A program made the position numbers and the translations under genes. This document shows positions 1 through 64,000 of a DNA stretch of 64,000 nt, in pieces. The stretch lies in IMG/VR virus record IMGVR_UViG_3300025534_000182, positions 1 to 64,000 of that record; one strand, written 5' to 3'. The DNA comes from a virus. The notes beneath the pieces are model-generated. The model made no database searches and had not been told where the DNA came from. It saw nothing but the letters and a program-made list of their open reading frames with translations. Numbering within the stretch: position 1 is the stretch's first letter; the number at the start of each line of letters is the position of its first letter.

Positions 1-12
1 TTCTTCGCTCAT
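1..12 (-). CDS. 5' end (4 codons, ATGAGCGAAGAA) of a minus-strand gene that runs out of the window
   Basis: GGAGG SD (gtaggaggaagcttac) 7 nt upstream of an ATG at 12..10 on the minus strand. Confidence 0.3.
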
Positions 13-43
13 GTAAGCTTCCTCCTACGATAAAATTCGCGTT

Positions 44-229
44 TTATTGTACTTCACTTAGCTCAATGATGTCGTTCAAATCCTTTGCGGATCTTCGGAT
101 ATAATCGGTTCCACCATCAACAGAAATTGCTCCGCATTTACAAGTTACGAAATCATGCCTATGTTTTGACTCAATAATGTCATTACACTTGCGGCATTTT
201 GCTTTATTCTTAAGGATTTTTACTTTCAT
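44..229 (-). CDS. small zinc-ribbon protein (CxxC...CxC)
   Basis: 61-aa ORF with GGAGG SD upstream and two Cys pairs. Confidence 0.5.
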   Translation of the reverse strand: MKVKILKNKAKCRKCNDIIESKHRHDFVTCKCGAISVDGGTDYIRRSAKDLNDIIELSEVQ

Positions 230-302
230 ACATTTACCTCCAATAAAAGTGAAATTTTATTCCATCTTGTTATTTCAGTTATTTTCATAAAACCTCCCAG
301 AT

Positions 303-890
303 TCAATACTGCAAATTAACTACTGTTTTTAAACAGTTAAAACAAACTCTTTTTCTGTATTTACTTTCTTCTGGAAATTCAGTGAATGGTTTATGTTCTT
401 TACAACACGGACATTTCAGTATAATCCTTCTTAATTGCTTTACGTACCTTATTCTATTTTTATGTATTTCATTTATTTTGTTTTTATCTGAATATGAAGT
501 ATCTAATCCATTACTTCGAGTCACTCTGCAATAATGATCTGCTTCCTTATTCTTTTCTCTCTTCACCCATTTAATCCTTGTTCTTGATGTTTCCATTAAC
601 AAGTGGTCAATCTTTTTGTGGTAATCTTTTAATTTCCCATTATTCATTTTCTCATTATTCAGATTGTCAAAAATCACTTTACAATCTGTCATTATTACTA
701 CGTGCGGAATTTTTAGTTCGATTATCTTTTTTATTAGCTCGATACATGCTATGTATTCTGCTTCTAATGAAGAATTGCATTTTACAAATTTACTTTCTTT
801 AAATATTACGTTGTTATTATTTTTGATTATGTAACTTATAATTTGCCGATTTGGATGAAAAGAAGCATCGCAAGTTGCCGTATATAACAT
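303..890 (-). CDS. rnhA: RNase H (RNase HI-like) with C-terminal Cys4 zinc ribbon
   Basis: TCDAS, SSLEAEYIACIELI and VVIMTDCKVIFDNL resemble RNase HI D-E-D-D core blocks. C-terminal CPCC...CFNC. The ATG at 890 has AGGAGG at -10, while the GTG at 899 has no usable spacer. Confidence 0.55.
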   Translation of the reverse strand: MLYTATCDASFHPNRQIISYIIKNNNNVIFKESKFVKCNSSLEAEYIACIELIKKIIELKIPHVVIMTDCKVIFDNLNNEKMNNGKLKDYHKKIDHLLMETSRTRIKWVKREKNKEADHYCRVTRSNGLDTSYSDKNKINEIHKNRIRYVKQLRRIILKCPCCKEHKPFTEFPEESKYRKRVCFNCLKTVVNLQY

Positions 891-984
891 CGAAAGCACC
901 TCCTAACAAAAATGGTTTCAGGAATCATTTTCCTAAAACCATCATAGAACAAAATATTTTATTTGTCAATACATATTTTGCTTT

Positions 985-1773
985 TTAAATTGCTACTGGA
1001 AATTCAATTTTTGGATGATGTTTATAGTCGATTAACTTAATATCTTCAATTGTAAAATCATAAAAATTTTTTATGTCTGGATTTATCCAAAGTTTAGGAT
1101 CTGGGTAATCCGTACTTCTATTTAATTGTTCTTTAATTCCCTCTATCTGATTCACATAAATGTGAGCATTATTTATATAGTGATTAAACTTTCCCGGCTT
1201 CAATCCCGTTACTTGAGCAATCATATGTACTAGCACAGCATATTGTGTCATGTTTACAGGTACACCCAAAGGCATATCTCCAGACCTTTGAATAAGCGTA
1301 CAATTTAAATAACCATCTGACACATCCCATATTGTTTGAAAAGCGCATGGACGCAACTGCATAAAAGGTAAATCTTCAATATTCCACAAGCTAATAATCA
1401 TCCCTCTGTCCTGAGGATTGGTTTTAAGTGTATTGATCAAGCGGTCAATTTGTTTATACTTTGCAACTTGATATCCATATGCTCGACCAATTGTACCATT
1501 TTCATCTTGCCAAGCATTCCAATAATGAACTCCCATCTTATTTAACTCTTTAACATCATTGCTTTGCATTTGATAAATCCATAACAATTCTTTAACTGCA
1601 CTCTTAAATGGAACGAATTTGGTAGTTAAAATCGGAAATTCTTTTTGAAGATCGAATGAAAACATCTTTCCAAATACTTTATATGTAGAAATGCCTGTTC
1701 TATTATTATCATAATATCCATTTTCCAAAATATCTTTTATTATTTCAAAATATTGTATGTCAGTTCGAGACAT
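985..1773 (-). CDS. thyA: thymidylate synthase
   Basis: 262 aa with the conserved ThyA blocks ([34 protein letters not shown]) and a GGAGG SD. Confidence 0.9.
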
Positions 1774-1791
1774 TTTTAACCTCCAAAATTA

Positions 1792-1817
1792 GGACGATGG
1801 GAATTAACCCATCGTCC
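1792..1817 (-). terminator. 10-bp GC-rich hairpin (ggacgatggg/cccatcgtcc) between the MazG-like gene and thyA
   Basis: Perfect 10-bp stem with a 6-nt loop, followed by UAAUUUUGG on the minus strand. Confidence 0.4.
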
Positions 1818-1831
1818 GTTAATTTAAGTAT

Positions 1832-2581
1832 TTATTGTTGTTGCTGCTTATTTAACCTTTCTTTCCGCTTTTGTGCAGCAAACTTTTGACGCTCAATTTC
1901 TCTTTCGATAAATTTTTCAGGCGGTTGCCATCCTTCAGGTTTAACTACTTTACCATCTTCGTTATAATGTGGCTTACCATCAGGCCAAATTTTCTTCATA
2001 TTGCTCCTGTGAACAATAGAAAACACTCTGTCTGGTTTTACTCCTAATTCAACAAATCCACCGTTATCAAAATACATAATATCAGCGAAACAGTCTACTT
2101 GGGCAACAAGCTTGTTTTCTGGATAAGGTTTTTCAAGTTGTTTTTGATATGTATTTTGAATTCTCGAAAGTAGTTCTTTATACATCGTTTCAAACTTTTC
2201 ATTGTTACCAGCGGTTGCATGAAGCAGTTCAACAACTTCTTCAGCAATCCAAGATCCGCGATTAATAACTTGGCTTTCACTTAGTTCTTGTGGTGAATAT
2301 GCTACAGGGTGATTGAATACTTTATGGAATCGACGTACTTGATAATAATGTTTATTACCATAATCTTTTAGTGTTTTACGAACGTTTTTATTGATTTGAT
2401 TTTTTACTCTCCATTTAGCAAGTGATTGCTCATCGAACCAAGCAGTAATCCTTTTTGATTCTCCATTTTTTGTGTGTTTAAAAAATGTTACTTTGTACTT
2501 TTTGTTTTCTTGATCAATCTCTTTTACAATTCCTTTTGTCTTTACATTTTTAATGAATACTGCTTCTTCTTGTTTGTACAT
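1832..2581 (-). CDS. MazG-like nucleoside triphosphate pyrophosphohydrolase domain protein with an N-terminal extension
   Basis: EExxE (IAEEVVELL) followed about 30 aa later by DxxD (VDCFADIMYF), typical of all-alpha NTP-PPases. The position between thyA and nrdF fits a nucleotide-metabolism role. Confidence 0.4.
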   Translation of the reverse strand: MYKQEEAVFIKNVKTKGIVKEIDQENKKYKVTFFKHTKNGESKRITAWFDEQSLAKWRVKNQINKNVRKTLKDYGNKHYYQVRRFHKVFNHPVAYSPQELSESQVINRGSWIAEEVVELLHATAGNNEKFETMYKELLSRIQNTYQKQLEKPYPENKLVAQVDCFADIMYFDNGGFVELGVKPDRVFSIVHRSNMKKIWPDGKPHYNEDGKVVKPEGWQPPEKFIEREIERQKFAAQKRKERLNKQQQQ

Positions 2582-2663
2582 TCGGTTGACTCTCCTTTGT
2601 GTTTGTTTTGTTTGGTTGATTGGTTTGATTTTTTATATCTGAATTTTGGCGGATGCCAAAAAT

Positions 2664-3671
2664 TCATTCAAAAATAAAATCTTCATCTCTCAGTGGTTCA
2701 ACTTTTGCCTTAATATATCCATTACCTTTCATACTAAAGAAATCATGAGATTTTGTTTTTGTATTTAATCCATTTAATACAATCGGATTGATCTCTTCTG
2801 GTTCAAAATATGGTTCAAAACCTAAATTCATTAAAGCTTTATTTGCATTATATCTGACAAATTTTTTAACATCACAAGTAATTCCTACCTGATTATAAAG
2901 CTCTTCGGTATAACGCAATTCATTTTCATATAATTCATTTAGTAGGTCAATTACAAATTGGTATAGTTTTTCTTTGGTTTCATTATTTTGCTTGTTATAA
3001 ATTTCTTGTGCAAGCAAACCCACATATACAGAATGAATTGCTTCATCGCGAATAATTAGGTTAATAATTTCTCCACTCTGCATGAGTTTGCCTTGACCAT
3101 AAAAATATAATGGATAATAAAAACCAGAATAGAACAAGAAACTTTCTAAGAATACTGAGGCCACCATAGCTTTAAAAAGTGTAATTTCATCATCGTCTTT
3201 AATGTTTTTATAAATTGAAATAATAATATTTGCTTTCTTTTGAAGATATTTATTTTGTTTTACCCATTCAAACAATTCATTAATTTCTTCCATTGAAGCT
3301 AATGTTAGAAATATATTAGAATATGACTTTGCATGAACTGCATTTTCCATCATGCCCATGAACGACAATACCGCTTTTCTTTGGTGTCCATTTACTTGTG
3401 ATAAAATCAAAGGTATTCCTGTGTTGCCCTGCTCTGTGTCGAGCAGGGTCAATCCAGCTAAAGTTTTTTTGTATGTATCTCTTTCTTCATCTTTTAAGTT
3501 CTTCCAAGTGAGTAAATCTGATTGTAATGATATTTCTTCTGGTAGCCAAAATTGTTTGACATTTTGATAATAAAACATTTGCGTAAAGTCATCGTCTGGT
3601 TTTGCCCAATTTGCTGCGTCATAAACTATCATCAAAATATCAACCTCCATTAAACTACACATGAAAGACAA
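2664..3671 (-). CDS. nrdF: ribonucleotide reductase class Ib beta subunit
   Basis: 335 aa with the ferritin-like R2 pattern and a conserved C-terminal tail. Overlaps nrdE by 22 nt. Confidence 0.88.
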
Positions 3672-5749
3672 TTTTCTCTAGTCGTATCTTTTGTTCTTGC
3701 ATAATATAGTGTTTTAATTCCTTTGTGGTGAGCATATAGATCAATTCTATTTAAATCTCTGGTAGTCATAGTGTCCTTTAAGAAAAGAGTGAATGAAATT
3801 CCTTGATCAATATGTTGTTGAATTGTTGCAATTAAATCAATAACTTTAAACATATCCATATCGTATGCTTCTTTGTAGTAAAACCAATTTTCTGCTGATA
3901 AATAAGGCATTGGATAATATGTTTTTGAATTTCCATAAGTTCTTTCTTCGATTCGTTCCATGATAGGCATCACAGAAGCGGTTGCTGATTGTATATATGA
4001 AACACTCCCATTCGGAGGTATGGCAAGCCTATAGGAATGATATAAACCATTTTTCATAACATCTTCTTTGAGTCTTTTCCAATCTTCCCTTGTTGGTATA
4101 TAAATTCCTTCAAACAATTTTTTTACTTTTTCGAACTTTGGTACAAAATCATTATTTATGTATTTATCAAAATATTCTCCCGTTGCATATGTTGATTTTT
4201 CAAACCCATAGTATCTAAAATTCTTTTCAACTGCTAATTCCATTGACCTTTCTAACGAATAAAAATTCATCATTGCAAAAAACACATTTGCAAAATCTTT
4301 TGCTTCTTCACTTTCATATGCAATCTTATTTTTTGCCAGATAGCCATGAAGATTCATTGCTCCAAGACCAACTGATCTCATTAATTCATTTGCCCTTTTT
4401 ACGGCTGGAGCATTTTTAATGGATGTTTTTTCAGAAACGGCGGTTAAAGCATCCATTGCTAATTTAACTGTTTCTTTGATTGATTTATTTTTCATAACAT
4501 TGACAATATTTATTGAACCAAGATTACAAGAAATATCTAACCCAATATAATCTTCTTCGTCATAATTTTTATATTCTGAAAGAATAGATGATTGAAGTAT
4601 TTCCGAGCAAAGATTAGAAAATTTCACTTTTGAAATATAATTATTTGTATGCACTCTATTAACATTATCTTTATACATAATATACGGATAACCTGATTCA
4701 AATCGCAACACAGCAATCTTCTCAAGTAATTTTCTTGCATTTATTTTTTCTTTTCTCACATTTGGATTCTCAACAAGTTTTTCATACATTTCATCCATAT
4801 CCATTTCATCTAAATGAATACCATATTCTTTATAAACTGTGTATGGATAGAATGTATACATATCTTTGTCTTCACGAGCCAATTCAATAAACTTATTGGG
4901 AATAACTACACCAATAGAAAGTGTTTTAACGCGAACATCTTCGTCTGCTGAAATTTTACGAGTATCAAGAAAATCATTAATATCTCTGTGAAAGATATTA
5001 AGATAAACTGCACCAGAACCTTGTCTTTGGCCCATTTGGTCTGCGTATCTGAAAGCATGGTCTAACAATTTCATTACTCCAACCACGCCTTTAGTTGCAT
5101 TCTCAATACCTTTAATTGGTTCTCCTTTGGCTCGTATCTTAGACAAATTAAGTGCGACACCGCCACCTAATTTTGATAATTGCATCGACATTTCAATTGC
5201 CTTAGAAATATCATTAAGAGAATCCCCTACTTCCAACAGGAAACATGACACAAGTTCTCCACGTCTTTTTCGTCCGGCGTTCAAAAATGTTGGTGTAGCT
5301 GGTTGATATTCTTGCTCAATAAGCATTTTTACCATTTTTTTGGCTTTTTCGAAATCACCGTCAGCTAAATACAATGCAACAATGGAAACCCTGTCTTCAT
5401 ATCGTTCAAGAAACTTGGATTTATCATTTGTTTTAAGCGCATAGTCGTTATAAAACTTAAATGCACTCATAAACGAAGGAAATCTAAACTTTTTCTTATA
5501 CGCAATATCAAACACTTCTTTAATTTGCTTGTACGTATACTTCTCAAGAAACTCTTTTTCGTAATAATCATTTTCAACCAAATAATTTAATTTTTCTTTT
5601 AAATCATGGAAGAAAACCGTATTTTGATTTACATAGTCAATAAAATAACTTCTAACAGCTTCTTTATCTTTCTCAAATTGAAACTTACCATCTTTTTGAA
5701 TAACGATCTCATTATTTAACTCAATCCATCTTGGAATTTGCTGCGACAA
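3650..5749 (-). CDS. nrdE: ribonucleotide reductase class Ib alpha subunit
   Basis: 699 aa with R1 catalytic blocks (NLCSEI, PNGSVS, C-terminal CLSCVV). The length gives no sign of an intein or intron. Confidence 0.92.
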
Positions 5750-6095
5750 TCTTTTTAGCCTCCTCTAAGAAGATTTCTACGTCTTTTTTGGTTCCGCTTA
5801 GTTCGAACTTATGTATAATTGGGACATTATATTTGGCAGCAATTATGTCTGCCGCAACCGCAAAATTATTTCCCCAATTGCGGTTACCGCTTGAAGCTAC
5901 ACCAATTAAGTATTGATGATTTTTTTCTAAAAAAGTCATTACATTTTTAGGTACTTCACCAAATCCGATAGTGTATGTAATTAATATGAATTTTTCATTA
6001 ACCATTAAATCTTCTTTTAATTGAATACAAGGTAGCTCTAATTTCGTTACAAATCTTTTTACATTACCTGTTTTTGAATCATATGCAATTAACAA
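5721..6095 (-). CDS. nrdI: NrdI flavodoxin-like protein
   Basis: 124 aa starting (TTG) LIAYDSKTGNVKRF, typical of NrdI. Lies upstream of nrdE in the canonical nrdI-nrdE-nrdF order. Confidence 0.8.
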   Translation of the reverse strand: MLIAYDSKTGNVKRFVTKLELPCIQLKEDLMVNEKFILITYTIGFGEVPKNVMTFLEKNHQYLIGVASSGNRNWGNNFAVAADIIAAKYNVPIIHKFELSGTKKDVEIFLEEAKKIVAANSKMD

Positions 6096-6126
6096 TACAT
6101 CACCACTTTATTTATCCACAAATTAT

Positions 6127-6143
6127 GTTCACACTATGAACAA
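6127..6143. promoter_or_regulatory. palindrome TGTTCAcactaTGAACA about 35 nt upstream of the nrdI SD, candidate operator or hairpin
   Basis: 6-bp perfect inverted arms with a 5-nt spacer in the nrdIEF leader. Confidence 0.3.
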
Positions 6144-6154
6144 TACCACCACCT

Positions 6155-6325
6155 TCATAGATACTTAATTGACAACCAAGCTCTAAATTCTTCAAGTGCT
6201 TGAATTTTACCTTCGAGAAATTTATCATCATTATTTTGGCTTTTAATATTTTTGTATGCTTTCTCAAGTCTTTCAATTCGCATTGTCAATTCATCAATGA
6301 TTTCTTCTACATTAACACCAAACAT
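6155..6325 (-). CDS. small coiled-coil protein (56 aa)
   Basis: GGAGATGG SD 6 nt before the ATG, with charged heptad-like sequence. Below the ORF-track size cutoff. Confidence 0.4.
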   Translation of the reverse strand: MFGVNVEEIIDELTMRIERLEKAYKNIKSQNNDDKFLEGKIQALEEFRAWLSIKYL

Positions 6326-6341
6326 TCTCAACCATCTCCTT

Positions 6342-6623
6342 TTATTGTTCTCCTTTAAATCGTTTCATTTCATCAATAAGTTGTTTATTCCTATGTTTTT
6401 TCCATACTTCCTTATATTCGATTAATTCTTCTTGAGTAATAATATTTTTATCAAGAAGAATACACAAAATGAAATGCCCAAACTCTTGATTCAACATATC
6501 ATCGGTATAATATTCTTTATTTTCATCTATTTCACCAAAAAACAAATCAAAAATTCTATCCAAAATTAACACTCTCTTTCGTGTGAAACATATCTCACTT
6601 TTACCGAATAACTTTATAACCAA
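6342..6623 (-). CDS. hypothetical protein
   Basis: 93-aa ORF in the operon context. Confidence 0.45.
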   Translation of the reverse strand: MVIKLFGKSEICFTRKRVLILDRIFDLFFGEIDENKEYYTDDMLNQEFGHFILCILLDKNIITQEELIEYKEVWKKHRNKQLIDEMKRFKGEQ

Positions 6624-6681
6624 TCAAATCTGCAAATTTCTTTAGTTTTTGAGAAATTAGATATAATATTTTTCTTGGTTT

Positions 6682-6730
6682 TTGACACTCCCCATGCCTA
6701 AAGGCAGGGGCTTTCTGGTGGTGTGTGATT
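6682..6730 (-). mobile_element. 49-bp miniature IS200/IS605-derived element: RE terminus ...GAGTGTCAA, one subterminal hairpin, LE-type flank, with TTAC immediately 5'
   Basis: 49/49 identity to the LE side of the TnpB element (31796-31844) plus the shared terminal ttgacactc. TAM-like TTAC on the minus strand at 6731-6734. Confidence 0.55.
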
Positions 6731-6776
6731 GTAAATTTTCACTTTCATTTTTCCTCATCCTTTCATCTTGTATTTA

Positions 6777-7589
6777 TTATTTACCCATTGCACCCAAATC
6801 AACAAACGGCATTGCGCCACCAGTTACAGTAGGCAAATGACCATCCCATTTCTCAATCGCTTGTTCCTGAATCTCAATCTTTTTATATTCAATTAAATCA
6901 GGAGTTACTTCTTGCTTCTTCAACTTCAATGCTTCAGCTTCCGCTTTTGCTTGCTCGATTTTTTGTTGTGCCTCAATTTGAATACGTCTCAGATCGTTCT
7001 CTGCTTTTAATGCTTGTTGTTGAGCAACTTGTTTTGCCTCAATTGATTGGTTAAATGCTTCAGAAAATTTGAAATTAACAATATTGATATCATTCACAAT
7101 AAGATCATATTTACCCAATCTCTTTGTCAGTAAATCATTGATTTCACTTGCAACGACATCACGCTTCGATATCAAATCTTCAGCAGCATATTTTGCAGTC
7201 ACTTCTTTTACAATTTCCTGAATTGCTGGATGAATAATAACATTCTCAAAGTTCTTCCCGATATTGTTCATTAAATTAAAAGCTGACTCTTTGTTAATTG
7301 AATAGTTTACCACTACATGAGTTGAAACAGGTTGAAGATCCTTAGAAGAAGCACTAGCATCTGATTCTGCTTTTGTTACTTGTACATTAACTTTAATCAC
7401 AGATTGAATAAAAGGAATTTTAAAATGAATACCCGGATTTAATACATTGTCTCCTAGTTTTCCCATCGTTTTATACAATCCAACGTGACCGTATTGCACA
7501 ATCGAAAAACTGTTCAAAGCAATAATAAGAGCAATAAAACCAATGATTATGTATTTAATTTTATTCATTACAAAATCCAATCTAATCAC
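6777..7589 (-). CDS. SPFH/band-7 (prohibitin/stomatin-like) membrane protein
   Basis: N-terminal TM helix, then HVGLYKTMGKLGDNVLNPGIHFKIPF...VNYSIN, then a long Ala/Glu/Gln coiled-coil tail. Confidence 0.7.
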   Translation of the reverse strand: MIRLDFVMNKIKYIIIGFIALIIALNSFSIVQYGHVGLYKTMGKLGDNVLNPGIHFKIPFIQSVIKVNVQVTKAESDASASSKDLQPVSTHVVVNYSINKESAFNLMNNIGKNFENVIIHPAIQEIVKEVTAKYAAEDLISKRDVVASEINDLLTKRLGKYDLIVNDINIVNFKFSEAFNQSIEAKQVAQQQALKAENDLRRIQIEAQQKIEQAKAEAEALKLKKQEVTPDLIEYKKIEIQEQAIEKWDGHLPTVTGGAMPFVDLGAMGK

Positions 7590-7595
7590 CTTTCC

Positions 7596-8159
7596 TTATA
7601 AAATCCAATCTAATGTGGGCTTTCCGTCATAATCATAATCCCAAACATACCACGCATACGCTAAAACTCCCGATTTGGCTGTTTTTTCTAATGTCCCGCT
7701 ATAGAAATTTAATCTTTTAGAAAATACATAAACTGTTTTTAACGGTGTATTCTTGAATAATTCATATCTCCTTTCGCTTTCTAAGAAATTTAACTTAAAC
7801 AACATTGCAACTTTTCTTTTAGTTACTTTTAATGCCTTCTCAACAAATTCTTGCCCTAATTTATATGGAGGATTAGTTATAATATTGGGAACCTTATGTT
7901 TAGGTTCATATGTAATAAAGTCAATTCCTGATTTTCCATAGCCGCGATCATATAAATCCGATGAAAATACTTTAAATCCTCTTTCGATTAATACTTTGCT
8001 TATTGCGCCATCTCCGCAAGCAGGTTCCCATATGCCTCCAACAAATCTCTCTCTTTCAAGTAAAGCTATTGTTGCATGTGGAGGGGTAGGGTAAAAATCA
8101 TCTTTTTCTCTTTCGCCGCCATTTTTATGACCAGTTAAACCATTCGCTTTTAGTGTCAA
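7596..8159 (-). CDS. DNA N6-adenine methyltransferase (small, motif I before NPPY)
   Basis: DFYPTP, EPACGDG (motif I) and NPPY (motif IV). 4-nt ATGA overlap with the upstream gene. Confidence 0.7.
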   Translation of the reverse strand: MTLKANGLTGHKNGGEREKDDFYPTPPHATIALLERERFVGGIWEPACGDGAISKVLIERGFKVFSSDLYDRGYGKSGIDFITYEPKHKVPNIITNPPYKLGQEFVEKALKVTKRKVAMLFKLNFLESERRYELFKNTPLKTVYVFSKRLNFYSGTLEKTAKSGVLAYAWYVWDYDYDGKPTLDWIL

Positions 8160-9772
8160 TCAACCGCCTCCCTATAGTCTTCAATATAAATTTGCTTTAC
8201 CAATTGTTTTAATCTGAAGTCATAATTCAGGTTTGGTTTTCCAATAACATCAATAGTGGATAGCAATGGTATACTGTCGTAAAATTCCTTATTCGTTCTA
8301 AATTTCATCAAATATGTATCGCCACATTCGATCTTTACAGTATCTTGGTTTTTACCAATTAACTGTTTATCATCAACAAAAAAACCTTTAAATAAGAATT
8401 GCCCTTCTGGTATATCGATTCCATTGATTCGATAAAAGTAATTAATGTTTTTTATTAATTGTTCATTAATTTGATCTGCATTAAATTCAAGGACATATTC
8501 ATTTTCACTTTGAAATTCAATATCTCGAAGTCCATCTAATACCGAATTAATAAAATCATCTATCTTTTCCTCTTCAACAAAAACCCCGCCAGCAGTAGCG
8601 TGACCGCCAGTTCCGTTTGTTTCTGCTAATGTGTCAAAGAATGATTTTAAATCAAATCCAGCATAGGATCTATAACTTCCGTTAAATGTTGCATTATTTT
8701 TTGATAATATTAAACAAGGTTTTTTATATTCATTCGCAATTTCGCCAGCAATAAGACCAGAGTATGATTTACTTACTTCATCATCAAAAACAATAATAAT
8801 ATTATCATAATATAATATTTTGCTTTTAATACGATTATAATGACTAGCTTGTTCAATTTTTCTCTCATTATTCAATGAATCAATCTGATTTACAATTTCT
8901 TTTGCTTCATTCTGATCATCTGTTAGTAATAAATCAATAACAAGATCAATCCTATCTAGTCTAGCAGCGGCGTTTAATAGAGGAGTAATACTAAAAACTA
9001 CATCTGTTGAACTTATATATTTTGGATTTTTATTTTTTGCTTTTAAAATTGCAAGCAACCCAACATTTAATATATCTCCTAATCCCCTATTCACTATCGC
9101 TCTGTTTTCTGGTTCCATCATACTCATCATATCAGATAACAGCCCGACTGCCGCTAAATCGCATAAATCATCCGATTTATTTGTATTCAATTTTTCATCA
9201 ATTGCCTGACAAACTTTCCAAGTTAAAGCTGCACCGCTTATATTTTTGTTTGGATAACAACAATCATCTTGTTGTGGATTAACAAGAATACAATAATAAT
9301 TTTTAGTTGTAACAACGTGATGATCAATTACAATAACGTCAACACCTTTGTTTTTTAACTCTTTGCACTCTTTCCAGTTTTCTGAAGAACTATCCATTAC
9401 GATCAATAAATTCGTATCTTCTGGAATTTTGTCAATTACGGTGTGTAACCCATGTCCTTTTAATCTCGAACCAAATATGTAATCAACATTTTTTGTAAAA
9501 TTTCTTAGATACCTATACATTATTGCTCCGCTAGTACAACCGTCTGGATCGCAGTCTGGAAATAATGTAATTTTTTCTTTGTCGTTAATTGCATTAGTAA
9601 TTCTTTTGATTGCAGGTTCGATATTTTTCAAATCATATGGGTCATTTAAATCTGATGATGGCGGATCGAGAAATCTGCTTAAATCAGTAATTCCATAAAT
9701 TTTACACAACTTATCGTATAATCTGTCTGTGTCAGAGTATGGTATTAAAGGTTTTTTTAATTTCCAGTTCAA
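8156..9772 (-). CDS. DHH-family phosphoesterase (RecJ-like ssDNA exonuclease or NrnA-like)
   Basis: Asp-rich DHH motifs (IVMDSS, VIVIDHH) and a DHHA1 GGH motif (GTGGHATAGG). 538 aa with a TTG start. Confidence 0.72.
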   Translation of the reverse strand: MNWKLKKPLIPYSDTDRLYDKLCKIYGITDLSRFLDPPSSDLNDPYDLKNIEPAIKRITNAINDKEKITLFPDCDPDGCTSGAIMYRYLRNFTKNVDYIFGSRLKGHGLHTVIDKIPEDTNLLIVMDSSSENWKECKELKNKGVDVIVIDHHVVTTKNYYCILVNPQQDDCCYPNKNISGAALTWKVCQAIDEKLNTNKSDDLCDLAAVGLLSDMMSMMEPENRAIVNRGLGDILNVGLLAILKAKNKNPKYISSTDVVFSITPLLNAAARLDRIDLVIDLLLTDDQNEAKEIVNQIDSLNNERKIEQASHYNRIKSKILYYDNIIIVFDDEVSKSYSGLIAGEIANEYKKPCLILSKNNATFNGSYRSYAGFDLKSFFDTLAETNGTGGHATAGGVFVEEEKIDDFINSVLDGLRDIEFQSENEYVLEFNADQINEQLIKNINYFYRINGIDIPEGQFLFKGFFVDDKQLIGKNQDTVKIECGDTYLMKFRTNKEFYDSIPLLSTIDVIGKPNLNYDFRLKQLVKQIYIEDYREAVD

Positions 9773-9844
9773 CTAATCACGTCCTTAAAAAAGATTACTT
9801 ACTTAATATATCATATTTTTAGTTAAATGTCAATATTTTGTTTT

Positions 9845-10216
9845 CTAAATTTTATTAAGCTCAACTATGAACTCAATTCCATTTTCATTAAAAATTTCCC
9901 AAGAAATATAATCATCGACATTAATTATCTCCAACTTATTCAGGTATCCGTTTGCTTTTTCTCCGAGTTCTTCAACCACTTTAATAACGTCTGGATGTGT
10001 GCGAATTTCTTTGTCATATCGATCAACAAATTCATACTTTCCATAAACGTAAGCATATATATTGCTTTCACTTCGATCAATAATTTTAGCAGTTGAATCT
10101 TCCGGCTCTCCATTAATCCCTACTTTGGTTGTCTTCCAACCCAACTCGATTAATTTTTCAAATGCTTTATCTGACAACTGAAAAACGCCTTCACCTTTAT
10201 TGATTACAACTTTCAT
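9845..10216 (-). CDS. hypothetical protein
   Basis: 123-aa ORF. Confidence 0.5.
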   Translation of the reverse strand: MKVVINKGEGVFQLSDKAFEKLIELGWKTTKVGINGEPEDSTAKIIDRSESNIYAYVYGKYEFVDRYDKEIRTHPDVIKVVEELGEKANGYLNKLEIINVDDYISWEIFNENGIEFIVELNKI

Positions 10217-10251
10217 TATATCATCCCTTTTCGTATGATAAAAGACAGTTT

Positions 10252-10683
10252 TTATTTACTCAATTTTTTCAATTGCTTTTTTAAACTTTTAATTTTTGCT
10301 TTTATATAAGCAATTTGATATCCTTTTTCTGCGTCATACACATCTTCGGGTAAACACTTAGATACACCTTTGCTTCCATCTGGTAAAATAACTATTGTAG
10401 CCATATCATTTCTAATAACTTTTACTTTTTCTTTTGAATCTAAATTTTCAATATATTCAACTTTATTTCTTGTATTTTCGTTATCAAGCAACTCAAAATG
10501 ATTAATTAATTCTTCCTTACTAACACCTAAACCCAATACTCCATTTTTTAAAATAATGTAATTTTCATTCATTTTATTAACAACCCAAATCTCATTAACA
10601 ACCCAAATCTCTCCTGTTCGGTTATAAGGAAATCCATTTAATTCTTTGATTTGTTTGTACTCTTGCCCGATTTTAATATTCAT
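10252..10683 (-). CDS. hypothetical protein whose C-terminal 50-aa domain is paralogous to the 27308..27673 product; contains an in-frame 18-bp tandem duplication
   Basis: TIVILPDGSKGVSK...GYQIAYIKAKIKSLKKQLKKL aligns with TIVILEDGSKGIAK...GYKIAMKRAQIAKLQKELEEL. Confidence 0.5.
   Translation of the reverse strand: MNIKIGQEYKQIKELNGFPYNRTGEIWVVNEIWVVNKMNENYIILKNGVLGLGVSKEELINHFELLDNENTRNKVEYIENLDSKEKVKVIRNDMATIVILPDGSKGVSKCLPEDVYDAEKGYQIAYIKAKIKSLKKQLKKLSK
10576..10611. repeat. perfect 18-bp tandem duplication (attaacaacccaaatctc x2), in frame (EIWVVN x2)
   Basis: Direct reading of the sequence. Confidence 0.85.
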
Positions 10684-10705
10684 TTCTATATCAACCTCCT
10701 ATTTT

Positions 10706-12034
10706 TTACATTACTAATTGATATTTTTCAGCAAATTTTTTAATTATTTCATTTTGTTCTTCTGTCGGTGGATTATTTAATTTCCCTCTTGCTTGAGTTA
10801 TATGACCATTTTTTACTTCTATTGTTACTAAAGGATGATCTATATCATTTCTGTCCCTAAGAAATAATATAGTAGATAAACCCTTTCTAACTTTATTTAC
10901 ATATGAACCAACACAATGCCCTAATACGTTACCTTCTTTAATTAATTCCTCTGGTTCTTTAGGCGGAAATATTTTATATCCGTTATATGAATATTCATAT
11001 TTTTTATTTATTTCATATGATTTTTTCCATTCCTCCATCTCGATTTCATTTAATTTTATTCTATAGTTTCTACTAGCAATATCATGTGCTGTTCTTAGAT
11101 ATTTGGGATAACGATCAAATCTTTCATATCCCATTTCCGTTGTCATTCTTATATAATCAGCATATTCACTAATTGCCAAATTAGCGGCAAGTCCTTGAGA
11201 TACATCACATTCAAAATAAATGTATCTTATGAATTTTTTAATTGGCAAATTATATTGATTGGCAATTTGCAAAGCTGATCTATAGGTGGTTTTTTTATAT
11301 ATAAAAGAAAATTCATTATTGAAAAATTCCATCATTTTGTCAATTCCAAATTCATCTTCTAATGTTTTTATGTAGGCTAGATAATTAATCATTTCATTAT
11401 CAGCCGTATCGTTATTAATTTTTTGAAGTTTATGAAATGGAATGTTATATTTTTTTACCATTTTCCACTGTGTTTTACTTAATCCTAATATTTCCATTGG
11501 ATTTTTACCATTAGGATTGATAATTTCTGAATCCTTATTTAATTTTACTCCTGCTTTATGCAACAATTCAAAATAACTATGTTTGGTAATCAATCTATAA
11601 AAAAATCTTCCAAACATCTCCGTTCGTTCATTATCCATTGCACCAAACAATTTAAATGCTTCATCATATATTCCTCTATTATTTTTTGTTGACAAAATTT
11701 CAAATATTTTATTTCTTTGTTCATAATCTTTTGGAAATATGCTATCCACATTTCTAACACTAAATTTGACATCTTTCAAATTTCTTTTTATCCAGTATTT
11801 TTTATGCCTTAAATCATAATACATTTCTGAAACTGTTCCATTTTTACCGGCCAATGGATCTGTTTCGCTTGGTTCATGAATGTAATAAATATGAAATCCA
11901 TAATCCATCTTTTCTTTAACATACAGAGTACCAACTAATTTATTTGATTTATTATCAAATGATTCATACTTTTCATAATTTGAATTTCTTATTTGTTGCT
12001 TAAATTCTTCAATTTTTTCCTTTAACCCTAACAT
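10706..12034 (-). CDS. hypothetical protein, possibly PcfJ-like (C-terminal GHCVGSY...FLR block)
   Basis: 442 aa. The C-terminal HCVGSYVNKVRKGLSTILFLRD recalls PcfJ-like domain proteins. Recognised from memory only. Confidence 0.35.
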   Translation of the reverse strand: MLGLKEKIEEFKQQIRNSNYEKYESFDNKSNKLVGTLYVKEKMDYGFHIYYIHEPSETDPLAGKNGTVSEMYYDLRHKKYWIKRNLKDVKFSVRNVDSIFPKDYEQRNKIFEILSTKNNRGIYDEAFKLFGAMDNERTEMFGRFFYRLITKHSYFELLHKAGVKLNKDSEIINPNGKNPMEILGLSKTQWKMVKKYNIPFHKLQKINNDTADNEMINYLAYIKTLEDEFGIDKMMEFFNNEFSFIYKKTTYRSALQIANQYNLPIKKFIRYIYFECDVSQGLAANLAISEYADYIRMTTEMGYERFDRYPKYLRTAHDIASRNYRIKLNEIEMEEWKKSYEINKKYEYSYNGYKIFPPKEPEELIKEGNVLGHCVGSYVNKVRKGLSTILFLRDRNDIDHPLVTIEVKNGHITQARGKLNNPPTEEQNEIIKKFAEKYQLVM

Positions 12035-12083
12035 TAATTGATACTCAATCCTTTCATTTTATTTATATGTAATATTTTTATTT

Positions 12084-13151
12084 TTAAAATTTAACTTTCT
12101 TTTTATTTCTATACAAATCCAAAAAAGCCTCTCTTCCCAAATCAGTTGGAGAATGTTTTTCTTCAACCGAAAATACATCATCTTCATCATACATTTCATA
12201 AACCAATCTTGTTTTACCAAATTTAGCGGCCTGAACTCTTATATCCTCTCTTGTTTTGTCTTTGTCAAATGCTAATACAATCCTAATTTCATTTCCAAGT
12301 GACTTAATAAGATTCACTTGTACAATGCTTATGTCACTACAACCAAGTGCCACGCAATTACGTTTCCCCCATTGGGAACTCAACCAACATGTTTTTTCTC
12401 CCTCATAAATGATTACCTCTTTTTCTTGTAAAATATAATACAAAGCTCTATGCCAGTTATAAAGAACAGTCGGATAATATTTAAAGTAGTAATAAAATTT
12501 TGGTATATTCTTTTTTTCCCAATCTTTTTCTAACGTTCTCCCTTTAATATTAATTAACTCGCCGCATTCGTTATGTATCGGGAATATTACTCTATTGTAC
12601 TGAACGTCTAATCCGATCTGAAATTCTAATTGAGTTTTATAATTTACTCCTTGTTCTAAATATAATCTTGAAGGAACCATTACAAAGTAATCCAATATTG
12701 ATTCGTCAATAATTTCATTTTCATCAGTATATGTAATTTGTTTTCTTCTATATTTCTTTGCTTCTTTTAACCATTTTAAAAGTTCATCTTTTTTTGTTTT
12801 TTTATAATGTCCATTCAAATACTCATGATATCCAAGTGTTTCACAAATCCATTTTTTCGAAGCGAACAACTTATTCGTACATTCTGTTTCATCTTTGCAT
12901 TCAAAGACAATATATCCGACTAAACCGAAAATGTCTATTCCAGATATTCCTCGTGATCTTATTTTTGATGACAGATTTTCATTAAAATATACTTGTACGC
13001 TTCTCGGATTATCTGAATTAAATTTATCTGGAAGTTGCGCTTCACATCTTAATTGCTTTTCTTTTATATTTGTGCAACCCATTGCTTCAAGCAATTGAGT
13101 TATTTTATTTTCGTTTAAAATTCTTTGCTTAATTTCTTTTAGTTCGTTCAT
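12084..13151 (-). CDS. Toprim-domain DNA primase-like protein
   Basis: IYEGEKTCW (Toprim Glu) and AFDKDKT (DxD) at the C-terminus. Sits directly downstream of the helicase. Confidence 0.5.
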   Translation of the reverse strand: MNELKEIKQRILNENKITQLLEAMGCTNIKEKQLRCEAQLPDKFNSDNPRSVQVYFNENLSSKIRSRGISGIDIFGLVGYIVFECKDETECTNKLFASKKWICETLGYHEYLNGHYKKTKKDELLKWLKEAKKYRRKQITYTDENEIIDESILDYFVMVPSRLYLEQGVNYKTQLEFQIGLDVQYNRVIFPIHNECGELINIKGRTLEKDWEKKNIPKFYYYFKYYPTVLYNWHRALYYILQEKEVIIYEGEKTCWLSSQWGKRNCVALGCSDISIVQVNLIKSLGNEIRIVLAFDKDKTREDIRVQAAKFGKTRLVYEMYDEDDVFSVEEKHSPTDLGREAFLDLYRNKKKVKF

Positions 13152-13163
13152 CTTGACCCACTT

Positions 13164-14702
13164 CTAAAATGCGGTATTAGATGTTCTGCCCATTTTTACA
13201 TAAGCAACTTCATGAAAAGTATTAAAATCATAATTTACTTCATACAATATTTGCCGATCAACAGGCCCGAAACGATTTTTTGGTAAAAATAAAATTAGAT
13301 ATGTTTTATCTTTATCTAACTCATATTCTTTTTTATACCATTCATCAGTTAATTCATCTTTTTCCCAATTATACGCAAATATTTGATGTTTTCCTCCGGG
13401 CATTTCATCAGCATACAATAACCTACCAATCATAACAACCGAAGCGACTTCAACAATCTCAAGCGCTTTGCCAATAACGCTCAAATCAAGATATCTGTAC
13501 TCTTTCCCAATTTTTAATTGAACAGTTGCCAGCATACCGATGTTATTTGCAGATACTTTAATACAGTCATAAATCTCTTGGGCTGCATTACTAAATGCAA
13601 GCCATCTGGCCTCTTCTTTTCCAGATAAATCAGGTTTAAATGTATCGAGTATCGCGTAATTATAACCAAGTGGTTTCATCAGATTTAATCTGCTAATAAC
13701 ATCTTTTACGCGATACTTCTGCATATCATAAAATTTTATTAAATCTTTATTAAATTGATTTAGCCATTCCTTTGATTTTTCAAGTTTATCTAAGGTTTCC
13801 TTATCAAAGTTACCTTCAGACAACTTTTCCCTTGTAACATAATCTCTCAGTACACTATTTGCAACTGTAGCCAAAAGCAATCCTTGATTCTTAAATATGT
13901 CTTCTTCGTTGGCGAAAAACATTCCTTTTTCGTTATTTTTAATTAAACTCAATACAAATTTCTCAATACATATAGAACTCTTACCTACGCCTGAACTCAA
14001 TACAAGATATAAGAGTTGCCCTTTTCTCCATCCTTTTATCAACTTATTCAGTCTGGGGGAATTATGTAATTCAAGACCCATTCCCTCCCCTTCATTTAAT
14101 CTTTCGATAGTTCTGTCTAAATTATCTAAAAAATTATACTCTACTACTTCACCGCAATTTATATGAGAAAATATTTTATTAGTTTTATATTGAAAGAAAC
14201 TTTGAAGTTGTTTCAGAGTCATTTTAGTTAATTTGCTTATTAATTCTTTATCTTCAACATCAATAATCCCCTCTTCTTGTGCCATCCGTAAACTTTCATA
14301 TTTTTGAATTTCACTAAAATGATATTCATCATTTTCCTTATCAGAATCGCATTCAACAATCAAGTCCTCTATTAACGAGTAACCACCGTTTTCATTATAA
14401 TATTCGAACCATGATTTTTTCCCTTCTTCCTTTGGTCTTGAAGTTAAGAATGAATACACAGTAATATCATCAAATGATCGAATACCATTATTATACATTT
14501 CTCTTCCTATGTAAAATAGAAAAAACCAGAGTTGCTCTGTAAATGTTGAACTTTTAATGTTATGTAGTTTATATTTTTCATATAATTGCGGTGTTCGCCA
14601 AAGATAACCGATAAAAATTGATTCATGAATTTTTGAAGGATCGACAAACTCAGGCAAATATTCGATAGACTTTTTCTTTCTTTTCTTGCTGATAGCAACC
14701 AC
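13164..14702 (-). CDS. replicative DNA helicase-like P-loop ATPase (DnaB-like)
   Basis: Walker A SSGVGKSS. 512 aa, adjacent to the primase. Confidence 0.5.
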   Translation of the reverse strand: MVAISKKRKKKSIEYLPEFVDPSKIHESIFIGYLWRTPQLYEKYKLHNIKSSTFTEQLWFFLFYIGREMYNNGIRSFDDITVYSFLTSRPKEEGKKSWFEYYNENGGYSLIEDLIVECDSDKENDEYHFSEIQKYESLRMAQEEGIIDVEDKELISKLTKMTLKQLQSFFQYKTNKIFSHINCGEVVEYNFLDNLDRTIERLNEGEGMGLELHNSPRLNKLIKGWRKGQLLYLVLSSGVGKSSICIEKFVLSLIKNNEKGMFFANEEDIFKNQGLLLATVANSVLRDYVTREKLSEGNFDKETLDKLEKSKEWLNQFNKDLIKFYDMQKYRVKDVISRLNLMKPLGYNYAILDTFKPDLSGKEEARWLAFSNAAQEIYDCIKVSANNIGMLATVQLKIGKEYRYLDLSVIGKALEIVEVASVVMIGRLLYADEMPGGKHQIFAYNWEKDELTDEWYKKEYELDKDKTYLILFLPKNRFGPVDRQILYEVNYDFNTFHEVAYVKMGRTSNTAF

Positions 14703-14705
14703 TCC

Positions 14706-15278
14706 TTACAAGAAGTCTGATATATCTTTATCATCTTTTTTATTTATATTTTGTTTTTTATAATCTAAAGACATATCACCAATAAAAGTTTCTCTTTTCA
14801 TTTCTTGAACTTTTTGTTCATGCTCCTTTTTCTGTTTAATAATATTGAACGCCTCGTTAATTTTGTTCATCATAATACTTATACAGTAATTAATTGCTTT
14901 GACATCTACACTTCCGTTTAGCCTATTTTTTATTGCCCATTTAATATCTTTTTCAGCTAACTGATACGCTAAAAGCATTACTTGATAAGGTACACCTTTT
15001 TTATACCTTTGCACTTCTTTTCCATTAATTATTTCAACTCCGTTTCTTAATTTTTGCAATCTGTATATATTACCTCGTGGGAGTATTATGATTCCATGCA
15101 GATTTAATATATATCTATATAACTTATCCCATGCTTTAAGTTCTTTTGCTTTAAATTTCTTGTGCTTTAAAAAATCGTTATGGCATTTGCCAGCATGGAA
15201 ATACATATTGTCTTCATAGATCATCTTTTCTTTGTCATCTAACTGAAGACATGCTCTACATTTTACCCTTCTTCCCAA
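14706..15278 (-). CDS. hypothetical protein with N-terminal CxxC...C..H zinc motif
   Basis: 190-aa ORF. Confidence 0.5.
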   Translation of the reverse strand: MGRRVKCRACLQLDDKEKMIYEDNMYFHAGKCHNDFLKHKKFKAKELKAWDKLYRYILNLHGIIILPRGNIYRLQKLRNGVEIINGKEVQRYKKGVPYQVMLLAYQLAEKDIKWAIKNRLNGSVDVKAINYCISIMMNKINEAFNIIKQKKEHEQKVQEMKRETFIGDMSLDYKKQNINKKDDKDISDFL

Positions 15279-15291
15279 TATTATCTTCCCC

Positions 15292-15654
15292 TTATTCCAA
15301 TTCCGTACTTAGAATTTCGGCAAAATCTATCCATTCGTATCCTTCATCAAATTCGATCCTTATCTTTTTGCTATATGGATTAATATTAGTCACAACGCCA
15401 GTTACTTTTCGATCTTCAAATTCGCCAAATATTACAACAGAAATAGTCTTTTTAGTGTGAAAAGATTCATTTATTTTTTGAGAAATAAGATCCCATTCGT
15501 CCTCACAAAGAATCGGCTTCTGTTTTTTAAGTTGAGAACGGTTATATTCATTGATTGCTTCTCTATGCTCGGGAAGTATCATCCTAGAAGATTCCCACAT
15601 TCCATTACCAAAAAGTTTTTTACTCATTTTTATACCCTCCAACATAACGAACAT
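15292..15654 (-). CDS. YolD-like protein
   Basis: ILPEHREAI ... KPILCEDEWDLI ... VVIFGE...VTGVV..I matches the layout of Bacillus YolD-family proteins (from memory). Confidence 0.4.
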   Translation of the reverse strand: MFVMLEGIKMSKKLFGNGMWESSRMILPEHREAINEYNRSQLKKQKPILCEDEWDLISQKINESFHTKKTISVVIFGEFEDRKVTGVVTNINPYSKKIRIEFDEGYEWIDFAEILSTELE

Positions 15655-15708
15655 TTGTTTGTATAATTAATATATATCAGATATAGTTTGTTATGCAAGA
15701 GGAGTTTT

Positions 15709-15882
15709 TTTAAAAAGTCCAACACACAGTAAAAATTCTTTTTAAAATTAATTTTGCCACTTGTTCATCTAAATCGTCAATTTTTCTTTCAATTTCATTT
15801 GTTGATATACTATATTTTAATTCAATAATTATTTTATCTGCCTCTTTAATTTTTTGATATTGATCATCAAAATCGACATTCA
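15709..15882 (-). CDS. small hypothetical protein (57 aa)
   Basis: AGGTGAT SD 4-5 nt before the ATG, charged coiled-coil-like sequence. Below the ORF-track cutoff. Confidence 0.35.
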
Positions 15883-15914
15883 TTTATATCACCTAATAAA
15901 AACATCATTTTATT

Positions 15915-15958
15915 ATACTTTAATGGCAGCATTTAGTGATTAATGCTGCCATTAAAGT
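15915..15958. repeat. perfect 18-bp-stem hairpin (tactttaatggcagcatt / aatgctgccattaaagta) in a 580-bp non-coding region
   Basis: Direct inverted repeat with no U-tract on either strand. Confidence 0.6.
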
Positions 15959-16185
15959 ATATTGTAAGCAGAGAACGGAGCGCGAAATTTAGTAATATTA
16001 CCTACAGACAAACGGACGTGCGTAAATCGTAAATGATGTAATTCGTCAAATGTTAACCGTTAATTGTATTACATTCAATAACCAATATTTAACCAATATT
16101 TTTATATACATAAAGTGTTCTTTGATACGCTCAAAGATAAGCGTTGCTCACAATTCTCTACTTTTGCTGGTTTCTGACCAGCTTT

Positions 16186-16234
16186 CAAAAGAGAAATTTT
16201 TCTCTTCTCAAAGCTAGACAGAAAAACTGTCTAG
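16186..16234 (-). terminator. two or three stem-loops downstream of the 16235 gene stop, one (agagaaa/tttctct) followed by UUUUG
   Basis: Inverted repeats ctagacag/ctgtctag, agagaaa/tttctct and gctggt/accagc read on the minus strand. Confidence 0.35.
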
Positions 16235-16771
16235 CTACAAGATATACCGCTCTGCTCCTTCGAACTCAAACACAATCTTATGATTTGTTGCTTGAATAGT
16301 TTGCGATAACAAGCGAGCTTTCCTTTCTAATTTGATTGCTCTCTTGCGGTATTCTTCTACATCGTACAAAGCATACGTAACGGTAACAACAGAATTTCCA
16401 TTATTTAAAAATCCTCTATTATTGATGTTAGTTTCTTGTTGTTTTCTGTTTCCAAATGACTTTAAAATGTTCACTTCACCTTGTAACTGTTTCGCCAACT
16501 CAATTGCTGTATAGATCGAAATCTTCTTTCCGTCCCATTCAATTGTCGGCTTTAAATTTTGTTCATTAATAAGTTGATCAATATCAAGATAGTCTTGTCT
16601 TGTTTGAGACAATTCTGCTTCGATAACTTCAATATTGCGCTCTGGTACTTGATATTTTTCTCCTTTTTCAACTGTAATCGTCGAAACCTGATTCCTTTCT
16701 TGGATTAATTCTTGAATGCGTTTTGATATTGCGCTTCTAATATCAATTGCTTGAGCTAATGTGATTTCCAT
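16235..16771 (-). CDS. hypothetical protein
   Basis: 178-aa ORF with TGGAGG SD. Confidence 0.55.
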   Translation of the reverse strand: MEITLAQAIDIRSAISKRIQELIQERNQVSTITVEKGEKYQVPERNIEVIEAELSQTRQDYLDIDQLINEQNLKPTIEWDGKKISIYTAIELAKQLQGEVNILKSFGNRKQQETNINNRGFLNNGNSVVTVTYALYDVEEYRKRAIKLERKARLLSQTIQATNHKIVFEFEGAERYIL

Positions 16772-16819
16772 ATATGTACCTCCATATATTTTATTTTTTA
16801 ATATCCCAAAAAACCGATC

Positions 16820-17125
16820 TTATTGAACCCTTTTTACTCTTACGACGTGAAATTCGTTAAAGTTAAATTCATTCTGTTTAACTGGATTTTCATTTATTTT
16901 CACAATACGCAAATACTTGATTCCCCAAGTGCCATCTTTATACCATTCCTGAATAGGAATTGGTTGATTGTATTTGATCGAATCCTCAAGAAAATCTTCA
17001 GGAACATCATTTAGATTGTGTCCCCAAAAATTCAAATAATAACGATATCCATTTTTATCGGAATCAAGTACAACACATTTCGTTCCATCTTCTAAAGTTA
17101 GCCAAGTACCACTTTTGATTTTCAT
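16820..17125 (-). CDS. hypothetical protein
   Basis: 101-aa ORF. Confidence 0.5.
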   Translation of the reverse strand: MKIKSGTWLTLEDGTKCVVLDSDKNGYRYYLNFWGHNLNDVPEDFLEDSIKYNQPIPIQEWYKDGTWGIKYLRIVKINENPVKQNEFNFNEFHVVRVKRVQ

Positions 17126-17174
17126 AATTTAAACCTCTTTTATTTTTTATATTTTTTTTGTAATATTTGAGATT

Positions 17175-17249
17175 TGGTGGAGCCGGAGAATTACGATATC
17201 TCGACCGACCGCTTATGAGGCGGATGCTCTTCCTCTGAGCTACGGCTCC
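17175..17249 (-). tRNA. tRNA with anticodon CAU (Met or Ile2 type), CCA encoded, non-canonical T-loop
   Basis: On the minus strand: GGAGCCG-UA-GCUC-AGAGGAA-GAGC-A-UCCGC-CUCAUAA-GCGGU-CGGUC-GAGAU-AUCGUAA-UUCUC-CGGCUCC-A-CCA. Features are a 7-bp acceptor stem, D arm, U33 and A37 flanking CAU, and a T-loop AUCGUAA with a swapped 54-58 pair. Confidence 0.6.
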
Positions 17250-17286
17250 ACGATTAATTCTTTTTACATCATTGAATATATCATAT

Positions 17287-17583
17287 TTATCGCTTAATGT
17301 CAATATTTTGTTTTTTATTTTTTTTTCTGTTTTTTGCCAACCTTTCTGCTACCGCTTTTCTTTGTTCGTCTGTCATTGTTCTTCCTTTACCCGATCTAAA
17401 AGAAATCTGATTAAATTTTAGATTGAAATAATAATGCGCTCCATACTGATCTACTTTATTCGGCTCAATTCCAAGTTTACGTAGTTTATTTATAACCTTA
17501 GTTTGAAGGGTATATATATTCCATGTATTGGTTTCGTCACAACAATTAATAACCGTTTCTCTTTCTGCTGGAGTATAGCCCAT
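17287..17583 (-). CDS. hypothetical protein
   Basis: The start was moved to the MGYTPAE Met, which has an AAGAGGT SD. Confidence 0.5.
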   Translation of the reverse strand: MGYTPAERETVINCCDETNTWNIYTLQTKVINKLRKLGIEPNKVDQYGAHYYFNLKFNQISFRSGKGRTMTDEQRKAVAERLAKNRKKNKKQNIDIKR

Positions 17584-17624
17584 TTCGCATACCTCTTTTT
17601 TAATTAATTTAAACAATCATCTTA

Positions 17625-18104
17625 TCACAAATCCCCATTGTGATTAATCTTAATAATGTATGTAACTCTTCCATCATATCTTTGATCTGCTAATAATTTG
17701 CCTATGTACATCTTCTGTATACCCTTAGCGCAACAAATATTAACTTCTTTTGTTTCAGGATCTAATAATTTTGTTTTTAAAATTTGTAAAAATTCATTAA
17801 CTTGTCTTTCTTTTTCATCATATGGTATAGCAGACCAATTTTCATATAAAGTTTTTACCATTTGTTTTTTCACTCCTCCGTTGTTAACATTTTCATCAAA
17901 AACTAATGATTTTTTAGGTTTATCCTGACAATTATCTGATTTTTTTAATAATTCCTCCATCTCATTAGCAATTTTTCGTACATTGTTTAAAAATTTTCTT
18001 TTGGTATCAATTAATTCGTTTTGTTTTTCAAGAAGATTTTTTGCTTCATTCGCTATTTTGTTCACTGATCGATTCCCTTTAAAACTCCAAATTCTCTTTA
18101 TCAT
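17625..18104 (-). CDS. hypothetical protein
   Basis: 159-aa ORF. Confidence 0.5.
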   Translation of the reverse strand: MIKRIWSFKGNRSVNKIANEAKNLLEKQNELIDTKRKFLNNVRKIANEMEELLKKSDNCQDKPKKSLVFDENVNNGGVKKQMVKTLYENWSAIPYDEKERQVNEFLQILKTKLLDPETKEVNICCAKGIQKMYIGKLLADQRYDGRVTYIIKINHNGDL

Positions 18105-18118
18105 AAAATTCCTTCTTT

Positions 18119-18289
18119 TTATTGGTTTTTCTTTTGGTGTTTATCTAATATTGCTTCTAATTCCTTAACTGTACGCTTTTTATAATATTCAATAGTTTCA
18201 GAAAGCAAATTTGATTTAAATGGTAATAAATTTTTTTCATGAAGATAATAAATCAATCCCTCTTTATTTAAAACATAATCATGTTTCAT
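18119..18289 (-). CDS. small hypothetical protein (56 aa) translationally coupled to the upstream MTase
   Basis: Its ATG lies 8 nt before the MTase stop. The longer 84-aa version would overlap the MTase by 95 nt. Confidence 0.35.
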   Translation of the reverse strand: MKHDYVLNKEGLIYYLHEKNLLPFKSNLLSETIEYYKKRTVKELEAILDKHQKKNQ

Positions 18290-19202
18290 TAATAATTTTT
18301 TGGTCGATTCCTTCACTGGACAGCAACCTTTCATTAGTAATTTCGATAGCTCTTGAGTTAATATCACAACCAATATACCTTCTATTTAATTCTTTGGCAA
18401 CTACTAATGTGGTTCCTGAACCACAAAAAAAATCTGCTACTACATCGCCCTCATCCGTTGAGGACAATATAATTCTTCTTAACAACTCTTTAGGCTTTTG
18501 TGTGTCATAATTAACAGATTCATAATTTTTTCCATGTGAAAGATTTGGTATATCGTTCCATATTGAACCTATCGCTAATTTAAATTCATCCAAGTAATAT
18601 TTTTTATACTCCTTACCAGAAGAAGTTTTATGTATTAATCCATTTTCTTTCATTCTTTTGATTGATTCCAAAGAATAATCTCCTAAAGTAACAATTTTAT
18701 ATTTTCTCCCAGTTGGTTCACTATATCTAAATTCTTTAAGTTGAGTATAAGTCAATTCATCACCTGATTTATATTGCTGATAAAATTTATTATTTTTGCT
18801 TTTTGAATAAAAAAGAATATTGTCAAACTCCCTCGGCCATTGTTTAGATGTTTTTTTAGCACCTTTGCCAACGGCATCTCTTTGCCATATAATCTCATTT
18901 CTATAATTATCTTCGCCAAAAATTTTATCTAACTCGACTTTCAAATAGTGAGACAGACGATAATCCATATGTAAGTATAGAGATCCTGTTGTTTTTAGAA
19001 GTCTATGCATATGTATCAAACGTGGAATATACCAATCAATAGCATCTTTTGTTGTTCCAAGTTTATCATTATAATCTTTAAATTTTCTTCCTGTATTATA
19101 TAAAATATCACAATAAATAAGGTCAATACTCTCACTCGGTAGACTCTTCATTAATTCTAAATTATCCATGCAATATATTTTATTTATTTCTATATTTATC
19201 AC
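18279..19202 (-). CDS. DNA methyltransferase (N6A/N4C beta-class) with unusual motif IV DILY
   Basis: Motif I FFCGSGTT at the C-terminal end and IDLIYCDILYN in the motif IV position. Confidence 0.7.
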   Translation of the reverse strand: MINIEINKIYCMDNLELMKSLPSESIDLIYCDILYNTGRKFKDYNDKLGTTKDAIDWYIPRLIHMHRLLKTTGSLYLHMDYRLSHYLKVELDKIFGEDNYRNEIIWQRDAVGKGAKKTSKQWPREFDNILFYSKSKNNKFYQQYKSGDELTYTQLKEFRYSEPTGRKYKIVTLGDYSLESIKRMKENGLIHKTSSGKEYKKYYLDEFKLAIGSIWNDIPNLSHGKNYESVNYDTQKPKELLRRIILSSTDEGDVVADFFCGSGTTLVVAKELNRRYIGCDINSRAIEITNERLLSSEGIDQKIINET

Positions 19203-19223
19203 CTCATTTTTCCAATAAAATTC

Positions 19224-20057
19224 CTATTTTATTGGATAATCCTCATTAATACTTTCCAATCTTAAATTTGCAATTTGTATATACTCAGGAGAAATTTCAA
19301 AACCTATGTATTTTCTTTTATTAATTTGTGCCATCTTAGCTGTTGTTCCACTACCCATGAATGGATCTAAAACAATATCACCTTCATTTGACCATGATAA
19401 GATATGGTCTTCAGCAAGTTTTTCAGGAAATATCGCAGGATGTTGAAAAGCGATTTTATCTTTTGTTGCTTGATTAAATCCAACAGAATAACTCCATACA
19501 TTTGTTTTATATTTTTTTGTATTTCTACCTCTCTCAGTAGAAAAAGTTTTAATTTCGCCATTGGGCATTCTTTGTGCGGATTTTTTACCATGAGAATTAA
19601 GTTTTGCATCAACTTTAATTACATTAAATGTCTTGGGTTTCCCCTTGCTAAAAACAAACATATATTCAAAACATGGCTGATACCGATTATGTTCCAATGG
19701 AGTTGGGTTTTCTTTAAGATAGATCATTGTATCATGCAAATTAAACCCGCAAACATCCTTAAAATACAATGCTTGACGAAAACTTGTTCCGGTCTCACTC
19801 CCATTAATTGTCGCATCTGCTACAATCCAAACGACAACACCTCCGAGCTTCGTAACTCGATACAATTCCTTAGCAATCTCCTCAAATTTAAATGTATAAC
19901 CGTTATAAGTACGTAAATTGTCGTAAGGTGGAGATGTTACAGTTAAATCAATACTTTTATCTGGCAATAATTTCATTCCCTCTAGACAATCCATTTGATA
20001 AATACGATTTATTTCAAGACTTCCAAGTAATTCTTTACTCAATAAACTACCCTCCAT
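19224..20057 (-). CDS. DNA methyltransferase (N4C/N6A beta-class, SPPY)
   Basis: IDLTVTSPPYDN (motif IV) and DPFMGSGTT (motif I). Confidence 0.8.
   Translation of the reverse strand: MEGSLLSKELLGSLEINRIYQMDCLEGMKLLPDKSIDLTVTSPPYDNLRTYNGYTFKFEEIAKELYRVTKLGGVVVWIVADATINGSETGTSFRQALYFKDVCGFNLHDTMIYLKENPTPLEHNRYQPCFEYMFVFSKGKPKTFNVIKVDAKLNSHGKKSAQRMPNGEIKTFSTERGRNTKKYKTNVWSYSVGFNQATKDKIAFQHPAIFPEKLAEDHILSWSNEGDIVLDPFMGSGTTAKMAQINKRKYIGFEISPEYIQIANLRLESINEDYPIK
19985..20057. repeat. about 70-bp DNA segment nearly identical to 25620..25691 (5' ends of two MTase paralogs)
   Basis: Encodes LLGSLEINRIYQMDCLEGMKLLPDKSID in both. The DNA aligns with few mismatches. Confidence 0.6.
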
Positions 20058-20069
20058 AATTCAATAAAA

Positions 20070-45331: not shown

Positions 45332-45731
45332 ATCTCCATGCGAATATTGAATATCTATCCATCGCAATGATCTCCTCAATATCTCCCATTTGAATAATAA
45401 ACTGTTCAATATCATTAAAATCGTATGGCCCCATATCTCCCCTCGTTTTACTTAATCTTTTTAGAACTGTTGGAAGATGTATTCCAAAACAACCTTCTCT
45501 TTGCGGATTTACTGTTAATTCTTCCGCTGCAATTGAAATACTAAGCATATTGTCTACAAATTCTTCCGCCATTTTTCTTTTAAAAGGACAATTTATTGGC
45601 ACATAAATATAATTTTTATCCCACGGTATTTTTCCTTTTCCAAACCAAATTATCATCCACATAGGACATAATTTATCATTGAAATAATCATAATATACAG
45701 ATATCTTTGCCACCCTAATCCACATCCACAA
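45330..45731 (-). CDS. hypothetical protein
   Basis: 133-aa ORF. Confidence 0.5.
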   Translation of the reverse strand: MWMWIRVAKISVYYDYFNDKLCPMWMIIWFGKGKIPWDKNYIYVPINCPFKRKMAEEFVDNMLSISIAAEELTVNPQREGCFGIHLPTVLKRLSKTRGDMGPYDFNDIEQFIIQMGDIEEIIAMDRYSIFAWR

Positions 45732-46461
45732 TGTAACTTTTTACTTGACCTTGAATCATAACATCATTTAAGGATAAAATCCTTGGTTCAACTTTAGGGT
45801 TGGACGCTTGCAGTATCACATTGTTCCCTTCGTAGTAAATTCTTTTAAGCGTTGCTTCTTCTCCGTCAATTAATACCACTCCTATTTTTCCATTCTCTAC
45901 ATAATTTTGACGACGAATAAGCACTTTGCATCCATCTGTTATACCATCTCCGATCATACTGTCTCCTTTGACTATTAAATAAAAATATTCACCATCTGAA
46001 ACTAATTTTTTTGAAACAACCTCATATCCTATAATATTCTGTTCGGCTATCAAATCATATCCAGCCTTGATTGTTCCATAAATTGGTATCTCAACAATAT
46101 TAGAATCATAAATATTAATAATGTCTTGTTGAAGCGAATTGTTTTTAACTTGTGATTTTCTATATGCTTCCATAATTTTTGATATAACAGAATCACTTTT
46201 CTTTTTTATTTGTTCTATTTTATGCGTCAAGTCATCTTCATTTAAGTATCCTGCTCTTCGTAACAATTCTTCATACGTGATGTATTTAAAACATTTTGAC
46301 AATTGCTCTAATATTTCAGGACTGGTTCTTGTAGTTCCAGATTCAAGTCTACTAATTGTCGCATGGTTAACTCCTGACTTCTCAGCTAGTTCACGTTGCG
46401 AATTATATCCTTCTCTTTTTCTTATTTCTGCGAAGAATTCACCAAACTCCTTTAAATCCAT
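45715..46461 (-). CDS. CI/LexA-like repressor (N-terminal XRE HTH plus C-terminal S24 peptidase)
   Basis: QRELAEKSGVNHATISRLESG HTH. C-terminal GDSMIGDGITDGCKVLIRRQ...K S24 Ser/Lys dyad. The start was set at MDLKEF. Confidence 0.7.
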   Translation of the reverse strand: MDLKEFGEFFAEIRKREGYNSQRELAEKSGVNHATISRLESGTTRTSPEILEQLSKCFKYITYEELLRRAGYLNEDDLTHKIEQIKKKSDSVISKIMEAYRKSQVKNNSLQQDIINIYDSNIVEIPIYGTIKAGYDLIAEQNIIGYEVVSKKLVSDGEYFYLIVKGDSMIGDGITDGCKVLIRRQNYVENGKIGVVLIDGEEATLKRIYYEGNNVILQASNPKVEPRILSLNDVMIQGQVKSYIVDVD

Positions 46462-46493
46462 ATTAATCACCCAAGATATAATGATATCATGTA

Positions 46494-46531
46494 TGTTGCT
46501 TACATGCAACATTATAAAAAAGTGTTGCAAC
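46494..46531. promoter_or_regulatory. operator palindromes TGTTGC-N6-GCAACA (46494-46511) and GTTGCAAC (46524-46531) in the divergent promoter region
   Basis: Overlap candidate -35 hexamers TTGCAT-17-TATCAT (repressor) and TTGCAA-17-TACTAT (plus-strand gene). Confidence 0.5.
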
Positions 46532-46592
46532 TTACGAACGTATGTGCTACTATAAAACTACCAAGGGTTTAGAAACGAGAGGAGAATCGGCA

Positions 46593-46865
46593 ATGGAAGT
46601 TAAAGTATTTATCTGCATTGTTAATAGTAGCAAAAACAGTAACATTTGTGAATGGCTGTTAACTATCAATGAAAAATATGCCAACCAGATAGATCGGAAT
46701 TATAGTTTAGCAACCATTGATGATTTGCATGATTGGGTTGCAGCCACAGGTGAAGTGTTTAGTGGTATCTTAACAATTAAAGAAGGTCGTTGCGAATGGA
46801 CTGAAACCGAATACATAAATCATCTTGGTGATATAGATATTAAGTGTGGTTATGAATTGTTATAG
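46593..46865 (+). CDS. hypothetical protein (divergent early gene)
   Basis: AGAGGAGAA SD before the ATG at 46593. Confidence 0.45.
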   Translation: MEVKVFICIVNSSKNSNICEWLLTINEKYANQIDRNYSLATIDDLHDWVAATGEVFSGILTIKEGRCEWTETEYINHLGDIDIKCGYELL

Positions 46866-46895
46866 CCTATCCGAATAGGATAGGCTATATTATTA
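46863..46895 (+). terminator. hairpin tagcctatcc-gaat-aggataggcta followed by a U-rich tract
   Basis: Perfect 10-bp stem at the end of the plus-strand gene. Confidence 0.5.
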
Positions 46896-47125
46896 ATAAA
46901 ATGCGGATTTCATCACCTCATATACTTAATTTCATTTCCAATCAATATTAGAAAAATAGCTGTTATTGTAATTGGAAACCATATATTTGTATTTAATTCA
47001 CCTGAAACATATCCAAACCATATGATAACAATAGTATAGACTAGAGCAATGGTTGGAAATATTTTGTTTAATATTTCGTATATTTTAAAAACCTCCCCTG
47101 ACAGTTAAATACGAATTTTATTGTA

Positions 47126-47440
47126 TTATAGAATCGCCTTATCATATTTAGTTAAAATATCATAAATTTTCTTTCTGTCATATTCATCAATCATACTTAA
47201 ATCAACCTTCAACGTAATATTAGATTTTTGAATTACATCAAAAAGGGTATCTCTTTGTGATTGATTTAAAAGATATATATTTGATATTTTTTCAAACCAA
47301 TCTTTTGGTATATTTCTCTTGCCCCTTTCAACTGCCGAAAGATAGGATGGAGTAACACCTAATTTATCCGCCATATCCTTCAGTAACTCACCTTTATCAA
47401 TTCTTAACTTCCTACAAAACTTTCCGAATGGTGTTAACAT
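47126..47440 (-). CDS. XRE-family HTH transcriptional regulator
   Basis: GKFCRKLRIDKGELLKDMADKLGVTPSYLSAVERGKR. Confidence 0.6.
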   Translation of the reverse strand: MLTPFGKFCRKLRIDKGELLKDMADKLGVTPSYLSAVERGKRNIPKDWFEKISNIYLLNQSQRDTLFDVIQKSNITLKVDLSMIDEYDRKKIYDILTKYDKAIL

Positions 47441-47483
47441 TCCTTCACTTCCCATGAAACACAAATTTTATTTACCATCACAT

Positions 47484-47714
47484 TTAATCATCTGATTCTT
47501 TCTTACTGTCTTCTTTATTTAATAATTCAACACACAAATTTATACATTCATCACAAATATACACCCCATTACCAGCGACAAGTTTTGAGACAGAACTTTG
47601 AGACTTCCCGCAGAATGAACAAGATACTTCCTTTATGGTAATTGGGAACTTAATTAACTCATCGTATTTTTTAGCTTTCTCAAAGATAGAATATAGAGTT
47701 TTTTCATCTAACAT
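47484..47714 (-). CDS. standalone ClpX-type N-terminal zinc-binding (ZB) domain protein
   Basis: [34 protein letters not shown] parallels the ClpX N-domain C4 motif. The start was set at MLDEK, which has an AGGAGGAAAG SD. Confidence 0.5.
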
Positions 47715-47751
47715 AAATACTTTCCTCCTATAAAATACCGATTTCCTTGGA

Positions 47752-48045
47752 TCAATTTTTATCATGTAATTTCTCGACATAGCTGTTATAGACTGAATCT
47801 AAATGTTGCATTACTATTTGATATTGCTGTAATGACATCCACTTCATCAAGGCATCTTTAGCCAACTGTACGTAAAGCCAGTTATAAAGGTTTTCTTTTT
47901 CAAACGGTGAAAAACTTTTATCCGACTTCTCCACATTATCAAACATCAAACTAAACCGATCTGTTATTGTCTTGATCATTCGCTCCATGTTTTTATACTT
48001 TATATCTTTTGCTGTGTGCATGTTATGCCGCCCCTTCTTCTTCAA
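47752..48045 (-). CDS. hypothetical protein
   Basis: 97-aa ORF. Confidence 0.45.
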
Positions 48046-48198
48046 TCTTGGTCATAGTTTATCACTTCCGTTATATTTTATGAAATTTACAATAATTTAT
48101 TTTTAATATGTTCAATCTGATTTATTTTTAGCACACCTCATCCAATTCGTTATAGCGTTTAAATTCCCATCCTATTTTTATGTCTTCATTAACATATG

Positions 48199-48250
48199 TA
48201 TTCGCCTTACTCATGACTAAATTCACGAGTGTGCGGCGAATGCTTTATCA
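48199..48250 (-). ncRNA. two-stem structured element, copy 2 (outer stem attcgcc/ggcgaat)
   Basis: See 39985..40030. Confidence 0.4.
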
Positions 48251-48477
48251 ATATAATTTCGATATTCCATACCCTTCAAATATGCGCCGGTCTGTTCTCC
48301 GATTGGTTCATGCTTAAATCCATTAATGTAGTCCTTTGCATCCTGTTCGAAGAAAAACGATTCTAACGGCAACACACACCATTCAGAAAAGATAAAATAT
48401 TGTTTATCAATTTTTTTATGTAAGTTTTGTATTATTCATTTTTTAATTTACTCCTTTATGATGATGAAATTCACTTT

Positions 48478-48708
48478 TTATCGTATTTCTAATATTTCAC
48501 ACTTAACTGTTTTTTCAAGATAAGTATAAACATCATCTAAACTATCTGTTTGAAAATTTCCCATAATGTTACCGCTGCCAGTGTTAACAAGTCTGTATTT
48601 ATGGGTATCTTGATCTTCCACTATCAAATAATTTAATATTAATCCAGACTTATTGTGTATTGCTGTTATCCGATTTCCCTTTTTCAAGTTTGCAATACTC
48701 ATAATCAA
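48478..48708 (-). CDS. hypothetical protein (TTG/ATG start unclear)
   Basis: 76-aa ORF with no clear SD. Confidence 0.3.
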   Translation of the reverse strand: MIMSIANLKKGNRITAIHNKSGLILNYLIVEDQDTHKYRLVNTGSGNIMGNFQTDSLDDVYTYLEKTVKCEILEIR

Positions 48709-48901
48709 AAATTGTATTTATTATCATTTCTTTTGAGTCATTCACCAAACCCCTTAAGAAAAATTTTTTATTTACATTCTTCACATATTGATATTCTCCA
48801 AAATTTGTCTTCATCTTTGGGGAAAATTTCCTTTTCCATCCATTTCCCACAAATACCGCACCAACCACCAGTATCAAGATCACTAATCTTATAATATCCA
48901 A
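48650..48901 (-). CDS. hypothetical membrane-anchored protein
   Basis: N-terminal TM helix IIRLVILILVVGAVFV. Confidence 0.4.
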   Translation of the reverse strand: MDIIRLVILILVVGAVFVGNGWKRKFSPKMKTNFGEYQYVKNVNKKFFLRGLVNDSKEMIINTIFDYEYCKLEKGKSDNSNTQ

Positions 48902-48950
48902 AGTATCGTAAAATTTTTTTAATCAAACTCATTCACATCCTCAAAAAGAC

Positions 48951-49130
48951 TTATTTTATAGCCAATTCAAAATTCTTAATTAATACTTGTGTTCCATGTG
49001 ATTCAAGATTTCCTTTATTAAATTTTTTTGTTTTAAAACGTACTGTCATTAATTCCTCATCATTTATGTAACTGACAATTGCTCTTTCTCCTGTTATTTT
49101 ACTTATTACTTCATCATTCGGTTTGAACAT
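48951..49130 (-). CDS. small hypothetical protein (59 aa)
   Basis: GGAGATGATAATATAA-ATG. Below the cutoff. Confidence 0.4.
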   Translation of the reverse strand: MFKPNDEVISKITGERAIVSYINDEELMTVRFKTKKFNKGNLESHGTQVLIKNFELAIK

Positions 49131-49380
49131 TTATATTATCATCTCCTATATTTTGAATTAACTCTTGATATGCACTAAAAACTATATCAACATCTTCAAG
49201 TGCATAATCACACCTACTCAAATCAGTTAAAGTCAATTCATATGCTTCATCAATATCTAATTTATAAACTAAACTACAATATTGTATATAACTTTTATAA
49301 TATTCTTTATCTCTTTTATGTTGATTTATAATTATCTTTAAATCATTTATTTTAATACTAATCACCCTCTTTACTATCAA
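49114..49380 (-). CDS. hypothetical protein
   Basis: 88-aa ORF. Confidence 0.5.
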   Translation of the reverse strand: MIVKRVISIKINDLKIIINQHKRDKEYYKSYIQYCSLVYKLDIDEAYELTLTDLSRCDYALEDVDIVFSAYQELIQNIGDDNINVQTE

Positions 49381-49389
49381 ATACTTCTC

Positions 49390-49566
49390 TTATTGTCTTT
49401 CCATGTCTTCCATTTTCATTAGCACTTGATCCATTCCTCTCGCTATTGCCGCAATATAATCGCTGTCAGATTTACACAGTCCTAACGACTGAGACTCTTC
49501 ATATTTTTTCGGAACTGCCCTGATTAACCATTGCTTTAATTCATCCCATGCTTTTTCCTTGTCCAT
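49390..49566 (-). CDS. small hypothetical protein (58 aa)
   Basis: GGGAGATG SD 8 nt before the ATG. Below the cutoff. Confidence 0.45.
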   Translation of the reverse strand: MDKEKAWDELKQWLIRAVPKKYEESQSLGLCKSDSDYIAAIARGMDQVLMKMEDMERQ

Positions 49567-49596
49567 GTTTAATCATCTCCCATTAAAAGAATCCTT

Positions 49597-49836
49597 TTAT
49601 CGGCTATAACCACTTACTAAAGCTAAAATTTCACTGTGATACATTGGAGCAGTTCTATATACTTCTTTTAATGTATGGGCGTCTAAAATTCTGTCTCTGT
49701 TTCCCATGATTTCTTTTAAACTCTCTAATGTTTCAGAAATCGCAATTTGTTTCCATCTCCAAGTAACTACATCTGTTATAAATTCATTAATTACTGCTCT
49801 TTCAAGGATATAATTAACTTTCATTTTTAATTTCAA
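49597..49836 (-). CDS. hypothetical protein
   Basis: 79-aa ORF. Confidence 0.5.
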   Translation of the reverse strand: MKLKMKVNYILERAVINEFITDVVTWRWKQIAISETLESLKEIMGNRDRILDAHTLKEVYRTAPMYHSEILALVSGYSR

Positions 49837-49862
49837 CCTCCATTAAAATATTCATTTTATCA

Positions 49863-50072
49863 TCAATCATTTCCGTACATACCAATCATTTCATAACCGT
49901 TATATCTTCCCAATCCATCACCCTTTTCTATTAAATGCCACCCAACATATGTTATAACACAATCTTCTGTTCCTTCAACGTAGCAAACAATATCCTTACC
50001 AAATTTATAGTGTGACTGTTTTTGTGTATTGATTTCTCGATTACATACCTTGCAAACTGCTTTTCTCGCCAT
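49863..50072 (-). CDS. small Cys-rich protein
   Basis: CKVC...C...C. Confidence 0.45.
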   Translation of the reverse strand: MARKAVCKVCNREINTQKQSHYKFGKDIVCYVEGTEDCVITYVGWHLIEKGDGLGRYNGYEMIGMYGND

Positions 50073-50102
50073 CTTTTATCCCTCCCTCATAAAAGGATCA
50101 AT

Positions 50103-50369
50103 TTATTTAAATCTCTTATCAAGTCTTTTCTTTGTTGCTCTAAGTTTTGTTTCAAACTTTACAAGATCAGTCATTGATAATTTATATCTTGCATCTTCAT
50201 AAAGTCCTTTTTCTAGCTTATGATAAGCTTTATAGAGAGAATCATATTCTTCATCTTTTACTCCTTCTTTCAAACAACTATTTATGTAACCGATCCCAGT
50301 AGTCAACCAATATTTTAATTCTTGTTTATCCATAAACTCATCTCCCAATAAAAATATTAGTTTTATCAT
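50103..50369 (-). CDS. hypothetical protein
   Basis: 88-aa ORF. Confidence 0.5.
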   Translation of the reverse strand: MIKLIFLLGDEFMDKQELKYWLTTGIGYINSCLKEGVKDEEYDSLYKAYHKLEKGLYEDARYKLSMTDLVKFETKLRATKKRLDKRFK

Positions 50370-50477
50370 ATAAGTTAAGATAATTTAATGCATATTTTGT
50401 TTATGCCCTATAAAAAATCATACTTTCTATCACAACTTAATATTTAATATTAAGGCGGGAATACGATCCCGCCCTTG

Positions 50478-51590
50478 TTATTTTTCTTTTACCGCTTGAA
50501 TCAGAAGTTGAATACGTTTTTTAACATTAGATTCTTTAGCGCTACCACTTGTCTTTGTATCCCTATAAGAACCAGTATTTTTCACAATCAATGAAGCGGT
50601 TCTTCCGCCAAATGTGTCTGCATCGATATCGTTCATCAATTCAGCAGCAGCACCAGCCAATCCAATAATGTCATTTTTCTTAAGTATTTTCTTTCTGTGT
50701 TTTTCTTCCAGATTTCTGAATGCGTTTGTTAAATAATCGAATACATCAGAAACCTTCTTCTTGTCATCATCCGACATCCCATTAATACGTAAATCGATTG
50801 AAAATTCTCTTACATGTTTGCTACTCATATCATTTAGTCTTCCAGTAACCAAACCAATTACCTGTAAAATTAATTCCTGATCAACAAATTTGTCACGCTG
50901 GTTATCAGTTAATGCCGCCATTTCAAAAAATGGTTTTTGCGCTATGCTGTCAATATATTCTAACCACTCAGAACCAAGAATAGAACGTGTTAGTTCTATT
51001 GCTGAAAGCGGTGTTCCGCTGTTAAGTCGCTTAAATAATTGATCTCTTTGATCTATGGTAAGTCGCTCAAACTGATAAAACGTTAATGTTAGTTCATCAA
51101 AAAACTCTTGAAATTCCTCAGGAAGTTCTGAGAATTTTTTTCCAGTAATATCAACACCAAAAGCGTTTGGTAATTCACTTAATTCCCATTCGTCTTTGCA
51201 AAAGCTAATAAGCGTAGTCAATCTTTGTTTTCCATCCAGCACCCATAAACTGTTATCTTCGCTTTTGATCGAATATATTGCTGGAATCGGATATCCCAAA
51301 ATAACAGATTCGATAAGAGAACTTTTCTGTTCGCGTGTCCAACGAAGATTACGCTGAATCACAAGATTGAAATTTAACTTTGAAGGATTTTTAACTAACG
51401 ACCGCAATCCAATTTGAATCGCTGGCTGTTTAGCGATTCTTTCTTTTTCAATCCGTTCTCTCAAAGACATATTTTCAACAGTTCCCACCTGAGTAACACT
51501 CCCTTCTTTTTCAAACATATTTTCGTCATAAGTAACCTGATTTCCTTCCTTTACGCTAACATTTTCTTCTAGCGTCAATACTTGTTCCAT
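50478..51590 (-). CDS. DUF262-type ParB-like nuclease/NTPase domain protein (GmrS-like N-domain) without a recognisable HNH partner domain
   Basis: ...LGYPIPAIYSIKSEDNSLWVLDGKQRLTTLISF matches the DUF262 (I/V)DGQQR block. Confidence 0.55.
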   Translation of the reverse strand: MEQVLTLEENVSVKEGNQVTYDENMFEKEGSVTQVGTVENMSLRERIEKERIAKQPAIQIGLRSLVKNPSKLNFNLVIQRNLRWTREQKSSLIESVILGYPIPAIYSIKSEDNSLWVLDGKQRLTTLISFCKDEWELSELPNAFGVDITGKKFSELPEEFQEFFDELTLTFYQFERLTIDQRDQLFKRLNSGTPLSAIELTRSILGSEWLEYIDSIAQKPFFEMAALTDNQRDKFVDQELILQVIGLVTGRLNDMSSKHVREFSIDLRINGMSDDDKKKVSDVFDYLTNAFRNLEEKHRKKILKKNDIIGLAGAAAELMNDIDADTFGGRTASLIVKNTGSYRDTKTSGSAKESNVKKRIQLLIQAVKEK

Positions 51591-51677
51591 GGCACTTTCT
51601 TCCTTTCATAATTTTAATTTTATTATATATAATTTGCTTTTTAAAATCAACCAAAACTTATTTATATTTCTTCGTAT

Positions 51678-51884
51678 TTAATATTGCCTTCCATTAAGCA
51701 TTCTTATATCATCATTTAATCGTGTATAGTCAAAGCCGCAACTAGGACATAGACCATAATTATATTCTGGCGTACAAAATTCTTCATCAGGCAAATATCC
51801 TTCGCCATGACAAACAATACAATTTTTTCTGCTCATTGGATGGCGCTTCATTTTAATTACCTCCGCTATTTTATTGATCTCCAT
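51678..51884 (-). CDS. zinc-finger protein
   Basis: CIVCHG...CPSCG. Confidence 0.45.
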   Translation of the reverse strand: MEINKIAEVIKMKRHPMSRKNCIVCHGEGYLPDEEFCTPEYNYGLCPSCGFDYTRLNDDIRMLNGRQY

Positions 51885-52060
51885 AAATTAATTAGCGTGT
51901 CATGTCCATATATTTTATCTCCATCAATAATTTTTATCGGTTGCCCTGTTACTGTTGTATGAATGAAATGTGCTTCATACAATGCCTTTTCTAAAGTAGG
52001 ATACTCAACTTCAGTTATAGCGTCAGTTCCATCAAATTTTTGGTAAATCAATTTTGCCAT
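51866..52060 (-). CDS. hypothetical protein
   Basis: 64-aa ORF. Confidence 0.45.
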   Translation of the reverse strand: MAKLIYQKFDGTDAITEVEYPTLEKALYEAHFIHTTVTGQPIKIIDGDKIYGHDTLINLWRSIK

Positions 52061-52090
52061 TATTTCATTACCTCGCTGTTAAAATTGTAG

Positions 52091-52375
52091 TTACTCTAAC
52101 GAATCCAAAAATATTTGGACTTCTTTTGGTATATCAGCATGATCTAAATCAATGCGTTCCTCTAGATGATAAACCTTGACTTTCCCATCGATAATTTTAG
52201 CATAATATGAAAAAAGTTCATCATCTGGTATTCTTCCTTGTGCTTTTTTTGTCAATATTTCTTTACGATCAATAAGTTTCATGTGTTCATCATAAACAGA
52301 CATAGTACACATGTAATTGTTTTCATCGTCAATTACTTCTGAGTTACATACACCAAAATATCTAAAGTAAATTCC
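52091..52375 (-). pseudogene. 3' portion of a host ORF separated from its 5' part (54084..54263) by the IS605 insertion
   Basis: The open frame continues from the IS right end with no native start or SD. Joining the two flanks at the predicted IS ends would keep the frame. Confidence 0.35.
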
Positions 52376-52475
52376 TTGACACTCCCCATGCCTAAAGGCA
52401 GGGGATTCTTGGGTAGTCACTTTTACCGAAGTGAAATTGACCAAGCTATCCCCGTGCGTCCCACGGTTCATTTTT
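52376..52475 (-). ncRNA. candidate TnpB omega-RNA scaffold (RE-derived)
   Basis: Structured GC-richer segment between the tnpB stop and the RE end. Confidence 0.4.
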
Positions 52476-53558
52476 TTAAACGGCATATTTCAAAATATTC
52501 TTCGCTGCATTTACATCACGGTCATGGATAATACTACATTTAGTACAAACCCATTCTCTAATACTCAAATCCTTCACTTCTTCATTTTTATATCCACATT
52601 CGCTACATATTTGACTTGAAGCAAAAAAACGATCTATTTTCCTTACTTCTCTTCCATACCATTGTGCCTTATATTCCAATTGTCTTACAAATTCACCCCA
52701 TGACACATCGGCAATATTCCTTGCCAACTTGTCATTCTGCAACATACCTTTTACATTCAAATCTTCAATGGCGATTACTTGGTTTTCGTTAATCAGCCTT
52801 GAAGATAGTTTATGCAAAAAGTCTGTGCGACAATTAGCGATTTTTTCATGAATGCGAGCAACTTTTAATCTTGTCTTTTCTCTGTTCCTACCACCTTTTT
52901 TACGACGATATAATTTTCGTTGCCAATATTTAAGTTTATTGAGATACTTATCTAGATACTTTTGATTTTCAACAATTTCACCATTAGACAAAGTTGCAAA
53001 AGATTTAATACCCAAATCAATGCCAATGGAGTTATTAATTTTAGGTAATGGTTGAATATCAATTTCGCATGTTATAGATATAAAGTATTTTCCTGTTGGA
53101 TTACGTCTAATAGTGGCCTTAATAATTCTACCTTCGACATCTCTTGATTTTGCAAATTTAACTAATCCTAGTTTGGGTAACTGAATTTTATTGCTTTCAA
53201 CTCTAATATTCATTTTAGATGTATAAGATTGTACTGGATTTTTCTTCGATTTATATTTTGGGTATCCAGCGTTTTCTTTTAAAAATTTTTGAAACGCTGA
53301 ATCCAAATTCTTCAATGATGTTTGTAATGCTGTCGAATCAACTTCTTTGAGCCAAGTTAATTCCTTTTTTAGTTTAGTTAATTCACCAGAACAAGAATTA
53401 TAATTCAATGTTTTATTTTCGTTCTCGTATACTTCTTTACGCCTAGAAAGAAAGTGATTATAAACAAATCGGCAACATCCAAATGTTTTGTTAATTAAAA
53501 TTTCTTGCTGTTTATTTGGATAAATACGAAATTTATACGCTTTATGGAATGTTGCCAT
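52476..53558 (-). CDS. tnpB: TnpB (IS605 OrfB)
   Basis: [10 protein letters not shown] (RuvC-I), [12 protein letters not shown] (RuvC-II), CSECG...CTKCS zinc finger, [11 protein letters not shown] (RuvC-III). Confidence 0.85.
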
Positions 53559-53563
53559 TTTGT

Positions 53564-53968
53564 TTAATCACTCCTTTCTTTTTGGTTTTCAATATATTGT
53601 TTTACTACTTCTAACGAAATTGAACCAACTGTTGCAACAAAATATGAATTAGTCCACATTGACGGCAAACGACTTTTAAGATGTTTAAATTCTTGTCTCA
53701 AAATCCTTGATGAATATCCTTTTAAATGTTTTACTACCCGATGTATTCCAAATTGCGGATCACATTTAATCAACAAATGAACATGATCAGGCATTATTTC
53801 CATTTCAACAATTTCTGCATTTAATTCTTTTATTTTATTATTAAAAAGCTCTTTAAGTCTTTTATCAACAGGATCTATTAATACATTTTTTCTGTATTTT
53901 GGACAAAAAACAACATGGTACTTGCAATCATATACAATATTATTATTTGAATTTATATCTCTTGACAT
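53564..53968 (-). CDS. tnpA: IS200-type HUH Y1 transposase TnpA
   Basis: [12 protein letters not shown] ... MPDHVHLLI (HuH) ... catalytic Tyr region YSSRIL. The ATG start has a GGGTGA SD. Confidence 0.85.
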
Positions 53969-53986
53969 TTCTTTCACCCAATTATT

Positions 53987-54015
53987 AGTATATACAAAAA
54001 TGTTAGATATGTCAA
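53987..54015 (-). promoter_or_regulatory. tnpA promoter TTGACA-17-TATACT inside the IS left end
   Basis: Read on the minus strand: cttgacatatctaacatttttgtatatact. Confidence 0.5.
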
Positions 54016-54083
54016 GTCTATCTAACGCTATATCGCCTTATATCCCCATGAGTAAACGCAGGGGTTTTACGCGACATCATATA

Positions 54084-54263
54084 ATTAAATGTTCTAATCA
54101 AACATACATCTTGTGTTAGTTGTTCAATAAGCAAATAGCGCCTATAATCTTTAATTTTTTCTGACGGTTCAATCTCATTATTCGTTTCAATTGAAAAATA
54201 AACCAAATTCAATTTCCGGCTTTCCTGAAAAAATGCTAAACGATTTAAAATCAATACTTCCAT
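54084..54263 (-). pseudogene. 5' portion of the host ORF disrupted by IS605 (its ORF continues 22 codons into the IS left end)
   Basis: MEVLILNRLAFFQE...LIRTFN then the IS-encoded YMMSRKTPAFTHGDIRRYSVR*. Confidence 0.35.
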
Positions 54264-54393
54264 CTAAACCATCAATGCCATCCTTGGGATAAACTAACAC
54301 ATACTTCCCAAACCCTTCATTTGTTCTTTTAAAAATAACATCATTCATAATTAAAACTTCCATTTATTAAATTAAAACATTTTAAACGAAAAA

Positions 54394-54421
54394 AGCTACC
54401 ATATCGGTAGCTCTTTTCTCC
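54394..54421 (-). terminator. hairpin agctaccatatcggtagct with T-tracts on both strands (bidirectional)
   Basis: Minus strand reads ...gagctaccgatatggtagcttttttcgttt. Confidence 0.55.
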
Positions 54422-54606
54422 TCGCTAGGTACGATAAAGATGTAATAAAGTTAAAATGATAAAAATATTTTTGCGACAATTCCTTATAGGTAGGATAGTG
54501 AATCAAACCTCATATTTTTCAAATCCTTATAGGTACGTAACAACAAACTCATAACAATATAAAATAGGGTTAAACAAACTTAATTTCAAGTCCTATGAGG
54601 TACAAT
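54417..54606. repeat. array of four related 12-nt motifs (CCTTATAGGTAgg / CCTTATAGGTAcg / CCTATGAGGTAca / CGCTAGGTAcg) at about 45-65 bp spacing
   Basis: Direct inspection. The array sits in a 390-bp non-coding gap bracketed by two terminators. Confidence 0.55.
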
Positions 54607-54624
54607 TAAATAATAACTTAAATC

Positions 54625-54650
54625 AGAAAAAATAGCAAGCATTTTTGCTT
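54625..54650 (-). terminator. hairpin agcaagcatttttgcttgct plus UUUUUU immediately after the 54652 gene stop
   Basis: Minus strand reads atagcaagcaaaaatgcttgctattttttc. Confidence 0.55.
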
Positions 54651-54651
54651 G

Positions 54652-54993
54652 CTATAACTCTTCTTTTTTTACTTCAATTGCTGTTATTCGTACAAACCGG
54701 TCAAATACAAATTTTCGACCATTTACAGCTACGTCGTATTCGTTGCCTTGAACAAGTTTCATTTCTGCATAAAGAGGCCGAATGCCTCTTTTAATAAGTT
54801 CGATAATAACAGATAACGGCGCAACAACTACCATTTCTTCTGCACCAGATCGTTTAAACCGATTTGCTACATCATCTGCATTTGAAAATGGATTTGAATC
54901 TAATATAATTTCAACATCAGATCCAAATATTCGCTTTAATTCTGTTATTTGTTTTTGTATCGGTTCATGACGAGAAAACCATATAATTTTCAT
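54652..54993 (-). CDS. hypothetical protein
   Basis: 113-aa ORF. Confidence 0.5.
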   Translation of the reverse strand: MKIIWFSRHEPIQKQITELKRIFGSDVEIILDSNPFSNADDVANRFKRSGAEEMVVVAPLSVIIELIKRGIRPLYAEMKLVQGNEYDVAVNGRKFVFDRFVRITAIEVKKEEL

Positions 54994-55028
54994 GTATTTA
55001 TTGTCTCCTTTATCATTATTAACTCATT

Positions 55029-55139
55029 TTAACATATATTTTTCTCTTGCGCCATAGCAGCTAAAAGCAAACTAATTTTGTTACCATCTCTTGTTTTCAC
55101 ATAAAATTTTCCATTTTCTCTAAAACCTGTTCTATACAT
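55029..55139 (-). CDS. tiny hypothetical protein (36 aa)
   Basis: AAAGGAGG SD 8 nt before the ATG. Confidence 0.3.
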   Translation of the reverse strand: MYRTGFRENGKFYVKTRDGNKISLLLAAMAQEKNIC

Positions 55140-55152
55140 AGCAATGCCTCCT

Positions 55153-55311
55153 TTATGCAGTTATATTATTTTGATTTTTATGCACAATCACAATACAATT
55201 TGCATCCTCGCACATCTTTTTAAATTGCCTCATCTGGTTTACATCCTTAAATCCGTATGTAGTTTTATAAATTTTCCCATTGTATTTTTCAATTACTGTT
55301 ACCAAGTACAT
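55153..55311 (-). CDS. small hypothetical protein (52 aa)
   Basis: AAGGGGAG SD before the ATG. Confidence 0.4.
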   Translation of the reverse strand: MYLVTVIEKYNGKIYKTTYGFKDVNQMRQFKKMCEDANCIVIVHKNQNNITA

Positions 55312-55386
55312 TTTTGACTCCCCTTATCTTCTTAGTTGTTTTAATTATGATATCAACGAAGGGCTAGGTTGCCCTAGCCCAATATA

Positions 55387-56451
55387 TTAAATTGCCTTAC
55401 TAAATAACAACTCTCCGGCAACATCCTCTAAATTAAGCCTTCCAGTGTAATCTTTAGTTTCGTTTTCCCAGTCTCTAGCACCTGCTGTTACTGCATTAAT
55501 ATAATCGAATTTTGTTCTCCCCATTCGTTGTTCAGTTTCCCAATTTTTTCGGACTACTTCAGTCATTTTCTTAGTGATACTTTTTCTATTTTGGATAAAA
55601 TTAAATATTTCATCTGGGTCTGACGTTTTTGTTTTTGCGTCTTGTAGTCTTTCAACATAATTATTGAATAGACTTTTGGCTTCTACTGTTATACTACCCA
55701 AACGATCATTAATTTCTGTTACGTCGAAATCCCCCATGTGCTTTTGATCAATAATCGTGAATTCATGTCTCGGATAAGATAAACCATTTGTGCAAACAAG
55801 ACGATAAATAATAAATCTGCCCTTGATTTTGCTTCCTCCTGTTTCACTATTTCGCAAGTGAATTCCGGGAAAAATAATATCGTCTGTTAATCCAAAACGC
55901 ACTTCATGTTGTGGCAATTTTCCAATAGATGTTTTTAAATCAGGTAACGTAAAGCGGATATCCATGAAATCACTTGTAACCGAAAATCCTTGTGTCTCTA
56001 ACTTTTCTCCATCGAAATTCTGTAGTTGCCGCAAAATTGGCAGATTGTCGAATACTCTGTAATTATCAGAAAAGATTGCTCGCACTCTATATTTGTTGCT
56101 GTTACTATGTTGTAGTGTCCGAAAGAAATATTCTTTGTCGTTTCTAAGACGGTTCAAACCGCGCCTCATGTTGATTTTGAACGTTTCTAAATCCTCTTCA
56201 ATTTCTGAAGCAGATTTTCCATCAGTGTCCAATAATTTCATCATATAGCTGGATGGCAAATCTGCTTTCATGCAGAAATGTTGAAATCCTGTTTTTGTGA
56301 AATCGATTGGCCCAAGTCCGTCAATATGAAGCGATCCTCTGTTGTCCATATGTAAGTTACTGGGCTTAATAAGCACATCGCGCTTTGACTTTTCAATTTC
56401 TTCGATACGCGCCAAAGCTTCTTTAAATTTTTCTCCAAGATTTTTGCTCAT
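55387..56451 (-). CDS. hypothetical protein (354 aa)
   Basis: Long ORF with an ACGGAGG SD, driven by the conserved promoter/leader, copy 1. Confidence 0.55.
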   Translation of the reverse strand: MSKNLGEKFKEALARIEEIEKSKRDVLIKPSNLHMDNRGSLHIDGLGPIDFTKTGFQHFCMKADLPSSYMMKLLDTDGKSASEIEEDLETFKINMRRGLNRLRNDKEYFFRTLQHSNSNKYRVRAIFSDNYRVFDNLPILRQLQNFDGEKLETQGFSVTSDFMDIRFTLPDLKTSIGKLPQHEVRFGLTDDIIFPGIHLRNSETGGSKIKGRFIIYRLVCTNGLSYPRHEFTIIDQKHMGDFDVTEINDRLGSITVEAKSLFNNYVERLQDAKTKTSDPDEIFNFIQNRKSITKKMTEVVRKNWETEQRMGRTKFDYINAVTAGARDWENETKDYTGRLNLEDVAGELLFSKAI

Positions 56452-56565
56452 TGTAATTACCTCCGTTATTAATATTTTGCTTTTATTTGTTATTATAATA
56501 ACATTTCTAAAAATGTGATGTCAATACTTTACTTTTAAAAATTACTCATCCTCAAAAGCTCCCAA
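56452..56565 (-). promoter_or_regulatory. conserved promoter/leader, copy 1 (TTGACA-N17/18-TGTTATTATAAT, upstream block TTGGGAGCTTTTGAG)
   Basis: About 85% identical over about 110 bp to 60229..60345, which sits in the same position upstream of another gene. Confidence 0.5.
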
Positions 56566-56799
56566 TGGCAATAAGTATTCTTTCATAATTTGATTCGCTT
56601 TTTTATGTGCATTTATTACTTCTTCTTTGCCAAGTTTATAAACATCTCCATTTTTCAGCATAAACAGGACAAACTCTATATCCTACATAGCTTTTCCAAC
56701 TTCTTTAATATCCAATGTTATCACTCCATTTGTTCATATAATAAAATTCTGCTTTTATCGCACAAATTGATCATAAAAAATGCGGGTTATGCACCCACA

Positions 56800-56982
56800 T
56801 TAGAAATTGAAAACTGTTACTGTAACTCCTTGTTTTTGTAGTTCTTCTGCAACTACTTCAATACTTGGACTAATAACCCAAATTATTTTTCTGGTTGATT
56901 CTAATTGTTTTGCTATTTCTTTGTTGTATACAGTCACATTGTTTGTTTTTTTATCCCAATAATATCCGAATAATTGATTCAT
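56800..56982 (-). CDS. hypothetical protein
   Basis: 60 aa with a GGGAGATAAATAA-ATG SD. Confidence 0.45.
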   Translation of the reverse strand: MNQLFGYYWDKKTNNVTVYNKEIAKQLESTRKIIWVISPSIEVVAEELQKQGVTVTVFNF

Positions 56983-57000
56983 TTATTTATCTCCCGAATT

Positions 57001-57028
57001 AACAAAATGAAGCGGATCGGCTCCGCTT
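57001..57028 (-). terminator. hairpin aagcggatcggctccgctt with a U-tract (bidirectional)
   Basis: 7-bp GC-rich stem. Minus strand reads ...ccgcttcattttgtt. Confidence 0.6.
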
Positions 57029-57034
57029 AGACTG

Positions 57035-57190
57035 TTATTTTATGAACTGGAAACAATGAACCGACTCTTCATATCCATTGCTTTTATAACGATACACATT
57101 TCCGTTATAATGCAAAGCATAATCGTTTTCATCTTCTTGCATAGCTTCTGCAAAGTTTTCCAAATCCCAAGTGTCTGCACCGTCGTCCAC
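57035..57190 (-). CDS. small acidic protein (51 aa from GTG), or a 68-codon gene with an in-frame TAA at codon 9
   Basis: The frame ...DTWDLENFAEAMQEDENDYALHYNGNVYRYKSNGYEESVHCFQFIK has AT-rich third positions. An upstream GGAGG-ATG is followed after 7 codons by TAA, and a GTG with a GAGGA SD comes 8 codons later. The 63-aa ORF in the track is a different, G-rich frame. Confidence 0.4.
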   Translation of the reverse strand: MDDGADTWDLENFAEAMQEDENDYALHYNGNVYRYKSNGYEESVHCFQFIK

Positions 57191-57291
57191 TTTTGTAAAT
57201 CCTCGTTTTTGCGCTTATTGAATAAGTTCATGAATCTTCATAATAAATCAATCCTCCTGTTATTGGTTATAATAAAAATTTTTATTAGCTG

Positions 57292-57408
57292 TTATCTTAA
57301 GCTTTCCGCCAAACGTTTTAATTCGTCTTTAGTCATCTTGTCGAGTTGTTCAAAGTTATAACCTTTTCCCAAAAGAAATTGATAAGCTCCCCAATAACTA
57401 AGTCTCAT
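57292..57408 (-). CDS. tiny hypothetical protein (38 aa)
   Basis: AAAGGAGATG SD before the ATG. Confidence 0.3.
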   Translation of the reverse strand: MRLSYWGAYQFLLGKGYNFEQLDKMTKDELKRLAESLR

Positions 57409-57454
57409 TGATATCATCTCCTTTTTGAAAACAAATCATAAAATTCAAAGAGTG

Positions 57455-57745
57455 TCAAAGCTTTACTTTCTTTATATTCTCTTTTTCTGGCTTAGTTCCT
57501 TCCCATAAGCCATCATCAATTAACTCTTTTTTGCTATTAAATCGCCATTTTTGATATAAAAATGTATTCTCTTTGTACTCAACTTTACGGATTGGTTTTC
57601 TAATATGTATAAATCCTTTATTGTTTATGGCTGCTTCAAATACTGGTCTGTTATTAACGACAATAGTATACCATGTATTATAATAACATGAACCAGTTTC
57701 AAATAATGCTTGACGTACAATACTATAAACTTGATTATCTGTCAT
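57455..57745 (-). CDS. hypothetical protein
   Basis: 96-aa ORF. Confidence 0.5.
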   Translation of the reverse strand: MTDNQVYSIVRQALFETGSCYYNTWYTIVVNNRPVFEAAINNKGFIHIRKPIRKVEYKENTFLYQKWRFNSKKELIDDGLWEGTKPEKENIKKVKL

Positions 57746-57887
57746 TATTTTTGCTCCTTTCTATAGTCGGAAATGTTTATATCAATATATAATATTTTGT
57801 TTATTACTCTAGTAAAATGGACATTTTATTATAGAATCGTTTGATCTTAAATATGTTATTATCCAGCCAATACAATCCTTAGCCCTT

Positions 57888-57995
57888 TTACTGCCCATCT
57901 GTTATGTTCTTCTCATCATTGTCATTGTCAGATAAAAAATCCGACAAGGTACCTTCGAAGACTTTGATATTATCATTATAAACTGTTATAAACAT
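57888..57995 (-). CDS. tiny acidic protein (35 aa)
   Basis: AAAGGAGATATGATCGA-ATG. Confidence 0.3.
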   Translation of the reverse strand: MFITVYNDNIKVFEGTLSDFLSDNDNDEKNITDGQ

Positions 57996-58016
57996 TCGAT
58001 CATATCTCCTTTGTTA

Positions 58017-58054
58017 CACACTCCCATAATACCATATGATATTATGGGAGTGTG
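58017..58054. repeat. 38-bp near-perfect palindrome cacactcccataataccatatgatattatgggagtgtg centred on CATATG
   Basis: Two mismatches to its own reverse complement. No adjacent U-tract. Confidence 0.7.
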
Positions 58055-58081
58055 CTGTTATTGGTTGTTTATATATCGCTG

Positions 58082-58453
58082 TTATACAGTCTTTTCCGTT
58101 TGATATCCTTCCACATGACTGTTAAGACGTTCCAGCGCTTCCCTATGGCTTAAACGTCCGTACAGACTTGTTCCTATCGAAGGACGTCCATCATGACAGA
58201 CTGTTCTAATTTCGTATCCTTCAAACGTGCGAAGCATATAGAGAGTTACACCAGATTCAGGAATGACTTTAAATGTTATGTTATGCGGATAATCAAACTC
58301 GTTGAAATACCATTCAAGCGCTGTTATAAGGTTCTGCTTTGCTTCTTCTTTAGTTATTCCAGTTTCCTGAAATTGTCCGAAGGAAGCAACATATCCGACT
58401 TTCTTGCCGAATGTGTTTTTATTTGTTTCAACTGTTATTTTCATTTTTATCAT
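58082..58453 (-). CDS. hypothetical protein (in GC-richer island)
   Basis: 123-aa ORF. Confidence 0.5.
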   Translation of the reverse strand: MIKMKITVETNKNTFGKKVGYVASFGQFQETGITKEEAKQNLITALEWYFNEFDYPHNITFKVIPESGVTLYMLRTFEGYEIRTVCHDGRPSIGTSLYGRLSHREALERLNSHVEGYQTEKTV

Positions 58454-58456
58454 CTC

Positions 58457-58750
58457 CTATTCGTTAATTGTCTCAATCGTACCCATAAATAAATCTATTC
58501 CATATTCCAGTTGTTTTAAGTGTGGGAAAGCGTCTAGAATGTACTGGATAGATTCGTTCGCATTATGTTCCCGTTTTCCTGTCCGTCTGCTGCTAATGGC
58601 TCCATATACGCGATTGTTGAAACGTTGAATGCGTGAATGGTTACCAGTATAAGAAGATGGTTCATAAGCTTCATATACCGTTATAGGCGTACTAATAATG
58701 CGGAAGGAATGAACCAGTACGCCGTTAGGTAGAATAATCGTTTTTGACAT
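58457..58750 (-). CDS. hypothetical protein (in GC-richer island)
   Basis: 97-aa ORF. Confidence 0.5.
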   Translation of the reverse strand: MSKTIILPNGVLVHSFRIISTPITVYEAYEPSSYTGNHSRIQRFNNRVYGAISSRRTGKREHNANESIQYILDAFPHLKQLEYGIDLFMGTIETINE

Positions 58751-58763
58751 AGTGAAAAACCTC

Positions 58764-59228
58764 CTAAATAAATACTATACGTTTTCCTAGTTTCTTTTCC
58801 TGCTGGACTTCTCGAACGTCATACGGCTTATAATTCGCGTCAAGTTTTGCCGTTGTCGCTTTGGTTGAAAAACGTCCAGCATTAAACGCTTCCTTGATCC
58901 ATTTGTAAACGGACAACTTATCTGTTATATTATAACGGTTTACCCTTACACCAATATGATAGTATTCGCTGTTATCGTCTGAAAGAATTGCAAGGATCGG
59001 CATATGTTCATGTTTGGTAAGCGTGGAATGTTGACGTGTCCAACGTTTAATATGTTTTAAAACCTCTTGTTTTCCTGCTGTTATGGCTGCATATCCCATG
59101 TTAAAGCGTTCATCGTCCGAAAGTTTGACTTCCTTTCCTTTGTAGAACAGTTTAAAGGATTCTGGCGAATAACGATAAAAGGAAAAAGAAAAGTCACGAA
59201 AAAATCGATTTTTATTGTTAGTTTTCAT
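58764..59228 (-). CDS. hypothetical protein (in GC-richer island)
   Basis: 154 aa with an AAAGGAGG SD. Confidence 0.55.
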   Translation of the reverse strand: MKTNNKNRFFRDFSFSFYRYSPESFKLFYKGKEVKLSDDERFNMGYAAITAGKQEVLKHIKRWTRQHSTLTKHEHMPILAILSDDNSEYYHIGVRVNRYNITDKLSVYKWIKEAFNAGRFSTKATTAKLDANYKPYDVREVQQEKKLGKRIVFI

Positions 59229-59401
59229 TTTATGCCTCCTTTCATGTTAGAACCAAATAAGCTTTCATGAAAGAATATTTCTGTATTCGCTCCTTCTGGT
59301 TTAAATGAGGCAATTGTTCCGTTGTCATTTACAAATACAACTTTCCCTTTATAAAGCTTCCCTTGTTTTTTAAATGATACCATTTGGCCAATTTTGATCA
59401 T
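59225..59401 (-). CDS. small hypothetical protein (58 aa) translationally coupled on both sides (ATGA overlaps)
   Basis: Its ATG overlaps the ankyrin gene's TGA, and its TGA overlaps the next gene's ATG. Confidence 0.55.
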   Translation of the reverse strand: MIKIGQMVSFKKQGKLYKGKVVFVNDNGTIASFKPEGANTEIFFHESLFGSNMKGGIK

Positions 59402-60228
59402 TTAACAACTCCTTCTAACAATTGTTTCGCTTCTTCATAAAGCGCTTTTTTCTTGTCTGTTACGTATTTCTCCATTTCACAAAGATAATCAAGTGCCGTT
59501 TTCCCTTCATTGTCTGTTATGTTTTTGTCTGCTCCCAACTGGAGCAAAACCTTAATCATTTTAAAGTCACAACGTTGCGCGGCGATCATAAGCGATGTTC
59601 TCCCGCGCTCGTCTTTTTCGTTGATATCTTTTCCTTCTTTGACTAATGTTTCAATCCTCTTTACATCTCCTTCCAACATAGCATGACGAATACTATCAAT
59701 CATTAAATTATTACTAAGTTTTATGGATGTAAACAAAGCTCCATCTGTAGTTACAAAGTCCATATAATATTCGAAATCAATATCAGTATAGATTCCATCA
59801 TCTGTTATATAATACTCATCAACTTGTAAGCATTTAAAATCGTTTCCGTCGCCTCCATCGATTGAAACTTCCCAAATATTAGAATCAATCAAAATTAATC
59901 TATGTTTATCAATTGTATTGTACTGTGAACTATAATAAAACTTTAATTCTGCAACTTTTCTTTGCTTTGTGATAGTTGGTTTATTTTCTTGTGATATCTT
60001 TTTTCGCTCAAAAATAAACCATGTATATTCATTTTTAAATTCGTGTTTATATTTCTTTGTTAATTGATGATTGATCATAATCATTACTTCAATCATTGGA
60101 GAACCTTTATCACTGACAATTGTTAAACCGATTTGATAAATTTCTTCATTAAATTTTTCAAAATCAAAATCATACTTTTCATTCTTTATTTTGTTGTAAA
60201 CTTTCAACAATTGAATTGACTTGTTCAT
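59398..60228 (-). CDS. ankyrin-repeat protein
   Basis: C-terminal GKDINEKDERGRTSLMIAAQRCDFKMIKVLLQLGADKNITDNEGKTALDYL are ankyrin repeats. Driven by the conserved promoter/leader, copy 2. Confidence 0.6.
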   Translation of the reverse strand: MNKSIQLLKVYNKIKNEKYDFDFEKFNEEIYQIGLTIVSDKGSPMIEVMIMINHQLTKKYKHEFKNEYTWFIFERKKISQENKPTITKQRKVAELKFYYSSQYNTIDKHRLILIDSNIWEVSIDGGDGNDFKCLQVDEYYITDDGIYTDIDFEYYMDFVTTDGALFTSIKLSNNLMIDSIRHAMLEGDVKRIETLVKEGKDINEKDERGRTSLMIAAQRCDFKMIKVLLQLGADKNITDNEGKTALDYLCEMEKYVTDKKKALYEEAKQLLEGVVK

Positions 60229-60345
60229 TTATAATTCCTCCATTATTAATATTTTGATTTTTATTTGTTATTATAATAACATTAAACAAATGTTTTTGCA
60301 ATACTTTATTTTTAAAACTCGTCTTCAAAAGCTCCCAACTTAAAT
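60229..60345 (-). promoter_or_regulatory. conserved promoter/leader, copy 2 (TTGCAA-N17-TGTTATTATAAT)
   Basis: See 56452..56565. Confidence 0.5.
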
Positions 60346-60440
60346 AGTTTTGGTTTACCTCATCAGCATACATGTCGCCATCATGTATGGAATAGCGCTG
60401 TTATGCGCTAGTTTTGGCTGTTTAATTGGCCAATCTTTTA

Positions 60441-60989
60441 TTATTCGTAAATTAATTCAAAAGATTTTACATCATACCATGATGAATAGCCATAATCATC
60501 TATTATCCATATAACATATTTGTTTTCGCTTCGTTGATAATTATAATCCTTAACAAGATATTTTTTCTCTTTTGTAATAACTCTTCCGTGTGTTCTAGAT
60601 ACAAAATCTTTTTTAGCAATTGCATATTTCGGTTTTTGCTTCGCTTTTTTGAGTGATTCCAAGTATGAAAAAAGTTTTCCTTCTGTAACTGCCTGTTCTG
60701 CTTTTGCTATTAATTCTTCAGTTATTTTTGGCACGACATAACCTTTTCCATTGCAACCATAACACATTGAACCATCTCTAGGATTATATGAATAATTTCC
60801 ACTACCACCACAACGATTACATATAATCCCAAGACCAATTCCAACAATTCGCCCATGTAAAGTTGCTTTAAATTTTTGAGGAATAGCAATAGTTTTATCT
60901 GAAATACCTAACACTTTTGCAAGTCTAAATTCCAATTCATTCATTTTAATTTCCTCCCATAAAATGAGTATTTTACTGTAAAATATCAT
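60441..60989 (-). CDS. hypothetical Cys-rich protein
   Basis: CNRCGGSGNYSYNPRDGSMCYGCNGKG. Confidence 0.5.
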   Translation of the reverse strand: MIFYSKILILWEEIKMNELEFRLAKVLGISDKTIAIPQKFKATLHGRIVGIGLGIICNRCGGSGNYSYNPRDGSMCYGCNGKGYVVPKITEELIAKAEQAVTEGKLFSYLESLKKAKQKPKYAIAKKDFVSRTHGRVITKEKKYLVKDYNYQRSENKYVIWIIDDYGYSSWYDVKSFELIYE

Positions 60990-61050
60990 TCTCTTTATGA
61001 TAAAAGTTTATTATCCTTTCCGCACTTGCGGAAAGGATAATATTTATTTT

Positions 61051-61401
61051 TTAAATCAAAAATATTTCTCCCGTTTCCCCTTCTCTTTCATCAATGATAT
61101 AATTCTTATCTTCGATCAGATTGATTAAATAACCTTCTTCTCTAATGATTTTTTTATAAAGTTTCATATGTGTGTAAATAGATATAAATACCTCCTTATC
61201 ATAATCGTTTATTGTTATCGCCAAAGATACTCCTTTTTCTTTGAACCATCTTTCACCAAAACTGCTAACGTATAGAGAAAGATATATCCTTTTTCCTCCA
61301 AAATAAAATTCAGATGGATATCTTTCATCCTCTTCGCAAGTATACGGAGAATTAAATCGCAAATTTTCCAGAATTTCCCTTTTAATCGGATATTTTTTCA
61401 T
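61051..61401 (-). CDS. hypothetical protein
   Basis: 116-aa ORF. Confidence 0.5.
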   Translation of the reverse strand: MKKYPIKREILENLRFNSPYTCEEDERYPSEFYFGGKRIYLSLYVSSFGERWFKEKGVSLAITINDYDKEVFISIYTHMKLYKKIIREEGYLINLIEDKNYIIDEREGETGEIFLI

Positions 61402-61528
61402 TTTTATTCCTCCTCATTGTTATTAATTTAAATATGTTTTAAATGATACATTATTAATATATTGTTTTTAATGTATTGTCCGCACAACAAGCTTAAACCT
61501 GTTATGCGGACTAAATAGCTTGTAATTA

Positions 61529-62725
61529 TTATGCGCTTTGTTCGTTTTCTTTTTGTTTGTAAGGATACAAATACCAATTATCATAATTAACGACGTATTC
61601 GTTTTTAGTATTCTTTTTTATTTGCTTCCTTTCCTGCTTGTCGTTTATAAATTTATCTTTAATGGGTTTTCCGTCTTCAATGGCAATTTGCTGAATAGTT
61701 ACGCTTTTTTCTGTTACTTTTACAACCTTAAAAGCTGCTATTATAATATTTCCGGCAACGTTATGACGCACTAAGATATCGCCAACATTGAATGGATTTT
61801 CAATTATTTGTTTTTGTTCTGTCCAGTTTTCAGGAATTTTCACTTCCTGAATTTCCGCATATGGATATTTCAATGTATACGGAACATAAGACGATTTTAC
61901 TTCGACGGTTTTTGTATTTGCTTTTACTACAACATCCCAATAACCACGAATTTTGACGAGATAACCGGGTTTTATGTTATCTTTGTTGTATTGTATACCT
62001 CCCAATTCATCCAAACAATTTTGAAAAAATGCAAGCTTATCGATTTCATATTCCATTTTTTCAAGTAAACTCTCTAACCATTTCTCGTTATTTTGTTCTT
62101 CTGCTGTTATGATCAATTTTTCATACTTACGAATGTTTGCGTTGCACTCTTCAATTCTGTTATATAAGTATGTTTTATCTTGCAATTGTGCCATGCTTGC
62201 CGTTTGATAAGCTGTCATGGCTTTTTGGCGAAAATATTCACTTTTTCTATATTCTTCAAAGCCTTTATGATAGCGTTCGTAAATACGCTCCCTTTGTTTT
62301 CTAAATCGTTCTGATCCTGCATGTCCGGCAATAATTGGTTGTGTAAAAAATGCAACATCATGGTTTCGTAAATATTCATTCATTTCTACTTGAAATGCTT
62401 CGGCACGTTTTTCTGCATTTTTTGCATACTGTTCATAACGTTCTGCCCTAGCTTCTGCTTTTTCTGCTTTTCGTTGCAATTCTTCAGCATATGTAAGCCT
62501 TTCGCCTACTTTTCCGCCATCAGAAAAGCCCAATTTTTCAGCAATCCGAATAGCCATATAGTGATTATTAACTCCTCTAGACACCCAAGCAGAACGGGAC
62601 GGACTCCAAAGAAAAAACCGCTTTAATTCTGCTTTTTGTTGTTCTGTTAAAGATTGGTATTCTGATTTTTCAAAGTGCAATTCGATTTTTCCCGTTTCGC
62701 GATTCAATACGTATTGTTTTTGCAT
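61529..62725 (-). CDS. hypothetical protein (398 aa)
   Basis: Long ORF with an AAGGAGG SD. Confidence 0.55.
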   Translation of the reverse strand: MQKQYVLNRETGKIELHFEKSEYQSLTEQQKAELKRFFLWSPSRSAWVSRGVNNHYMAIRIAEKLGFSDGGKVGERLTYAEELQRKAEKAEARAERYEQYAKNAEKRAEAFQVEMNEYLRNHDVAFFTQPIIAGHAGSERFRKQRERIYERYHKGFEEYRKSEYFRQKAMTAYQTASMAQLQDKTYLYNRIEECNANIRKYEKLIITAEEQNNEKWLESLLEKMEYEIDKLAFFQNCLDELGGIQYNKDNIKPGYLVKIRGYWDVVVKANTKTVEVKSSYVPYTLKYPYAEIQEVKIPENWTEQKQIIENPFNVGDILVRHNVAGNIIIAAFKVVKVTEKSVTIQQIAIEDGKPIKDKFINDKQERKQIKKNTKNEYVVNYDNWYLYPYKQKENEQSA

Positions 62726-62745
62726 GAAATATTCCTCCTTAAATA

Positions 62746-62830
62746 TTTTGGCTTGTTCGCCACCCTAACCGCTTTAATAGCGGTTAGACGCTCTGGGCTT
62801 AAAGCGCTGTTTAGACACGCCCAGACGTGT
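62746..62830 (-). other. GC-rich (over 50%) tandem hairpins in the leader of the 61529..62725 gene
   Basis: ctaaccgc-N7-gcggttag and ctctgggc...gcccagacg inverted repeats. No U-tract. Confidence 0.4.
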
Positions 62831-63489
62831 TAATTTATGTTTAATGATACAATTGGTTGCTTCTGAACTGTATTAATAACGTCAAAAAATAATTTATTGT
62901 CAAAACTATAATATTTTGTTTCTTTAACTGTTATATGATTATCGCTTTTTGTGACATTGTAAATTAATTTGTCAAAATCAATATCTAGCCATTCGTCAAA
63001 AATGAGTAATGATTCATTTGGTAAAATCCTATTCGCATATAAAGAACGTTTACGCTTGAGCTTGTGTACGATTTTCAATGTTTCTTTATATTGCGCCCAA
63101 GGCTCTACTATTGCCTTGTCAATGACAGTATGAAACATGATCGGATAGCCAATATCAGAATATTTTATGATTGTTACTTTGCGTCCTTGTGTTAGTTGCT
63201 GTAATGCATTTTCAAAAATGCTGTAATGATGATAAAAATACTCACGCAAAAACGAAGCTATAGGCGAACCTTTGAAAACTTTTTGAGCTTGGTCAATCAA
63301 TTCAGCAGTTACTTGTATGTTATTTGATTTAAGAAGAGAAAAGAATATTCTTTTCACTTCTTTTTGTTGGTCTGGTGTCATATCTTGATATTTTTTGCAC
63401 GCAACACTAAAGCAGGAATCAGTAAGTAAATCAGAAAGGTTATCTAGTTGTTGGGTATAGTTTGAAATAGATATGTTCATGTTGATCAT
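62830..63489 (-). CDS. hypothetical protein
   Basis: 219 aa with an AAAGGAGAATG SD. Confidence 0.5.
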   Translation of the reverse strand: MINMNISISNYTQQLDNLSDLLTDSCFSVACKKYQDMTPDQQKEVKRIFFSLLKSNNIQVTAELIDQAQKVFKGSPIASFLREYFYHHYSIFENALQQLTQGRKVTIIKYSDIGYPIMFHTVIDKAIVEPWAQYKETLKIVHKLKRKRSLYANRILPNESLLIFDEWLDIDFDKLIYNVTKSDNHITVKETKYYSFDNKLFFDVINTVQKQPIVSLNIN

Positions 63490-63583
63490 TCTCCTTTATG
63501 ATATTGTTGTTTCGCTGTTATAGTATATTCGCCATCGGCGCAAATAATCCTGCTTCTATGACGAATATTAATATAATTTATTT

Positions 63584-63832
63584 TTAATCAATGTATTTTT
63601 GTAATGCTTCCGTTGCGCTGTCATATTCGACTTCATCCAAAAAAAGCCATTCGCAACTAGTTACCTTGTCATTACGCTTTGTTACTCTCCATTTTCTCGC
63701 TACTTTAACCGCTCTTAAATCTCCGACATATACATTACAATCCATTGCGTTTACTTTTTGAACAAACATGGTTAAAACCTCCTTGGCTGTTCTGTGTAAT
63801 ATAAAGGCATTTATAACCTTTATCGACTCCAC
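63584..63832 (-). CDS. hypothetical protein
   Basis: 82 aa with a CAAGGAGG SD. Confidence 0.5.
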   Translation of the reverse strand: MESIKVINAFILHRTAKEVLTMFVQKVNAMDCNVYVGDLRAVKVARKWRVTKRNDKVTSCEWLFLDEVEYDSATEALQKYID

Positions 63833-64000
63833 AAACTATAATTTATGTTTATGGAGTCTGTAAAAGTTATAAAAATCATTTATAATATTTTTCTATAATA
63901 TCGTAATATGACATATTGACTAATTGCATTCGTTTTTCAGAAAAAGGAGGATACTATTCTAGATCATAAACGTCTTTTTCCCATTCTTTAGAAGCAAAAT

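Follow-up and report, generated by a model that had tools for sequence, protein, structure and literature searches.

Single-hairpin IS608-like elements of 46 and 49 nt in a phage genome, probable remnants of hairpin-to-hairpin deletion

The window, by which we mean the whole 64,000-nt stretch analyzed here (positions 1 to 64,000 of IMG/VR record IMGVR_UViG_3300025534_000182), is a phage-like genome of 31% GC with nearly all genes on the minus strand. Its nearest matches in INPHARED (GenBank phages) are Bacillus phages, distant and at gene level, and around either of the two miniature elements described below this collection yielded no close relatives, only distant gene-level matches or none. 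Two IS605-type elements, oriented as the miniature elements, are present in the window, which thus codes for an intact Y1 transposase and two TnpB proteins. The features of interest, with left and right ends abbreviated LE and RE, are as follows.

30518..31833, minus strand: element B, a TnpB-only IS605-type element (tnpB 30667..31713)
52376..~54080, minus strand: element AB, an autonomous IS605-type element (tnpA (Y1) 53564..53977, tnpB 52476..53558)
6682..6730, minus strand: copy 1, a 49-nt single-hairpin ('terminal-only') IS608-like element, recognized by identity to IS ends
6731..6734, minus strand: host TTAC directly upstream of copy 1, serving as target and left cleavage site
6730..6715, minus strand: LE spacer of copy 1, AATCACACACCACCAG
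6711..6714, minus strand: LE-type guide AAAG of copy 1, at the 5' foot of the hairpin, pairing with TTAC
6690..6710, minus strand: hairpin of copy 1, CCCCTGCCTTTAGGCATGGGG, a subterminal imperfect palindrome
6682..6689, minus strand: RE tail of copy 1, AGTGTCAA, terminating in the right cleavage site TCAA
42093..42138, minus strand: copy 2, a 46-nt single-hairpin element whose spacer and hairpin (CCCATGTCTTAATACATGTGG) are unlike those of copy 1
42139..42142, minus strand: host TTAC of copy 2
22089..22092, minus strand: TTAC of an unoccupied site at which a related contig has a 49-nt miniature element

The two full elements define the end structure of the family. With a slash marking the cleavage point, the left end of element B reads TTAC/AATCACACACCACCAGAAAG-hairpin and its right end CCAAGAAT-hairpin-GAGTGTCAA. 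Element AB was found in all other assemblies examined, and its TnpA contains a Y1_Tnp domain (E = 1.4e-44). From the sequence we infer that the left boundary of AB is TTAT/, which would match its guide AAAA; assemblies of the same phage provided no empty site to confirm this boundary. The right ends of both elements have the form CCAAGAAT-hairpin-(G)AGTGTCAA/. In IS608, the tetranucleotide just 5' of each hairpin brings the cleavage site to TnpA, and the left guide pairs through A+16:T-3 and A+17:T-4 (PMC3201880, PMC5934647). The guide and site pairs of the present family are AAAG with TTAC on the left and GAAT with TCAA on the right, the cut sites lying about 20 nt from the hairpin on its 5' side and 8 nt on its 3' side, and the right-end sequences of B and AB show that the family uses the IS608 code.

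Copy 1 combines parts of both elements. In context its minus strand reads GTGAAAATTTAC/AATCACACACCACCAG-AAAG-CCCCTGCCTTTAGGCATGGGG-AGTGTCAA/AAACCAAG, flanked by GTGAAAATTTAC on the 5' side and AAACCAAGAAAA on the 3' side; the flanks joined as an empty site would give AAAATTTAC/AAACCAAG, and the ends of the element joined head to tail would give GAGTGTCAA/AATCACAC. A preliminary description of this DNA had placed the element at exactly these coordinates and had correctly recognized an LE-type 5' flank, one hairpin, an RE-type 3' terminus and a host TTAC on the left. It had also reported a 20-nt block identical to the left end of the TnpB element. The alignment that it had proposed as a check upholds the identity and doubles the length, since nucleotides 1-40 of copy 1 match the LE of element B exactly, and the last 29 nt match the RE of the tnpA+tnpB element AB exactly, so that the RE hairpin and tail of AB are the same as those of copy 1. 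The right guide GAAT, found in both full elements, is missing from copy 1, where the sole guide position is occupied by AAAG. Having a single palindrome, copy 1 is not a two-palindrome PATE (palindrome-associated transposable element), and having neither terminal inverted repeats nor a target duplication it is not a classical MITE; in size and layout (49 and 46 nt, one palindrome) the two copies agree with the terminal-only form of PATE.

In DNA folding, the copy 1 hairpin gives a stem of 4 bp, a bulged T and a further 4 bp, capped by a TTTA loop, which is how the imperfect palindrome of IS608 is arranged. Copy 2 has a weaker stem (5 bp, bulged T, 2 bp). Folding of the whole oligonucleotide is not significant for copy 1 (z = -0.85) or for copy 2 (z = -0.13 at -3.1 kcal/mol), so that folding energy alone separates neither copy from shuffled sequences. 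The case for an element rests on identity to IS ends and on insertion polymorphism. Copy 1 is intergenic and lies on the coding strand. An RNA or terminator role for it was considered and rejected, as no T-run follows the stem and the folding z is unremarkable.

Copy 2, which the preliminary description had also noted at 42093..42138, is present there with TTAC, a hairpin and AGTGTCAA. It reads TTAC/GATCAACCGCCAGAAAG-CCCATGTCTTAATACATGTGG-AGTGTCAA/, the same layout as copy 1, and with its left part split, TTAC/GATCAACCG-CCAGAAAG-CCCATGTCTTAATACATGTGG-AGTGTCAA/; its flanks joined as an empty site would give AAAAATTAC/AATAATATAGG. Copy 2 matches the IS ends only in the conserved flanks CCAGAAAG and AGTGTCAA. 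No parent was found for it, a scan for its 3' arm and tail returning one chance match within a large ORF. A relative of the gene adjoining copy 2 was found in contig L037, in which the downstream region is not syntenic; it was uninformative.

The component motifs occur in the window more often than in every shuffle. GAGTGTCAA occurs 5 times (0.29 expected from shuffles), four of these being minus-strand IS ends and the fifth, at 57450 on the plus strand, having no adjoining hairpin; CCAGAAAGCCC occurs 3 times (0.15 expected from shuffles); and the 21-nt hairpin with up to 3 mismatches occurs 5 times (0.00 expected from shuffles). Furthermore, a covariance model of the family gave five significant sites in the window, namely the two miniature elements (53 bits for copy 1 and 47.4 bits for copy 2), the left end of B and the right ends of B and AB, and Rfam has no family at these sites. 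Both copies recur without change in independent assemblies of this phage (from ENA, JGI and Logan samples), copy 2 in two other assemblies, and are therefore not assembly artefacts. The contig L077 terminates within the left end of copy 1. Exact-protein look-ups of the flanking genes recovered the same phage from other samples, with both copies and AB in every one of them and no alternative empty or filled state. When the 53-nt unit was searched by BLAST against GenBank phages, every match was the right end of a full TnpB element (Geobacillus virus E3, Nodularia phages, Alicyclobacillus phage KKP_3916) and none was a single-hairpin copy.

An exact-pattern scan of viral contigs found only one other copy, in IMGVR_UViG_3300033802_000220 (L001), a contig that aligns to the window at about 79-98% nucleotide identity by region. 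Its miniature element is identical to copy 1 over 49/49 nt and is situated at a different locus, at which the window reads uninterrupted GGGAATTTTTAC/AATCACAAGGG. The 49-nt block is thus present or absent exactly 3' of TTAC, without target duplication, between flanks that are about 99.6% identical. The positions of contig ends suggest that window sites 22089 and 22285 may be polymorphic for insertion. This filled/empty pair shows that the boundaries are real and fixes the right boundary, and the gain or loss of a block 3' of TTAC without duplication is the signature of the IS200/IS605 family. In L001, element B occupies the same site as in the window at 98.4% identity. Near the copy 1 locus L001 carries an RE-only remnant abutting a TTAC that, in the window, falls within the ORF 6342..6623; beside this remnant everything upstream as far as an SPFH gene has been deleted. 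The extra miniature element and the RE-only remnant of L001 indicate that IS insertion and decay are ongoing in this lineage and, together with the Y1 and two TnpB proteins of the window, bear out the earlier proposal that the short elements mark past or ongoing IS activity in a phage.

Parental or intermediate forms were also sought. The left end of copy 1 was found elsewhere only in this known relative contig, and no parent element was found with the exact LE and RE combination of copy 1. The preliminary description had suggested looking in related genomes for a full TnpB element at these positions; that search came back empty, since among the relatives neither a full element nor a PATE occupies the site of copy 1, of copy 2 or of the L001 miniature element. 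In the relatives available the miniature element is shared, the region is deleted or the site is empty.

To describe the distribution of such elements more widely, the pattern CCAGAAAGCCC-N14-18-GGAGTGTCAA was scanned in three collections. Genome contigs of 185,579 species genomes gave 3 matches, in two Nitrospira MAGs and one Thermoprotei MAG, with one match per contig, and metagenome contigs gave 26; a looser pattern added three more copies in another viral contig. Dropping duplicates and one chance match left 25 distinct loci. The combination of LE guide and RE tail is found in 25/25 of these, TTAC lies 16-20 nt 5' of the hairpin foot in 22/25, and the hairpin is stable in each, its inner stem varying through largely compensating changes. 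Several of the metagenomic families are represented at 2-3 separate loci. When TnpA and TnpB were searched by tblastn against 30 pattern-hit loci, no TnpA was detected at any of them and TnpB fragments lay near only 2/30 (L025 and, weakly, L006); such fragments are so rare that the loci must be regarded as solo elements and not as ends of full elements.

In 3/25 loci the first 4-7 nt of the element recur in its right flank (AATCACA at L001, TAAGC at L004/L017 and AATA at L005/L008), and a permutation test for three loci with a match of at least 4 nt gave P ~0.001. The flank repeat of L001 makes its insertion boundary ambiguous by 7 nt, and loss of the L001 element through microhomology-mediated slippage may be an alternative to TnpA action.

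The clearest indication of how these elements arise comes from a different phage contig. The 52-kb contig IMGVR_UViG_3300014911_000009 contains three miniature elements, each at its own site, together with a two-hairpin PATE that belongs to their family, the latter being the only informative result of a scan with the 17-mer hairpin core, which otherwise gave mostly chance matches. This PATE is about 185 nt long, with LE hairpin TCCCTGAATTTATTCAGGGGA and RE hairpin CTCCTGAATTTATTCAGGAG. All three miniature elements of the contig read TCCCTGAATTTATTCAGGAG, which joins the LE-specific 5' arm of the PATE (TCCC...) to its RE-specific 3' arm (...GGAG) and has a C.A mismatch at the stem base. Chimeric arms of this kind are expected from a crossover within the shared 15-nt core and are not expected from selection for a good hairpin. 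Read from these arms, the crossover falls inside the hairpin. In addition, the miniature element at L006 has the same 3' arm and tail as the RE of a TnpB element close by, but another 5' arm. Copy 1, too, is a composite of a B-type LE and an AB-type RE, with a hairpin that is compatible with a crossover between LE and RE.

Based on these observations, we propose that a full element or a short two-hairpin PATE would first have inserted 3' of TTAC by the single-strand 'peel and paste' route, and that its core would then have been lost between the two subterminal hairpins, acting as direct repeats of 15-22 nt, probably by replication slippage or single-strand annealing. What would remain is the LE spacer with the LE guide AAAG, one hairpin, possibly chimeric, and the RE tail to TCAA. 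All that can survive a deletion between direct repeats is a single repeat with the LE flank before it and the RE flank behind it, which accounts for the LE guide and RE tail being found together everywhere. We infer that collapse took place in situ at the sites of copy 1, copy 2 and the L001 element. Low copy number fits such sporadic decay better than a MITE burst. Recombination between LE and RE hairpins had been put forward in the preliminary description as one of two possible origins, and it is this one that the chimeric arms in IMGVR_UViG_3300014911_000009 favor, as does the strain comparison in Haloquadratum described in the paper that named PATEs (PMC3119063). Given that the filled and empty flanks are about 99.6% identical, it would be more economical for the 49-nt unit to be gained or lost in one step than for an insertion to collapse afterwards.

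The guides of copy 1 bear on what such a remnant could still do. Under the IS608 rules AAAG is cognate to TTAC, so binding at the left end and cleavage at TTAC should still work; GAAT is lost, which leaves TCAA without a cognate guide, and self-excision is not expected. The TnpA dimer, moreover, has two hairpin sites, and a single hairpin presumably cannot take up both. On this analysis the miniature element is most likely inert, a scar in the way that a solo LTR is one, rather than a mini-transposon able to move by itself. Taken together, we put the probability that copies 1 and 2 are 'terminal-only' IS608-like derivatives formed by hairpin-to-hairpin deletion, and most likely inert, at roughly 0.7.

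The alternative that survives best, although we consider it unlikely, is that the single-hairpin unit is a non-autonomous transposon moved to TTAC sites by TnpA in trans, the enzyme being one that AB (52376..54080) or a host copy could supply. A Y1 transposase is indeed encoded in the same genome, and the exact 49-nt presence/absence 3' of TTAC between nearly identical local flanks, the identical 49-mers at two sites in the lineage (copy 1 and L001), the three near-identical miniature elements at three sites in one 52-kb phage contig and the metagenomic families with copies at 2-3 distinct loci are all what transposition of the short unit would produce. For six strain-specific copies of 52 bp, Dyall-Smith et al. 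(2011) also put mobility forward as a possibility. The more specific proposal, that the 46-49-nt unit is a functional transposon in which one hairpin acts as both ends, seems to us slightly less probable again. In that case GAAAG may provide overlapping guides, AAAG for TTAC and a shifted GAAA for TCAA: GAAA, one base out of register within the flank, equals GAAT at 3/4 positions, and as a near-cognate it would make right-end cleavage possible via the shifted guide. Against transposition of the unit, the RE guide GAAT is absent and AAAG is mismatched to TCAA at 2/4 positions under the IS608 rule, one hairpin would have to serve two hairpin sites of the TnpA dimer (as judged from IS608 structures), the three-copy contig carries the mismatched chimeric stem and not a selected one, and copies per genome are few, with no burst seen. 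Furthermore, every observation that supports a mobile unit is also explained if a PATE or IS transposed and then quickly collapsed. Slippage in a PATE would act between hairpins about 135 nt apart, with no need of a mobile miniature element. If the unit did prove mobile, it would be the smallest mobile DNA known in prokaryotes. As a corollary of this reading for phages, the 49 nt would part the TnpB target-adjacent motif (TTAC) from its former target, and a solo allele might then withstand re-invasion (homing) by the allele with TnpB during mixed infections.

The second origin offered in the preliminary description, in which TnpA itself deleted the core by aberrant cleavage and joining, is much harder to reconcile with the junctions and appears very improbable. 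Synapsis of both hairpins would be expected to juxtapose the deletion end-points, but TnpA cuts at TTAC/ and TCAA/, well outside the hairpins, and the junctions fall within the shared hairpin core and not at these cleavage sites. It is scarcely credible that a terminator, a regulatory stem-loop or some other common hairpin between genes, or else an artefact of assembly, resembles IS ends here by chance. The unremarkable whole-oligo z-scores and the intergenic position on the coding strand would suit this reading, but it is contradicted by the 40-nt and 29-nt identities to IS ends of the same genome, motif counts above every shuffle, a 49-nt insertion polymorphism precisely at TTAC, a stem with no T-run after it, no Rfam match and, for an artefact, identical copies in independent assemblies.

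If hairpin-to-hairpin deletion is the correct reading, core deletion of a kind first reported from a haloarchaeon also takes place in bacterial phages and in IS608-like elements of distant phyla, and each miniature element records IS traffic in a phage lineage whose genome still holds an active-looking tnpA+tnpB element. Scars of about 50 nt without a gene are, for these very reasons, unlikely to be reported by IS annotation tools. They break short-read assemblies (e.g., L077), can truncate small ORFs, and serve well to mark earlier IS and TnpB traffic in phage genomes. Analysis of the guides makes the question of mobilization more precise, as the left end is predicted to be cleavable and the cognate right guide is gone. 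The current understanding of IS200/IS605 transposition is unaltered by these findings.

Several known systems share features with copies 1 and 2. Solo LTRs offer an analogy, in that recombination of directly repeated ends leaves a hybrid repeat as a scar, although neither the class of element nor the length of the repeats nor the route of recombination is related. Like REP sequences and their REPIN and RAYT relatives, the miniature elements have a single short palindrome, a conserved 5' tetranucleotide and a link to Y1 HUH enzymes, and REP singlets are thought to be decayed REPINs. Unlike REP/RAYT systems, they have no GTAG-type motif (the flank being CCAGAAAG) and no high copy number (2 in 64 kb), and their flanks are ordinary IS605 ends with TTAC and TCAA. 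A RAYT gene was not identified in the Pfam scan, which covered only the Y1 protein of AB, encoded next to tnpB.

The hairpin of IS608 from Helicobacter pylori is CCCCTAGCTTTAGCTATGGGG, nearly the same as CCCCTGCCTTTAGGCATGGGG here, including the bulged T, and in both cases TTAC lies about 19-20 nt 5' of the hairpin foot. The guides AAAG and GAAT of the family and the right cleavage site TCAA are likewise those of IS608. In contrast to the miniature elements, IS608 has two ends and encodes tnpA and tnpB, and its RE tail measures 10 nt as against 8 nt here.

Two-hairpin PATE or PATE-like elements have been described from Haloquadratum, Geobacillus stearothermophilus (Meers et al., 2023, PMC10055086) and Halanaerobium (PMC7290912). 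They resemble the miniature elements in lacking a coding gene, in having IS605-type ends and in lying 3' of the target tetranucleotide, and they depend on TnpA in trans, as the miniature elements would. Two-hairpin PATEs keep both hairpins and both guides, often with an omega-RNA scaffold, over about 150-300 nt, whereas the miniature elements have one hairpin and the LE guide only. The preliminary description had set copy 1 apart as smaller than such PATEs; this is true of its size, but a 52-bp single-palindrome form was already included in the paper that named PATEs.

That paper was the only precedent for single-hairpin IS605 derivatives that our literature searches yielded (PMC3119063). Dyall-Smith et al. 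(2011, PLoS One) describe 52-bp 'terminal-only' forms in Haloquadratum walsbyi alongside the PATEs. HqIRS46, whose two palindromes form a 22-bp repeat, is present at the same site in two Haloquadratum strains, complete in one of them and core-deleted in the other; ISHwa23 was reduced from 1500 bp to 52 bp between 19-bp repeats; and all six strain-specific insertions were of the 52-bp form, which the authors suggested 'can be mobilized' (PMC3119063). As described there, these forms share with the elements studied here a length of about 50 bp, one near-terminal palindrome, the 5' and 3' ends of an IS605-type element, deletion between directly repeated palindromes (19-22 bp in Haloquadratum) and the lack of a target duplication. 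In contrast to the Haloquadratum cases so described, none of the relatives available here carries a complete element at the same site, the host is an AT-rich Bacillus-type phage using an IS608-like code (TTAC with AAAG, TCAA with GAAT), and further copies occur in Nitrospira, an archaeon and metagenomes. The sections on terminal-only forms make no mention of chimeric arms or of guides, that is, of an LE guide kept and an RE guide lost. Copies 1 and 2 are of the same kind as terminal-only PATEs, and extend them to new hosts and to another IS subgroup.

At three of the 25 loci carrying solo elements (single-hairpin IS608-like units of the IS200/IS605 type, or minis), the element's initial 4-7 nt recur in the right flank (permutation P ~0.001), as in TTAC followed by AATCACAC... 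and GTCAA followed by AATCACAAGG. The loci concerned, and the window site, are as follows:
L001 2668..2730, in a relative phage contig (IMGVR_UViG_3300033802_000220)
L004 2343..2400, another solo locus
L005 1620..1680, another solo locus
Window 22082..22092, the 'empty' site

The right flank repeats the element start, and the 'empty' site in the window is therefore TTAC+AATCACA. Possible causes of the repeat are a left end (LE)-like target preference, the footprint of an earlier element, or gain or loss mediated by microhomology.

A 29-nt indel separates the window from the relative directly 3' of another TTAC(A) (window ~22117, minus strand; L001 2614..2642), and an ENA contig (L088) terminates exactly at the indel point; together these suggest a population polymorphism in the intergenic region at window ~22117. 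A JGI contig from the window's own phage (L087) terminates exactly after TTACAATCA (window 22285..22293, minus strand), and its end base is the point where an allele with an LE insertion of the type found in the TnpB-only element B (TTAC followed by AATCAC...) would branch from the uninterrupted sequence. The end of L087 may reflect an insertion polymorphism in that JGI sample.

Both minis of the window lie just within short ORFs (6682..6758 and 42088..42201, minus strand), where they are read in the same frame, starting at the TAC of TTAC:
6682..6758, minus strand, ORF across copy 1: MKVKIY, then NHTPPESPCL and a stop
42088..42201, minus strand, ORF across copy 2: MEDISMYCPNCEIYIKNY, then DQPPESPCLNTCGVSK and a stop

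Removal of either mini would restore a 32-aa ORF. The form annotated by gene callers is a truncated one of 34 aa (L073 1957..2061, on a contig from another assembly).

The LE of element B (window 31780..31833, minus strand) has an outer stem around the TnpA-binding hairpin, with a folding z-score of -2.3. CCACCAG, 5' of the hairpin, pairs with a 7-nt arm 3' of it that ends in TGGTGG, and the 3' half of this outer stem has been lost from the minis. A different guide was observed at the LE of the tnpA+tnpB element (window 54044..54084, minus strand), which has AAAA in place of AAAG, and a TTAT on the 5' side of the hairpin foot at a distance of 16 nt. AAAA/TTAT is precisely the pairing expected under the IS608 rule, so TTAT is the probable target of the tnpA+tnpB element; no empty site that would confirm its TTAT boundary was found.

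In the related phage, a remnant of the right end (RE) only, CTACCCAAGAAT-CCCCATGCCTAAAGGCGTGGGG-AGTGTCAA, is present close to where copy 1 lies in the window (L031 3805..3885; window 6436..6439), and the TTAC adjoining this remnant corresponds to one within the window's ORF 6342..6623. Beside this remnant the relative has a deletion of ~340 nt that includes the copy 1 site. The RE-only remnant and the deletion represent a second decay route, one-sided deletion. On the phage contig with three minis, an extended perfect palindrome, TCAACTA-CCCCTGAATTTATTCAGGGG-TAGTTGA, is preceded by TTAT (L042 3322..3380); it is a related hairpin.

Further features of the phage genome were located in the window:
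62758..62830, minus strand, Pistol ribozyme match (Rfam RF02679, 67.8 bits vs a gathering score of 34.5, full-length model)
17178..17249, minus strand, tRNA gene (Rfam RF00005, 50 bits)
50478..51590, minus strand, GmrSD_N-domain protein (annotated on matching ENA and JGI contigs), its gene following the tnpA+tnpB element at a distance of ~0.8 kb downstream

All IS-derived ends in the window (6682..54080), belonging to two minis and two full elements, have one orientation, with the minus (coding) strand as top strand. The relative's mini and element B, in regions colinear with the window, match this orientation. The shared orientation would be consistent with a preference of IS200/IS605 elements for one strand at insertion.

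Follow-up and report, generated by a model that had tools for sequence, protein, structure and literature searches.

The window analyzed here, a 64,000-nt stretch of viral DNA, carries a complete insertion sequence of the IS200/IS605 family (IS605 group, IS608 type) with both tnpA and tnpB, occupying 1705 bp at 52376..54080 on the minus strand, which is the top strand of the element. Judged from its sequence, the element is apparently functional. Our reading of the whole locus, to which we attach a probability of about 0.88, is that this intact IS608-type element is inserted 3' of TTAT in a phage accessory gene, which is frameshifted as well. As an insertion this is ordinary, and IS200/IS605 elements are already known from phage genomes. 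For annotation, the ends of the IS are fixed to the base, and apparent ORFs of 53/58 aa, 81 aa, and 131 aa are corrected to fragments of one inactivated accessory gene.

Proteins, hairpins, and relatives of the element

The tnpA gene (53564..53968, minus strand) encodes a Y1 HUH transposase of 134 aa that matches Pfam PF01797 (Y1_Tnp) at 1.4e-44, with an HVH motif at residues 62-64 and the catalytic Tyr, Y125, within YIENQ; the ATG at 53968 is a likelier start than the listed GTG at 53977. Its closest solved structure is the ISHp608 TnpA (2a6m), to which it aligns without gaps at 57% identity over 126 aa (E 9.5e-49). Downstream on the same strand, tnpB (52476..53558) encodes a 360-aa RNA-guided nuclease homolog with matches to PF12323, PF01385, and PF07282 (the families HTH_OrfB_IS605, OrfB_IS605, and Cas12f1-like_TNB), the motifs GIDLG, AIEDL, and HDRD, a zinc ribbon (CxxC...CxxC), and the RuvC residues D181, E265, and D348. 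Here the closest solved structure is that of ISDra2 TnpB (8h1j, 8bf8; E 4e-99). PHROGs holds families for both proteins. Upstream of tnpA is a predicted promoter, TTGACA-17-TATACT (53987..54015, minus strand), which agrees with the consensus at 11 of 12 positions and ranks first among the promoter-like sites of the region.

Both ends of the element have subterminal imperfect palindromes on one strand, and there are no terminal inverted repeats. The left palindrome, CCCCTGCGTTTACTCATGGGG (54044..54064, not 54042-54062 as first proposed), shows a bulged T together with a single C.T mismatch in its stem, and the dinucleotide AT comes next; the right palindrome (52384..52404) is followed by the tail AGTGTCAA, which ends at 52376 (both minus strand). 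The hairpin motif occurs six times in the window, against 0.02 occurrences expected by chance. The tail, ...GGGGAGTGTCAA|, is common to three of the in-window copies, whose flanks are different and unrelated, and related copies in MAGs diverge 8 nt past the right hairpin. For the placement of the guides, 4 nt 5' of the foot of the hairpin, IS608 served as the model (PMC3201880, PMC5934647). On the right, the guide GAAT (52408..52405) pairs with the cleavage site TCAA (52379..52376); on the left, the guide AAAA (54068..54065) closes a 16-nt linker, ATGATGTCGCGT (54065..54080; all minus strand). The original prediction of a complete tnpA-tnpB element was therefore borne out by the Pfam matches, catalytic motifs, and subterminal hairpins, including its HUH/Tyr TnpA, its TnpB with RuvC motifs, its internal promoter-like site (54015..53987), and its right-end hairpin with a tail reaching 52376.

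A second copy of the exact IS was found neither in plasmids (blastn), where the only matches were tnpB genes about 65% identical, nor in viral contigs, nor among TnpB relatives in GTDB genomes; the closest TnpB proteins are 57-64% identical, and the exact left hairpin is absent from the viral contigs searched. The GTDB relatives reach at most 64% identity in TnpB, and their TnpAs are 36% identical; because those TnpAs and left ends come from different lineages, these relatives helped only with the right end and the omegaRNA. Nor is the element IS608 itself, given a TnpA only 57% identical, a TTAT target, and differing linkers. Within the window, a TnpB-only element (30518..31833; guide AAAG, target TTAC) has the same hairpin and tail and a TnpB only 27% identical; together with the difference in guides (AAAG vs. 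AAAA), this agrees with the earlier view that the two IS elements are distinct. Single-hairpin units of 46-49 nt, composed of the left linker, one hairpin, and AGTGTCAA, are recurrent, and one of 49 nt, a relic, lies at 6682..6730.

The possibility that this is a relic, decaying and no longer mobile, and not an active IS seems unlikely to us, although it deserves some weight. It is known from a single copy, it has degraded relatives in the same genome (the TnpB-only element and the 49-nt relic), and its left hairpin, with a stem mismatch, folds at only -2.8 kcal/mol as DNA, compared with -7.8 kcal/mol for the right hairpin. Because of this C.T mismatch and weak fold, activity may be reduced. 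However, both ORFs are full length with their catalytic motifs, both guides match their own cleavage sites, and stem mismatches are common among related left ends that are present in multiple copies. The single line of evidence for mobility is an uninterrupted homolog of the host gene, P0004, at the protein level.

A phage accessory gene with two lesions

Searching the reconstructed host protein against 1.84 billion representatives with HMMER recovered P0004, an intact protein of 163 aa that aligns in one stretch over query residues 7-166 (E 2e-8; BLASTP 3e-16). When P0004 was used in tblastn, it matched three colinear pieces of the window in three frames, abutting a run of five Ts and the two ends of the IS. 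The first piece, codons 1-51 (MNDVIFKRT...EFGLF; 54196..54348, in the frame of a 58-aa ORF), contains the alignment of P0004 residues 4-50 (54342..54196). The second, 38 codons leading up to the IS (SIETNN...DYRRYLLIEQLTQDVCLIRTFNY; 54081..54194), contains that of residues 64-87 (54155..54084; 54% identity), and the best-conserved motif of P0004, DYxRYLLIExLT..IR.F, ends 3 nt from the IS. The third, 94 codons and a stop (GIYFRYFG...DSLE*; 52091..52375), is matched by residues 91-163 (52378..52157). All three pieces are on the minus strand. P0004 is encoded on a 148-kb contig of a large phage, syntenic with the window and distantly related to it, and its neighbors there include GmrSD_N, PemK, DndB, and MrpR, which are also found in the window.

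Because P0004 aligns to three pieces in three frames, the ancestral gene starts at the ATG at 54348 and encoded approximately 183 aa. The T5 run (54194..54198, minus strand) marks a +1 frame shift that we attribute to a 1-nt insertion relative to P0004, and dropping one T from it gives a gapless P0004 alignment across that point. The frame favored by codon log-odds changes at about 54200: Upstream of the change the values are positive in the 58-aa ORF's frame and negative in that of the 81-aa ORF, and they then stay positive across the IS join. The host gene is thus a pseudogene twice over, through the IS and through the 1-nt frameshift in the T5 run; the order of the two lesions is a matter of inference. 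These results revise an initial proposal that excision would restore a protein of roughly 155 aa starting at 54263. The flanks do join in frame, but excision of the IS alone would not restore the gene because the frameshift at 54198..54194 remains, and P0004 and the codon statistics place the start at 54348, in another frame. We also weighed programmed +1 frameshifting at UUU_UUC but discarded it, since the site lacks a stall codon and the homolog is encoded by one uninterrupted ORF.

A reading without a frameshift lesion, in which translation starts at 54263 beside a separate overlapping gene of 53/58 aa, or in which an assembly error added the extra T, would allow excision alone to restore the gene. 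The 81-aa frame is indeed open from 54263, and homopolymer errors occur. A word-indexed search of 5.8 billion proteins returned only the chimeric ORF, from phage contig L001, which is the only other copy of the locus and is identical to the window, including the T5 run; because of this identity it is not independent, and the two assemblies probably derive from shared data. Nevertheless, we regard this reading as improbable, given that P0004 residues 4-50 (the 53-aa ORF) and 64-87 align in different frames, that codon log-odds over 54263..54200 favor the frame of the 53-aa ORF, that a gene overlap of 77 nt would be unusual, and that five Ts are few for a systematic Illumina error.

From these alignments, we take the interrupted phage accessory gene to be real. 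The family has only one other member found, P0004 itself, at 28-30% identity; using P0004 as the query yielded no further members, and neither flank matches Pfam or PHROG. AlphaFold2, given the alignment of the two sequences, produced only one reasonable model out of five (mean pLDDT 65); strands packing on either side of the junction offer weak support. Foldseek comparison of the predicted model with the PDB returned nothing at E <= 0.001. A 62-residue resemblance to T7 Gp1.2 (E 0.5) falls outside that cutoff.

Ends, target, and the junction

The left boundary was examined by comparing 101 distinct related left ends. Base 4 of the guide covaries with the base that precedes the cleavage (A-T in 46/46, G-C in 42/45, and T-A in 5/5), linkers span 15-18 nt and are never 19, and nothing upstream of TTAN is conserved. 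Across this IS608-like clade, as far as these sequences indicate, the target consists of TTA followed by the complement of guide base 4. The covariation is in line with the pairing rule of IS608 itself, which includes A16:T-3 and A17:T-4 (PMC5934647), and both AAAA/TTAT and GAAT/TCAA fit g1:t-3, g2:t-4, and g4:t-1 under this rule. The left boundary is therefore placed at 54080, directly after the host-flank TTAT (54081..54084, minus strand), because the guide AAAA fits the rule and the end belongs to a conserved left-end family; a related left end that is near-identical to the window's, L134, reads TTAT|ATGATGCGCCGTAAAA. TTAT is present on the left side only, the right flank begins GGAATTT, and no flank sequence is directly repeated: The element is inserted 3' of a short motif without a target-site duplication.

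The original prediction had copied the 19-nt spacing of IS608 (PMC3201880), so that the IS would span 52376..54083 with cleavage after ...TTTAAT. This boundary also joins the flanks in frame, and the P0004 alignment, in which 3 aa are gapped at the junction, cannot distinguish boundaries 3 nt apart. Even so, the placement is very improbable: TAAT violates the pairing rule for the guide AAAA, cleavage follows TTAT in every one of the 46 related left ends that carry this guide, linkers are 15-18 nt long, and the L134 end begins ATGATG directly 3' of TTAT. With the boundary at 54080, the flank motif becomes ...AATTAT| in place of ...catttaat, as follows from TTAT and the 16-nt linker under the 101-left-end rule. 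The expectation that the target differs from TTAC holds, with guide AAAA and target TTAT.

The IS-free join reads ...RTFNY|GIYF..., in frame, and a 3-nt shift of the boundary keeps the frame. As originally proposed, the IS contributes the first 37 codons of the downstream ORF (52091..52486), the right flank lacks any in-frame start accompanied by an SD, and the IS lies inside a real ORF, whose intact homolog spans both flanks. It is scarcely credible that the IS sits between two independent genes or chance ORFs with the in-frame join a 1-in-3 coincidence, a view in keeping with the absence of Pfam or PHROG matches in both flanks and with JGI gene calling, which upstream gave only an ORF of 53 aa and downstream a chimeric one of 126 aa, but opposed by the colinearity of one intact 163-aa protein over both flanks, the lack of a start with an SD in the downstream piece, and a coding signal unbroken across the join.

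A DNA-level empty site was found in none of the phages, viral contigs, or metagenome contigs. Megablast of the locus with its flanks against 50,697 phage records gave no match, nor did tblastn of the joined protein against phages; viral contigs scanned with the joined protein after back-translation gave no confirmed match; and empty-site DNA patterns, both exact with a 0-4-nt gap and codon-degenerate, were absent from metagenome and viral contigs. Because no such site was found, the exact junction rests on comparison with related elements.

Predicted mobility and comparison with known systems

We infer the course of insertion from the mechanism of the family; transposition activity and TnpB cleavage are likewise predicted. 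The element would have entered through single-strand transposition ("peel and paste"), landing 3' of TTAT (54084..54081) inside the gene of about 183 codons (54348 to 52091). TnpA would bind both subterminal imperfect hairpins on the top strand, with the 4 nt 5' of each hairpin acting as DNA guides, AAAA pairing with TTAT on the left and GAAT with TCAA on the right. Precise excision would rejoin ...AATTAT|GGAATTT..., that is, ...RTFNY|GIYF..., with the predicted junction ...AACATTTAATTAT|GGAATTTACTTT, and the predicted RE-LE circle junction is ...AGTGTCAA|ATGATGTCGCG....

A putative omegaRNA scaffold (52376..52520, minus strand) would take in the 3' end of tnpB and continue through the right end, including GAAT, the palindrome, and AGTGTCAA. 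Conserved stems lie between the stop codon of tnpB and the right hairpin, with compensatory changes in 5 of 11 pairs among 10 relatives, and the RNA fold z-score of the region is -1.9; no Rfam family matched there. By the TnpB mechanism (PMC8612924; 10.1101/2023.03.14.532601), the adjoining right flank, GGAATTTACTTTAGAT (52360..52375, minus strand), is the predicted guide segment and would match the empty site TTAT|GGAATTT.... TTAT is the candidate TAM, following Meers et al. (10.1101/2023.03.14.532601). TnpB with an omegaRNA made of the right end and adjoining flank would thus be expected to cut IS-free sites that carry TTAT followed by GGAATTTACTTTAGAT, and such cutting would favor retention or homing of the element. 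The rule found here (TTA plus the complement of left-guide base 4, linker 15-18 nt) is useful in that it predicts TAMs of uncharacterized TnpBs.

More speculatively, and with considerable doubt, the IS608-like elements of this large AT-rich phage lineage may form a self-sustaining community in which TnpA from one tnpA+tnpB element serves, in trans, a TnpB-only element and tiny derivatives that have its hairpin, and TnpB/omegaRNA drives homing. If so, during co-infection TnpB/omegaRNA would cut IS-free sibling genomes at TTAT/TTAC-flanked empty sites, much like phage homing endonucleases; the elements and linked markers would be driven through the phage population; and the 46-49-nt units would be either a regular decay product or an undescribed minimal mobile form.

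Among known systems, ISDra2 (Deinococcus radiodurans), whose right end encodes the omegaRNA and whose TnpB is an RNA-guided nuclease (PMC8612924), has a strongly similar TnpB (E 4e-99), but differs in its target/TAM (TTGAT), its more distant TnpA (E 3e-23), and its hairpins. ISGst (Geobacillus stearothermophilus; 10.1101/2023.03.14.532601), likened here by description, has an AT-rich TAM, TTTAT, that is recognized by both TnpA and TnpB, and its TnpB targets the donor joint (Meers et al., 10.1101/2023.03.14.532601). In ISGst as in the window, TnpB-only and protein-less (PATE-like) relatives with common ends accompany one autonomous tnpA element; the window's flank reads ATTAT where ISGst has TTTAT, and the fifth base, upstream of TTAT, is unconserved in related left ends. 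ISHp608 (IS608, Helicobacter pylori) has the same tnpA-tnpB order, a TnpA 57% identical, a nearly identical hairpin (CCCCT...TTTA...ATGGGG with a bulged T), and the same AT after the left hairpin; the right guide GAAT, right cleavage site TCAA, and pairing logic are all shared (PMC3201880, PMC5934647). The left guide and target are AAAA/TTAT here and AAAG/TTAC in ISHp608, and the linkers are 16 nt (left) and 8 nt (right), compared with 19 and 10. The TnpB of our element is closer to that of ISDra2, and the host replicon here is a phage.

Extent of the IS200/IS605 element

The element is a complete IS605-type tnpA+tnpB unit with hairpins at both ends, as originally predicted. Its tnpA gene (53564..53968, minus strand) encodes a 134-aa protein with a Pfam Y1_Tnp domain (1.4e-44), an HVH motif, the catalytic Tyr in YIENQ, and 57% gap-free identity to ISHp608 TnpA. 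Beginning 5 nt 3' of tnpA, tnpB (52476..53558, minus strand) encodes 360 aa with HTH_OrfB_IS605, OrfB_IS605, and Cas12f1-like_TNB domains, the RuvC motifs GIDLG, AIEDL, and HDRD, and two CxxC pairs, and matches ISDra2 TnpB (E 4e-99). The TTGACA-17-TATACT site noted earlier is present at 54015..53987, between the left hairpin and tnpA, and is the top promoter-like match of the region.

The imperfect palindromes CCCCTGCGTTTACTCATGGGG (left, 54044..54064) and CCCCTGCCTTTAGGCATGGGG (right, 52384..52404) are of IS608 type and lie on the same strand; the window contains six copies of the hairpin motif, against 0.02 expected by chance. Folded as ssDNA, the right hairpin is good (-7.8 kcal/mol) and the left, which has a C.T mismatch, is weak (-2.8 kcal/mol). 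The tail AGTGTCAA follows the right hairpin and ends at 52376. We fixed the right boundary there because GGGGAGTGTCAA stands in front of unrelated flanks at three places: GGAATTT in this element, TCGGAAT in a second, TnpB-only element of the window, and AAACCAA in a 49-nt mini unit, also within the window. The TnpB relatives found in genomes of Peptostreptococcaceae and Clostridium likewise lose similarity exactly 8 nt past their right hairpin. The right guide, GAAT, is the 4 nt 5' of that hairpin, and the right cleavage site is TCAA, both as in IS608 (PMC5934647).

The original left boundary, 54083, took over the 19-nt spacing of IS608 and has to be moved, since related left ends place the cleavage site 15-18 nt from the hairpin foot. 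Scanning viral contigs for AAAN, hairpin, and ATATAAG gave 119 matches (101 distinct). In multi-copy families, similarity starts directly after TTAN, where N is the complement of guide base 4: T is found before the cleavage with guide base A (46/46), C with G (42/45), A with T (5/5), and G with C (1/2). No base 5' of TTAN is conserved among the related left ends compared. This covariation matches the pairing rule from IS608 crystallography (A16:T-3, A17:T-4; guide AAAG for TTAC) (PMC3201880, PMC5934647). Here the left guide is AAAA, and flank and linker read ...ACATTTAATTAT|ATGATGTCGCGTAAAA-hairpin; thus, the target is TTAT (54084..54081), with the element starting at 54080 after a 16-nt linker. 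A nearly identical left end, TTAT|ATGATGCGCCGTAAAA, occurs in another contig (L134). The element thus spans 52376..54080 (1705 bp). The original prediction was right that the target is not TTAC, but its reading of the flank as ...TTTAAT gives way to TTAT. Exact and codon-degenerate junction patterns found no empty site at the DNA level in metagenome and viral contigs, and we therefore infer the precise donor joint from related elements.

The interrupted host gene and its setting

The host flanks join in frame on excision with boundary 54080 as they did with 54083, ...RTFNY|GIYF... replacing ...RTFN|GIYF.... Taken alone, such a join is a 1-in-3 event. Neither flank matched Pfam or PHROG, and word-indexed and back-translation searches with the joined protein returned only the contig that carries the identical locus (JGI 3300002918, below). 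P0004, an intact 163-aa homolog encoded by phage contigs of 65-149 kb, emerged when 1.84 billion representatives were scanned exhaustively by HMMER, using the reconstructed host protein as query; the match is a single stretch over query residues 7-166 (E 2e-8; BLASTP 3e-16). By tblastn, P0004 aligns to the window in three pieces that are colinear but each in a frame of its own: residues 4-50 at 54342..54196, in the frame of a 53/58-aa ORF; residues 64-87 at 54155..54084, with 54% identity and the motif DYxRYLLIExLT..IR.F; and residues 91-163 at 52378..52157, in the downstream ORF. Codon log-odds, with the long ORFs of the window as training set, give a profile in which the frame of the 53/58-aa ORF is coding to ~54200 and another frame from there through the join. 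Together, the colinear pieces and the profile place the ancestral start at ATG 54348, with a product of ~183 aa (MNDVIF..., versus MKKDIF... in P0004) instead of the 155-aa protein from 54263 first proposed. The gene bears an apparent +1 frameshift in a T5 run (54198..54194), where removal of one T renders the alignment to P0004 gapless; the extra T is common to both available assemblies, which are identical. Thus, excision yields the in-frame join but would not alone repair the gene. A low-confidence AlphaFold2 model (pLDDT 65) has beta-strands flanking the junction on both sides, with no significant Foldseek match in PDB. The 126-aa JGI gene call (52471..52486 / 52091) is a chimera whose first 32 residues come from the right end/omegaRNA region, an annotation artefact caused by the insertion.

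The window is AT-rich (GC ~31%), with nearly all long ORFs on the minus strand and negative plus-strand GC skew throughout, and looks like a piece of a large phage genome. INPHARED contained no close relative. The second assembly, a 25.8-kb contig (JGI 3300002918), is identical across 20.4 kb and has the same insertion, and is non-independent evidence for it. A DUF932 gene lies near the locus, and the accessory region around it has genes for GmrSD_N/DUF262 (50478..51590), a PemK-like toxin (44198..44617), a DndB-like protein (37263..38567), and an MrpR-type recombinase (36257..37336). All four of the latter have counterparts in a related 148-kb phage, and within 6 kb on each side of P0004 lie GmrSD_N, PemK, DndB, and MrpR-type genes whose window counterparts spread over 36000-51600. 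The region could represent an island for defence or counter-defence. Overall, the IS200/IS605 insertion into an accessory gene of a phage was rightly recognised and is of an ordinary kind; three points change: the left end moves by 3 nt, the target becomes TTAT, and the host gene starts at 54348 and carries an extra frameshift.

Related elements

The TnpB-only element (30518..31833, minus strand) has guide AAAG and target TTAC, against AAAA and TTAT for the tnpA+tnpB element, and the two TnpB proteins are only 27% identical, which bears out the view that the elements are distinct. Their hairpins are near-identical and their tails identical, so the single TnpA of the window could plausibly mobilise both. 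The TnpB-only element interrupts a deoxyribonucleotidase gene (NT5C, PF06941), whose left flank (31998..31834) matches HMM positions 4-54 and whose right flank (30517..30322) matches 123-174; the flanks are out of frame and ~68 codons are absent, an insertion plus an adjoining ~200-bp deletion. The mini unit (6682..6730, minus strand; target TTAC, 6734..6731) shares the left linker AATCACACACCACCAGAAAG with the TnpB-only element and has one hairpin and the same tail. It lies 6 codons inside a short ORF that starts at ATG 6748..6746 behind a good SD, and its removal regains a 32-aa ORF. It is probably the product of a left-to-right hairpin deletion in an earlier copy, and is likely immobile because its sole guide, AAAG, cannot pair with TCAA.

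Single-hairpin relics recur in phage genomes: TTAN, 12-13 nt, AAAN, one hairpin, and the tail, with varying linkers and flanks, occur in 11 viral-contig stretches (10 distinct sites, L141 and L146 being one). One lies just 5' of the P0004 gene in the related phage (L136, about 5812..5857). Directly 3' of that gene, after CTTTAC| and within a small ORF, is a ~255-nt derivative (L136 6546..6801) that belongs to the TnpB-only family but lacks TnpB, comprising left end, omegaRNA region, and right end; in silico excision restores a 57-aa ORF. In GC-rich DNA of a contig binned as Pirellulales, a ~340-nt deletion derivative (L016 495..836) joins the left hairpin to the final ~60 tnpB codons plus the right end; its target TTAG and guide AAAC obey the guide/target rule.

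Proposed transposition

By analogy with the family, TnpA would bind the top-strand hairpins, the guides would pair with TTAT (left) and TCAA (right), and the element would leave as a single-stranded circle and re-enter 3' of TTAT. The IS200/IS605 family is reported to prefer the lagging-strand template, and the top strand of all three IS608-like units of the window lies on the G-rich sense strand, which fits this preference. The stretch from the tnpB stop to the right hairpin has stems with compensatory changes over ten relatives, consistent with a putative omegaRNA scaffold; no Rfam family matched this region. TnpB, guided by the flank GGAATTTACTTTAGAT and with TTAT serving as its TAM, would cut IS-free copies of the site, by analogy with the ISDra2 and ISGst elements (PMC8612924; 10.1101/2023.03.14.532601).

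Follow-up and report, generated by a model that had tools for sequence, protein, structure and literature searches.

Prophages of Clostridioides difficile carry type I-B CRISPR arrays, and in conflicts between viruses, virus-borne mini-CRISPR arrays are reportedly used between competing mobile elements. The RNA-based anti-CRISPRs are recent additions, with Racr described in 2023 (Camara-Wilpert et al., 2023; PMC10651486) and Cracr in 2024–26 (Liu et al., bioRxiv 10.1101/2024.10.29.618823). Racr RNAs are proposed to act by binding Cas6 and Cas7 into aberrant complexes (PMC10651486), and the guides of Cracr arrays match the host cas promoter or the creT promoter over at least 9 PAM-proximal nucleotides (bioRxiv 10.1101/2024.10.29.618823). 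The RNA anti-CRISPRs tested belong to types I-C, I-E, I-F and V-A, with I-B represented by predicted candidates only (PMC10651486; bioRxiv 10.1101/2024.10.29.618823): subtype I-B is mentioned nowhere in the main text of PMC10651486, and I-B candidates are predicted in the Cracr survey (bioRxiv 10.1101/2024.10.29.618823).

The locus considered here lies in a stretch of 64,000 nucleotides (hereafter the window) from a temperate, SPbeta-like phage of Bacillota. One of its intergenic gaps is best explained as a cas-less CRISPR-like mini-array that forms a small promoter-to-terminator RNA gene (Table 1), and with moderate confidence this mini-array may be taken for an RNA anti-CRISPR of the Racr/Cracr kind that is processed by the Cas6b of the host.

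Table 1. Features of the mini-array and its flanks, in the order of minus-strand transcription
Feature	Position	Strand	Sequence or description
113-aa gene, upstream of array	54652..54993	-	no family assigned
Terminator of 113-aa gene	54625..54655	-	ATAGCAAGCA-AAAA-TGCTTGCTAT then TTTTTCTG
Candidate sigma-70-type promoter	54610..54638	-	-35 TTGCTA 54638-54633, 17-nt spacer, -10 TATTAT 54615-54610
R1	54583..54612	-	TATTTAATTG-TACCTCATAGGA-CTTGAAAT
Motif 1	54602-54591	-	TACCTCATAGGA
S1 (spacer-like, 37 nt)	54546..54582	-	TAAGTTTGTTTAACCCTATTTTATATTGTTATGAGTT
R2	54516..54545	-	TGTTGTTACG-TACCTATAAGGA-TTTGAAAA
Motif 2	54535-54524	-	TACCTATAAGGA
S2 (linker, 13 nt)	54503..54515	-	ATATGAGGTTTGA (read from sequence)
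R3	54473..54502	-	TTCACTATCC-TACCTATAAGGA-ATTGTCGC
Motif 3	54492-54481	-	TACCTATAAGGA
S3 (spacer-like, 31 nt)	54442..54472	-	AAAAATATTTTTATCATTTTAACTTTATTAC
R4 (terminal degenerate unit)	54411..54441	-	ATCTTTATCG-TACCTAGCGAGGA-GAAAAGAG
Motif 4	54431-54419	-	TACCTAGCGAGGA
Array-ending terminator	54388..54418	-	GAAAAGAGCTACC-GATAT-GGTAGCTTTTTTC

Repeat units and the family to which they belong

Counted on both strands, the 64 kb contain three copies of the motif TACCTNNNAGGA, all of them on the minus strand within 54419-54602; shuffled sequences gave an expectation of 0.16 +/- 0.42 copies, and a count of three was reached in 0 of 100 shuffles. Because of this confinement and the shuffling result, the motif is unique to the locus and no chance cluster, and the dispersal throughout the genome that the first-pass annotation had named as a refutation is not seen in the window. 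A fourth copy, with a 4-nt loop, lies on the same strand within the same interval, between two intrinsic terminators. The four related motifs were located as that annotation had claimed, within 1 nt, with start-to-start distances of 67, 43 and 61 nt, and its description of a stretch without genes was borne out, the open reading frames that overlap the gap being trivial ones of at most 36 aa. The likeness among the units reaches about 20–30 nt in each, beyond the 12-mer, and the units, here named R1–R4, lie within 202 bp, separated by stretches of 37, 13 and 31 nt. Both this longer similarity and the membership in a CRISPR repeat family had been missed in the first-pass annotation. A longer repeat unit behind the 43-nt spacing of R2 and R3 was considered and dropped after alignment.

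This 12-mer comes from a 30-nt CRISPR repeat family that is widespread, GTTTnnAnnGTACCTATAAGGAATTGAAAC (Rfam CRISPR-DR2, RF01315), of which it forms the invariant core, and R1–R4 are four mutually divergent mimics of this type I-B repeat on the minus strand. When a nhmmer profile of 53 genuine repeats, gathered with a pattern fixing positions 10–29 and with handle and GTTT positions that are nearly invariant in the set, was run against the whole window, the three top matches were R2 (E = 7.7e-6), R3 (3.6e-5) and R4 (1.2), all on the minus strand. An exact 20-mer of R2 is found in the repeat of true arrays at more than 120 genome loci. In a permissive scan with the Rfam CRISPR-DR2 model, R3 scored 22.7 bits (E = 0.04) and R2 21.3 bits across the full model length, the 3-bp stem included, both below the gathering threshold of 37 bits; at that threshold the locus has no Rfam match, and R1 and R4 were unreported even in the permissive scan. 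The family is typed as I-B and is associated with cas genes in W. coagulans (PMC8954581, Table 4). Two genuine arrays of the family inspected for neighbouring cas genes (L022 and L048) have none beside them and are orphan arrays; the subtype assignment therefore rests on the table of PMC8954581. In a genome scan the family was spread over many phyla, and it is therefore no pointer to one host.

The conserved segment GTACCTATAAGGA is exact in R2, the best-preserved unit, and in R3 it is one base off ahead of an exact core (C for G); in R1 and R4 the stem is retained and the loops are altered. The CCT/AGG stem is thus retained in four of four units, with loops CAT, ATA, ATA and AGCG. Against the family consensus the units agree at 20–23 of 30 positions (21 in R1, 23 in R2), and R1 shares 80% identity with R2 over 20 nt. 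Agreement with the consensus is 43 of 48 positions in the cores versus 43 of 72 in the flanks, a contrast that is partly an effect of ascertainment, since it was the core by which R1 and R4 were recognised. The handles of R1–R4 match ATTGAAAC at 6, 6, 5 and 2 of 8 positions, the first 4 nt being retained in R3, and the GTTT 5′ end is absent from all four units; with every handle off the consensus, loading onto Cascade is uncertain. The 5′ part of R4 is the best family match among the units (8 of 10), and in place of its lost handle R4 has the arm of the terminator into which it runs. All four units are co-oriented with the terminators, and this orientation is that of the functional strand of the repeat.

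A replication origin with initiator-binding iterons, as proposed in the first-pass annotation, or an array of operators for a phage DNA-binding protein would also consist of direct repeats in a non-coding gap, four of them here, with a motif unique to the locus in the window. This reading is extremely unlikely, since the 12-mer is identical to the core found in a family of CRISPR repeats, the spacing is irregular, no replication initiator adjoins the array (the replication genes lie at 8–15 kb in the window) and the homologous elements of relatives lie on either strand with a promoter and terminator of their own. Nor did the GC-skew check proposed for an origin point to one: all 2-kb bins of the window have a negative skew, and its sign therefore does not change there.

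Flanking signals and gene neighbourhood

To judge from their structure, the hairpins on both sides of the array, already annotated as strong intrinsic terminators, are real and would act as terminators of minus-strand transcripts. That of the 113-aa gene has a 10-bp stem, a 4-nt loop and a T-run (search match 54655-54632 plus TTTTTCTGAT). The array-ending one has 13-nt arms and a 5-nt loop followed by TTTTTTCGTTT, lies directly after R4 and forms the terminal hairpin in both the MFE and the centroid structure. Because the gene at 54652-54993 has its own terminator, the stretch is cut off from it and is not simply its 3′ UTR, which had been named as another possible refutation. A candidate promoter lies 7 nt upstream of the R1 core, its −10 element overlapped by the 5′ part of R1, with a start predicted at about 54604, immediately 5′ of the hairpin of R1. 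Its match to the consensus (9 of 12) is not significant alone; the placement of this putative promoter is the same as in other phage mini-arrays. Of the earlier suggestions, that of a small RNA gene with its end at the downstream terminator holds in outline, in its promoter-to-terminator layout, with transcription as the part that is predicted.

The same signals might be read as an ordinary regulatory small RNA or as tandem promoters whose likeness to CRISPR repeats has no functional meaning. In line with this, TTGAAA(-17-)TATTTT and TTGCTA(-17-)TATTAT match the promoter consensus and the minus-strand RNA has a fold z-score of −2.4. However, promoter-like matches are no commoner at the locus than in shuffles (12 versus 11.1), no Rfam small RNA family matched, and profile E-values of about 1e-5, together with 20-mers identical to those of true arrays, make a chance likeness to CRISPR repeats unlikely. 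The TTGAAA hexamers that resemble −35 elements belong to the repeat handle ATTGAAAC; the tandem −35 reading is therefore rejected, and with it the cluster of phage-specific promoters first suggested. A small RNA or promoter array of this ordinary kind is accordingly very unlikely.

No cas gene was found among the 38 open reading frames scanned across the 64-kb window. Two TnpB genes with a Cas12f1-like TNB domain are present, of which one stands alone and the other is part of a TnpA-TnpB insertion element. The insertion element is about 65% identical to plasmid copies; identical TnpB was found in the phage's own contigs only, the next relatives being 81% identical in metagenomes, and the named relatives, at 62–67%, are from thermophilic Bacillales. 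The neighbours of the array are the gene of the 113-aa protein and a gene disrupted by an insertion sequence, and a megablast search of this neighbourhood against phages gave no match. The surroundings include genes that are typical of counter-defence regions: the window has DUF932 and four DNA methylases, and relatives have ArdA.

The 113-aa protein has no sequence match in Pfam, PHROG or PDB. Its AF2 model (pLDDT 93) shows a generic alpha/beta fold for which structure matches were uninformative, and seven relatives were found in the protein collection; an IMG/VR search for loci related through this protein found none. A CRISPR-like mini-array lies directly downstream of the 113-aa gene in three of the six lineages examined, the window included, and through this linkage the gene family becomes a candidate for a new anti-defence protein.

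Possible guide segments and recurrence in other phages

If the array were a working mini-CRISPR, the Cas6b and Cascade of the host would load crRNAs with S1 (37 nt) and S3 (31 nt) and cut a competing phage or plasmid or a target in the host. The length of S1 is canonical for the repeat family, whose genuine arrays have a period of 65–70 nt and near-identical copies; R1 and R2 retain 6 of 8 handle nucleotides, and the related locus L142 likewise has a 37-nt spacer. Targets of S1 and S3 were nevertheless found neither when the whole array was compared by blastn with 50,697 phage records nor by blastn-short searches of about 130 loci and of the window outside the array, and none was found in IMG/VR or in the metagenome collection by an exact scan with every sixth base free, which diverged targets would escape. 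In the converse comparison of the loci with the window, for host spacers against the phage, every match outside the repeats came from a methylase gene shared by the two or from AT-rich sequence by chance. Bona fide CRISPR arrays are recognised by near-identical repeats, a regular period and spacers of 35–40 nt, and here the units share only 15–19 of 30 positions pairwise (50–63%), far more divergent than the nearly identical copies of the real arrays examined, with the irregular intervals given above. S2, as its sequence is read here, would be too short for a guide and looks like the 3′ half of a repeat, and the handle adjoining S3 is ATTGTCGC. A functional immune array is thus unlikely, in spite of one further feature that would suit it: differences between sister strains fall in the seed of S1, as if the guide tracked a target.

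These strain differences are small. The array is 100% identical in four samples, and in a sister strain it carries 2–3 substitutions, two of them at S1 positions 2 and 5 (seed; TAAGT versus TGAGC), although the neighbouring DUF932 gene has diverged and the identity is 95.6% across the aligned 2.4 kb. In relatives whose upstream gene is 69% and 51% identical, the same gap holds different 2-unit mini-arrays, on the opposite strand and each with its own TTGACA/−10 promoter. Beyond these relatives, a common layout recurs in seven or more phages, prophages or viral contigs of Bacillota that are unrelated: a promoter, one or more units with a handle and a degenerate last unit without one, followed in most by a terminator. 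It is carried by Parageobacillus phage JGon-2020a, Paenibacillus phages SV21 and Scottie, a P. oralis locus (L041) and IMG/VR contigs, and the handle of the last unit is degenerate in seven of the eight comparison loci tabulated. The segments between units measure 20–24 nt in the related loci L001, L008, L012 and L137. The elements of Scottie, SV21, JGon-2020a and L041 are unannotated or labelled hypothetical protein.

The recurrence bears on the possibility that the array is a decaying, non-functional remnant of a host CRISPR, gained by recombination and retained by chance in an intergenic gap. Agreement of 20–23 of 30 positions with the consensus and lower agreement between the units is the pattern of independent drift, S2 resembles a truncated half-repeat, and neither a cas gene nor a target was found. 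A remnant is nonetheless rather unlikely, because all four units have an intact stem with intact flanking bases, a promoter-like site on one side and a strong terminator on the other frame the array exactly, the last unit that lacks a handle recurs in unrelated phages, related phages have other mini-arrays in the same gap, and the array is nearly unchanged (about 2 nt) between strains that have diverged around it.

Proposed action and comparison with described systems

As an RNA anti-CRISPR, the array would be transcribed from its own promoter, and the RNA, about 215 nt long, would stop at the terminator at 54418-54388. In each unit, the Cas6b of the host might then bind the conserved mini-hairpin (UA-CCU-loop-AGG-A) and cleave 8 nt ahead of the end of the unit. 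The crRNA-like RNAs freed in this way would have 5′ handles that deviate from the consensus, and their guide segments would measure 37, 13 and 31 nt. They could act as Racr-like decoys that trap Cas6b and Cascade subunits in non-productive complexes, or in the manner of Cracr by directing Cascade to a host promoter and turning off cas or a CRISPR-guarding toxin, or in both ways. The phage or prophage would in this way be shielded not only from type I-B immunity but also from any type III system that is co-resident and has the same repeats.

The anti-CRISPR reading draws on the identity of the repeats, the conservation of their stem, the promoter-terminator anatomy, the recurrence, the conservation between strains, the absence of cas genes, the precedent of described systems and the neighbourhood. 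Counted against it are the low pairwise identity of the units, which is also expected from neutral decay of a captured array, the deviations of the handles, the Rfam scores below gathering, the lengths of S1 and S3, and the lack of a match to a cas promoter in the loci examined, where the S segments gave chance-level matches of 10–13 nt only among about 130 loci that may not include the host. A more elaborate proposal, which is offered tentatively and with considerable doubt, is a multiplexed RNA anti-CRISPR array against type I-B and possibly type III: its three crRNA-like products, from one transcript and with different off-consensus handles and guide lengths, would disable several host CRISPR variants from within a conserved counter-defence hotspot, with the 113-aa protein as a co-operating anti-CRISPR and S1 as a live guide with an evolving seed.

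Among the described elements, the mini-CRISPR arrays of viruses and prophages resemble the locus in lacking cas genes, in being carried by temperate phages and in depending on host Cas proteins, and S1 has a canonical spacer length; they differ in having repeats essentially identical to those of the host and identifiable targets in competing elements, in contrast to the divergent units here, for which no target was found. The mini-arrays of Scottie, SV21, JGon-2020a and L041 are of the same repeat family and have a ATTGAAAC-like handle and a short or variable spacer, as in the window. They consist of two or three units instead of four, their cores and handles are nearer the consensus and their spacers range from about 8 to 32 nt. 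Three of these sister loci are in cultured phages, namely Paenibacillus phages Scottie and SV21 and Parageobacillus phage JGon-2020a.

Like Racr (Camara-Wilpert et al., 2023; PMC10651486), the array is an intergenic phage mimic of a CRISPR repeat without cas genes, positioned directly downstream of a promoter (here a consensus-level prediction) and near candidate counter-defence genes. Racr and the viral solitary repeat units are, however, solitary by definition, whereas four units stand together in the window. SRUFinder drops any repeat that is clustered with others within 100 bp, as well as any candidate whose flanks hold partial repeats (PMC10651486); a four-unit array would therefore have been filtered out, and with clustered degenerate arrays removed by the published search rules the class may be under-counted. 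In annotation, a cluster of the TACCTNNNAGGA 12-mer in an intergenic gap of a phage should be taken for CRISPR mimicry rather than for an origin.

The Cracr arrays (Liu et al., bioRxiv 10.1101/2024.10.29.618823) share with the locus degenerate psi-repeats around spacer-like segments and a multi-unit phage transcription unit with a terminator at its end, and their psiR-psiS-psiR architecture is found here. The Cracr arrays reported have 2–3 spacers and are of types I-C, I-E and I-F, and viral Cracr guides are mostly 17–21 nt in type I-F (bioRxiv 10.1101/2024.10.29.618823), as against 37, 13 and 31 nt here. Taken with its sister loci, the array suggests that phages of Bacillota carry mimics of the type I-B repeat as small multi-unit RNA genes.

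Anatomy of the four-unit array

AT-rich at about 31% GC, the window carries nearly all its ORFs of at least 90 aa on the minus strand. On this strand, four copies of a 12-nt motif, as described in the first-pass annotation, lie in the gap that separates the gene for a 113-aa protein from the next gene (start 54363). The pattern TACCTNNNAGGA has three matches on both strands of the window, all of them in this gap (0.16 expected; none of 100 shuffles reached three), so that the motif is unique to the array locus within the window. The hairpins noted on both flanks are indeed intrinsic terminators for minus-strand transcripts. The copies resemble one another over more than the 12 nt, as TTTCAA[A/G]TCCT...GGTAC (20 nt, 75-80% identity), and four repeat-like units, R1 to R4, separated by the stretches S1 to S3, can be delimited.

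Coordinates of the array and of other window features
Feature	Position	Strand	Sequence or remark
Sigma-70-like site	54638-54610	minus	TTGCTA, 17 nt, TATTAT; predicted
R1	54612-54583	minus	TATTTAATTG-TACCTCATAGGA-CTTGAAAT; motif copy 1 (TACCTCATAGGA), 54602-54591
S1	54582-54546	minus	37 nt
R2	54545-54516	minus	TGTTGTTACG-TACCTATAAGGA-TTTGAAAA; motif copy 2 (TACCTATAAGGA), 54535-54524
S2	54515-54503	minus	13 nt
R3	54502-54473	minus	TTCACTATCC-TACCTATAAGGA-ATTGTCGC; motif copy 3 (TACCTATAAGGA), 54492-54481
S3	54472-54442	minus	31 nt
R4	54441-54411	minus	ATCTTTATCG-TACCTAGCGAGGA-GAAAAGAG; motif copy 4 (TACCTAGCGAGGA), 54431-54419
Terminator after R4	54418-54388	minus	
113-aa gene	54652-54993	minus	
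58-aa and 81-aa ORFs	54187-54363; 54018-54263		overlapping
IS200/IS605 element	52376-54080	minus	1,705 bp; TnpA (Y1_Tnp) 53564-53977; TnpB 52476-53558
Second TnpB-like gene, solo	30667-31713	minus	OrfB_IS605 and Cas12f1-like TNB domain
DNA methyltransferase genes	18279-20057; 23870-25691	minus	four N6/N4 genes in two adjacent pairs
MrpR-type protein	36257-37336	minus	tyrosine-recombinase-like; repressor/recombinase-like
LexA-like repressor	45715-46530	minus	HTH and S24 peptidase
DndB-like gene	37263-38567		
GmrSD_N (DUF262) gene	50478-51590		
tRNA-Met (CAT anticodon)	17175-17249	minus	phage-encoded
Pistol ribozyme (RF02679)	62758-62830	minus	self-cleaving; 67.8 bits, gathering score 34.5; between genes 62830-63489 and 61529-62725

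The units match the family consensus at 20-23 of 30 positions and one another at 15-19 of 30. All four have an intact CCT/AGG stem, with differing loops. The 12-nt core is kept at 43 of 48 positions versus 43 of 72 in the flanks; the hairpin core is thus selectively retained, though part of this contrast is ascertainment, as it was by their cores that R1 and R4 were identified. Where R4 should carry its handle, the 8-nt 3′ end of the repeat, the 5′ arm of the terminator is found instead. The sigma-70-like site, a consensus-level prediction lying 7 nt upstream of the R1 core, is not significant alone, promoter-like matches being equally frequent in shuffles; its position agrees with those of promoters at other mini-array loci. 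R1 to R4 form a unit running from a predicted promoter to a terminator on the functional strand.

Relation to the I-B CRISPR repeat family

In a permissive Rfam scan, R3 (22.7 bits) and R2 (21.3 bits) matched CRISPR-DR2 (RF01315) below the gathering score of 37, the R2 match covering the whole 30-nt model with its 3-bp stem. The Rfam consensus, GUUUCAAUCCCUuAUAGGUAgGcUAAAAAC, reads along the window plus strand, so that the repeats are functionally oriented on the minus strand, as are the terminators and all neighbouring genes. The R2 20-mer GTACCTATAAGGAWTTGAAA occurred at 120 or more loci in a scan of one genome per species; those listed are mostly arrays, with up to about 100 repeats, and the matches listed come from Thermoactinomycetaceae, Paenibacillus, Anoxybacillus, many Clostridia, Caloranaerobacter, Nitrospirae, Aquificales and others. 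One IMG/VR contig bears a true array of this family, with the repeat GTTTGTATCGTACCTATGAGGAATTGAAAC and spacers of about 36 nt. Fifty-three distinct genuine repeats are near-invariant at positions 1-4 (GTTT), 10-22 (GTACCTATAAGGA) and 23-30 (ATTGAAAC), the invariance at positions 10-29 being circular since these were fixed by the search pattern. The three top matches of their profile in the window, all on the minus strand, are R2 (E=7.7e-6), R3 (E=3.6e-5) and R4 (E=1.2).

Such arrays are often shared with type III systems. In Clostridium thermocellum and Methanococcus maripaludis, Cas6b reportedly cuts repeats of this sort 8 nt before their 3′ end, so that the 5′ tag AUUGAAAC remains. The subtype assignment of the array is taken from a literature table, in which this repeat family of Weizmannia coagulans is typed I-B and adjoins cas operons (PMC8954581, Table 4). 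R1 to R4 thus derive from, or mimic, the I-B repeat family. The suggestion that the motifs are iterons of a replication origin leaves this identity unexplained, is most improbable and should be abandoned. Generic promoters or an ordinary small RNA would explain it no better and are also very improbable. Of the earlier proposals, the small RNA gene was correct in outline. The phage carries here a degenerate CRISPR-like mini-array of type I-B that is cas-less, none of the 38 window ORFs scanned matching a Cas family.

A mini-CRISPR that targets other DNA is unlikely, because the repeats are degenerate and no protospacer was found in the comparison loci (L-numbers) or in phage, IMG/VR and metagenome collections, the last two scanned for matches exact except at every sixth base.

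Recurrence in other phages and strains

CRISPR-like units recur at the locus of the 113-aa gene and in other Bacillota phages. The 113-aa protein has seven relatives with 33 invariant residues; its AF2 model (pLDDT 93) has a generic alpha/beta fold and gave no informative PDB match. The gap after its gene differs between lineages, and a mini-array lies directly downstream in three of the six examined, the window included, in a unit scan that left out L148/L149. In L137-139 (protein 69% identical) the gap holds two units, GTTTCGA-TACCTTTTAAGGA-CTTGTAAC and TATTTTAGCG-TACCTATAAGGA-ATTAACGC, with a 24-nt spacer, and in L142-144 (51%) two units with a 37-nt spacer; both pairs converge with the gene from the opposite strand, each having its own TTGACA-17-TATAnT promoter. 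The L140/141 lineage has small ORFs in place of units and an ArdA gene nearby. A called gene begins immediately 3′ of the 113-aa gene in the L145 and L148/L149 lineages, and no unit was found in the 100-nt junction examined in L145. The 113-aa protein is a candidate anti-defence partner. At its end L142 has a tRNA-like sequence. In L143 (980-3374), ComM-like (Mg chelatase) and DprA genes come after the mini-array; they resemble host chromosome, and this array would then lie at the end of a prophage.

Among 50,697 sequenced phages, this repeat type occurs only in Paenibacillus phages Scottie and SV21 and Parageobacillus phage JGon-2020a, three cultured phages with I-B-like two-unit mini-arrays, each with its own promoter, which offer tractable test systems. 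The arrangement recurs in unrelated elements. The JGon-2020a array (L001 590-700) runs from a promoter through a unit with ATTGAAAC, 20 nt of spacer and a handle-less unit to a terminator. The two units are 8-9 nt apart or abutting in SV21 (L002 560-660, adjoining an antirestriction gene), Scottie (L150 1430-1580, MH460825.1 about 18590-18740, directly after the lysis cassette) and IMG/VR contig L005. A terminator also follows the Scottie array. The arrays of the three cultured phages carry no annotation or that of a 45-aa 'hypothetical protein'. Spacers are 21-23 nt in IMG/VR contigs L008/L009 and L012, and a Paenibacillus oralis locus (L041) has three units with a terminator on each side. 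The last unit has lost its handle in seven of the eight comparison loci tabulated, as expected if it supplies only the 3′ Cas6 hairpin of the final crRNA-like product. The star-like divergence of R1 to R4 would fit a dead remnant, but the intact stems, the exact framing by promoter and terminator and the recurrence of the layout make such decay doubtful.

Four metagenome samples contain the same phage, 100% identical over 6.3 kb or more. The sister strain L146/L147 (95.6% identity over 2.4 kb aligned) differs within the array only at S1 positions 2 and 5, both in the seed, and does not carry the IS200/IS605 element, which is a recent insertion: in L146 the flanks are joined at window 54081|52375 and an intact 148-aa ORF lies downstream; in the window this gene is split into the overlapping 58-aa and 81-aa ORFs and cut by the left end of the element.

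Carrier phage and possible function

Among the products encoded in the window are ribonucleotide reductase, thymidylate synthase, thymidylate kinase, a primase-like protein, DUF932 and PcfJ proteins and a helicase 56% identical to those of Bacillus phages Goe11, Goe12 and Goe14. We take this gene set and relationship to be those of an SPbeta-like temperate phage; the MrpR-type protein, the LexA-like repressor and the helicase point to such a phage in an uncultured low-GC Bacillota host. The phage carries many restriction-evasion and defence-type genes.

We lean towards reading the array as an anti-CRISPR RNA of decoy or reprogramming flavour. An RNA of about 215 nt would be transcribed and processed by host Cas6b after each AGGA into three crRNA-like products, CUUGAAAU plus 37 nt, UUUGAAAA plus 13 nt and AUUGUCGC plus 31 nt, each then carrying the 5′ part and hairpin of the next unit. 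These products may interfere with host immunity, either as decoys that trap Cas6/Cas7 or by turning Cascade into a repressor of cas or creT promoters. A decoy is favoured by the 13-nt segment and the off-consensus handles; a guide function of the 37-nt S1, whose seed differs between strains, is possible. Both mechanisms have published counterparts compatible with the array: Racrs, solitary repeat units that trap Cas6/Cas7 in aberrant complexes (PMC10651486), and Cracrs, viral crRNA-like regulatory RNAs, often stacked in arrays, that reprogram Cascade to repress cas or creT promoters (bioRxiv 10.1101/2024.10.29.618823). The array joins these recently defined viral mimics of CRISPR repeats (Racr, Cracr and mini-CRISPR), among which its heterogeneous four-unit layout is unusual.
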